Notes under the pieces: generated by a model
The model's input: only the letters and a program-made list of their open reading frames with translations
The model's database searches: none
Told to the model about the DNA's origin: nothing
Made by a program: the position numbers and the translations under genes
Assembly (NCBI GenBank): GCA_047967505.1
Contig: CM106538.1
Length of the DNA stretch: 64,000 nucleotides
Origin: Dipteris shenzhenensis
Lineage: Eukaryota
Reading direction: 5' to 3' (one strand)
Shown here: in pieces, positions 1 through 64,000 of the stretch
How the letters are laid out: each line of letters opens with the position of its first letter
Position numbering within the stretch: the stretch's first letter is position 1

Positions 1-790
1 GGGGTAGAGGCTCAAGAGTAGAAAATTGGACAATTTTCAAATGCTTTCTATCAAGTCAAGGGAGACCCTTCGAAATTTCCTAAATTGGGGTAATCATGCA
101 TTTGTCACAAGATTTGCGGTCAATTGGAAGGAAATCTCCACCATTGAATCAAAGACAATTAATAGACAAAAAAAGATACCTAACTCCCATGCCACCAGAA
201 AAACAATAGCCAATAGAACGACATGTGACTTGTAAGCCATTCACAGCCAAAAAAAAAAAGTCCACAAAACAATCTTCTGAATGACACATAAGCGTTCATT
301 GACCTGGCAAATGTTAAGCAATCAATAACAATTCAACATCAGCAGGTCGTTGTGACTGCCATATGTCGGTGCGTCACCTCCATTGTTGGAACCTTGACGC
401 TCGAGAAATGCCGAGGGTACACATTTTCCCAATCAAGAAGTAGTCCAAGACTAGCTTCTTGTGGGACTCTTGGTTGCTGTGTTCGCAGGTGATGCAAGCC
501 ACGTCCCAAGAGGGAAAGGCCTCCCCCCTTAGTACTACTTACTAGCCCCTCTAGTAACTAGGTCACCCCAAATCCAAGATTCCTTTTACCCGAGTTCTTG
601 ATAATCTGGGGTTGGTTGAAAAAGGCGGTCTCTTTTGCGTGCATGCCTATAGCGTTGGCGACGGCGATGGCGATGTAGATGGCTATGGCGATCGAGCCTT
701 GCTGATCTTGCATGGCGATCGTTTCTCCCTCCCTTCAGCTTTCTTGCTGCAAACACTCGCGTGCTGATCCCTTCTTTGCATCCACCTCCT

Positions 791-817
791 CTTCTTCTTC
801 TTCTTCTTCTTCTTCTT
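791..817 (+). repeat. (CTT)9 microsatellite in the probable 5' UTR
   Basis: Read directly; about 45 bp upstream of the ATG at 862. Confidence 0.95.
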
Positions 818-861
818 GGATCGTCAGCTTTGGCTGCTGCTGCTGTCGCTGTCTCTGGGAA

Positions 862-2304
862 ATGCAAAATCCCAAACGCTTTGACGATAAAGACGCCCTC
901 CCAGCCCCCTCCATGGGCCATCAAAATGGAGCTCTCGTAGCCACCACCGCTTCGCCAGCCTTGTCCAAACCTGGGCGAATTTCGCCCAACGGAACCTCGT
1001 CCATGGATAGCAAGCCCTTGAATGAGAAGGCGGAGGCCTTTGCCCAGGCGCACCGAGGAAGGGTAGAGGCGGAGGCGCATGCCTATAAAGAGGCCGAATC
1101 AAGAAAGGTGGAAGCTCGCGCGCAGAAAAATCTGGTAAGCCTATGGTTTGTAACTAGCGTAGAGATGAAGTCGCGAGCTCTTCCTTATGCTGGGACGTTG
1201 ATCTTGATCTTGGATCAAGAGCGTCTTTCTTGCAAAGAACCATAGTTTGAGAGCAATCCCTTCACACTTAAATGCTGTCTTAGCAGGCAAAAGCAGAAAG
1301 GGAGAGGATCCATGACGAGTCCAAGGCTTTGGAGTCCAAGAAGCGCGAGGAGGAGAGGGCAGAGCGTGTTATCCGGAACGCTGCAGTGAGTAACCAGCTG
1401 CATTGCGCTATTGAGTCCTGACCTTTGAATCTTGGAGCGGCAAAGTTGGGCAAAGTCTGACAGTGTGTAAGTGCAGGTGAGAGCAGAAAAGATACTGGCA
1501 CGGGCTCGAGAGGAAGCAAATAGGATCAACTCACGGGCTCAAGAAGAGACCGAGGCCGCCATAGCAGACACGTATACAAGAGCTGAAAGGGTAAGCTTCT
1601 TCCCGGTTGAACAATTGAGACTGGTTAGCCTCGAACTTCGTCTTGATGGTCTTGTTTGAGTGTTGTGATCTCTGTAATTAGCTGTCGACTGCTGATGGCT
1701 GGCCATTAATTTTGAGGGAACTGGAACAAGAATGGCTCTTTCAAATTTTATCCCTGGATGTTCCTCAATTTTGATGAATGCCTTAGCTGTATGCATCTGC
1801 AGGAGAATTGAGATCGATTCTTGGCTTTTATGTTTCAGTGTTGTAATCTCCCTAATGTAGCTCTTTCCTGCTGATTGCCAGCCATAATACTATAGAAGAT
1901 TTTGAGGGAAATTGAACAAGAATGTCGAAATGGCTCTCTTGCCTTGTTTTCAACTTTTACCTCTGGATGTTCTTCAATTTTGATGAATGGCTTGGCCATC
2001 TGCCTCTTTAGAAGAATTGGAGCTCGATTCTTGGCTTTTAGGATGGATGTTTAAGCTTGACAGGCATGAGCCCTTGCCGTTATTCGCCCATATTAAGGAA
2101 TCAACTGACCAAGAAGCCATTGTGTTGGCTTTTGTTGTGACGAATACGCAGTGGAAGGCAGAAATCGAAGAGACTAAGAGGAAAGAGCTGGCTGAGATAA
2201 CAGATCGCGTTCAACAAATGATTGCTGTGGGGGAGCTTCCTGCTCAAGAACACAGAGGAGTTGTCCAAAGGATGAAAGCCAGCTTTGTGTGCCACGCCAA
2301 CTAG
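862..2304 (+). CDS. Remorin-like coiled-coil protein, 212 aa; exons 862-1134, 1287-1385, 1477-1590, 2152-2304
   Basis: All introns are GT-AG and phase 0 (donors GTAAGC 1135, GTGAGT 1386, GTAAGC 1591; CAG acceptors) and join into one ORF. The N-terminus is P/S-rich and probably disordered. An E/A/R/K-rich helical region follows (AHAYKEAESRKVEARAQKNLAKAERE...), ending ...MIAVGELP...SFVCHAN*, which resembles the remorin C-terminal anchor. The 5' region is CpG-rich. Confidence 0.75.
1660..2040 (+). repeat. Diverged ~180-bp tandem duplication in intron 3
   Basis: Shared blocks gtgttgt.atct, ttttgagggaa..gaacaagaatg, ctggatgtt..tcaattttgatgaatg and tcgattcttggctttta each occur twice. Confidence 0.85.
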
Positions 2305-2410
2305 TTGTTGCAAGTCGCCTTGAACTTTCCAAGAACGGGGTACATTTAACCTTTACTTATATCCAATTTCAATGTTATGGCTTTCTCAATCTCTCAGGCA
2401 CATGTTGAAG

Positions 2411-2463
2411 ATCAAGCCCTTACCATAACAAACACACATCAAGCCCTCACCATAACAAACACA
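2411..2463 (+). repeat. 27-bp tandem duplication in the probable 3' UTR
   Basis: atcaagccct(t/c)accataacaaacaca x2. Confidence 0.9.
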
Positions 2464-4970
2464 GCTAGCTACAGGCAAAGAAGCACAACTCCTTGGAGAT
2501 TACCTTGCCATCTATTGCATAGTGAAGCAAGTATATTCTCTTCCCATGGATCATTGCTTCTTAATAATATGTTTGTATTTGTACTTCAACCTATAGGCTC
2601 TCATCCATCTATATGAGTGATAAGTGGTCCTCCATCAATCATCGTATGACATGTAAATATGATCAATAGCGAGAATAAAACAAAATCTACATTGACACGT
2701 TTTGCACTAAAGAAAATGAACATCTCTCAATACGTTAATTGTGTGCCAATGGATCACATCATCATAAGCAAGGCTTATATTCAGTTTGTAACATCAAATG
2801 AAGCAATGCCTTTGTGGCTTGTGTACTATGGCATGTCAACAAGCCTAGACATTCTTTTTCAGTTTTTTTTTTTTTGGACGGTTTAATTAGGTTGGGGCGG
2901 ACTGGGTCAACAACCATGGATGTCAAAACATCAATATTTATTTTTTGCCATGCTACTAATGACAATTTGGCACATTATGTTAACATGTAGCATTTATTAG
3001 TAGTGCCAATAGTTAGGGTGGTATTTTTATCATTGTAAAAAGAATATAATACCAATGGTGTTTTCATATTAGCATATTGCTAGTGGTAATTACCTAGCTT
3101 TTCATACTCATAGTGAACATCATCTCGATGCATGTTTCTTTGGGAGTCGCTAGAGGCTTTTAATGTCTATTTGATGATAGATATTAGGGCCAAGTCATTT
3201 TTTTCCAAGAACTTCCTTGCACCTTGAAGATATTGAGCATTCATTTTTGAAGTGGGATAAGTTTTCCTTTTTAAAAGTTGTAGCCTCTATCTCAGAGCTG
3301 CAACATATTTTTAGCCCTAGGGTTTGGAAAATCATGTACAGATATCTATGCATTTTTTATCTACTAATACTCATGATCATGCAAACACTTTACCATCCCA
3401 AAGTCATTTTGTGAATGTGGGTAATTTAGTAGATATACCTCTAATAAAGGGGCATATATCAATGGTATAAATATACTGCTTGTATATGGCCACATACATG
3501 TAGTATAATTTAATATATTGTTTATACATGCCTACTTACCAATGGTATATTTTCCATATATTGGAAGATAACCCATCAGTTTTTCTTTCTAGTATAACCT
3601 TCCATTTGGCATTTCTTCTTTGTCTATTCTTGAAATCAAGTGGTGTGGAACATACATTGTGATGGCAATATTTTTAAGTTTTGCTATATACTTGTTCAAA
3701 GGCGTGTGCCATGGTGATGCTTCTTTTCTTGGTCTTCAAACTCAAGGGGCAAGAAACATCACATAACAACTTTCTCTGACAAAGATGTTGGAAAGGACCT
3801 CATTATGGTATGGTTGCTCTTTGTAGCCTATGGAGTAGAAGCTCTAGGAATTTCGTCATTGTTCTTTCTCCATAAGGTTGGGAAGGGAGAGCAAACTAAT
3901 ATATCAATATTTTAGCCTAAGATAATCATGCACAAAGAATATGAGTAGTGAGATTAGGCATATTAAAGTTGATTGGGGTGATAATTTGAATGGAAGGAAT
4001 GGGAAAGAAAGGGTTACGATGCTAGCATTGCATGATAAATAACTTGTTTGACCTTAAACTTTTGTATGTATGAAGATGTGTCATGTGAGCATGTTGTAAT
4101 GCTATATGCATAAATAAAAAATGTTATCTTTCATAGCATAGGTTGATTGATGAAATGAAAAGTTTTAAGTTTATGTATAGTGCTTGTCTTTTGGATCCAT
4201 TTTTTGAACTTTTGATTGCTATTATCTTTTTTAAATCATGTGATTGCAATCATTTTTGCATTTATGAAATTTAACAAAATAAGGATCTAAGAATCAAGAC
4301 ATTGCACCTAATTGTTGATAAGATAATGAATGTTTCATTGATTTCATGAAAATTTAAAGACAAAGTACCGTGTGAGTTAGGACATTGCAATATGATAAAT
4401 GAATAGGATTGGAAGTATTAGGTTGTAAAGATGTCTAAAGATCTAATGGTCTACAAGGAAAACAAACACTTTCCTTTCCTATTATTTCCCCATATTAACC
4501 AGCCGGTTCTCCAAGCTCCACCTCCAATTTTTGCAATTCAGCATTTGACATGGTAAGTGTTTGCTTGCTCAAGCTTTTTGCCAAGTTCTTGAGTTAACTC
4601 AACTATTAAAAGAACAACAAGCTTTCTAAAAATATCAACCAACATGGTTATGACTTATATCTTCAAAAATTATAAATAGGACTTACATTGTATACCAACT
4701 TGCCAAGGTATGTTCTTGTACAAAGATACCATGGCTACCTCCCTTTGCTTATAGCCAATATCAATTTCCTATCTCTTTGAGGCAAGTCCCTCATGTATAC
4801 CTCATGGTTGGTAGCACAAATGTTTGCACAATTAATGAGCTTATGTTGCAAATGAGGTGGGAACCAAAGCATGGGTATTCATGCTAATACAACATATAAA
4901 ATCAAATAATAACCTCTTACCTTTGCCTAAGGGATGGGCTTGCAGGGGGTCATTAAAAACATCAAAAAAT

Positions 4971-5140
4971 TCTAGTCCTCTAAAGTGTATCTTCTCCCCT
5001 ATCCAAATCAAATCTATTCTCATCCATCAAAACACGGAATTCTCCCCTATCCAAATCAAATCTATTCTCATCCATCAAAAAAGTCTAGTCCTCTAAAGTG
5101 TATCTTCTCCCTTATCCAAATCAAATCTATTCTCATCAAA
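4971..5140 (+). repeat. Compound local tandem repeat
   Basis: ttctccc.tatccaaatcaaatctattctcatc x3 and tctagtcctctaaagtgtatc x2. Confidence 0.9.
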
Positions 5141-6296
5141 ACACTCTTGTGTATTGATATCGAAGATAGATGGAACCTTCTTGATGATGTCCACCACAGA
5201 ATAGAAACCTTTTCTCTGCACCAAGCTTTGTCCATTTAGACATGGATGTATTCATGGTGTTAAACAAAGTTGTGGAGCTACGAAAAGCATCATTTTGCAA
5301 AAGTGCATAGAAATTCAATTTGTTTTAGTACCTCTTTGCCTATGGTTGCATGTAATTTTCCTAGAAACAAATTACATAGAAATGAAATTTAATTTAGTAC
5401 CTCTTTCCCTATGGGTGCATGCAAGGAATTAAAAAAGTAGTCTAAAATAAAAGGATCGAAGGAGGGGAACTGGAGAAATAGGAAGCATATGTGTTGACAA
5501 CATGCTTTTATGATCATGAAACAAAACAAAACATAGAGGTCATAAATAAGATGAGCCACCATGGAGTTTGCGATTGTTCGATTCTTTTCTTTTAATAAAT
5601 GAGAGATACACCTCTTCATAGCATTTAGAATGCATGGACTTATCACTATATTATAGAATTGGAATAAATGGAGATTTAATAAATGCATTTAAATCATATA
5701 GTAGCCATATTACCATCTGGGAACACATGCATTATTATGTGAGAGATTTATAAATGCCTAGAAACAAATTGCATAGAAACCTTTGAAACCCTTAAAAAAA
5801 TTAGACAACAAAGAGTAGAGCATGTGTGAGGGTCTTGGAGGCTAAAGACCTTAGCTAGGAAGAATACAAGTCTTGGAAGGTGGCCAATGTGTGGAGCAAC
5901 AAAGGCCCAAACAACCATGTGCAAGAAGTGGTGACCGAGAAGTAGAATTGAGATCTTCGAGTAGAGAGGATTGAAATGGAGAGTAGGAGAAGGAGAAATG
6001 GGTGATAGTAGTAGAGAAGAGATTGGGTAGTGGCAGACTCATGGCAGAGAAGAGCTTGGGTGAGGGAGAGGAGCTCAGGTGATGGCAATGGAGAGTAGGA
6101 GGAAGGAGAAGAGCTCATGTAGTGAGAGAGAAGGGCTTGGGCAACAAAAGAGAAGAGCTTAAGTGGTGAAGGAGAAGGTGCTCAAGAATCAATGGAGAGT
6201 AGGAGAAGGACAAGCAACTAAGGCCATGAGAGAGAGCTCAGGAAGTAGTTTAGCAAGGGAGAGAGGGGCAAGTGGTGGAGTGGGGGGAGGGGAGGG

Positions 6297-6298
<2 letters not shown>

Positions 6299-6358
<60 letters not shown>
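6299..6358 (+). repeat. (GA)30 microsatellite preceded by a G-rich tract
   Basis: Read directly. Confidence 0.95.
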
Positions 6359-6360
<2 letters not shown>

Positions 6361-7089
6361 ATGCATGATTGAGTGTAGCCATCTTTTTGAAGTTCAGGGA
6401 ATATATTGCATATGGCTAACTTGTGTGATTTGTAACTTATGAATTTCTCGTGTCTAAGCTAATCTACAAATAAATGCAAGTTTTGTTGTGCTCATGGGGG
6501 TGGTCTACACTCTAAATCCTTGCATTTTGGGGAACTTATGGAGCACGATCATGAGTCTCAATGAATGTGATTGTCATTGAGGCATCTTGACTTGAGAATT
6601 TAAAGTATAGAGTTGTGAGAATTCGATTATCTTATAGTGTGCCAATAACAAATGGATATAAGGGGGAGATGGGATGGCAATGATGCAAGAAAGAATAGAG
6701 TATGAGTTGCAACTCACAATACACATTCAGAATTTCTTGCATCTAGAATTGTTCATGCACAACCATCAAGACAAGTTGTGACAAGTCAAGTTGTAGATGT
6801 ATCAAGTAATGCACATGACACAATTGATTTGAGTGCTAATGTTCTTAGGCCTGGACATAAATTTAAGGTTTAGAATTCATAAGTGGACACTATCCCAACG
6901 CTTGATCCACCCCATGATATTTTCAACCATGGTACTAGAAGAGCATTCATGCAAACATCACAATCCTCTCAAAGAGGCATTCCACATGTACAGGTTGAAA
7001 AACGTAGAATGGAACTTTGTTATTAATGTATGTGACTAGTTTGAGTGGAAATACAAATATTGTGGAATACAAAAATCTAGGGGAGCACC

Positions 7090-8420
7090 TTTTTTTTTAG
7101 GCAAAGAAAATTTGATTATATTCTAATCATATGATTTGTACAATGGCGTTCCCCTCTAAAGAGGGATAACTGCATACAAAGTGACCACTGTTTGGTAGTG
7201 GGAAAAAGCAAAACCAATAAGATATACTTAAGAGTACTTGTTGATAAGAGTAGGCTATGCCTCATACTATGATCCCAAGTTGACCCCTTGCCTAACCAAG
7301 AAACAGACTATGTGTTGTAATTAACAGAGTGATCCAAAAGAGAGTTGTTGTTCTGGCATCCTTCAAAGCAGTAGCAATCACTAGTGTACTAGACCTATGC
7401 ACAAAAGATCAGTAGTAGGGAAACAGTAACCAGTGGAGGTACTTTAGTCTGCAGGTTTTGTTTTGACTGGAAAGAGTGAAGGGAGGAGTTGAGCTTGCAT
7501 GTCCACTCCTAAGTTGGAGCATCTCCTTACCTCTTGGATGTGCTCTTCCAGTTCTTCTTAAAGTTGGGATACCTGGTCATTGTAGTTATGGGTTTCTTGG
7601 TCCAAAAAGAACTCAGCCTCAGCCACAGTAGATAATGATCACTTAGTAAGGACATAGCATTCATTCCAATTAACAAAGAGCTGTTCAGCATGTATGATCT
7701 CATCACTGAATTGAAAAGCATTTCTAGATATCCATATAAACTATAGTGCATATGCTCTGATGTGTGTCCATGTGGCATAAGGTATTTTGAGTGCATCCCC
7801 CAATAGAAGGGACTTCCAATTTATACGTTCCCCAATTCTTACTTGCACATATTTCCAAACTTTTCTTGCTCTAGTGCAAGCTATGAAGAGATGGAAGATG
7901 TCTTCCTTAGTCTTCACATAGTATTTGCATGTGTCATCTCCCTTACCAATGTAGAGACTTCTACAGTTGGTCCGGACTTACTTATGTAAAGTTAACCATA
8001 AAAGTGTAGACATTTTCTCAGGGATTCCTCTGTCCCATATCAGCTCAAATCCGAGTGTCCATTTCCTTTCATTTATCAGAGCTGTTCCACCTATTGTTTA
8101 GTTTGGCAACAATTTCGTCTATACCTTCAGATGGTGTGGGTATAGGTAAGAGAGATGAGCTACCAACCCATCCAAACTCTCTAGTGTAATTAAAAATTAT
8201 GCCTCCCTTCCAAGTGAGTTCCCCATCCCACAATTGTATTCTTTCCATAATCATCTATTGGCCTACATTTTGCAACTTGAATTCTCTTCTTATCTCCAAC
8301 CAATTCTTCCATCTAATATTAGTCTTGTCCCATAGGTCCCCCCAACAAGAAATTCCCTTCTTCACCAAGTGCCATGCTCTCAGAAGGTCCCCGTTTTTGC
8401 CTTAGTGTCATGCACAACCA
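7090..8420 (-). mobile_element. Degraded L1-type LINE, 3' end
   Basis: The minus strand encodes the zf-RVT motif CKYYVKTKEDIFHLFIACTRARKVW and L*FIWISRNAFQF. T9 at 7090-7098 is the poly(A) tail. Confidence 0.8.
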
Positions 8421-8439
8421 TAAAAAAACACGGTCCTAG

Positions 8440-11252
8440 GTGTGTTATTCTATGTCTCTCTCATGGTGCTTTGATCCTCCTTTATCCCTCGCTTTCACAT
8501 GGTATCAGAGCTCCCTTGCCTTTCGTTGAGGCATTGAGATCCTTGCGAGAGTGTTTGTGAGAGATAACATTCTTCGATCTTGAAAGATTCATGAGAGGAT
8601 TGTTTATTGAGAGAGAAAGGTTGCTTTACATTGTGTTGAGTGAAAGGGAGAGTTGTTTGTTCTAGAGAATGAGAGATAGGTCTTAGAGGGAGAGAGAGAG
8701 AGACAGCTGCTACTATACAGTTAAGGCATCACCACCTCCAACATGCCCTTTTCAACAAGGCAAGTGGCTCCTCTATTGGCTCTTGCAAGCAACAATTTGT
8801 TTGTATGTCTAGCACTAGCCCAACACTCACGGGCTACATACCCTAGCCGTCATCAACTCCACTCAAAGAGCTCCCGTCTCCTTCTACGAGCTGCTACCAT
8901 GGCCTCATAAAGCACAATGGTGGTGGCTCCATCTCCTTCTCAGGGTTCTTGCTTCAGCAACGTCCACCGACCACCAAGGCCAACCACTCCTTCAACTTGA
9001 ACTGTGCCTCAACGAGCGCCTTCAGAACCTTCAGCTCTTGTATGCAACAACAGCCTCTCCAAATAGCATCTCCTTCAATGTAGCAGCCGCGTACCTTCAA
9101 TCGGCTCAGCTCTTTGATCAACCTCCATGAAGGGAAGCTCCAACGACATCACCTGCTTTTGCTCCAATAGACAAATCCATCGCCAACGAAGGCTCCACAG
9201 CTGGCCTTCTGCTCCTAAGCAAATACAAGCTCCATGTAGCCAATAGCTCTTGATCAAAGGTGCCTTCTCCTGAGATGACGCCTCAGCGATCATCCAGTGG
9301 CATTCGTCTCGATAGATATTCGTGGCCTAGAATGTGGATCCCGTCAAAGGCAGAGTGATGTCACAATATATTCCAAATATATGTCCTCCAATCGAGGATC
9401 TATCAGTTCATCAAGAGCATGATCCTCCACAAGAGGGCGTGCCAGGACATCAATCCCATTAGAATACTCACGCCATCATCGTCACTACAAGATCTTTGCA
9501 GCCTCAAAGTTTTACACTCTTCTCGAAGGTGTAACATTAAGACACGTGGCAGATAAGAATTGACCAGGGTTAGTTGAAAGCACTCTTGGTTAAGTTGGTC
9601 ATACTAAGGTTAGTTCGACCTTACCTTGGTCAATGTTTAAGTGAACCCATAATAACCATGGTTAAGGTTTAGGGTTAGGTTAATGCCACATCATCATGCA
9701 ACTACCTAAGCACACAATCCCTTCATAAGCATAGTGTGAGTGCAGCATATGAGCCCCTATGCCACATCATCAATTGCCCCTCTTCTTCATAAAAATTTTG
9801 ATCAACTGTTGTAACTTTCAATCCAAAAAGAATTTGCACACACTCCAAAAAGTGGTCGTCTTTCGAGCTCTATGTGCCTGTCAAGTTAGAATCATTGTTA
9901 GCAATTAGACACTGCTAGATTTGAAATTTTCTTCAACTCGTAAGATCTTTGCAATGGCACTGCACACCTCAACTGTTGAGAAGTTCACTGGGGAAGGATT
10001 TCACACCTGATCTACACAAATGAGGTATCTCTTGATGCATCAAAGGCTTTGGAATATTGTAAAAGAAGACATACCCACTGCACAAAATGAAGCCTAGAAG
10101 GTAAAAGACGAAGCAGCACTATTACTCATTGGTTTGCACTTGGGTCCAAATATAATTCATCATATAAATTCTAAGGATCATGCCAAAGATGCATGAGATG
10201 AGTTGAACACAATGTTTGGTGCAAAAGCCAAAAACCAAGAAATTTATCTTAAGATTGAATTCTATGGTTTGCACATGAGCTTCAATGAATCCATGGCACA
10301 ATTTGTCAACAAGATCAAAAGCATTATGACCAACTAGAAGGCATAAATGCAAAAGTAGGAGAAAAGGATGCACCTGCAATTCTCCTTAAAAGCATGCCTA
10401 AAGAGTACAGCGCACTGACAACCACTTTGAAGAATCTTCTAGATCCAAAGTTTGAGGAATGTGTATCCTCTCTTCTTGAGAAAGAAAGAGATTTGAAGGC
10501 ATCTACATCAACACGCAATAGCAATAATGAAGAACAAGCATTTTTCAATAAAACATCAATGAAGTGTTACCATTGTGGAAGGATGGTCACTAGCAAAGTG
10601 ACTGCAGACTGAAGAACAAACCAAAGTGTCACTATTGCAAGAAACTGGGACACAAGGAAGAAGATTATAGATTGAAGAACCAGAAGATCAACTATGTGGA
10701 GTCATCACCAAGCCATGAGCAGAATGACGAGAACAACATGTATTGAGAAGCAACAACCTTTCGACCTTTAGCCTATATTCTTGTAATCAAACCTAACCAC
10801 GTGCAAGTAGCCATTTAAGCACTCAGGGGAGGTATTGACATATAAAAACCACACTTGACCACCTTAAGTAGCAAGGTATGCACTAAGGGGAGGTGATGGA
10901 TTTGTAACTCACATATGACCACCTTGCAGTAGCCAATGGATCATGGCACCAAGAAGAGGTGTTGAGATATGGCGCCATGTGCACATAGATTAGAGGCTAA
11001 GGTATGGTATAGGAATGTATTAAAGTAGCGACCCTAAGATGTGTACTACATGATGTGAGGATGTGGATCGAGGACTCCACAAGGAGAGATGTGGGATCAA
11101 AGGATCCCACAAGTGTTGACTATTCTAAAGGCTTTCTCTATATAAGAAGCCTACCATGTATTGTTGATGATATACATTACAATAGATTGAGTGTTTGCTA
11201 CCCTATGTCTCTCTCGTGGTGCTTTGATCCTCCTTGATCCCTCGATTTCACA
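8440..11252 (+). mobile_element. Gag-only non-autonomous Copia-type LTR element (TR-GAG-like)
   Basis: A truncated 5' LTR end (8440-8499) matches the end of the 3' LTR (10960-11252, TG...CA). PBS tggtatcagagc at 8500. Gag relic present, no pol, PPT before 10960. Confidence 0.8.
9954..10746 (+). pseudogene. Copia gag with two zinc knuckles, disrupted
   Basis: MALHTSTVEKFTGEGFHT*STQMRYLLMHQRLW..., LLKSMPKEYSAL, CYHCGR..H..DC and CHYCKKLGHKEED; contains stops and frameshifts. Confidence 0.8.
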
Positions 11253-12382
11253 TATTATTATTACTAAGTGGAAATCCATCTTACAAGTTTGTTGAACTTT
11301 TAGTTTTATTAGCCCATGTTTGTGTGGAGGTGACCCATGTTGTGTTGCAAATACACATGCTAGTTTATATTGAGTTGTTGTGCATACATGTCATCTAACG
11401 TGTGTATAAGTTATAAAATATAACTTTGTATCTTGCAAAAACCACAGTTACTGAAAGATAGTTATAGAAAATATACATGTGTATCTTACAAAAAGCATAG
11501 GTAGTGAGCTAGGATGTAAATCATGAGACTAAGAACTACATCAAAAAGGCTTGCTTTGAGATTCTATGGTATACAATAATTAAGTGACAAAATATTTCTA
11601 AATTCTAAAACAAAAAAGTCCTCATTCTCCAAATAAATTTTTTGATAATATTTCACTCCTAGCTAAACTTATCACACCACTTGCAAGACTCACGACACCA
11701 ATTACAAGACTCATCATTAGATTCGGGTGTCTAGCTACAAGCCCTCCTAGAGTTCTTTTTCTTTTCCACTAACATGGTTGCATTACAACCCAATAACATG
11801 GTTGCATTATAACCCACACTTGAGGAATCCAATTGTCATTGTCATTCTTTATATTGTTCAAGACAGTAGACTTTGAACTACTTTTATACCATCATTTTCC
11901 AATTCCACCTCTCATAATCCTTTGAAAAATTAGGACAATAGACAATAAGTCCTTAGATTCAATAAATGATGTTATGATTTTACAAAAAAATTAATTCAAA
12001 GCTAGGATATAGTTCAAAAACATAGTTTTTCTCAACAAAATATTGCTTCATCACACAATTTGCAAAATTTGTCCAATAAAATTAAAAAAATAAAGCAATA
12101 AAATGTTTGATATCTTTCATTTCTAGTCTAATTGTACCTGTTTAGTGCAGTGAAAAAAAAGTAAACATGATCTAAATTTACTTTTCCTAGGATTTATGTT
12201 ATAGTAAAGCAAATCAAAGAAGTATGTATTCCAAAGCAAAAAACTAACTCTCACTAAATTTCTTGCTACTTATCACCAATTTTTGCTCACATCAAATTGA
12301 CCACATGACTAAATGGCACAGTCCTTCCAATTTAATTGAAAAAAGTTGAAGCAAGGAAAACAACAAGATGAAAACCAATTGA

Positions 12383-12482
12383 TTAAAATTATATGGTAAA
12401 AACAAAAGGCCTTTTGTTTAATATTAAAAGTATATGGTAAAACCAAAGGCCTTTTATTTGATATTAAAATGATATGGTAAAA
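12383..12482 (+). repeat. ~40-bp AT-rich tandem repeat, about 2.5 copies
   Basis: attaaaa.tatatggtaaaa.caaaggcctttt units. Confidence 0.8.
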
Positions 12483-13674
12483 ATAGTTTAAACGAAAGGC
12501 ATAGATTGAATATCAAAATGATTAAAAGCTTTTACCTCTTTGCAAGGCTCTTTCTCCTTTACACAAATTTGCATTCATGAACCAATAATAGTAGGTCTAG
12601 CACATGAAGCAAAAGGTATAAATCTTGTATTTAAGAAAAGAGTATGCTTAAATTAAAGTCAAGAACTACTTAATCATGACTATTATTAACTTCTATTTAA
12701 GCATCAATTTAAATTACTTGATATATTAAAATAAATTGAATTTACAAATACAAATGAAAAAATGGACATTGAAATGGATGAAAGTTTGATAGAATAAACT
12801 CAAAATAATTTTGGTTCTTTACAATGAGGATTCCAATGATTGCATATAATAGAATCAGTATAATAGCTCCCGATACATCCCTGAGGCTAATCACTTTATA
12901 AAAAACCCATATAACATTTCCACACATCCAAAATATCATTGCTTATTGCCATTAGGTCTTGAGGCTAGGTTTTAATGCTTGGCCTCCAGCCTATAAATTG
13001 GGAAATTGAGGTTGTTAGACCTATTGTGCACCTCTAACATTGTCTTCATTATGCTTAGTCAATGAATTTATTCTCTTTTTATTTCATTAAGAACCAAACT
13101 TAAAAGAAAAACGATTCAAGAAACACATTGTTTTTGCAACAAAGAAACATAGAAAAGTTGCTTGTATTTTCTTGATTTCTCACATACATATATATGGCTA
13201 GATCTTGACATCAAGCCTAGGATCCAATGGTGGATGTGGGTCTATAATACATCTTTGTGCATGTATGTTGCTAAATGTAATTCTACCTTTAATCCAAAAA
13301 TGCGTTAGGACATTGGCCCTTGAAACATCACATAAATTTCTAAAAGATAAGTCCCATGAGTGCTTATATCTCTTAAAGTGTCCTCCTTCTAATTTATAAA
13401 TGGGTTGAGAAAAGGTAAGCTCTATGAGGATACAATATGAATATGCAAAGATTAGGTTTAGTATATGTCCAAAATCTATGCAAAATCCTCTTATTTTCAA
13501 AGAGTAGACTTTTGATCCAAATATCTGTTAGGAGTGGCAAGGCTTAAGAGCTGTGAAGGTTTTGTAAAAGTAACTAATTTTGCCAATTTTATGGTATTAC
13601 ACATATGGACAAGTCCATGGGTGCATTACCAAATGTAGTTATACATAGGATCCAAGAATTGATGGTAATGGAAC

Positions 13675-13820
13675 ACATTGTGTCTTTAAAAGATTTGCAT
13701 TTTTGCAAGCTCTCATTATTTAATGGAGCCTTACTTTATTATTCAATGCAGCCTTACACATTGTGCCTTTTAAAGATTTGCAACTTTGCAAGCTCTCATT
13801 ATTTAATGGAGCCTTACTTT
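13675..13820 (+). repeat. ~83-bp-period duplication
   Basis: acattgtg..ttt.aaagatttgca..tttgcaagctctcattatttaatggagccttacttt x2. Confidence 0.85.
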
Positions 13821-13999
13821 TGGTCTAGCAACAGATTCAAGGAAGATAGACTTTGAGTTACAATCCAAGTTAGCAAAGATTAGGTAATCTATTGACAAAT
13901 TATGATAAGGTAATATGATGATAAAAGACTTGGTAATACGATGACTAAATATGCATGGCATCATGCTCTAAAATGTAGCCTTAATTTTTGTACCAATAT

Positions 14000-15690
14000 A
14001 AATTAGAAGAAGATCTATTTCACTTTGTAATGCAAGTCCATAAAGGTTATGGATTTAAAAGAATAGGATAGGGAGCAAACACACACTTGTGAAAGGATAA
14101 AAACTAGCTTTCTAACTAAATCATGATAATTGTGTCCATTATTATAAAAACTTCTAGTAGTTAAAGCAAAGAAAACAATCCTTATCTTCAACAACACTAA
14201 AGTAATGGATGCTCTAGGCTAGTAATGTATTCGTAAAGAGTCAAAGGGGAATCTTTTTGAAATGGAGTTGCAAAAGCATCTTTTGGGATAAATATACACA
14301 GTGATGGGTGGATTCGAGGACCCAAAGTAAACAAGGGGTTGATAGCTTCATCAAGAATAACAAAGCATGCATTAATCAGATAGCCCTTGAGGTGAATATG
14401 AAGCTTGATGAAGATATCTATGATGCTCCATAGGGTGGTTGATTGCAACTACAAAAAGATCAGAGTGAAAGAGGTTTGAAGACATAGCAGGCACAACCAA
14501 GCTAATCACATGGGCAATGGCATAATTGAATTTTTAAGGAAGAAGAGGTGGCATTGGCAAATTGCATTAGTAGAGGGGCATTTGAAGAGATATACAAGTT
14601 CTGGTTTGTAAAAACCTCTAGCAATTTCCCACATGGCATGTACTATCGAAAGGGTTACAAAGGAGGGGAGAGTAGCCCTTTCTTATATGTCAAACACTAT
14701 AGAAGGGGAATGTGGACTAGAGGTCTATGTGTGGGGGCGATAGAGCTAGCATAGAGATGGGATAAGGCAATTCATGTTGTATTAATTTTGTAGTAAATGG
14801 GATAGGTTATCACTTTAGGAAAAGTAAGAAGATCATTAGGCTATAGTCATGCAAGCAATGCCTCTCCTATGTCTAGTGGAGAATTGCGATTCTGGAGTCT
14901 AATTGTGGAGATGGAAGAAGCTTTGAAGATGTGGGAATAGGAAAAACTAGAGGATGATAGAGTCAAGAGTAGGTAAAACTGGTGATAGGGTGACTATCCT
15001 TTCCATTGTTATTTTTCACATTGTTAACAGAAGCTATAAGAAAGAGGTGATAGATAAGATTCGATATAAAAAAGTAATGCCTACATTGAGCATTGGAAGA
15101 TTGCAAGAGCAGATAAGTTTGATTAAAAGCTTTGACCTTGTCAAGTATGTGGAATAGGAAGCTAAGTGTGAGGACCTTTTAAAATTAATAGATGACATGA
15201 TTCCTGTAAGCACACTTTGTCACCCCTTTGGTAGCTAAGTAAGAAGGACTTGGTGGATATGTTTTGCCTGTGAGTTCATCTAAAGATATGTGAATGTAGG
15301 GTTCATTAAATTATTTCCAAAGAAGCTTGACAAACTAGTGGTTGGGGATTGTAGACCCATAACCATATTGAATTTATGGAAATGGTTATGAGTCTTAAAA
15401 TTAGAGAACTTTGCTCTTATACATTTAGTCATGAGCAGACTAGATTTATCAAGGGGCATCAATGAATGTGATGAATGTTTCTTCTACAATTAACATTGCC
15501 AAGGCCACTAATAAAAGGGTTTATAAAAATGAAGGGACATCAATGAAAATGTGCTCACTATTAGTTTTGCAATTGACTTTGCCAGGGCCACTAATCAAAG
15601 GCATATTCTCTATGATAGGATTTGTTGGAACACATGGGGTTTCGGGGAACTTTGATAGACATTTCCGGGCAAAGTGCCAGTTCCTCTTGT
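14000..15690 (+). mobile_element. Highly degraded LINE ORF2 (RT N-terminal region); boundaries approximate
   Basis: GFIKLFPKKLDKLVVGDCRPITILN (~15300-15373, cf. LIPK...WRPITLLN), EQTRFIKG and IDFARA (cf. DFxKA). Confidence 0.7.
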
Positions 15691-16060
15691 AAATACATGA
15701 AGTATCAAGAAGTCAAACGAGCTTGATGGACCAATCAATTGATTGACGTTCACCTTATCCGGCATCTCTTAGGCTCCCATAGTATTTAGGCGCTTTTGAC
15801 TCTCTAAGGGATTTTCTTGCTGACTGTGGGATACATAGCAAACTCTCTAGCAAGCAAGTTACATTATCCAAAGCATCATCTAACCAACAATGTAACCACC
15901 CATATGGAAACAAGAATTCATCAATACTAAACGCTAGGTTCCATGGGAATGCCAAAATGGCAACCCCTACAAGGATAAAGGATATACCCACCAAGAAATT
16001 TTGAATTGCTTTAGATACACAAAGTTAAAAGAAAAAATATTTTCCTAAAAATTGGAAGAA

Positions 16061-16215
16061 GGGAATCTAAAAGAAGAGAAATCCAAACCTTCAGATACTC
16101 ATATTAAAATGAACAAGGAATAAGGGAATCCGAAAAAAGGGAAATCTAAGCCTTCAGATACGCGTACTAAAAGTCCCTTGGACAAGGGCAATCCTGAAAG
16201 AAAGAATATGTAGCC
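16061..16215 (+). repeat. Degenerate ~62-bp tandem repeat
   Basis: gggaatc..aaa.aag.gaaatc.aa.ccttcagatac...ta.taaaa x2 plus a partial third copy. Confidence 0.7.
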
Positions 16216-17220
16216 AACGAGTAGCCAACACATCTCACGTTGAGGAAGATTTGAGGGTATTTATTTAAAGAACTTCACATCTGGCAGCATGCTAATTGCA
16301 CTTACCCAAACTATCCAAGAGTCAAATGTGGAAGAGATAGGTCACCAAAGAGAGCCCCTTGGGTCACATATGCATTCACAAGGAGGCCATACTCGAATAC
16401 AAGGAGCTTTCCATAAAGAATAAATAGAACCCCTCCACTTTAATCCGTTTCTCAAGTCATGGCTTGACTTTGTCCACAGGCACCTTACAAACCACTGTCT
16501 TTGCGAAAGCCCCTCTTTGTTCAGCAACCTACATGCAACAATTGGTAAGCCTCCTCATTTGAAATCCTTGGTACCACATAAAGTTGATAAACCTTATCAG
16601 TATACACAACTCTTTCTTTCTGAGATAGGTCCACCCCCTCAAAAATTCACGAATCCATAATACACGTATCTCGTGAACCGTAATATCCACTACCACAGTG
16701 TCTAAATCACCTTTCCCTCACCCATGTGAAGCCCAACAAAACGTGATGAAGTATTTAAAACCTCAAACCAATGAAATCTATGGCCTTTCCTCTTGGCCCT
16801 TACTTCAAGCTCTGGATTGTGATTGTGCCACCCCCCACTCGACTACATCTCGCATGCTCTGCTGTCGTGCACTCACGACCGTGGTGATTGTACCACCTTA
16901 TTGAAATTGGAATATTGTAAGGATCAAAATCACACCGATATTACTTTTGAGATGTCAGCTGCCTGCCAAGTAAGCTCGGCAATTAATCACTTGCCAATGT
17001 CACACAAAGATGTGGTCCTATCCATGTCCAAATGGAAGATGTGGTCCTATGCATGTCCAAATGTATTCCGCTTGGAGTAAAAAAGAACTGGGCATGGGTT
17101 GACACGTGGTATTGTTCCATGCTTTGAGAAAACCAATGGTCATGTGCTAGAGGAAATGAAAGATGCCATTGAAAAGTTAACTCAGGATCTGTTGCTCTGC
17201 GGATCTTCGGAGCGTCCACG

Positions 17221-17311
17221 ATGAAACACGGGCGTTGGTACGCTACGCTCGCGCTCGGCTCGGCGATCTGCGGCGCTGCCATGGAGTTATTTATGATCAA
17301 TACGGGCTTCT
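17221..17311 (+). CDS. First exon of a small single-TM protein (MKHGRWYATLALGSAICGAAMELFMINTGF), resembling plant GAxMELFMIKTGFYD / UPF0640-SMIM4-like proteins
   Basis: ATG at 17221 in a local CpG-rich patch; hydrophobic helix plus the recalled conserved motif; GT donor at 17312 (or 17314). The downstream exon was not securely found. Confidence 0.65.
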
Positions 17312-17846
17312 GTGTGTGAGATGCTCCAAAACTTCACGTCCTATCTTCTTGAAAAAGCAAGCTTGCTCATATTCACATCTTTGAAGTCAAACCTTTGAAA
17401 TTAGATCAAAGAAAAGGCACTAGAAAGAAGTCGAAGTATGCCCAAAATACACTTTCTGTTTGAAATTTGGTTAAAGAATGGGCACGCATTGGACGGTCTT
17501 ACTGGCGTAAGTATCCAGGTTTTGTTTCTTGGCTCCACGGAAGTTACGGAAATCTTAGGCATAGTACAGATGCTCAAAATAATACACAAAAAAGTTGGCT
17601 CGGGGGTTCGTGAGAGGGAGAATGGTATTTACTAAGGCTTGTGAAAGACCAAAAAATGCTTATGAGACCACAAGCTAAACTGAAACACCCTGTATAGGGG
17701 AACTAGAAATTTGTAGCACACCTCTATTTATGTAGTGAAAACTAGAGAAAAAGCTGTAAATACATACGAGATTTGATGAAACAAGCCAAGGATCTCGCTG
17801 GTGTCCAGAGCTGGCCCATAGCTATTCCTGGATCTGTAGGTGCCCA

Positions 17847-18021
17847 GCGTCAGGATAAAGCCATTCTCAGTCAGCCAGAGAAAATGGTTTCTGTAGGATG
17901 CTAGTTTGATGGCATGAAGTGGCATTGAGGATACCCAAGTAGGTGTACCTGCGTCAGGATAAAGTCATCCTCAGTTAGGCGGAGAAAATGGCCTCTCTAA
18001 AATGCCATTTTGATGGCATAA
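17847..18021 (+). repeat. Diverged ~104-bp-period duplication
   Basis: gcgtcaggataaag.cat.ctcagt.ag...gagaaaatgg...ttgatggcat x2. Confidence 0.8.
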
Positions 18022-18159
18022 AGGAAGAAGGAGGTCGTCTCTAATGATCCAATGGATCTTCTATTGTGTCAGACATAGAGAGGGTGCATCTAGAGAATAT
18101 TGGTATGGAGGAGGTGGACATGCTTAGAGAGTTAAAAAATCTGATGACTCGTGCATACC

Positions 18160-19171
18160 TTTTTTTTGTTTTTTAAACAAAGAAAATGAACTGCCATTAA
18201 TGCATTGAAATAACCAACCATACAAATCAGCAAAACCAAAAGGTGTTGACCATAGGAAACAAGATAGAACTTAACAAAACCAGCTTACTCCTACAGAACT
18301 CAGCTCACTGCCTAGGGAATCTCTAGAACTTGGTTGTCAAAAAGAAACCAGCTTACTTTAGGAGAACTTAGCTCACTGCCTAGGGAATCTCCTAAATGGG
18401 GGTTAGCAGCGAATACCTCTTGCCACAGTGAGGACATAAAAAATGCATGCATGCCATGCCTTGCAGAAACAGTCCTGCTTTCCGGCGGTAGCTCCAGATT
18501 CCGGAGTCCTTGTGCTCCCAGATGGCATGTAGGGTGTAAAGAATATCCTACCAAATGGCGACAAAAGTGGCTGCTAGGAAAATTTGATGTCCTCCCATCA
18601 CCAAAATGCAATGGGCAACCCATATGTTCCAAGCAGTAATGTTGGGCACCGTCTTCCATACACTATTCTCTAGCGAAGGCGTAGGGCGTACATGGCAGGG
18701 AGGCACCGCATCATATGCCTCAATCCTAACCACATGCTGGCCTTGGATCCGGTAAGTTAGACCTCCCTACGCGACCATCCCCCATGTGAAGTCTTGTTGA
18801 ATCGGCTGCATGTTGACCACAATCCTACACGCCACTAACCAAATCCTATCTAGCGCTGGGCATCCCAGAGATAGTGAGATATCAACTTTAGCACTCTGCC
18901 TGTGCAACTAGTGGCAGCTGCCATCCACCCGCATCTGCTCCATCCAAGGGCGAATGGGCAAGCTCCCATGAGCCATGAGATTTTCCGTGGTCTCAGGCTA
19001 GTCCAGAGACGCGACCAAAAGCGAGAGAGAACCTCATGTGGACCTCTTGCTCAACCCAATGACGCTTCCTCAAGGGGGTCCAGGCTATGGCTTTTAGCTG
19101 CAAGCAGTGGCCAATGTGAGTCGTATAGGAGAAAACGGACACCTCCTCTACTCTATTCGTGTGCTCTACTC
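18160..19171 (-). mobile_element. LINE 3' end relic
   Basis: Poly(T) at ~18160-18174 on +. The minus strand has LHAIWEHK (cf. IWxxRN) and a degenerate LP..C..C..CP zinc-finger region. Cut off by the LTR at 19172. Confidence 0.55.
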
Positions 19172-22100
19172 TGAAGGATCGCATAAACAAAAGAGAGCAC
19201 GTACAAGGTGTTGGGATATCAAGCTCCACTCGTGATATGCCAGGGTGACCGTTGTGCATTTATGTCACCGACTTGTTGGTACACCACCCATGAATAATAG
19301 CTGGATTACAACTATCTTTATGTACTCTAGTTAGTGCAAATTGGTAAAGTTTCTTTGTCTATGCAGGATGGGAAAAAGAAATACTTGTCTGATGTATTTC
19401 ATGTCCCGAATATCACCAAGAACCTGGTTTCTGTTGGTCAAATGGTTGAGCAGGGCTTGCAAGTCAGATTTAATCCTCATGGATGCTTTGTTGAGGATAT
19501 GAAAAATAAAGGTCGCTTGATAGCAAAAGGGAAAAAGAAGGGCATGATGTTTATGTTGGATGCGGACATGTCTGAATTGAGTACAGCAATGTTTGCACAT
19601 AGGATCGGTGGAGTTGCAGATATTGATATTTGGCATAAACGCATTGGTCATGTTAATGTACAACAACTTAAATTAATGCAGGCTCAAAATATTGTTGCAG
19701 GATTGCCTAAGTTCAAGGTTGCAGAAATGCATAAGGTATGTGAAGCCTGTCAATTTGGAAAACAGGCAAGGAAACTATTTCTTAGACATGTTCAAGAGAG
19801 TAAGAGGTCATTGGAATTAATCCACTCTGATGTGTGGACTACTAAAGCTGCATCTATTGGAGGCAGTTATTATTTTGTCACTTTTATTGATAACTATAGC
19901 AGAAAAATTTGGGTATATTTTATGAAAAAGAAAAGTGAAGTGTTTGGGCATTTCAAAGCTTTTAAAGTTATGGTTGAGAAAGAAATAGGCTTGCAAATAA
20001 AATGCCTAAGGTCAGATGGAGGGGGAGAGTACCTCTCAAATGAGTTTGCAAGATTCCTGCAAGAGCATGGCATAAAGCAAGAGAAGTGAAGTGTTTGGGC
20101 ATTTCAAAGCTTTTAAAGTTATGGTTGAGAAAGAAATAGGCCTGCAAATAAAATGCCTAAGGTCAGATGGAGGGAGAGAGTACCTCTCAAATGAGTTTGC
20201 AAGATTTCTGCAAGAGCATGGCATAAAGCAGCAATATTCATGCAGTCATATCCCACAGCGAAATGGACTTGCAAAAAGGAAAAACAGGCATATTGGAGAG
20301 GTATCTCGTGTCATGCTCCACGAAAAAGACCTGTCAAATTATTATTGGACTGAAGCAGTTGCTACAGCAGTCTACATAATGAACAGGACTCCTACTGTAG
20401 TTATACATGGCATGACGCTAGAGGAAAGGTATACTGGTAGGAAATCAAATATTTCTCATTTAAAAGTTTTTTGTTGCATTTGTTCGTGTGTCAGATGAGT
20501 TGAGATCCAAGTTGGATTCAAAAGCTGAGAAGTGCATCTTTATTGATTATTCTCTGCAGCAGAAAGGCTATAGATGCTATAACCTTTCTACTCGTAAGTT
20601 TACAGTGAGTAGAGATGTTTTTTTTAATGAGATGAGCAGCTGGTATAAACCAGTAAATGGTATAGACCTGTCAGATTATTATTGGACTGAAGCAGTTGCT
20701 ACAGCAGTCTACATAATGAACAGGACTCCTACTGTAGCAATACATGGCATGACGCTAGAGGAAAGGTATACTGGTAGGAAATCAAATATTTCTCATTTAA
20801 AAGTTTTTTGTTGCATTTGTTCGTGTGTCAGATGAGTTGAGATCCAAGTTGGATCCAAAAGCTGAGAAGTGCATCTTTATTGATTATTCTCTGCAGCAGA
20901 AAGGCTATAGATGCTATAACCTTTCTACTCGTAAGTTTACAGTGAGTAGAGATGTTTTTTTTAATGAGATGAGCAGCTGGTATAAACCAGTAAATGTGAT
21001 TGATGATGTAGATGCACAAAATGGTCAGTGGACATGTAGTGTACTCTAGCAGTAATTCACATACTTCGCCATGGATAGGCAGATTGAGATCAGGAGAATC
21101 TCCTCAAAGCAATGCAAATAGTGGTATGCAAGTATCACGAAAGGAAAAAGAGAAAGTAGATCAGCCCATGGTTGATGTGAATGCAGGTCACTCTTATGTG
21201 GATGGTGAATCCAGTGGCTCAGAACAGAGCCTTGATGATGAGTTGGGTATTCCTTCTGTTGTTACACCTGAAGTAAGGAAGACAAAGGATGTTTTGAGAG
21301 TACCTGGTAGTAAGCCTATTTTGCGCAGGTCTACCAGAGTTAAGTATCATGTGGATAGGCTGAAATATGATGGAGTTACAGCCATTCACTATGCCTATAT
21401 GATCAAAGTGATACATAAACCAGAACCCACTTCTTTTGAGCAAGCCATGGGAAAAGAAAAATGAGAGAAAGCTATGGTTGAAGAAATGGATGCTTTAGAA
21501 GCAAATGCTACATGGGAATTGGTGTCTTTGCCTAAAGACAAGAATGCAATTGGCTGCAAGTGGGTCTATAAGGTGAAGCACAATGCAGATGGTTCTGTGA
21601 GCAGATACAAGGCAAGATTAGTTGTCAAGGGGTATGTACAGACATATGGCATTGATTATGAAGAAACATTCAGTCCGGTTGCAAGGATGGCAACCGTAAG
21701 AGCAGCCATTGCTATGGGTGCATCAAAGGAATGGTCTTTACATCAGATGGATGTAAAGAATGTCTTCTTGCATGGTGATTTGCAAGAAGAGGTCTATATG
21801 GAGCAGCCATCAGGTTATGTGCATGATGTTTATCCTGAGTTTGTTTGCAGGTTGAAGAAAGCCTTGTATGGCTTGAAGCAAGCATCAAGAGCATGGTCTG
21901 ATAAAATAGGACAGTATCTTGTCACTATAAGCTTTCAAATTTCCACGGTAGATTTCTCACTTTATGTGAGAAAACAGAGAAAGGTATTATGCTGCTTGTC
22001 ATTTATGTTGATGATTTGATCATCACAAGTGATAGTAATGAAGATATCATTCATGTGAAAATGCTATTGAAGCAGAAGTTTGAGATAAAGGATTTGGGAA

Positions 22101-23374
22101 AGCTGCATTACTTCTTGGACATTGAGGTGATTAGATTCACAAGTGGAATATGGCTCTTGCAGAGGCAGTATGGATTGGACATGCTGTCCAAATATGAGAT
22201 GACAGGCTGTAAGCCTATTTCAGTTCCTTTGGAGCAAAACGTGAAGCTGAGCGCAGATGCAGGTGAGCTTCTGAAAGATCCTACTATGTACAGACGCATA
22301 GTAGAAAGTTTGATTTATATGACTATTGTCGTGCCAGATTTGAGCTATGCTGTTAGGTTGGTAAGTCAGTTTATATAAGCTCCAAGGAAATCGCATTTGG
22401 ATGCGGCTAGACGCATACTGAGGTATGTGAAGTTCACATTGTAGTATGGACTATTTTATGAGACTGGGGTTCAGATACAGTTGCATGGATACACTGATGC
22501 TGATTGGGTTATTTCTGATAGACGATCTACGAGTGGATATGTGTTCTCTTTTGGGAGTGGTGCAGGCTCCAAGGAAATCGCATTTAGATGCGGCTAGACG
22601 CATACTGAGGTATGTGAAGTCCACATTGTAGTATGGACTATTTTATGAGATTGGGGTTCAGATACAGTTGCATGGATACACTGATGCTGATTGAGCTGGT
22701 AGTATTTCTAATAGACGATCTACCAGTGGATATGTGTTCTCTTTTGGAAGTGTTGCAGTCACTTGGAGCAGCAAGAAACAACCTACAGTTGTCTTATCGA
22801 GCACAGAGACTGAGTACAGAAGTGCAGCAATGGTTGCATGTGAGGTAGCTTTGTTGCGTAAGCTACTTTATGATTTGCATCAGTCTACAGATGGGTCAGT
22901 TGTCATTTATTGTGATAACATGAGCAGTATACACTTGGCAAATAGCCCAGTCTATCATGCTAGAACAAAGCACTTTAAGGTGCATTATCACTATGTGCGA
23001 GAGAAGGTTCTAGTAGGTTTTATTGATTTGGTTTATGTCAACACAGAGGATCAGGTAGCTGACATATTCACGAAGGCCTTGGGTGCAGAGAAGCTGCACA
23101 AGTTCAGAGACCTGCTTAGTGTGCAGGAATTGGGATTCAGCTTGAGGAGGAGTGTTGAGATATTGAGCTCCACTCGTGATATGTCAGGTTGACTGTTGTG
23201 CATTTATGTCACCGACTTGTTAGCTGCAGATGTGGTTGGTACACCGCCCATGAATAATAGCTGGATGACAGCTATCTTTATGTACTCTAGTTAGTGGCTC
23301 AGTTAGTATGCCACCTAGGTTAGCTGAGTTTGGTATGAGACCCACATATAGGGTTCATCTATTCCTTTTGTACT

Positions 23375-24064
23375 AAGAGAGAGTTCTTTTGGCTTACATA
23401 ACTAAGAAGAGGAAAACTGTTTTCAGCCTCCACCTTTGTGTGTATTCCCCCATTGTGTATGTGAGAAAGTTGCAAGTGAGACTCCTTACTTCTCTCCCAC
23501 TAACTTCACACAAGGTACAAGGGTCGATGAGAAACGCCGTCATGTCAACTAGGATAGATGAAAAAAGGAGTACAAGGTACTTGTACCTAGACCTAGGACT
23601 AAGTGTCTTAGGTGTCACATAGGACTAAGTGTCCTATGTGGCCTAAACGGCACTAACACTACAAGTGCCTATATTTATGCCTACAAGGCACATATCATGG
23701 CCTATAGGGCATCACTTTACCAGAGTGTCACATACTGGCAATGATATGTGCCTTGTAGGCATAAATATAGGCACTTGTAGTGTTAGTGCCGTTTAGGCCA
23801 CATAGGACACTTAGTCCTATGTGACACCTAAGACACTTAGTCCTAGGTCTAGGTATAAGTACCTTGTACTCCTTTTTTCATCTATCCTAGTTGACATGAC
23901 GGCGTTTCTCATCGACCCTTGTACCTTGTGTGAAGTTAGTGGGAGAGAAGTAAGGAGTCTCACTTGTAACTTTCTCACATACACAATGGGGGAATACACA
24001 CAAAGGTGGAGGCTGAAAACAGTTTTCCTCTTCTTAGTTATGTAAGCCAAAAGAACTCTCTCTT
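23375..24064. repeat. Inverted repeat, 324-bp arms (23375-23698 / 23741-24064), 42-bp spacer
   Basis: The arms are reverse complements with two mismatches seen; mirror ORFs appear in the track. Confidence 0.95.
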
Positions 24065-26588
24065 GGATCCAAAAGCTGAGAAGTGCATCTTCATTGATTA
24101 TTCTCTGCAGCAGAAAGGCTATAGATGCTATAACCTTTCTACTCGTAAGTTTACAGTGAGTAGAGATGCTTTTTTTAATGAGATGAGCAGCTGGTATAAA
24201 CCAGTAAATGTGATTGATGATGTAGATGCACAAAATGGTCAGTGGACATGTAGTGTCCTCTAGCAGTGATTCACATACTTCGCCATGGATAGGCAGATTG
24301 AGATCAGGAGAATCTCCTCAAAGCAATGCAGATAGTGGTATGCAAGTATCACGAAAGGAAAAAGAGAAAGTAGATCAGCCCATGGTTGATGTGAATGCAG
24401 GTCACTCTTATGTGGATGGTGAATCCAGTGGCTCAGAACAGAGCCTTGATGATGAGTTGGGTATTCCTTCTGTTGTTACACCTGAAGTAAGGAAGACAAA
24501 GGATGTTTTGAGAGTACCTGGTAGTGAGCCTATTTTGCGCAGGTCTACCAGAGTTAAGTATCATGTGGATAGGCTGAAATATGATGGAGTTACAGCCATT
24601 CACTATGCCTATATGATCAAAGTGATACATAAACCAGAACCCACTTCTTTTGAGCAAGCCATGGGAAAAGAAAAATGAGAGAAAGCTATGGTTGAAGAAA
24701 TGGATGCTTTAGAAGCAAATGCTACATGGGAATTGGTGTCTTTGCCTAACGACAAGAATGCAATTGGCTGCAAGTGGGTCTATAAGGTGAAGCACAATGC
24801 AGATGGTTCTATGAGCAGATACAAGGCAAGATTAGTTATCAAGGGGTATGTACAGACATATGGCATTGATTATGAAGAAACATTCAGTCCGGTTGCAAGG
24901 ATGGCAACCGTAAAAGCAGCCATTGCTATGGGTGCATCAAAGGGATGGTCTTTACATCAGATGGATGTAAAGAATGTCTTCTTGCATGGTGATTTGCAAG
25001 AAGAGGTCTATATGGAGCAGCCATCAGGTTATGTGCATGATGTTTATCCTGAGTTTGTTTGCAGGTTGAAGAAAGCCTTGTATGGCTTGAAGCAAGCATC
25101 AAGAGCATGGTCTGATAAAATAGGACAGTATCTTGTCACTATAAGCTTTCAAATTTCCACGGTAGATTTCTCACTTTATGTGAGAAAACAGAGAAAGGTA
25201 TTATGCTGCTTGTCATTTATGTTGATGATTTGATCATCACAAGTGATAGTAATGAAGATATCATTCATGTGAAAATGCTATTGAAGCAGAAGTTTGAGAT
25301 AAAGGATTTGGGAAAGCTGCATTACTTCTTGGACATTGAGGTGATTAGATTCACAAGTGGAATATGGCTCTTGCAGAGGCAGTATGGATTGGACATGCTG
25401 TCCAAATATGAGATGACAGGCTGTAAGCCTATTTCAGTTCCTTTGGAGCAAAACGTGAAGCTGAGCGCAGATGCAGGTGAGCTTCTGAAAGATCCTACTA
25501 TGTACAGACGCATAGTAGAAAGTTTGATTTATATGACTATTGTCGTGCCAGATTTGAGCTATGCTGTTAGGTTGGTAAGTCAGTTTATATAAGCTCCAAG
25601 GAAATCGCATTTGGATGCGGCTAGACGCATACTGAGGTATGTGAAGTTCACATTGTAGTATGGACTATTTTATGAGACTGGGGTTCAGATACAGTTGCAT
25701 GGATACACTGATGCTGATTGGGTTATTTCTGATAGACGATCTACGAGTGGATATGTGTTCTCTTTTGGGAGTGGTGCAGGCTCCAAGGAAATCGCATTTA
25801 GATGCGGCTAGACGCATACTGAGGTATGTGAAGTCCACATTGTAGTATGGACTATTTTATGAGATTGGGGTTCAGATACAGTTGCATGGATACACTGATG
25901 CTGATTGAGCTGGTAGTATTTCTAATAGACGATCTACCAGTGGATATGTGTTCTCTTTTGGAAGTGTTGCAGTCACTTGGAGCAGCAAGAAACAACCTAC
26001 AGTTGTCTTATCGAGCACAGAGACTGAGTACAGAAGTGCAGCAATGGTTGCATGTGAGGTAGCTTTGTTGCGTAAGCTACTTTATGATTTGCATCAGTCT
26101 ACAGATGGGTCAGTTGTCATTTATTGTGATAACATGAGCAGTATACACTTGGCAAATAGCCCAGTCTATCATGCTAGAACAAAGCACTTTAAGGTGCATT
26201 ATCACTATGTGCGAGAGAAGGTTCTAGTAGGTTTTATTGATTTGGTTTATGTCAACACAGAGGATCAGGTAGCTGACATATTCACGAAGGCCTTGGGTGC
26301 AGAGAAGCTGCACAAGTTCAGAGACCTGCTTAGTGTGCAGGAATTGGGATTCAGCTTGAGGAGGAGTGTTGAGATATTGAGCTCCACTCGTGATATGTCA
26401 GGTTGACTGTTGTGCATTTATGTCACCGACTTGTTAGCTGCAGATGTGGTTGGTACACCGCCCATGAATAATAGCTGGATGACAGCTATCTTTATGTACT
26501 CTAGTTAGTGGCTCAGTTAGTATGCCACCTAGGTTAGCTGAGTTTGGTATGAGACCCACATATAGGGTTCATCTATTCCTTTTGTACT

Positions 26589-27278
26589 AAGAGAGAGTTC
26601 TTTTGGCTTACATAACTAAGAAGAGGAAAACTGTTTTCAGCCTCCACCTTTGTGTGTATTCCCCCATTGTGTATGTGAGAAAGTTGCAAGTGAGACTCCT
26701 TACTTCTCTCCCACTAACTTCACACAAGGTACAAGGGTCGATGAGAAACGCCGTCATGTCAACTAGGATAGATGAAAAAAGGAGTACAAGGTACTTGTAC
26801 CTAGACCTAGGACTAAGTGTCTTAGGTGTCACATAGGACTAAGTGTCCTATGTGGCCTAAACGGCACTAACACTACAAGTGCCTATATTTATGCCTACAA
26901 GGCACATATCATGGCCTATAGGGCATCACTTTACCAGAGTGTCACATACTGGCAATGATATGTGCCTTGTAGGCATAAATATAGGCACTTGTAGTGTTAG
27001 TGCCGTTTAGGCCACATAGGACACTTAGTCCTATGTGACACCTAAGACACTTAGTCCTAGGTCTAGGTATAAGTACCTTGTACTCCTTTTTTCATCTATC
27101 CTAGTTGACATGACGGCGTTTCTCATCGACCCTTGTACCTTGTGTGAAGTTAGTGGGAGAGAAGTAAGGAGTCTCACTTGTAACTTTCTCACATACACAA
27201 TGGGGGAATACACACAAAGGTGGAGGCTGAAAACAGTTTTCCTCTTCTTAGTTATGTAAGCCAAAAGAACTCTCTCTT
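26589..27278. repeat. Second copy of the 324-bp-arm inverted repeat
   Basis: Same as 23375-24064 at a +3214 offset. Confidence 0.95.
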
Positions 27279-30229
27279 GGATCCAAAAGCTGAGAAGTGC
27301 ATCTTCATTGATTATTCTCTGCAGCAGAAAGGCTATAGATGCTATAACCTTTCTACTCGTAAGTTTACAGTGAGTAGAGATGCTTTTTTTAATGAGATGA
27401 GCAGCTGGTATAAACCAGTAAATGTGATTGATGATGTAGATGCACAAAATGGTCAGTGGACATGTAGTGTCCTCTAGCAGTGATTCACATACTTCGCCAT
27501 GGATAGGCAGATTGAGATCAGGAGAATCTCCTCAAAGCAATGCAGATAGTGGTATGCAAGTATCACGAAAGGAAAAAGAGAAAGTAGATCAGCCCATGGT
27601 TGATGTGAATGCAGGTCACTCTTATGTGGATGGTGAATCCAGTGGCTCAGAACAGAGCCTTGATGATGAGTTGGGTATTCCTTCTGTTGTTACACCTGAA
27701 GTAAGGAAGACAAAGGATGTTTTGAGAGTACCTGGTAGTGAGCCTATTTTGCGCAGGTCTACCAGAGTTAAGTATCATGTGGATAGGCTGAAATATGATG
27801 GAGTTACAGCCATTCACTATGCCTATATGATCAAAGTGATACATAAACCAGAACCCACTTCTTTTGAGCAAGCCATGGGAAAAGAAAAATGAGAGAAAGC
27901 TATGGTTGAAGAAATGGATGCTTTAGAAGCAAATGCTACATGGGAATTGGTGTCTTTGCCTAACGACAAGAATGCAATTGGCTGCAAGTGGGTCTATAAG
28001 GTGAAGCACAATGCAGATGGTTCTATGAGCAGATACAAGGCAAGATTAGTTATCAAGGGGTATGTACAGACATATGGCATTGATTATGAAGAAACATTCA
28101 GTCCGGTTGCAAGGATGGCAACCGTAAAAGCAGCCATTGCTATGGGTGCATCAAAGGGATGGTCTTTACATCAGATGGATGTAAAGAATGTCTTCTTGCA
28201 TGGTGATTTGCAAGAAGAGGTCTATATGGAGCAGCCATCAGGTTATGTGCATGATGTTTATCCTGAGTTTGTTTGCAGGTTGAAGAAAGCCTTGTATGGC
28301 TTGAAGCAAGCATCAAGAGCATGGTCTGATAAAATAGGACAGTATCTTGTCACTATAAGCTTTCAAATTTCCACGGTAGATTTCTCACTTTATGTGAGAA
28401 AACAGAGAAAGGTATTATGCTGCTTGTCATTTATGTTGATGATTTGATCATCACAAGTGATAGTAATGAAGATATCATTCATGTGAAAATGCTATTGAAG
28501 CAGAAGTTTGAGATAAAGGATTTGGGAAAGCTGCATTACTTCTTGGACATTGAGGTGATTAGATTCACAAGTGGAATATGGCTCTTGCAGAGGCAGTATG
28601 GATTGGACATGCTGTCCAAATATGAGATGACAGGCTGTAAGCCTATTTCAGTTCCTTTGGAGCAAAACGTGAAGCTGAGCGCAGATGCAGGTGAGCTTCT
28701 GAAAGATCCTACTATGTACAGACGCATAGTAGAAAGTTTGATTTATATGACTATTGTCGTGCCAGATTTGAGCTATGCTGTTAGGTTGGTAAGTCAGTTT
28801 ATATAAGCTCCAAGGAAATCGCATTTGGATGCGGCTAGACGCATACTGAGGTATGTGAAGTTCACATTGTAGTATGGACTATTTTATGAGACTGGGGTTC
28901 AGATACAGTTGCATGGATACACTGATGCTGATTGGGTTATTTCTGATAGACGATCTACGAGTGGATATGTGTTCTCTTTTGGGAGTGGTGCAGGCTCCAA
29001 GGAAATCGCATTTAGATGCGGCTAGACGCATACTGAGGTATGTGAAGTCCACATTGTAGTATGGACTATTTTATGAGATTGGGGTTCAGATACAGTTGCA
29101 TGGATACACTGATGCTGATTGAGCTGGTAGTATTTCTAATAGACGATCTACCAGTGGATATGTGTTCTCTTTTGGAAGTGTTGCAGTCACTTGGAGCAGC
29201 AAGAAACAACCTACAGTTGTCTTATCGAGCACAGAGACTGAGTACAGAAGTGCAGCAATGGTTGCATGTGAGGTAGCTTGGTTGCGTAAGCTACTTTATG
29301 ATATGCATCAGTCTACAGATGGGTCAGTTGTCATTTATTGTGATAACATGAGCAGTATACACTTGGCAAATAGCCCAGTCTATCATGCTAGAACAAAGCA
29401 CTTTGAGGTGCATTATCACTATGTGCGAGAGAAGGTTCTAGTAGGTTTTATTGATTTGGTTTATGTCAGCACAGAGGATCAGGTAGCTGACATATTCACG
29501 AAGGCCTTGGGTGCAGAGAAGCTGCACAAGTTCAGAGACCTGCTTAGTGTGCAGGATGGGATTGAGCTTGAGGAGGAGTGTTGAGATATCGAGCTCCACT
29601 CGTGATATGTCAGGGTGACTGTTGTGCATTTATGTCACCGACTTGTTAGCTGCAGATGTGGTTGGTACACCGCCCATGAATAATAGCTGGATGACAGCTA
29701 TCTTTATGTACTCTAGTTAGTGGCTCAGTTAGTATGCCACCTAGGTTAGCTGAGTTTGGTATGAGACCCACATATAGGGTTCATCTATTCCTTTTGTACT
29801 AAGAGAGAGTTCTTTTGGCTTACATAACTAAGAAGAGGAAAACTGTTTTCAGCCTCCACCTTTGTGTGTATTCCCCCATTGTGTATGTGAGAAAGTTGCA
29901 AGTGAGACTCCTTACTTCTCTCCCACTAACTTCACACAAGGTACAAGGGTCGATGAGAAATGCCGTCATGTCAACTAGGATAGATGAAAAAAGGAGTACA
30001 AGGTACTTGTACCTAGACCTAGGACTAAGTGTCTTAGGTGTCACATAGGACTAAGTGTCCTATGTGGCCTAAACGGCACTAATACTACAAGTGCCTATAT
30101 TTATGCCTACAAGGCACATATCATGGCCTATAGGGCATCACAAGGACATGTGGCCCAGTCACTATCCGTGTAAGCATGCATAGTAAGTGAACCCTAATCA
30201 CCATGGAAGAGGGCTAAATCCTGAGTGCA

Positions 30230-33200
30230 TCATCCTGAGTGCATCTGAGATATCTGAAGACTCTCTTCATTGCCTGCCAATGCTCTGCCAATGCTGTGAA
30301 CTGGGCATCTGCATGAATTTGCTGAGCTGAGATACTGCATACTGTAAGTCAGGTTTGGTGTGACATAAATAAATAAGGCATCCAATAGCCTGGTGATAAA
30401 GAGTGATATCTCATGGTGGGATCCCATCATGAGCTGAGAATTTGAAGCCAGGGTCCACTGGAGTAGAGATTGGCTTGCAATCCTCAAACTGAAAATGATC
30501 GAGGAGCTGTCCAATATACTTGGACTGAGACATCATGATACCCTCCACAACATGAGCAAATTGAATGCCCAAATAATAATGGAGCTGTCCCATGTCTGAC
30601 ATGTCAAAAATCTGCTGCAAATCAGTCTTGAAAGTTGCAGTTTGTTGAGTATCTGGGCTCGTGATGAGCATATCATCCACCTATAAAATCAGCACTTAAA
30701 AATCAAATCCACTCCCACGGACATAAAGAGTGGGCTCTTTGGGGCTATTCTAAAAACCAAGAGATAGTAAGTGTGCATGAATTTTGGCATACCATGCCCT
30801 AGGTGCTTGCTTCAAACCATAAAGGGCTTTTCTCAACCGGCATACCTTATTTTCAGAATTAACAACCTCAAAGCCAGGAGGTTGTGTGACATATACTTCT
30901 TCCTGCAGATCCCCATGAAGAAAAGCAGTCTTGATGTCAAGTTGGTGCACTTGCCAATGATGATGGGCGCAAGGGCAATGACACATCTAAAGGTACTAAT
31001 CCTGCATGTGGGAACAAATGTCTCCTCAAAGTCAATGCGTTGTTGTTGGGCATACCCTTTTGCAACAAGACGGGCTTTGTATTGATCTATGTTGCCATCA
31101 GATTTCCTTTTTAATTTGTAGACCCACCGGGTACCAATGGCATGCTTGCCGGGAGGGAGATCTACTAATTCCAATGTGTCATTTTTGGCAATGGATTGTA
31201 ACTCAGCTCTCATTGCATCCATCCACTCTTTGCTGCCAAAAGCATCTTTATGGCACAAAGGGTCTTCATTGCAAGCTGTAGCAAGGAGTGCAAACTCAAG
31301 AAAGTGACCATGCATTTGTCTATTCCCTAATCTTGTCCGGGCAGCAAAAGGCTAATCTTGTTTGCTGTCCCTCAATGTATCAAGAAGCCATCTGGGAACT
31401 TGCCTTTGCTATCTATTGACAGCTCTTTCTTCAATGACTGCATCATGAATAGTGGGATCATTTTGTGCTGGAAGAGAAACCTACAAATCAGCATGGGGTA
31501 GTGGCTGATTATTGCTTGGTGGAGGGCCTGCAGGAGGCTCATGTTGCTGGTCAAAGTCCTCTTCTGAGGATGGCAGAGGTAACCAAGATTCAAAGGCATC
31601 AAACATGTCAACATCTGGCTTAGCTTTGTAGTCCACAAGAGGAGAAGCTGAATGTTCAGCAAAGATTACATCTCTATTGACAATAATCTTCCCAGTATTT
31701 GGTTGATATAACCAATACCCTCTGCTCTCTTGGCTGTAACCAATAAATATGCATTTGATTGCCTTGTCATCAAGCTTATGTCTCAGCTGAGATGGTACAT
31801 GAACATATGCAAGAGACCCAAAAACTCTCATGTGTGAAAGTGAAGGCTTCCTGCCTTTCCATGCTTCATAAGGTGTAACAGTCTTCAATGCCCGTGTAGA
31901 TGATCTATTCAGCACATAGTTGGCACACATCACTGCATCAAGCCAAAATTTATTGGGCAAAGACTTGGCCTTAAGCATGCATCTAGCCATCTCCATTGTG
32001 GACCTATTTTTCCTTTCAGAAACAGGATTCTGCTAAGGAGTGTAAGGAGTAGTGCATGAGTGAATAATGCCCCGTGAAGACAAAAATGCATCAAACTCCT
32101 TTGACATATACTCTCCCCCCCTATCTGTATTGAGGATGACAAGCTTGCATCTTAAATCTTTCTCAACCATATTTAGCCACCTCTGAAAGCATGAGAAAAC
32201 TTCAGATTTGGCTTTTAAAGGATATACCCAGCAATATCTTGTGACATCATCAATGAGAGTCATGAAATATTTGTACCCTCCAATGGCATTTGTCCTCATT
32301 GGGCCACAGACATCAGTGTGCACTAGCTGCAATTTCCTTTGTGAGAGTTTTAGACAATTCTTTTGAAAAGCAAACCGATGCATCTTACCCAAAAGACAAC
32401 CCTCACACACATGTTTGGAAACTGTGTGAGTTTGAGGTACATCATTTTCCATCTACTGTCAATGTAGCATTGCAAGAGCTCTATAATTGAGATGACCCAT
32501 TCTCTCATGCCAAAGATGAGTTTCAGCAAGCTGTGAATCTGAAATAGCAAATGCTTTAATAGCAAAGTGCAGCTGAGTGTGATGATCAAGGTGATAAAGC
32601 CCCTTTTGCAAAGTGCCAGTGAGAACTATGGCATTGTCATCATGAAGATCATAAACTAGGCATCTGTAGCCATCAAAAATCACTCTGAAACCTGAAGTAG
32701 CAATTGTTGAAATTGAGATCAGGTTGACTTCAATTACAGGCACAAAGAGAACATTTGTCAAAGTGACAGAATGACTTGAAATAGATGTGAGCTGCACATC
32801 TCCGATTCCTTTTACAGCATATGAAGCATTATTAGCACATGTGACAGTCCCCCCTCGAGGTGCATCAGCTAAAGAGTGAAACAACTGTCTACAAGATGTG
32901 ACATGCTTCGAAGCACCACTATCAAAGTATGAGGACTGAGCATCATTAGCAGTAAAGAGTGCATTAGATTTGGGATCAAATGAGCAATGGACAGCCCATG
33001 CCCAATCATCCTGAAGAGCATGTGCATGTGAAGCATCTGCTGGCTCATGGGATTCAATAGCATGTGAGGCATTAACTGTCTATCCTGCTTTCTCTTTCTC
33101 TGAAGCAGTGCGCTTCCTGCATTCTGAAATGTCATGTCCATGCTTCCCACAATAGTGGCATCTTTTCTTCTTTGACTTATCTACTGTATTTTTAGATGCA

Positions 33201-33683
33201 TGGGAGGAATCACAGCTGCTATGCGCAGATTTTGGCTTGCCCATAGGCTTGGAAGCCTTGCCTCTTCCTGTCTGCTGTGAAGCAAATGCATGATCAAGAA
33301 TAATGGCTTGTCTATTAGCTCGACTTTGCTCTTCCTGCAAAAGCAAAGTAACCAGTTGATCAAAAGAATAGTGGTCTGGATTCATGGCCACTAATCGAAG
33401 GGTTGTAGCAAACCCTTGGTATGTATTTGGCAGTCGATTCAATGTGGTATTGACAAGCTGTGAATTTGGCACCACCTCATCAATGTTGGCAAGTTGTTTC
33501 ATGAGGTCCTTGACCTTTGTTAGATATGCATCCATAGAGTCACCTTCATTCATACTGACTTCCTGTAATTGCCTTCTCAAATATGCAACTTGAGCTTCAT
33601 TGTGAATCTGATAGAGAGAAGCCAATTTATCCCAAGCATCCTTTGCTGTCCTGCAAGACCGGATGTGTGGAATAATGATTCTC
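30230..33683 (-). pseudogene. Copia C gag-pol (UBN2 gag, zinc knuckle, GAG-pre-integrase, rve, RVT_2)
   Basis: [53 protein letters not shown] and VDDMLI; multiple frameshifts. Confidence 0.92.
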
Positions 33684-34049
33684 TTACATGATAAAGCAAT
33701 ACATAGTGCTCTCTCTTACAACCTCCCCATTCTCTGCAACTGCCTTGCTTATCCTTTCTTTGAATTCTTTATTCAACCTAGTTCTCCATGACACAAGCTT
33801 TCCATCACGACGAGATGGGCGCACATGGCTTGGCGTACTGATTTTTTGCATACGAGATGGGAAGCTCATGACACCAATAGCATCATCAGTCTCAAATACA
33901 AATCCTGCCCTTACCAGGGTCTCCCTCTCATCCACAGTAATTGATGTCCGACATGCAACCTTCCACACACCTGGAGAGTTTCCAGCTTTTGTAGTGACAC
34001 CCTTGAGGCTTTTGGGTTTTCAGGTCTCTTTCAGGGTATCACATTTACT

Positions 34050-34340
34050 ATGGCTGGGAACAATCAAGATCTATTTGGCGTTCTTTGTGAAGATGATAAG
34101 TTGGATGGCACCAACTATTTGATGTGGTCTTATCTTATGAAACATATTCTAGTTGCAAAGCATTTGAGGAATATTGTTTCTGGGGTTGATCTGAGGCCAG
34201 CCAATGCTACAGTGGTTGCCTCTACTACTGGTCCCTTTGCAGGGGGTACTCCTCCTAATGCCTCATCTTCTAGCACTCCTGCTGCTACTCTTCCAACTCA
34301 GGAACAGTCAAGATGGGATGCAAGAGATGCAAATGCACAT
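34050..34340 (+). pseudogene. Inverted N-terminus of the Copia C gag
   Basis: MAGNNQDLFGVLCEDDKLDGTNYLMWSYLMKHILVAKHL...WDARDANAH lies on +, while its continuation (IIPHIRSCRTAKDAWDKL) lies on - below 33683. Confidence 0.8.
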
Positions 34341-35569
34341 TCACGATCTGACCCAACTGTGACTATGGCAGGCAATGTTCACTGCAAAAACAGCAAATCT
34401 GGCAAAAGCCCCAAATTTAATGAGGGCAAATAGGCCAAAAAGAAGGCAAATGCAGAAAAGCCCCAAATTTTGCTGAAATTTTTGCAAATGTGACCCAATG
34501 TATAGCCTCAAGGCTTGAAAATGCAAAAATATGAGTTACTGTCCCAAACACCAGTTGAAATTGAGCTCCCAACACAAAAGCCCCAAATTTTGTTGACCTA
34601 AGTGATGACGTGGCACAATGTGACAGTCCTAAACCTGAAATTAACTGAAAACTTCAATTTTTGGAAGGATTTCAGTTGTCAACCTTGTCCAAAGTATTGT
34701 ATTGATTGGTTGAAGGTCCAGATGTCAAAAGCCCTAAATTTTTTTGTTGGAAATTAGGGTTTGACAAAAAAAACTGTCAAAAACAGTAAAATACTGCAAA
34801 TGTTGCTTGTGAATCAGCTTCTGGTCCTTTGAGATTAGGACTGAGGCTCAAAAGGCCTCTGTAGGTAGAGTATAACCAACCACGAAGCTGCTGCAGCAGG
34901 TTGAAGTGCAAAAGACAGCTGGAGCGTAGCTGGAACAGCCCTTAGACACCTCGAACTTAGTGCGTGGCTGGTAGTATCTCCTTTGGAGGGCTCTGAACAG
35001 GTCGCGATAGCAGAACGTCTTCAGCAGATGACTGTGGAGAGGTCACGGGAGCTAGGCGCTTGGATCTGGGTCTGGTCAATGTCGCGGGAGCTAGGCGTTT
35101 GGAACAACAGTACAAAGGTGACAATAGATGGTCATGGGTACTGTGGAGGACCTCGAAAATGCTGCAGCTGAAGCCTACAAGCAGTCGCCTCAGTTTGGGA
35201 ACAACAATGAGGCACTTTGTGGCGACGAAAAAACACTAGAAGCCTTGGACAACAGTTGGAGGAAACGTACGGGATCTATACGTATTTGTACGGACAGTAC
35301 GGAAAAGAGGTGTAGGAAGCAGAGCTGGGCTCTGATACCACTAAAGGGTCGCGTAGACAAAAGAGAGCACGTACAAGGTACAAGGGTCGATGAGAAACGC
35401 CGTCACGTCAACTTGGATAAATGAAAAAAGGAGTACAAGGTACTTGTACCTAGACCTAGGACTAAGTGTCCTAGGTGTCACATAGGACTAAGTGTCCTAG
35501 GAGGCCTAAAAGGCACTAACACTACAAGTGCCTATATTTATGCCTACAAGGCACATACCACATCACTAG

Positions 35570-38500
35570 AACCACCAGGAGATGGCCTACATACTCAAGC
35601 TGGCCGAAACCACTCACTAGGTCCCATTGGATGTCAGGACGAGGTTGACCCTCCCATGGCCAAAGGTGCCACTGTGTTTCCTCCGGATCTGATAGGGCTG
35701 TGTCTGGGTCAATAGTCCAAACCTTGTCCAAGTGGCCCACTATCTTGATCCTCTACCACACTAGCCCATCCAAGACCTCCTCATCCCATGTTCTTGCTCT
35801 GTCTCATCCTGCAAGAGGCAGTTATTACCCAGTGACTACTAAAGGAAGTGAATCCTACGAGGCACTACTATCCTCGAGAACTGTCCTGACCAATATGGGG
35901 GTCCAGGTGGTGCTCAGTCCCTCCCTCCAAGAGTTGGGAATCACTGCATCAATCTTTGCCATCCATATGCCTACCCCCCTCAGATGCCAGAGTGCTTGGA
36001 CCATGTCCTTTGCATCCATAGGGAGCTGTCTCCAAATCCCAAAGGACCTCTCTGGGCCACTGTCCCACTGTGCCTAGCCAATATGTGACCGTTCTCCTAG
36101 CATATGTCCCTCTAGGTCCTTAATCTCAGGGTGCCATATGATTGGCTACCGCTCCTCACAGCATGTGGGCCTGGCCTAAATAAGTCCCCCAAACAAGCGC
36201 TTTCAGAAGGTTCCTCATAAAGAGGGAGAGGGCTCTGAAAAAATCCATCTACGGGGCTGTTCCCGAGAAGCCCTTGCTGACCCCAGAGCTTCTAGGGCTT
36301 AGAGTTTGGGGTGAGACCACATACATCTACTTTGCAATGATGCTAAGGCTTCCTTGGGCCTCCGGTAGAATCATTGTTTGCCATGCCACCCTGATTCTAG
36401 TGTTCGGTGTGTTATTAAGTGCCTAAGCTGACCCATGCGTCCCTTGTGAAAGCACTAGCATGAGGCTATGTACCAGGCTGTGGCAAGAAGGAACTCGTTG
36501 GCCACCAAGGCCCTGCCTACTAAGGAGAGTTGGGCCGAGCTTTAGTAAAGAAGCTTGTGCCGCACACTCTCTAGTACTGGGGCAATCTGCTGCTGTGTTG
36601 ATATGTTCACACCCACCTGGCACCCAAGATATCTCACTTGTCTGCCCCCACGGAATCCGTCCAAAACCAAGGGCAGTCCCTCAGCCTCGGACCTCCTAGA
36701 CCTCCTCAGTCTCGCTGAGTAGTATTGCTTGGATCAGAGGGAAACTTAGAATTGTTCCTGACTCGGCATCTGGAGTGTGTCTTGACTCGTGTGCTCACTT
36801 TGTCACCTCGAGTCACATCAAGGATCTCAAGAGCATCCACCAACTCCTCATCTCGGAGAGCTCAATAATCATGTTTAGTTCAGCTGTCCCCATGTTTCAC
36901 ATTTTGCATACTTTACTATGCTCGAGAGCCCATTTCTCCCCACACTTAAAAGCATTGATTTGCCCTCTTCCTGTTGTCCATAATGGCTCGGGTACGTTGT
37001 TTTATTTTTTATTTTCCTGCTACAGCATGTGGGTTTCCTCCTAGTTTCCCATCGGATTGCAAGCTTTGCATATGGCATTTTGCTACCCCATATTTTAGGA
37101 AGCCTAGGAAATGGGGCTGCTACAGCCTTCTAGTCATGCCATTCAAGCATCCAGGGTTTCTTTTCAACCTCAAATGCAGTCCCATGTGAGCTGCCTGTAG
37201 CATTCTTATACCCGTGGACATACTTGGGCTCGAATACCTTCATGATCTTGGCAGCTCACTCAATGGTTTGAGGTTCACGAGCCCACACATATGAGGCAAG
37301 GGACAAATGCAAGCCGTGAATGAAATGCAGCAACTTTCCCTTCTCGAAAATGTCATTCAAGTACTCCTGGAACGTGCCTGTTTGAGATAATGCGTAAAAT
37401 TCAGCCAAGTACTGCTCAAGTACTACCGGGAATACAAATGTAGTGGCCATCAGCTTTTGTAACCCTTCCCAAGTGGCTGGCCTGTTCCCACCAAGTGTGA
37501 ACATAATCATGTAAATGCATGCCGGCAAATATACTGCACTTCTCGTCATGTTTAGGATAGAAGCAGAAGTAGTATTGCAGCTTCATGAGCCATTCTTCCA
37601 GCTCATTGGGAGTAGGTGTCTCACGTTTAAATTTGTGCACAGTGAGCTTATCCTTGACATCTTTCGCTGCATAATTCCTGCTTTGGCTACTCCCAAATGT
37701 ACGGTCATCATCATGCTTAAGGTTCACCTAATTATGGAATGGCATCTCCTAACGGATGGCCACGGTAAGAGCGCAATGCCTTGGACAGCATATCATCAAT
37801 CTTGGGCTGCTGTCCATGGCCAACACTCTGATGAAATGTAGAGCCATCCATCTAGTGCACGGGCTGTGTATGGCTATAAGTACTCATCGGTTGCGGAACG
37901 GGAGCATGAATCCCCGGCTCTGTATACCCACCAAATGCATCTCGTTGCAGGGACTGCATACCAAAAGGCTAGAGGAGGATTGACCTCTCTCCCCCTGCTG
38001 TGGACTGGCCTGTGAACCCAAGACAACTCCAGGCAAGCTGGCTGGTGTGGTGAAAGGACTGACGGTGCTCATAGGAGCACTCATCGAATGCACAGAAATG
38101 GGTTGGCCCACGAGAGATGGCTCCATCTACAAATGCAGAGAGCTGCAAATTGCAGAACGCGACAAGAGGGTTGGAGGTGCAGAATGCATCCTCAATGCCA
38201 TGATAATCCCCATATTGCGGAGCAGGCTGGTCAAACTGAAACGGACTGAAGTGCTGAAATCCTGCTGTGCGTCAAGCATCTGCCATAAAACCCCCGTGTG
38301 GTGCAGAGAATGCATCCTAGCTGTCCGATTGATCCCCATGCTATGGTATAGGCTGCTTGCCTTTGTTCGGTGATATGGTGTGGTGACTTGGTTGAGTTAC
38401 TTGGTTGAGTTGATGGCTGATCTGCTGACCAATTTGCTGCCCCAACTAGAGAAATGCACCATGGAGCGTGGAGGAAAATGCCTCTAGGAAGTGTACCTGT

Positions 38501-38650
38501 GCATCCCAAGATGTGGGAGAGAGGGGCTGAGTAGTAGAAACATGACCACCAATGGATGCACCCACTATGGAAGGCGCATGCTGATGTTGAGAGCATCATC
38601 ACTGTTGTCATGTGCACGGATGGGTATCTGATGTGTACAAAGGTACCCAA
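35570..38650 (-). mobile_element. Old degraded Gypsy-type element (gag plus probable INT C-terminus/chromodomain remnants)
   Basis: Retrotransposon gag-like KFKRETPTPNELEEWLMKLQYYF...HDYVHTWWEQ at 37250-37730; WEGQPRPDIQWD chromodomain-like remnant near 35650. Confidence 0.5.
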
Positions 38651-40399
38651 GACTAGCTCAGTTAGCCTAGGGAGGCTTAGGGCTAGGTAGGCTTGATTCT
38701 CGAGTTGAGTGACAAGGGTACGAACCAGATAGAGGTCTTCGCTATTTTTGGCGCATTGGGCTCGAGTTTATAAAAGGGGCCCAAGGGTTCAGTTTCCAGA
38801 GAGCAGGGGGGAACAAGACTAGCTCTCTCGTGCAAGGTCTTGATCTTGGATCGTGTCGTGGACACACGCCTACATCCTAACGTAGCCCCAAGATCCAACA
38901 ACAGATCCAAGGCCTCCAGGCGCCACCTGGTGGTATGGGACACCAGGTTGGTTGGGGATCTGGTTGGGAGTTCGTGCCAGTAGCTCAACTCATGGCTCGG
39001 AGGAGACATATCTTGATTCGAGATCATTTCTCGTAGATGTCGTGGTTGGGTGGTGAGCAGCCTGCTCAGACTCTCATGTTTCTTGTTGTTCTTGTGTTTG
39101 CTTGCAGGTTTGGATTCTCAGGAGCTCTGGGGTCACGTCAGTTGATATTAGAACCAACTCCTAAGGTATGATTCTTTGGGGATGACGATGGAAAGGGACG
39201 TGATTTCCTCTAGGTAAGATTCAAATTCAAAATTTCTTGGGATAACCTGCAAAAGCTTGTGGATTCGTCAGTTAGGGTTACAATTCATCTAAATTGGGAT
39301 AGAAGGGATTCGTGAAGAGAGCCCATGAGGATTCGCTATGAAGCAAGGAGAGTCATGAAGATTCATTGAAGAATCAAGAGAGAGAGATTCACAGCTAGGG
39401 ATTTGTGATTGAGGGGATTTCCTAGCAGGAAGATTAGCTTGCGTAGGGCTGCCGGGGATGCAACGGAATGTCTAGCTGAGAGTATTAGGACTGGCATGAG
39501 AGAAGAGGGCTGAAAGAGAGGTGGAATGGAGCTGGTCAGATCGAAAGTGGCAGATCGGAAGTGGGCCGAGAAGGGTTTGATGCTTGGAAGCTTAATAAAA
39601 AAGCGAGAAGGCTTCCAAGTTAGGTGGATGGTTTTTTTGGAAAGTTTGGCTTTCTAAAAGCTAGGGTTTACGTAAGCGTTTTATTTGTGAGAAGCAGGGT
39701 CACACAAGGAACGATTGTCCTAAGTGCAAGAACCAGACACAAACACAGGCACCGAAGCTCCAAGCAGGCCAAGGAAACAAAGCTAAGGGAGCTAACCAAG
39801 CCTTGATGACATGTATTTTTGTAAATGTCATTACCTAGCCGACTTTCATGTAATTGCACTTTTAATAATTCGTTATTTGGCCCCCATGACCTTTTTCGAG
39901 CTTATGAAGAAGTGAGGGACAAACTAGTTCACATTCCCCGGGCAGCTCTCACAATTTTGTGAATTACAAACTTGTGCCAAGGTTGGGGCTGTCGCGATCA
40001 CACCTACGAGGTGCAGCTTCCAGTTGGGAAGTAGTTTTGGAATCGCAAGATCGGCGATCTCTCTCTCCGGATTCAAGACTCCACAGATACTCTTATGTGC
40101 TTAGTCACCTTCTTCCTTTCTTGTTCTCTTTCTCTCTTTTTTTCCTTTTCTTTCTTTCTTCTTCTTTTGGACGTATTTTAGTAAGCACTAGGTTTGCCCA
40201 AGAGACTCTGCGGGTCTTTAGAAACCTAGTATAGCTACTTATGCTTGGGCACTGATGACAACATAACTGTTGCTTTGCTTGCTAAGTATGTCTTCCTTTT
40301 GTTTTTCATAAAAGTTTTTGTTTACCTCTTTTTTCTTCTCTTTCATTTTCCGTTTTATTTTTTGTGTAGATTTTTAGTCTTTAGAACAACAAAAATTCT

Positions 40400-41259
40400 A
40401 AATTTGTATGATTGGACTTATTCTAGTCTTACAAAGGTATATGTTATGCACTTGGAACATGTGGACTTGTTGATCGGAATAGAGTGGTTTAAAACCCATG
40501 ATATTCAGATCAGATGGAAAAATCATACTCTCTCTCTTTGGATAAGGACATCCAAGTTTGTATTAAAGGTGATGATATTCCCTCTTCTCAAGGACCTATT
40601 GTATCTGCGATGCAGCTTCATAATATATTAAACACTTCTCATTATGATGTGTATCATTGTGTTTTGATTCCACTTTCTTCATTTGTTGTTTCCGTTAATA
40701 ACGAAAATGATTTAAGCGCGTTTGAACACCGAGAATTGAGAACGTTATTAGATGATTTTGTTGATGTATTCCCTGCACAACTCCTACCTCTAGAAAGGGC
40801 AGTAGATCATCACGTAGATTTAGTCCGTGGGGCTCAACCTATTAGTATTCCACCTTATAGGATGAGCTAGCTTGAGGAGGACAAGTTAGCTTCGTAGCTT
40901 CAGGATTATCTTCGCCCAAGTAAATTACCCTGGGGTGCAATGGTGTGGCAGATGCCTTAAGTCAAGTCACGTTCGTAAATGCTATATCATTTACGGAAAT
41001 GTCCTCAAACCTATTTCAATTCTTGAGAGGACCTTGCACAACTGATAGTCATTTCAGGTTTTTCTAGCAGAAGGTCCAAGATGAGAGCTCCATGGTTGAC
41101 TAGAACTCAAGGATTGTGCCTTCTATCGCTGTTCTGGAATCAAAAGATATGTGTGCCAGATGTTTCGGATCTTCGATCCAAGATTCTCTAGGAGTGTCAT
41201 GATGCTCCTAGCGCTAGACATCCCGGGGTACATAGGACTCTGTCTCTTGTGAAATATAC
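40400..41259 (+). mobile_element. Internally deleted Gypsy pol fragment (PR, RT start, ADALS, INT zinc finger)
   Basis: DLLIGIEWFKTH, LLDDFVDVFP...DHHVDLVRGAQPISIPPYRMS, VADALS and ECHDAPSARHPGVHRT. Confidence 0.8.
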
Positions 41260-42639
41260 TGTAACCGGCCCTTGATCACAAAGGACAGTGTACCTGTCTC
41301 TACTATCTCACAAAACTGAAAATACAGCCAACTTGAAAGATTGCCTTTGTCCACAAACAAAACTCAGAGCATAAAACTTCACTGTATAGCATCATGGAAC
41401 CATTTAAGACAAGGGAGGCTAGAATGCCCCTACTCGGAAGCATAAAGAGTGACACTTATTGGCCCCAACACTTGGCGCCCCTTGCGGTATTTATTTCATT
41501 ACTGGTTAGCTCAAGGTACAAAGGGACTCCCTTCAAGAGCTCACCCGCAGAGGTGCAACCCAATACAATGCCAACCCGTGGCTGTGCTAGTGACCAACTC
41601 CTAGTGCTATTCCTTTGGTTCCTTTCAAAAGTCATGCATAACACAAATAGACCAATCTAACAACATACCAAGCAATGCATTCACACATGTCCAGCCAATA
41701 CTGAGCCCAAGGCTAGCCACTGCAACCCCAAGAAGAGAGTATCACAACCAGTGCCCCAATCCTCTCCCGGGCCAACGGCAAGGCATCCAACCTAGCAGAA
41801 ACTCAGTAAGAATGGCAGTAGCATAGAGTAGGAAGAGAAGATGAAAATTCAGCCAACAGAAAGAGCCTGTTTCAGCCTGGAACAGCTCCAGAAGTAGGTT
41901 GAATAGCGGACAGCAAACTCTGGTAGGAGGGAGCTGCCTATGAGTGTCTTCCAGCACCAGAAAAGATCAGAAAAGAGTGCGTCCACCAAGCTGTAGGAAA
42001 TCCACCATGAATGCGTCCTCCAGAATGGAGTTTCCAGCCCACAAACACCTCAGAACTCAGTGCGCCTTGCACCAGACAGAGGCCAGGAGTATATGGCCTC
42101 ATATGCAGGAAAGAAGAACTTCTATCTCGAAGAAAGTCGAGAAAAGCTTCAAAAATGGCCCAAAATGGAGGCGTCCGGGTCCAAGAAGCATGCCAACAAC
42201 AGAGAGCACCAAGAGGAGGAGAACTATTGTGAAGAAAGCTCGAAAATCCACTTCAGCCAGCAAGAGGGAGGCTGCAAAAATCCGCCATGTTGAGAATGAA
42301 GTAGAAGTCTCAAATCAGCAAGGAAGGGAAAGGAAGGGCTCCAGAGCCTTCCAGGGACTTCCAGGGGTGACACCTAGGTGCCACAAGGCAAGCAGAGAAG
42401 CCACATGCAGACACATGTACTAAATGAGACGTGGGATTTTTGTTAGAAATGACCCAACAAAGGGTACGCACAGCGGAAGACTGATAGTAATGCCCAGGAG
42501 CTCACACAGTGTGCGTGTGGGATGTGGAATCACAAACTCCTTAACTTATGTGCATAAAATAGATGTGCAGACTCATCAATAGACAATGCACCAGCCAGAT
42601 AGAGAAACCACCAAAATCATATATTTCCATCCAAAACTA

Positions 42640-43820
42640 TGGACACAATACAAAAGAGATAGATCCAGAGTCCCACCAATGGTGTGGTCCTCTAATCTTA
42701 CCACAAGGTCCTCCTCCTATCTGCTAGTTATCTCTAGACTCGAGCTCGCGTGCTCCAACCTTGAGCGTCTATAGACTTTCCGTCCAGTGTGTTCTTCTCC
42801 ACCTTACTGCCTATGAATCAGCCTAGGTGGGCAGCCCTTGCCAAGCTTTGTCTGCACCACACAGGTCCCCTTGGTCCTTGTGAATGTAGGCCCCAAGATA
42901 GCTGTTCCACTACTCCAACCTACTTGTGAATGGCTGCTCCAGAAGATGATGATCTCAGCAACCTTCTGTCCTAGAAGACAGTCTAGGTTCAGCCTCTCCC
43001 TGGAGCTAAGTCTGCAGCAACACCTCTCTCCTTCACTTCCTGTGTAGAGGCCCAAGGATGGTGGATATGCTACTCCTTTCTGCTCCTCCCAAAGCTGCTT
43101 GGCTGGATGTGAAATGAGGCCCAGGGCCTCTCCTTGTATAGGGCTCAAGGCCCCCTTGAACCAACCGACCAGCCAGCCCTAAATGGGCCGACTGGCTGGT
43201 CTGCTAGGTTGGCTGGCCAACCGACCTGGTTGGCTCAGCCCAACCAGCCCTGCGGATGTGAAGAACACTAAGCTGTGGCATGAGAGGTTTAGTCATCTAA
43301 ACCTTAGTTCTTTGAAGGAGATGCATAAAAGTAGAATGATTGCAGACCTACCAGAAATTTCAGATCTGTCCGATATATGTGAAGCTTGCATGATGGGCAA
43401 GCAGCATCGGCATCCCTTTCCTAAAGATGCCAGCAAGGCAAAGGCTCCTCTAGAGGTCGTTCACACGGACCTCTGCGGAAAGATGGAGACGGAAGCTTTG
43501 GGTGGTTCCTACTACTTCATGACGTTGATCGACGACTACAGTAGAAGGATATGGATATACTTCCTGAAGACGAAAGACGAGGCTTTCAGTAGGTTCAAGG
43601 AATGGCATGTAATGGTCGAGGAAGAATCGGGGAGGAAGATGAAGAAGTTGAGATCAGATGGAGGTGGAGAGTTCACATCGACTGAATTTGAAAGTTACTG
43701 CAAAAGTCACGGGATCAAGAGGTAGAAATCCCCGTCACATACATCCGTACCTTCTTTGTACTGAAGCGCTGTCTGTCCTTGCTGGAAATCCCTGCGCAAT
43801 CAAGCTGCTGCAGGTCCCTG
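42640..43820 (-). repeat. Partial duplicate of the Gypsy F LTR, interrupted by a Copia fragment
   Basis: 42640-43250 matches 49826-~50447, and 43735-43820 matches ~50637-50724. Confidence 0.9.
43251..43730 (+). pseudogene. Isolated Copia GAG-pre-integrase/rve fragment
   Basis: LWHERFSHLN...CEACMMGKQHR...HTDLCG...IDDYSR...LRSDGGGEF; no LTR or TSD. Confidence 0.9.
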
Positions 43821-46800
43821 GGGATTGTTTGGGATTTGTCCCATACTTTGTTGCAGGTTTTGTGACAGGCTGAGGTGTTTGGAGCCTTTTTCAGTGGACA
43901 AAACAGTGTATGACAAGTGGTTTATGCATATAAAATCAGTGCAATACCTCATCTGAGGTGGGAGAAGTGTCCAGGACAGCAGTGTTTTGTGCTTCGTCAG
44001 ATGATGATGCACTGATAAAGCACTTGTGGAACAGCTACAGCATTCTGAAGTTACTGTTTTATGCCTATTTGAGCACGGTACAGTGTGTCAGAAGGTACAG
44101 TGACTGGAGGGAAAATTCTGTTTTGCTGCAGATTTTTTGACAGTACAAAACAGAACTATTGTGAGTGCTCCTGGCTCTTGATAGAGCAGGTTTTCTGAGA
44201 AATCAGAATTTTATTTAGTCATTTTTGACTTACAGGGAGTCAGGCACTTTCCTTATCTGATATGGCATCAGGGGGAAGTGAATCCTCAATACTAAACATA
44301 AAGAAATTGGAAGGGGCACACAATTATGCATTATGGGCAGAACAGTGTTTGAATGTACTTTTGCTAAAGAAGATTTCTAAGCCCATAAGGGTGAAGGGTG
44401 TCAAGCCATCTGGGATGGCAGATGATGAGTGGGAGGAGCTTGATTTGTCCGCAAGGGCTGCTATCATGCTTACTCTCACTGATTCTCTTGTGTTCAATGT
44501 TCAGGCAGAAATGTTCAGGCAGAAAAGACCTCTTATGGCCTATGATAGAGGCTAGAAGAGTTGTATGCCCAAAAGAGTTCAGCCAGTAAGGTTTATTGGT
44601 TGAAGAAGCTTGTCGACCTTCGCATGAAGGAAGGTACAGCTATGACCTCACACTTGAGTGAGTTCAATGCCATCTTTACACAGCTTAGGGGACGAGCATT
44701 TTCTGAGCGAAATCTTCCGAGTGTCCGAGCGAAGGAAAAAAAAAGCTTCCAACTATGCATAAATATGGCAAAAATCAATCAGAAGAAAACATAGTTTCAC
44801 TTAGAAATATGCAAAGTATTATAGCAATGCCTATTTTATACAAAAATCTTTAGGTGAATCTGTAGGAATGGTGAGAGCATAATGGGATGGCTTTTGAAGA
44901 AACCCACATGTAGAGTAGACTTCTCTATGAAAATTCCCTTATGATCCTTCTTACAACTTTTACTTAATAGGGGGTGACATTGAAAACCCTCTCTCAACCT
45001 ATCTTCATGAAAGAGTTTCTTCAAAGAAAACTCATTGAAGCAAGCCATCCAGGTAGTTTCGCCAGCGAAACCCCTTTGAAGCAAGTCTCCCAAGGTAGTT
45101 TCGCTGGCGAAACTACCTTGGACAGCACTTTTAAAAGTGACATAACTTTCATATCCAATGTCCAAATATAGTCATTCAACCACTCAAATTGATCGGAACA
45201 CCCCATTTGAGCACATCTATGAAGTTATATTTTGGAAAATCTTTCATATATAGTATTAAATATTACATGTATTTTATGAGAGTGATATATAAGCCCAAGT
45301 TAATACTTATTTATAGTAATTTAGACTTCTTTAGAAACATGTCCATAAATATGCTATAAAAACACTAAAAAGATATTGCCATATGATATAAATGTGTTAA
45401 TAAGTAATTATATATGCATAGTATTATTACATTGAGAGTGATTATGAGGAATGTTTCTTAAAGGAATCAACACTTTTTTAAGGTAATAACAGGGGTACAA
45501 AGGGATGTCTCTAAATAAGAAAATTATGTTGTGTAAAAATGAATGAGTGACTAGTCTGTATATTTTTATGATAAAGGGATCTAGTTCTAGTGAAAATAAA
45601 AGTGTAAAAACCATGTTTCCTAAAGAAAAACATTTTTAAAAATCTCTTGAAAAACACGCTCGGATAAACCTGCTCATAGGTTTTTGCTCGTAAAATTGAC
45701 GCATCCACACAGCTTATCGCACAGGGATTGAACCTTGATGAGGAGTTCAAGGCTACTTTCTTGTTGTGTACCCTCCCTGAGAGTTGGGACACTTTCAAGA
45801 CCACCCTGTCTAATTCAAATGTCACTCTTATGTATGCTGATGTGGAGAGCTCTCTTCTCATGGAGGAGATGAGCAGGAAGAATAATGCGGGCAGCAAGTC
45901 TTCCAATGCTTTGCAAGTACAGGAAAGAGGTAGGACTCAGCAGAAGGGGAGATCTGCTGGCAAGTCCAAATCCCGCAGTCAGTCCCGTGGCAAAAAGGAT
46001 ATTGAATGCTTTTACTGTGGCAAGAAGGGACATGTGAAGTCTAAGTGCTTCAAGTTTATACGGGATCAGAAAGCCAAGAAGGCTGAGACAAAGTATGCAG
46101 GCAGTGGAAGCAAAGGCAAAGGCAAGGCCAAGGCAGATGACTTGGATGCATTGAATGTTGCAGCAGAGGACAGTGACAGTGACAGACATGATGTATTATG
46201 TTCTTCTGCTGTAATTGCACATACATTGGTTGTTGATGGCCATGACATGCACACCTGGCTCTTGGATTCAGGTGCTTCTTTTCATGTTACGCCTCATAGG
46301 GAGTGGTTTACTTCCCACACAAGTACTCATGGAGTTGTTCACCTTGGGAACAACTATGCATGTCAGATTGCAGGGATTGGCAGTATACAGATAGTATTCC
46401 CTGATGGACGCATATTTATGCTTGATGGTGTTCGCCATGTGCCGCAAATCAAGAAAAATCTGATTAGCACTGGCTTGTTGGATGACAGTGGTTACCACAC
46501 CACATTTGGGGATTCCAAATGGGTGATTACTGATGGCCAGGTTGTAGTGGGTGAGGGTTATAAGAGTGATACCTTGTACCCTCTTTATGTTTCCAGTGCA
46601 GGTAATTGGCATAACCGAGCTGCCAAAGGTTTCATTGTGGCATAGCCGGTTGGGACACATGTCCGTTAAAGAAATGCAAGAACTGTCACGTTTGGGTTGT
46701 CTGCCGTCTCTTTCTTTTTCAGATTTGCCTACTTGTGATCATTGCATTTTTGGAAAGCGTTCTATGACTCCTCATAAGAGGAGAACTCCCCAAAATAGAG

Positions 46801-49800
46801 CACCGCTTGATCTAGTGCACACTGATTTAGGTGAGATGCCACAGCTATCACTAGGGGGTGCAAAGTATTTCATTACTTTTATTGATGATGCCACACGCAA
46901 AGTGTGGGTCTATTTCTTGAAGCATAAGAGCGATGCCTTAGATGCTTTCAAGAAGTTTGTCGCTCAGGTTGAGAATCGGACAGGACGCAGGCTGAAATGC
47001 CTCAGATCCGATAATGGGGGTGAGTATGTGTCACCTGCTTTTGTACAGTTATGCGAAGCTAAGGGCATTAAACAGGAACTCACAACCCCTCATAATGCAT
47101 CTCAAAATGGTGTGAGTGAGCGGATGAATCGAACTATTCAGGAGAAAGTTCGATGTATGTTGTCTTATGCTGCATTGCCCCATGGCTTTTGGGCAGAAGC
47201 CGTGCAAACAGCAGTTCACCTAATTAACAGGTCGCCGAACAAGGCTTTGGAATTGAAAGTGCCAGAGAAGGTGTGGTCTGGCAAGCCACCTTTATATAAG
47301 CATTTACGTGTGTTTGGCTGCGAGTGCTTTGCTCATGTACGCAAAGAACTGCGCACCAAACTGGAGCCAAAGTCTTTCAGATGCATCTTCATGGGTTACG
47401 GTGACGAAGGTGAAATGGGGTAAAGGTTATGGGATCCCGTCAAACGGAAGATTATACGCAGCAATGATGTCATCTTTAAAGAGGATAGTGTACACAAAGA
47501 ACCCGTGCAACCTGTGGAATACAGAAGGGTTGTTTATGATGATGTCGGACAGCAAAGAATGCCCATTAATATGCAGCAGCAGGCTGCTGTAAATAACCCT
47601 GTTCAAGAGGGTATACAGGCTGAAAATCAGCCAGACAATTTTGCCAATGATGCATCACTGGATATGCCAGCAAATGGCGCTGTAGAACAGCCAAATATGG
47701 TGGTACAGCCACCCGTCATGCATGACGAACAAGCTAGACAGCAGCCTATTACGGAACTTTTTGTTAGGAGGAGCACCCGTGTACAACGGCCTCCTGACAG
47801 GTTTGTTCCAGGAGCCAATAATGTGGCTGATTTTATCATGCTGACAAATTGTGGTGAGCCTTCCAGCTTCAAGGAAGCTATGGGAAGAACAGAGAAAAGG
47901 AAGTGGGAGAAAGCCATGCAGTCAGAAATGGACTCCCTACTTCAAAATGATACATGGGACTTGGTGCAGCTACCTGCAGGCAGAAAGGTTTTGCCATGCA
48001 AGTGGGTTTACAAAGTCAAAGTGGATTCAAATGCTTTACCGAGGTATAAGGCCAGATTGGTTGCCAAAGGATTTAAGCAGGAGAAGGGCATTGACTTTGA
48101 TGAGATCTTTTCCCCTGTAGTCAAGATGACTACTTTGAGAGCAGTGTTAGCTCTTGTTGCTCATGAGGACATGGATTTATATCAGATGGATGTGAAGACT
48201 GCTTTTCTTCACGGAGATTTCCATGATGAGATCTACATGAGTCAGCCAGAGGGATATGCTATTAAAGGGAAAGAGCAGCTTGTGTGTAAGCTCAAGAGGA
48301 GCTTGTATGGACTCAAGCAGGCGCCAAGAGAATGGTACAAAAAGTTTGATGCCTTCATGCAGTCCCAAGGGTATCATAGGTGTGAGACCGATCACTGCTT
48401 GTACACCAAACGGGCAAAGGATGGCAGTTTGATGCTACTCATTCTATATGTGGATGACATACTGATTGCCAGCAAATCTCAGCAGGAGATTATTGCTTTG
48501 AAGAAGCAACTACATAAGTCTTTTGACATGAAAGACTTGGGTGATGCAAATCACATACTAGGTATGCGGATTACTCGTGACAGGTCTAAGGGACTTTTGT
48601 TTCTGTCACAGGAAGAGTACATTGGCAAGGTACTGCAGAGGTTTAAAATGGAGGGGGGGAAGTCTATTAGTACCCCGTTGCCTCCTCATTTAAAACTTAG
48701 CAGTAAGGACAGCCCCAGATCAGATGATGATAAGGCTGAGATGGCCAAGGTTCCATATGCATCTGCAGTTGGTTCTTTGATGTATGCCATAAGTCTATTA
48801 GTACCCCGTTGCCTCCTCATTTAAAACTCAGCAGTAAGGACAGCCCCAGATCAGATGATGATAAGGCTGAGATGGCCAAGGTTCCGTATGCATCTGCAGT
48901 TGGTTCTTTGATGTATGCCATGGTTGCCACTCGTCCGGATATTGCTTTTGCGGTGGGAGTCATCAGCAGGTATATGGCAAATCCAGGCAAGCGGCACTGG
49001 GAAGCAGTGAAAGGCGTCTTGAGGTATCTCAAGGGTACCAAAGACTTGTGCATATGCTATGGTAGGCAGGATGCATCGGTGCATGGTTTTACAAATTCAG
49101 ACTATGCAGGAAATGCAGATAACCGGAAGTCTACTACCGGTTATATTTTCACATTTGCAGGAGGTGCTATATCATGGGTGTCTCGGTTGCAGAAATGCAT
49201 TGCACTGTCAACCACTGAAGCTGAATATGTTGCAACCACTGAGGCTTGCAAGGAAGCAATATGGCTTACTCGGCTGGTGGGAGATTTGGGCATTACAGGA
49301 GATATGCCAGTTTTGCATTGTGATAGTCAGAGTGCTATCATGTTGGCAAAGAATCCGGTCTTTCATCAGAAGACCAAGCACATAGATGTGAAATACCACT
49401 TCATCAGGGAGGTACTGGAAGACAAGCGGCTTGAGCTTGTGAAGGTGCATACTGATGATAATCCTGCAGATTTGCTCACTAAGAGCTTGCCTACAGAGCG
49501 GTTTGCACATTGTCGCCACATCATGGGATTAGGATGAGACCATTCTTATTTTATGGTCTTGTATACAGTAACTGTATATTGCTGTAATTTTTATTCTTTT
49601 CTCCCCTTTAGGCACATTGGCCTTTAGGTGGGAGGTTGTTGGGGTAAAGGCACATTGCCACCCTTTAAAAGTTATGACCCCTATGACTGTCTTAAGACAG
49701 TCATAGGGTGAATCCCTAATCCTAATAAAACCTATGAGTTTGTGGTGTGGCTCAACACATGATACACACCCACACTCCTTGTGTCTCTCTGTCTCCATCG

Positions 49801-49825
49801 TTCCACCCCCTCTCTTTTCCTCACA
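43821..49825 (+). mobile_element. Copia element E, 5' LTR and PBS lost
   Basis: gag ATG at 44262, zinc knuckle, WLLDSGAS, INT, RT and RNase H to the stop at 49537; PPT ttaggtgggag; 3' LTR 49637-49825. Confidence 0.93.
44688..45706. mobile_element. Non-autonomous MULE-like DNA transposon, 1,019 bp, in the gag of E
   Basis: 10-bp TSD ACACAGCTTA (44678-44687 and 45707-45716); degenerate GG-starting TIRs; removing it restores gag (FTQL|IAQGLNLDEE). Confidence 0.85.
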
Positions 49826-51530
49826 TGGACACAATACAAAAGAGATAGATCCAGAGTCCCACCAATGGTGTGGTCCTCTGATCTTACCACAAGGTCCTTC
49901 TCCTATCTACCAGTTATATCTAGACTCGAGCCCGCGTGCTCCACCTCGAGCGTCTGTAGACTTTCTGTCCAGTGTGTTCTTCTCCACCTTACTGCCTGTG
50001 AATCAGCCTAGGTGGGCAGCCCCTGCCAAGCTTTGTCTGCACCACACAGGTCCCCTTGGTCCGTCTGAATGTAGGCCCCAAGATAGCTGTTCCACTGCTC
50101 CAACCTGCTTGTGAATGGCTGCTCTAGAAGATGATGATCTCAGCAACCTTCTGCCCTAGAAGACAGTCTAGGTTCAGCCTCTCTCTGGAGCTAAGTCTGC
50201 TGCAACACCTCTCTCCTTCACTTCCTGTTCACTTCCTGTGTAGAGGCCCAAGGATGGTGGATATGCTGCTCCTTTCTGCTCCTCCCAAAGCTGCTTGGCT
50301 GGATGTGAAATGAGGCCCAGGGCCTCTCCTTTTATAGGGCTCAAGGCCCCCTTGAACCAACTGACCAGCGAGCCCTAAATGGGCCGACTGGCTGGTCTGC
50401 TAGGTTGGCTGGCCAACCAACCTGGTTGGCTCAGCCCAACCAGCCCTACAAGGGCCCTCTTGCTGGCCCTTTTGTACCCGCCTTGCCACGAGGCACTGCG
50501 CCACTGGCCCAGGCCATATGCGCCCTATTGCGGGCCTTCTTGCAGGCTCCAGCCTGCCCTGTTTGCAGCACCATGGTTGCGCCTCTCTGCTGCAGCAACC
50601 TTGCCTCCTGCCAGGTCTATACCAGCCCTATACAGCCACGTATGCATCCCGTACCTTCTTTGTACTGAAGCACCGTCTGTCCTTGCTGGAAATCCCTGCG
50701 CAATCAGGCTGCTGCAGGTCCCTGATGTCCACGTGTCTGCCCCATACATCAGGAGCTCCACGACTTGCTAGGTACCCTTCATGCTAGCCCATTGGCCATG
50801 TCCGGATAGCTGCCCACATGGCAGCCTGTGTGCTGCCCATGTGGCATCCCCAATATCCCCTGGTCTACCTCCCCCATGCTCTCCTCATTTGGGGGCTTAC
50901 AGATGGGGAGGTGACCTTTCCAACAATTTTAATGCGCCTAGGGGGTCAAATGGCACACCATGACCCTAATGCTTGGGAACAAATGACCCTAGTTTGTAGG
51001 ATCTCTAGGGGGTCAGTTTTTAAAGAATGACCCCACTGAACCAAACCAATGACCTTAGAAATTGAAACCACTCTAATAGCACCAGGAGTTGCACTTATTG
51101 CACATGAAATCATAGGTACCTTTTGGGCATTAACTAAGGCCCCTAGCTTGGTACCCTAGGTTAAATTTAGTGATAGTTAGTTTAGACACTTCACCACCAC
51201 CACCACGTCCCCGTGACATACCCCCCTCTTGAAACAACAAACTATCTTGTTTGCTGTCCCAAAATTACAGGAAATAGAAAAGGGTGTCACAATAGGCATA
51301 AACAGCCCATGATCAATAGTAGTACATCGCATGAAGTACCAAAAATAATATGTACATACAACAGGACTGCAGATCCATTCGTTATCAACCAACTGGAGTG
51401 TCATGATCACTCATCATAGAAGTCTCACGGCAGAAACACTGTCAGCATCAGTGCCTTGGGTGAAGCCGTAGTGTCACCAAGCGACCTCTAGATATCCTGT
51501 GAGCCTGTTCGCACTGTGGGTGCGGAGGTG

Positions 51531-51673
51531 CCCCCCCCCCCCCCCCCCCCCGTGAGCCTGTCTGCACTGTGGGTGCAAAGATGCCGTCTGTCCTTGCTAG
51601 AAATCCCTGCGCAATCAGGCTACTGCAGGTCCCTGATGTCCACGTGTCCCCCCCCCCCCCCCCCCCCCCCCCC
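51531..51673. repeat. Two poly(C) tracts (C21 at 51531-51551, C26 at 51648-51673) flanking duplicated sequence
   Basis: Read directly. Confidence 0.9.
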
Positions 51674-53495
51674 GAGCATCCGGTAATGCCCTAGACCTAT
51701 GATGTGCTAAACTGGCATGAGTCGCTACCGCAGTAGGATCGAGACCAAATGCCTCAAGGTAGAGCTGTAAAACCTGAGGTGGATCTGCCAATTCACTCTC
51801 TTCCATCCAAATCGCATCGTTCGTAGGATAATTCTTGCACTTCACTCGATAGCGTCTGGCAACTCTACCATTAACCTTCCGATCCTTATGTGCCACAATC
51901 TACTCAGGAATCAAGACCTCATCTTGCTCATCAACTTCAGATTGCTCTTCAACTGGCATATCCTGTGGCACTTCTTCGTGAAAAGGCTTCAACAAGCTAA
52001 CATGGAAAGCATTGTGGATGGTCCACTGCTTGGGTAACTTCAACCTGTAAGCTACCTCATTGATCTTCTCAAGAACTTGAAAGGGGCCTTAGTACCTCAT
52101 ATTCAGCTTGGTGTACAGCTTTACCTTCCCTTTCTTGTTCCTGAGGTATGCCTTAAGAAAACGCAGCAAGACCCAATCACCTTTTGTCAAGGCCAGGTTC
52201 CTGTGATGATTATTTGCAGCTCTTTTCAGCTTGTCCTAGCTGCGTTGGAGGGCATACTTAACCTTTTCATAGGCTGCCCGCAAGTCCTCCACATACTCAT
52301 TTGCCACAAAAATCTTCTCTTTTGTATGCAAAATAGGAGGAACCTTTCTCGCTCCTTCCACTATTTCAAACAGTGCCTTACCCGTAGAAGAGTGCACTGT
52401 ATTGTTCTACGCATACTCAATCAATGGCAAATAATGTTCCCACTTCGCTTTGTGCTCAAACACATAACAACGCAGTAAATCCAAAGCTGTAGAATACGCC
52501 TCTTCTGATTGACCAGCAGATTGTGGATGATAAGAAGATGAAAACAGCAGTGAGGTACCCATGTCATCAAACAAACCTCTCCAGAACATGCTGGTCATCC
52601 GTGGATCTCTATTGCTCACGATAGACTGAGGCATCCCATGGTACTTGAAAATAGATTTCAAGAACTCCTTTGCCATCTGCTCGGAAGTAATCTTCTTCCT
52701 TACTGGAATGAAATGAGCCATCTTGTTGAATCTGCAAATTATGGTCCATATGTCATCATGACCAGGAGGAGTGCGAGGGAGATCAAAAACAAAATCCATA
52801 GCGATGCTCTACCATGGTCTATCTGGTATAGGCAAAGGCTGACGTAAATGGGGCTGTTTTTGCCCGTCATACTTCACCTTTTGACAAGCGATGCATGTCC
52901 TGACATAAGCCTCAACATCCTTTCATAAAGACGGCCAATAAAAGTAGTGCTCTACTGCTTTGATTGTAGCCTCAATACCCCTATACCCTGCATACGGTGG
53001 GGCATGACTTTCAGTGAGCACCTTATGCCTCAATGGCTGCGTTACATGTGGAAGGGAGAGTGTGAGAGCACACACACACACAAGCAGGATTTGCAAAACA
53101 AGGAGTGTGGGGATAAAAGGTATGTGTGTACCTCCCCTAGCACACAGTGAAGCTTTTATATAAAGGGATAAGGTTACAACACTAAGTACGGTGTACTTAG
53201 TGTACTTAACTTTACTTGGGTGGCCATAGAGCCTTTACCCCAACAACGTTGTGGAAGGGAGAGTGTGAGAGCACACACACACACAAGCAGGATTTGCAAA
53301 ACAAGGAGTGTGGGGATAAAAGGTATGTGTGTACCTCCCCTAGCACACAGTGAAGCTTTTATATAAAGGGATAAGGTTACAACACTAAGTACGGTGTACT
53401 TAGTGTACTTAACTGTACTTGGGTGGCCATAGAGCCTTTACCCCAACAACCTCCCACTTAAAGGCAATATGCCCTCAAGTAAAAATAAATGAGGC

Positions 53496-56400
53496 TCAAC
53501 CTATACCCATCAACTGTCGGCAATGTGCAAACCGCTCTGCAGGCAAGCCTTTTGTCAATAGATCTGCTGGATTATCATCTGTGTGAATCTTGACAAGCTG
53601 AATCAGCTTATCATCTATCACTTCCCTGATGAAGTGATACTTCACATCAATGTGCTTTGTCTTTGCATGAAAGACAGGATTGTGTGCCAACTGAATAGCA
53701 CTCTGACTGTCACAATGCAACAATGGAATATCACCCGTAATGCCCAAATCTCCCACTAGCCGAGATAACCATAAGGCCTCTTTGCATGCCTCTGTGGCTG
53801 CAATATATTCAGCTTCCGTAGTAGACAAGGCTATGCACTGCTGCATCCTTGACATCCATGACACTGCACCTCCAGTGAATGTATAAACATAACCGGTAGT
53901 AGATTTCCGGTTATCGGGATGACCAGCAAAATCTGAATCCACATAACCATGCACCTTTGCATCTCGCTTGCCAAAGCATATGCACAACTCCTGTGTGCCC
54001 TTCAGGTATCTCATGATGCCTTTCACTGCATTCCAATGCTTCTTGCCTGGATTTGCCATATACCTGCTAACTACTCCCACTGCAAATGCAATATCAGATC
54101 TGGTAGCAACCATGGCATACATGAGACTGCCACAAGCTGAAACATACGGAATCTTGGCCACTTCAGCCCTATCAGCATCTGAGTGTGGGCTGTCCATTGC
54201 ACTGAGTTTCACATACGGAGGCAATGGAGAACTAAGGGTTTTCCCCCCTTCCATATGAAACCTGTGCAATACTTTGCCAATATATTCGGTCTGAGACAGA
54301 TACAACAAACGCTGTCCCCTGTCTCTCCGTATCCGCATTCCCAGTATGTGATTTGCATCACCAAGGTCCTTCATGTCAAAGGCCTCATGCAGTCTTTTCT
54401 TAAGGTCATCAAGCTCCTTACGAGCTGTACCAGCAATAAGCATGTCATCCACATATAAAATGAGAATGATTAATCTGCCATTTGCAGCCCTTTTGGTATA
54501 TAAGCAGTGATTGTCATCACTTCTCCTGAAGCCTTGGGACTTCATGAAGGTATCAAATTTCTTATACCATTCCCTTGGTGCCTGTTTCAGCCCGTAAAGG
54601 CTCTTTTTAAGCTTGCATACAAGTGACTCCTTGCCCTTGACTGCAAATTCTTCTGGCTGCTGCATGTAGATCTCCTCATGAAGATCACCGTGAAGAAAGG
54701 CTGTCTTCACATCCATTTGGCATAATTCCAAATTCTCACATGCAACCAAAGCAAGTACAATCCTGAGTGTGGTCATCTTAACCACTGGAGAAAAGATCTC
54801 ATCAAAATCAACACCATACTCCTGCTTAAAGCCCTTGGCAACCAACCTGGCTTTATACCTTGGCTTAGCTCCAGGTGTGACTTTCAATCTATACACCCAC
54901 TTGCATGGCAGTACTTTCATGTCCTTAGGCAACTGCACCAATTCCCAAGTACCATTTTTATGGAGACTGTCCATTTCAGACTTCATGGCTAGTTCCCATA
55001 GCCTTTTGTCATGCATTTGCACGGCTTCCTTGTAACAGGAAGGTTCTCCACAATCTGTAAGCATAATAAAATCTGCTCCTGGAACAAATCTGTCTGGCGG
55101 TTTCATTTGTCTAGTGGACCTTCGGACCCATTGGTCTTGCTGTCCAACTTGCTGCTCACCTAAAACAGGTTGCTGTTCTAGTAGATCAGGCTGCAGAATT
55201 ATGCCTGGGAGGTCTTCCAAAGGTGGCATGTCCCGTAGTACATCTTCCGCCACTGCGGGCTGTCCATTTGGACCTGCTGCAGCATCATGCATTGGCTGAT
55301 TACGCTGCTGTTGTGGCTGATTTGCAGCCTGCCTGAACTGTACAGGATGTCCCAAGTCATCAATGTCAACCTTTGAAGCATCAGAAGGCTTATCTGCTGT
55401 CTTAAACATACATGACTCATCAAATAAGACATCATTACTGCGTATTAGCTTCTTATTCACAGGATCCCATAGGCGGTAACCCATCTCACCACTGTCACCA
55501 TATCCAAGAAAAATGCATTTAAGAGACTTAGGATCAAGCTTGCTGCGATTTTCTCTGCGTATATGCACGTACGCAGTGCAGCCAAAGACCCTCAAGTGCT
55601 TATAGGAAGGAGGTTTTCCTGTCCAAAGCTCCTCTGGCACTCTGCCATCTAGTCTTTTATTTGGTGACCTATTGATGAGGTGTACTGCTGGTTTTTACAG
55701 CTTCAGCCCAAAATCCATGAGGTAAAGCAGCATGTGACATCATAGAGCGAGACTTTTCCTGTATGGTTCTATTCATACGCTCTGCAGTGCCATTTTGCGC
55801 TGGACTGTAGGGAGCAGTGAGTTCTCTTTTAATACCTCTAGCATCACAAAATGCATTGAATGCATTAGACATATACTCCCCACCGTTATCTGACCGCAAA
55901 GCCTTCAGTGTTCTGCCTGTTTGGTTCTCAACCATAGCAAGCCATTTCTGGAACACTGGAAAAACATCACTCTTCAATCGAAGAGGATACAACCACACCT
56001 TCCTTGTGGAATCATCTATAAATGTGACAAAGTACCGTGCACCTCCAAGTGAAGGACTAGGCATCTCACACACATCTGTATGCACAAGCTCAAGTTGAGC
56101 ATCTTTATGTCCTAATCTCCTTTTATGAGGACACTGTAACTGTCTACCATATATGCAGTGCTCACAAAACTTTAAATCAGAAAATTTAAGAGACGGTAAG
56201 TAGCCAAGGCGAGCCAATTGCTCCATTCCACTTATGCTCATATGTCCCATCCGGCTATGCCACATAGAAATATTCGGCAGCTCGGTGGCATGAATATCAA
56301 CATGATTACATACTTTAGCATGAAGAGTATACATTGTGTCTACCTTAGAGCCTCTGGCAACAACCAGGGCACCTTTAGTGACCTTCCAGAAACCATGACC

Positions 56401-57600
56401 AAAGCTGGTCACAAAACCTTCGTCATCCAACATGCCAGTAGAAATCAGATTTTTCTTAACTTCGGGTACATGCCTAACATTTTGAAGCATAAGCTGAGTA
56501 CCATCAGCAAATACAAGCCTGACATCTCCAATACCAACAATGCTGCATGCATGATTATCCCCTAGAAAAACGACTCCATTACTGCCTGCTGCATATCTTA
56601 CAAACAATTCTTTGTAAGGTGTAACATGGAATGAGGCACCTGAGTCAATGATCCAAGAGTGCATGTCTGCAAGATCTCCTGCATGGAGAGAATGAGCATC
56701 CAAAGTAGAGAGAAATAGAACCTCTCCCTCACTGTCATAACCGTGTGTAGAATGAAGCTCTTCAATCTTCACACTGCTCTTTCCATTGCTTACTGGTACA
56801 ATTGCTTTTGCATCTGACGCATCAGTATTTTTGGCTTTGTCTCTCTTATCATTTTTCAGTTTAAAGCACTGCTTTTTAGTATGTCCCTTTTTGCCACAGT
56901 AGTAGCACTCAACATCTTTGTTGGAGCGGGACTTACTCCTCCCTTTTCCCCTTTCCTGAGATTTGCCTCTTTGCTGACTTCTCCCCCTTGCATTTAAGGC
57001 ATTATTAGGCTTTACTGCATCTTGAGCTTTCAGCTTCTACTCTTCTTGCAAAATCAGCCCGGTAATATCTGAAAAACTTATGAAAGTGTTTGCATTTGTT
57101 ACAGCTGTGGTGAATGTATCCCAACTTTCAGGAAGAGAAATCAAGAGTGCCATACCCTTGGTTTCCTCATCCACCACATATTTTTGATTTGCAAGTTGAG
57201 TGACAATTGAATTAAACTCATTGAGATGTGCATCCATGGAGGTCCCTTCCTTCATCTTCAGATTGAAGAACTTGCGCAGCCAATATATCTTTGTAGCTAC
57301 ACTCTGCTGCTCATATGTGTCCTGTAGCTTTTTCTACACGCCCCAGGCTGTTTTCTCACCATCCACATTCCAAACAGCACTCTCATGGAGTGACAATTCA
57401 ATTATGGACTTTGCTGACAGATCAGATAGTGCCCAAGCATCATCAGATGTGCCAGTGGGCTTCACACCTTTGTGTATAATAGGAGCATGAAACTGCCTGA
57501 GAATTAGCACATTCAGGACCATCTTTTTCCACATTGGGTAGTTAGCAGCACCTTGCAACTTTTTAATATTGAGAAGAGAAGATTCCGAGGATGAAGCCAT
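53496..57600 (-). pseudogene. Copia G gag-pol with a few disruptions
   Basis: Runs from MASSSESSLLNIKKL to FAHCRQLMGIG; breaks near 57334, 57037 (TAG) and 55669. Confidence 0.93.
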
Positions 57601-58499
57601 TACAATCAGCAAAAAATATAACCCACACTTGGGTGCTTGACTCCCTGCAAACTAAGTGCACAGATGCACTTGTAGTTGTGCTCAAAAGTTAATTCCTGCA
57701 ATTTTCTCCCACTTAACAGTAAATACTGTTTGTTTCCTGCCGGCTGCAGATCCAGAAAAGTAATACTTAATGCATTAATTGAGGCTCTGTAGTACAGTAC
57801 AGCAGTACCTTGATTTGACACAATGTATGTCCCTGCTGTAACAGTGAAAACAGCACTGTTTTATGCACTTTAAACTTCAGTAAAGTGACTGTTTACAGTC
57901 CAAAAAATTGACTCCGGACAGTACCCGACTGTACTTTCTAGTACAGCAACAGAAATTGACTGTATAACTGTCCAAAACTGTCAGAATTAGACTCTCTCTT
58001 GCCTCTATAACTGTGTTACACAGTTTAGAACTTGAATGAGGCAAAAGCCCCTTGACTAGAAGCCAATTTTGAAGATTTTAGTGCATACACAGCTTTCCCA
58101 AAGCTCCTCTGATCACATAAAGCATCCAGGTGTTTCCCCAAACACTGATATGCATAACAATGTCAAAAGCCCCAATTCATATGCATCTGCCACTGTCCCG
58201 TAAGTCATAAAATGCATCAAATCCTTGCACAAATCAACTCTAATCAGGAGGATATACGCAAATATGTGCGTGTAGAAGCCAATGCTTGGCTGTGGCTGCA
58301 AAAGCCCCTTGATTCCACAGTTCAGAAATGAGAATTTCTCTCACATTGGAGGGGGTAGATCTGCAGATCTACCTCACTGACAACAGAAGGAACCAAAAAA
58401 GACAACCTGTCCCCGAGCTCTCCAGCTCTCCAGCGATAACGTGAACCTGTGGCCACGTATGGCTCTAACGGCGGATTTGATGGTGGCCTTGGCCCGGGC

Positions 58500-58965
58500 T
58501 AGCGCCGGTGGCTGCTGGTGAGCCGATGGCGTCGCTGTCGGGCGCCGTTGGTTGCTGGTGGCCTGCTGGCCGCTGGCGTCGGTGGCCTGCTGGCCCTGGC
58601 TGGCGCTGCTAGTCGCTGGCGTCGGTGGCCTGCTGGCCGCTGGTGTCGGTGGCCTGCTGGCCCTGGCTGGCGCCGCGGTATTAAAGGGCTGCTAGCGCAG
58701 CGCTAGCAGCTGAAGGTGCCGTTGGCTGCTGGCTGATGGCGTGGAACTAAGCCTAGCGATGGCTGGGCCTGGCGATGGCTGACCGACGAGGCTGGAAAGG
58801 GGCAAGTTTTTTGCAGGATGTCGATGCTGCCTAGCGATGGCTGACCGACGAGGCTGGAAAGGGGCAAGTTTTTTGCAGGATGTCGATGCTGCCTAGCGAT
58901 GGCTGACCGACGAGGATGGAAAGGGGCAAGTTTTTGCAGGATGTCGATGCTGCCTGGCGATGGCT
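58500..58965. repeat. GC-rich short repeats (58500-58680) and a 62-bp x3 tandem repeat (58772-58965) in the G leader
   Basis: ggtggcctgctggcc units; gcgatggctgaccgacgagg...tgcct units at 58772, 58834 and 58896. Confidence 0.92.
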
Positions 58966-61900
58966 GGCGGTGCCCCTTGGCTGTTGGTAAGACCCACGTT
59001 TGGGCACACCCACGTTTGGGCTCTGATACTAGTTGTGGAAGGGAGAGTGTGAGAGCACACACACACACAAGCAGGATTTGCAAAACAAGGAGTGTGGGGA
59101 TAAAAGGTATGTGTGTACCTCCCCTAGCACACAATGAAGCTTTTATATAAAGGGATAAGGTTACAACACTAAGTACGGTGTACTTAGTGTACTTAACTGT
59201 ACTTGGGTGGCCATAGAGCCTTTACCCCAACATTACACACAGCTTTCCATGCATCATCATAAATCCCTCCTTGAGTGTATAATGATCATGCTGATTGCCC
59301 TCCTTAAGCTGATCATATATACGTGCAAAAGCATCATCTGTACCATACTGCTCTTTCATGGTATCAAGCTCATTGTGATAAGAAATAGTAACTGCAGATA
59401 CCTGTGGTTTCTTGGACATAGCTTCCGTACGTGGCCTTCTGGAAAGTGCATCAGCCACTACATTTTTCTTTCCAGCCACATGCACAATCTGAAAATGAAA
59501 AATGGAAAGGAAGGTTGCCCATCTCATGTGCTTCTATGACAACTTTCTGTAAGTTAGAAAGTATCGCAGCGATTGATGATCAGTTTGCACATAAAAATCA
59601 GCACGCAAAGGATAGTGCTTCCACACAGTGAGAGCATGAATTACAGCTACCAACTCTTGCTCATATACATTCATGTTGTGTTCAGCATCTCGGAGTAGCT
59701 TGCTCTCATATGCAACCACTCTGCCTTCCTACATAAGAACTCCACCAACACTATTGCCGCTTGCATCACATTAAAGAACAAAAGGCTTTCGCAAGTCTGG
59801 CAAAATGATGACAGGATTAGAGCATAGCTTTTCTTTCAGCTCATTAAATGGTGCAATTTCTTTCTTTCCCTAACGGAAAGGCATTGCCTTCTTTTGCAAA
59901 GCATGTAAGGGTGAAGCTATCTCAGCAAAATAGCGAATGAAGCGCCTGTAGTATGAACACAAGTCAAGAAAACTACGGACTTCATGTAGGTTCTTTAATG
60001 GAGGCCAATTCTTGATTGCCTCTATCTTGGCAAGGTCCATCCTCACTCCATCTCGTGAGATGATGTGTCCCAAGAAATGTATCTCTGGCATGAAGAACTC
60101 ACTCTTCTTTGTGTTGACCAGCAAGTTGTGTTTCGTGAGTTCTGCAATTACAACTGCCAAGCGTCGCCTATGCTCCTCTTCATCTTTCGAGTGCACAATA
60201 ATGTCATTAAAGAATGTACCCACAAACTTCCTATGCTCTCTGAAAATGCGATCCATCATACGATTTAAGGGAGCAGGAGCATTAGTCAAACCAAATGGCA
60301 TGACAAGAAACTCATAAAGCCCAAAAGTGGTCCTGAAGGCAGTCTTATGTACATCTTTGGGCCTGATTCGTATCTGATGGTAACCACTCTTCAAGTCAAT
60401 GCGACTGAAGATGGCTGATCCCTCTAATCGATCCAAGATGTCATCAATGCGTGGAATAGGAAATCGATTCTTGATTGAGATCTTATTCAAAGTCCTATAA
60501 TCAATACACATTCTCCAAGATCCATCCTTCTCCTGCACAAGTAGAACGGGAGAACAATATGGAGAAGAGCTTGGCTGAATCAGCCCCTTCTGTAACAATT
60601 CATTCACCTAACACATGATCTCCTTCTGCTGTGCCGCACTCACCTTGTATGGTGGTCGGTTAGGTGGAGAAGTGCTAGGAATGATATCAATGGTATGATC
60701 TTCTAGCCTCTCAGGAGGTAACTCCTCTGGGAGTTAATTTGAAAAATAATCTTGAAACTGAAATACACACTCAGTTTGCTCTTTTTCGAGCTTGAAAAAG
60801 TTAGAGTTATCCTCAACTGGTTCTTTTTCTTTGACAAAAATCAAATACGATGAAAGATGCTTTTTTCATTACAGAAGAAATCGCCGAAGCGGATACAACT
60901 GGGACTAATTCTCCCTTTGAGTTTACATCTATGACTTGGGTTTTACCCCTATAAGTCAAGGTAAGCTTCTTATCATGTCTATCTATGATAGCATGCACAT
61001 GGTACATCCAAGGCATCCCCAACAAAACATCACACTCAGGTAAAGGCATCACATAGAAATCCTCATATTCCACATATCCCTGAATGTGAATCCGTAGCTT
61101 CCCTATCATAGGAGTGACAGGGGTACTTAGCTCGAGACTAGCCATGTTGGCCTCACAAAGAGAACCAATCTCCTCTGGTTGAAGACCCAACTGAGCTGCA
61201 AGTTCAGGAGTAATGAAATTTGCTTTGCTGATGTGCACATATTTGTCTTCTTCTCATCATGCTCACCCCCAATGATGTCAGGTATGTGGCCAGCACTCGG
61301 CTTGGGTTTCTTGCCTCTGGGGTCCTCTCTATTGCCTTGATTAGAGTCAGCCCGAGTTACTGCAGGTTCTTTCCTCTTCTTGCTAGGACAATATGCTGCC
61401 CTATGACCTATCTCTGTGTAGAGAAAACACCTCCCTTCAGCAAACATCTTATTTCTCTCTTCAGGAGTGAGAGAAGAGGGCTGCTGTTTTCTCCTTTGTC
61501 CCGCCACAAACTTTGATTTAAGAGGGACTTTTCCAGCTTGCTGTGGTTTCTTTGGCTCCTCCTTGAAGTTGCTTTTGAAACCTAAGACTCTGCCCTGCAT
61601 GAGTAAGCTGTGTTGGCATTCTCTATCAACTGTGACATGCTAGAAATGTGTGTCTTGGTGCAATAGTCCCTCAACTCTTTGGGAAGACCACAACAATACT
61701 TTTCAGCTTGCTCTGAAATGGGGACTGTTTTGTAAGAGCTCACAAGTAGAAGCGCATCCCAAAACTTCTTGTTGTAATCTTCTAGATTCCTGCATTCCCT
61801 AGCATTCAAGTTATGCCACTGAGTCATGACATCCACTTCAATAGTGGTGAGCCATGCAGCTGAGAATGCCTTTTTCAATTCAACTCATGTAGCAGGTGTT

Positions 61901-62837
61901 TAGCCTTGAAGGAGAAGGTTACGCCACCATGGCATGGCATTACCCCTTAAGGAATGTGGCTGCCTTACTGAATTTCGAGGACTCTTTGAAGTATCCTCCA
62001 GCAAAAGCCAAGTCAAATTGCTGCAAGAAAGTAAGAGCCTTCATCCTATCTACATGACCATTGAAGGTCTCAAACTTCACTGCTGCCTCCCCTTCCTTGT
62101 AATCCTTCATCTTGAGCCTGGGCTCTAACTGATCATAGCCAGGGGGCTGCAAATAAAGAGGCTGCTGTCTTTGGGGTCCTTTTGGGACTTGAAGAACACC
62201 CCCCACAGCTGGGTTTGGAGGCACAGGTGGTACTGGCTGAGTGTGTGACATCATGGGACTGCCTCCCTGCAGTCCAGGCTGTATCCCCACATTAGCATAC
62301 AAAGAATTTGGGGGCTGGCTGTGAGGTCATGGCCTGAAAAATGAATCCTCCTCCAAAGTGTGTAGGCTGAACCACATACTGTGGTTGGGCTTGCTGCCCT
62401 TGCTGCACATTCTAAGCATTGCTACCATGCTCATTCCCATTTGGTAATTGTCTCCGTGGCACTACAAGTGGCTGTACCACTGGTGTCGGTGGCTTTGGTA
62501 GTGGCTGTCCCACATGCATCTGTGGACCCTGAATGGGTTGTGCCTCTGCCCTCAGCATCAAAGCTGGATTATGCATAATTTCCTCTGAGTGAGTTGACTC
62601 AAAACTTGCAACACCGAAGCCATTTGTGTTTGCATTACTACCATAGCATTTGGCTGTACACTTGGGACAACACCCAATGCAACTGTACCCACAGGATTTT
62701 GCACTTGTGGAGCTGGCTGCCCCAATGCATCAACTTGAACATTCTGCCCTTCATGGGCTGCATCGTGCACTCTTATTCCGGGGTGTGCTCCCCTTATCTG
62801 TGGCTTTGGCTCCAGACTCTGAGTCTGCATCATAACC

Positions 62838-63900
62838 AAGCCTTATATGCTCCATATCGAAGTGCGGCTTTATTACAGCCATTGCAAATCCTCAATAATA
62901 AATGGGAAAGTATTTCCATGGACTTTATTATGGGTTTGCCCAGAACGCGCAAGGGTCATGACACCATTTGGGTCATAGTTGACCGTCTGACAAAGATGGC
63001 TAGATTCTTACCTAGTAGATTGACCATATCAGCTATTCAGTTGGCTCACGAGTTTGTGGATCAATTATTTAAATTATATGGTTTGCCTTCAGACATAGTT
63101 AGTGACTTGGACTCAAGTTTACATGTATCTTTTGGACACCTGTTTTTGAGAAGTTGGAAACTACTCTAAGTATGAGTTTCTCAAATCATGCACAATCTAA
63201 TGGCAATACAGAAACGGTCAACTAGTTGGTTGAAGATATGCTTCGTGCATATGTTTCTGAGAGACTTTCTTCATGGGAAGACTATCTCCCGATGATAGAA
63301 TTTGCTTATAACAGTGCAAAGCATTGAAGTACGGGTTACAATCCTTTTATGCTTATGTACGGGTTTCAACCTAAGTCATCAGTTATGGTTGGATTCAAGG
63401 GAATAAACAATGATGTTGCAAGGACATTCTTGCAAGACATGCAAGAAATGTTGCAGTTCGCCAAGGAGTCTATTAGAACTGCCCAGGATCGGAATAGATT
63501 TTATGCTAATAGACATCGTTCACCCAGAGAGCACTTTGATGGAATGATGGTATATTTACGTATTCCCAAGGAATCCAAGAGTTTTAAGTACTGGTATGGT
63601 TCCGATATTATCCCCCAGATAATGTGGTCCATTCAAGATTATTAAAAGAATTGGCCCAGTTGCATATAAACTAGAATTGCCTCTTGATGTTAAAGTGCAT
63701 CCAATTTTTCATGTCAGTAGACTGAAAGAGTTACTGGGTGCTGATGATCAGCTTGTTTCTCCTCAAGAAATAATAGAAGTTACTGATTTGACTTTTATTC
63801 CACACGAACCTAAGAGTATTCTTGAATTTCGTGAAAGACAAATCAGGAATAGAACTATCACGGAATGCAAGATCAAGTCGAAGCATCATGTTGGAGGAAC
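62838..63900 (+). mobile_element. Gypsy integrase plus chromodomain fragment
   Basis: LLQPLQILNNKWESISMDFIMGLP...VIVDRLTK...[25 protein letters not shown] and EPKSILEFR. Confidence 0.9.
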
Positions 63901-64000
63901 ATAAGAGACATAAAGGATGAATAGAAGGCAGAATACTGAAGACAAGTTAGAGAGCAGTGGGATGCCATATACTTATATGATATCTCCTTCCCAGCTTGAA

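Follow-up and report, generated by a model that had tools for sequence, protein, structure and literature searches.

Within the window (the whole 64,000-nucleotide stretch of Dipteris shenzhenensis DNA that was analysed, from contig CM106538.1 of assembly GCA_047967505.1), a Ty1/copia element on the minus strand at 53047-59232 carries three 199-bp LTRs inside a single target-site duplication (TSD). Two of the LTRs lie end to end, separated only by ACGT. We propose that this joint derives from unprocessed cDNA ends that were ligated to each other, which we consider probable. The way in which the joint reached the chromosome is inferred: the fuller statement, that a 2-LTR circle served as partner in recombination or templated repair and that a cDNA-end joint was fixed there in this way, has in our view a little less than an even chance of being correct. 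The evidence comes from a single locus, confirmed at the level of the assembly, which is neat and potentially instructive.

Three LTRs in one target-site duplication

We delimited the element by reading the sequence, by repeat search, and by base-by-base comparison. In the sense direction, the order is 5' LTR (L3), AC, primer-binding site (PBS), internal region, polypurine tract (PPT), GT, 3' LTR (L2), ACGT, and extra LTR (L1). The parts are as follows (coordinates, strand, feature, and basis).

53042-53046, no strand: TSD TTACA, on the element's 3' side in sense (sequence reading)
53047-53245, minus: L1, the extra (third) LTR, 199 bp, downstream of the 3' LTR in sense, with a private T at 53212 (repeat search and comparison)
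53246-53249, no strand: spacer ACGT between L1 and L2, the centre of a 10-nt palindrome (sequence reading)
53250-53448, minus: L2, the regular 3' LTR, 199 bp, with the majority base at both variable sites (repeat search and comparison)
53449-53450, minus: dinucleotide between the PPT and the 3' LTR, AC on the plus strand and GT in sense (sequence reading)
53451-53459, minus: putative PPT, AAGTGGGAG in sense (placed from the usual layout of LTR elements)
58554-58966, minus: leader region with short tandem repeats, namely 24/43-bp GC-rich units and a 62-bp unit x3.2 (repeat searches)
59020-59031, minus: PBS, TAGTATCAGAGC in sense (motif comparison)
59032-59033, minus: dinucleotide between the 5' LTR and the PBS, GT on the plus strand and AC in sense (sequence reading)
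59034-59232, minus: L3, the 5' LTR, 199 bp, with a private A at 59134 (repeat search and comparison)
59233-59237, no strand: TSD TTACA, on the element's 5' side in sense (sequence reading)

This is the layout of an LTR retrotransposon: direct LTRs with TG...CA ends (TGTTGG...CCACA in sense), a 5-bp TSD, a PBS beside the 5' LTR, and a PPT beside the 3' LTR. The PBS has one mismatch to what we take to be the usual copia initiator-Met PBS motif.

An earlier reading of the letters (the sequence-only reading) had placed all three LTRs within one TSD. The assembly agrees: L1, L2, and L3 have the same orientation, TTACA is outermost, and the limits given for the TSD and the LTRs proved correct when compared base by base. 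The LTRs were also said to differ by 1-2 nt, and we found that 2 of the 199 sites are variable. LTR position 101 (53147/53350/59134) is G, G, and A in L1, L2, and L3, and position 166 (53212/53415/59199) is T, G, and G. L1 and L2 differ at one site, L2 and L3 at one site, and L1 and L3 at two.

Tandem Repeats Finder describes the L1-L2 pair as a repeat with a period of 203, 2.0 copies, and 99% matches (53047-53450). The "201-nt" repeat from the repeat search is the LTR with AC or GT with the LTR; the LTR proper is 199 bp. At the outer ends of the unit, TTACA directly precedes TG and directly follows CA. The extra dinucleotides are absent there and are kept at the internal joint.

The element belongs to the Ty1/copia group

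The internal region between L2 and L3 is 5,585 bp and is coding on the minus strand. We combined the list of open reading frames with Pfam matches.

53499-55694, minus: 732-aa open stretch with an SH3-like integrase C-terminal domain and an RVT_2 reverse transcriptase (ORF list and Pfam)
55672-57036, minus: 455-aa open stretch with a zinc knuckle, a Pol beta-barrel (protease region), gag_pre-integrs, and the rve integrase core (ORF list and Pfam)
57040-57651, minus: gag region, with Retrotran_gag_2 in 57037-57333 (ORF list and Pfam)

Upstream of RVT_2 on the minus strand, the Pfam families are, in order, Retrotran_gag_2, zf-CCHC, Pol_BBD, gag_pre-integrs, and rve. This gives gag, protease, integrase, and reverse transcriptase (RVT_2), which is the Ty1/copia order. 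RNase H had no Pfam match in the stretches of the element that were scanned. Judging from the domain order and the PBS, the element is a Ty1/copia LTR retrotransposon.

There is no intact gag-pol frame. A frame change near 55.67-55.69 kb separates the 732-aa stretch from the 455-aa stretch upstream of it, and in-frame stops (57037-57039 and 57334-57336) interrupt gag. Because of these two stops and the frame change, this copy is coding-defective and is now non-autonomous.

A single insertion in a Ty3/gypsy pol

The element interrupts the pol region of a Ty3/gypsy element, of which Pfam recognises a part on each side.

52407-52808, minus: integrase core (rve) of the host Ty3/gypsy element (Pfam, E 1.5e-5, under Pfam's cut-off)
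59870-60607, minus: RVT_1 reverse transcriptase of the host Ty3/gypsy element (Pfam)

We excised 53047-59237 in silico (6191 bp, which is the element with its three LTRs and one TTACA). A single 139-aa open frame then runs across the join, between RVT_1 and rve of the host pol, and each of the two remaining frames closes within 6-23 residues. Since the frame is restored by this excision, the three-LTR unit is one insertion. Continuity of the host gene across the empty site is judged here from frame and openness only; the flanking stretch at 59238-59533 matches no Pfam family. When the peptide across the in-silico empty site was compared to the rest of the window with local tblastn, it had no match that would indicate a paralogous empty site. 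BLASTN of the flanks found short unrelated repeats and nothing else.

Nested and adjacent insertions are common in the window, so we considered whether a second copy or a solo LTR had landed beside the first. Two such insertions should each have a 5-bp TSD. But the 5-bp flanks of L1 alone are TTACA and ACGTT, those of L2 through L3 alone are AACGT and TTACA, and neither pair matches. The matching duplication is found at the outermost boundaries only, and the four bases between the LTRs are fewer than one TSD. As neither L1 nor L2 through L3 has a TSD of its own, we reject two independent adjacent insertions, to which we assign next to no probability.

The four-letter joint

The feature that the sequence-only reading singled out was ACGT (53246-53249) as the sole spacer between adjacent LTRs, and this is what the assembly contains. 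The two halves of the spacer recur where they were said to: AC is the dinucleotide between the LTR and the PPT (53449-53450), and GT is the dinucleotide between the PBS and the 5' LTR (59032-59033). The palindrome at the joint is also present, as a 10-nt perfect palindrome, ACAACGTTGT, at 53243-53252.

Linear retroviral DNA has two extra bases at each end, which are trimmed by integrase, and the circle junction carries four (PMC11054761). Here, a canonical circle junction made of the PPT-side AC and the PBS-side GT is predicted to be ACGT, with 0 of 4 mismatches to the observed spacer. The joint consists of the U5 end, the U5/PBS dinucleotide, the PPT/U3 dinucleotide, and the start of U3, without loss or gain, and the inverted LTR termini form its palindromic core. 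In the window, the 20-nt junction word is found at this one place, and a match was seen in 1 of 100 shuffles. The locus is not an extrachromosomal circle: in the assembly, there is chromosomal gypsy pol on both sides, and the unit has three LTRs. We therefore view it as a relic of a 2-LTR-circle joint and not as a circle.

We propose that the joint would have formed when a full-length linear cDNA was ligated blunt at its two ends, both of them unprocessed: the U5 end (...CA plus AC) and the U3 end (GT plus TG...). Ligation of this kind would yield the canonical 2-LTR-circle junction, or the junction of an end-joined cDNA concatemer. Integrase would trim the dinucleotides at the outer ends, and an internal joint would keep them.

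The sequence-only reading interpreted ACGT as a circle junction. This holds up in that ACGT agrees at every letter with the blunt joint expected of unprocessed cDNA ends, but the argument is thinner than it was made to appear, partly because a tandem duplication of the LTR plus ACCT would also give three of the four letters. Specifically, the 203-bp unit (LTR plus ACCT) of an ordinary two-LTR element could have been duplicated in tandem, followed by a C-to-G change at 53248, and no cDNA joint would be involved. The duplication predicts ACCT, one base away from ACGT (1 of 4 mismatches), and this is the best of five registers; the remaining four have 2-4 mismatches. Three of the junction letters (AC and T) fit both readings. 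The discriminating evidence is only the G at 53248 and the exact coincidence of the repeat boundary with the LTR end and the TSD. What favours a cDNA joint is one base and a coincidence of boundaries, not four independent letters.

Under tandem duplication, the two copies would differ at 2 of 203 positions, which is similar to the other two-copy tandem duplications in the window. There are three of these (151 bp x2 at 19928, 97%; 337 bp x2 at 20327, 98%; and 131 bp x2 at 48660, 98%). All three are inside coding regions and none is at an LTR end. To account for the joint, however, the duplicated unit must begin precisely with the LTR base that adjoins the TSD and must measure exactly the LTR plus four. 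A mutation must then have occurred at one site, to one base, and must have recreated the PBS-side dinucleotide. We roughly estimate that, per duplication, this coincidence would be far rarer than 1 in 10,000. Also, we saw no microhomology at the implied breakpoints when we read the sequence, and no register predicts the joint from its flanks without a mismatch. We consider plain tandem duplication to be quite improbable and prefer end-joined cDNA as the source of the joint.

A related copia element in the window

Processing of two nucleotides at the ends was reportedly described by Feuerbach in 1997 for Tnt1, a copia element of plants. The one related copia element in the window is at about 42.6-50.4 kb and is 75-79% identical in the reverse transcriptase region. 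It has the same GGGAG-GT-TGTTGGGG boundary, at 49637, with GT between the PPT and the LTR at 49635-49636. This GT would be the only indirect support for the proposed cDNA-end dinucleotides. The 5' LTR and the PBS border of this relative were not found at about 42.6-50.4 kb, and the PBS-side AC is seen in the three-LTR element itself only.

Is the joint an artefact of assembly?

The chromosome might contain a single 3' LTR, with the second LTR and ACGT brought in from reads of extrachromosomal 2-LTR circles or through a loop in the assembly graph. At 199 bp, the repeat is short, and circles in the DNA preparation would supply exactly this joint. But L1 and L2 differ at one base (T at 53212 and G at 53415), which is not expected if a loop was traversed twice. 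This difference implies that the assembly contains L1 and L2 as separate physical copies, and not a single copy that was read twice. Also, the window contains no N, and 2.9 units of a 3214-bp array are resolved at 98-100% identity. The resolved array suggests that the assembly was made from long reads, which would easily span 400 bp.

To see if public data cover the joint, we examined the runs that matched the stretch. Seven runs were returned, and five had some part of it. The best of these contained 0.26 of the 904 sampled words; for the rest, the share was 0.07 or less. Four of the seven runs (X1, X2, X3, and X5) were aligned, and all of their contigs, which fall on the internal region, were from diverged paralogues (mostly 90-99% alike). 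In X1-X3, the depth is zero at 52000-53107 and at 58094-59478. Among the 32 contig pieces that were listed, of 1254 aligned, none is over the flanks and none bridges 53246-53249, so these pieces speak neither for nor against the adjacent LTRs. Overall, we think that an artefact is unlikely, although not as improbable as plain tandem duplication.

We also searched for the joint and the element in larger collections. A 20-mer from the LTR end had 0 matches in both metagenome and viral contigs, and the element's reverse transcriptase protein identified no locus in viral contigs. The junction 20-mer had one match in metagenome contigs (L001), which we attribute to chance: by eye, the surrounding sequence is GC-rich, looks like bacterial coding sequence, and has no similarity to the LTR.

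How the joint may have entered the chromosome

The sequence-only reading offered two routes, either recombination of a circle into a solo LTR or integration of a cDNA dimer that later collapsed. Both are possible, but they are not the only routes: templated repair and read-through RNA are others. Tentatively, and with somewhat less confidence than we have in the fuller statement above, we suggest that a 2-LTR circle wrote the perfect junction into the germline chromosome, either as the partner in recombination or repair or as the template for transcription into new cDNA.

The likeliest route would be homologous recombination or repair between an LTR of the resident copy and a 2-LTR circle of the same family. 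In the non-crossover form (synthesis-dependent strand annealing, SDSA), a break in the resident 3' LTR would be repaired by copying the U5 end, the junction, and U3 from the circle, and the LTR plus 4 nt would be gained in one step. In the crossover form, the circle would recombine into a solo LTR. Either way, the resulting structure would have a palindromic att-like site and, downstream of the element, a second LTR with promoter and terminator. The three-LTR structure has no evident function, and we view it as a heritable scar of extrachromosomal cDNA.

The joint could have the same origin in end-joined cDNA and yet have been inserted by integrase, as part of an aberrant cDNA with multiple LTRs. 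In one version, the cDNA was a ligated dimer (LTR-int-LTR-ACGT-LTR-int-LTR), and the second internal region was later lost by recombination between LTRs. In another version, RNA that read through the junction of a circle or a tandem gave a cDNA in which the LTRs were doubled at both ends, and the pair at the 5' end collapsed afterwards. The single clean TTACA duplication around the whole unit is what integrase leaves. The LTRs are nearly identical, with one private change in each outer LTR, as expected if they were identical at insertion. Furthermore, a path from circle to read-through RNA to tandem copies is proposed in PMC11899658, and loss of an internal region by LTR-LTR recombination is standard (PMC5932611). 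On the other hand, two events are required (an aberrant cDNA and then a precise collapse), no doubled 5' LTR remains at the locus, and a 12-kb dimer is not documented as a substrate of integrase in the literature that we examined. We consider insertion of a multi-LTR cDNA to be rather unlikely, but it is the strongest of the alternatives.

The two SNPs bear on these routes. At sense positions 34 and 99, the haplotypes are G/A in the 5' LTR, G/G in the 3' LTR, and T/G in the extra LTR. If the preferred repair from a circle took place, these would fit a mosaic in which a circle with T34/G99 was copied into a resident copy with G34/A99, with no later mutation. Two private mutations would fit equally well. 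The integrated dimer and the read-through RNA also fit, given two private mutations. By our reasoning, crossover into a solo LTR fits only if there was at least one extra mutation. Two SNPs are insufficient to choose among the routes.

Comparison to known structures

The joint resembles the canonical junction of a 2-LTR circle, which has the U5 end, two bases from the PBS side, two bases from the PPT side, and the start of U3, with a palindromic core and no indel (PMC11054761). In plants, 2-LTR circles of LTR elements form by end joining, and some have perfect junctions (PMC5338827, PMC9324142). "Perfect junction" reads are described for Tos17, Lullaby, and PopRice (PMC5338827). Unlike in a canonical circle, the joint that we describe is chromosomal; it connects a complete element to a third LTR, and one TSD encloses the whole.

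Tandem arrays of LTR retrotransposons (LTR-IN-LTR-IN-LTR, where IN is the internal region) also have more than two LTRs in a single TSD. These include the arrays of Morales-Diaz et al. 2025, the LTRtype classes, and the tandems of Tf1/Tf2 and Ty, and both recombination and cDNA-mediated origins are discussed for them (PMC11899658, PMC5379124, PMC11042837). In these arrays, however, neighbouring LTRs are always separated by an internal region and are not joined end to end, whereas L1 and L2 are 4 nt apart. None of the structural classes that are tabulated in PMC5379124 has adjacent LTRs. A term search of the accessible text of PMC11899658 gave 0 occurrences of "LTR-LTR", "junction", or "circle".

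LTR-LTR tandem junctions were reported at low frequency by McGurk and Barbash (2018), from short-read data for Drosophila populations (PMC5932611). Those junctions were inferred from read pairs. The main text, as far as it was available, gives no locus, TSD, or joint sequence for them, and free circles were not excluded (PMC5932611).

The proposed route has precedents in Tf1 (by Rad52 single-strand annealing) and Ty1, in which cDNA enters by homology at a resident element, independently of integrase (PMC11042837). That paper documents recombination of this kind for Tf1 and cites it for Ty1 (PMC11042837). But the products are tandems that share a single LTR, or conversions, and no circle junction is carried in (PMC11042837).

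Our literature search found no description of a perfect circle joint that sits in a chromosome as LTR-IN-LTR-junction-LTR and is enclosed by one TSD; comparable cases may be listed in Supplemental Table S2 of PMC5932611, which was outside the search. The locus combines known kinds of structure (a complex LTR retrotransposon and a circle junction) in a form that this search did not meet with, and it has precedents in spirit. We therefore do not class it as a new kind.

Implications

The fate of 2-LTR circles has long been disputed. They were once proposed to be the precursors of integration, and this was later dismissed (PMC11054761). They are usually treated as a dead end and as a marker that is absent from chromosomes. 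In recent work, extrachromosomal DNA has been described as sequestering cDNA from reintegration (PMC12951756). If the joint is real, it is evidence at the sequence level that end-joined cDNA of a retroelement can return to the chromosome and be inherited. If the circle-mediated route is also true, then the circles of retroelements help to shape the inherited structure of genomes, and copies with three LTRs are a recognisable scar of this.

There is also a practical consequence. Methods for the mobilome and for eccDNA score LTR-LTR junction reads as proof of circles, and assume that such joints are absent from chromosomes (PMC5338827). A perfect joint in the chromosome would yield false positives for the family of the three-LTR element.

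Finally, the structure is LTR-IN-LTR-4 nt-LTR in one TSD, and the PBS and PPT borders of the element itself predict the 4 nt. It can be searched for in any long-read genome, and genome-wide searches could turn a single curiosity into a countable class.

Tandem duplications in the window

Two of the three 199-bp LTRs of the Ty1/copia element at 53047-59232 (minus strand) lie side by side, at 53047-53245 and 53250-53448, joined by ACGT. One rival to a joint between cDNA ends is a plain 203-bp tandem duplication. Local tandem duplication seems to be frequent in the window, which bears on this rival. Three two-copy duplications, with 97-98% identity, fall within the coding regions of retrotransposons:

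19928-20230, two-copy tandem duplication, 151 bp
20327-20996, two-copy tandem duplication, 337 bp
48660-48921, two-copy tandem duplication, 131 bp

At a larger scale, roughly 2.9 units of 3214 bp (3212 bp for the last), 98-100% identical, follow one another head to tail across 20830-30123. Copia-integrase-like sequence is present in the units, as is a PBS-like word, which recurs at 23331, 26545, and 29757. The units may form a tandem array of LTR retrotransposons with shared LTRs, as described in PMC11899658.

The junction word in public collections

The 20-nt word that spans the ACGT joint had a single public match, at 743-762 of a metagenome contig (L001). The surrounding sequence is GC-rich and resembles bacterial coding DNA. 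The hit is a chance match; given the size of the collection, a 20-mer is expected to match by chance at about this rate.

Leader, PBS, and related elements

The usual copia initiator-Met PBS begins with TGG. The PBS of the copia element (59020-59031) begins with TAG, one mismatch from that motif. Two other elements in the window have the perfect motif, at 8500 (plus strand) and 35329-35340 (minus strand), and there it lies 0 or 1 base past the LTR end, without a 2-nt spacer. The leader of the copia element, between PBS and gag (58554-58966), contains repeats of 24/43 bp that are rich in GC, as well as 3.2 copies of a 62-bp unit (97%).

A related copia at 42639-50447 (plus strand) is 70-79% identical to the copia element in the pol region. 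It has two long terminal repeat blocks:

42639-43251, long terminal repeat block
49825-50447, long terminal repeat block

The start of its LTR is at 49637, where the boundary (PPT-GT-TGTTGGGG) is the same as in the copia element. We searched for its 5' LTR start and PBS and found neither, so this related copia may have undergone truncation or rearrangement.

In a public sequencing run from another organism (X5), 1187 contig pieces match 53400-58300 of the window, with summed word depth in the hundreds, whereas only 23 pieces were placed from the run of the best-matching organism. The copia family, or close relatives of it, is very abundant in the X5 run, and these counts suggest a burst in a relative.
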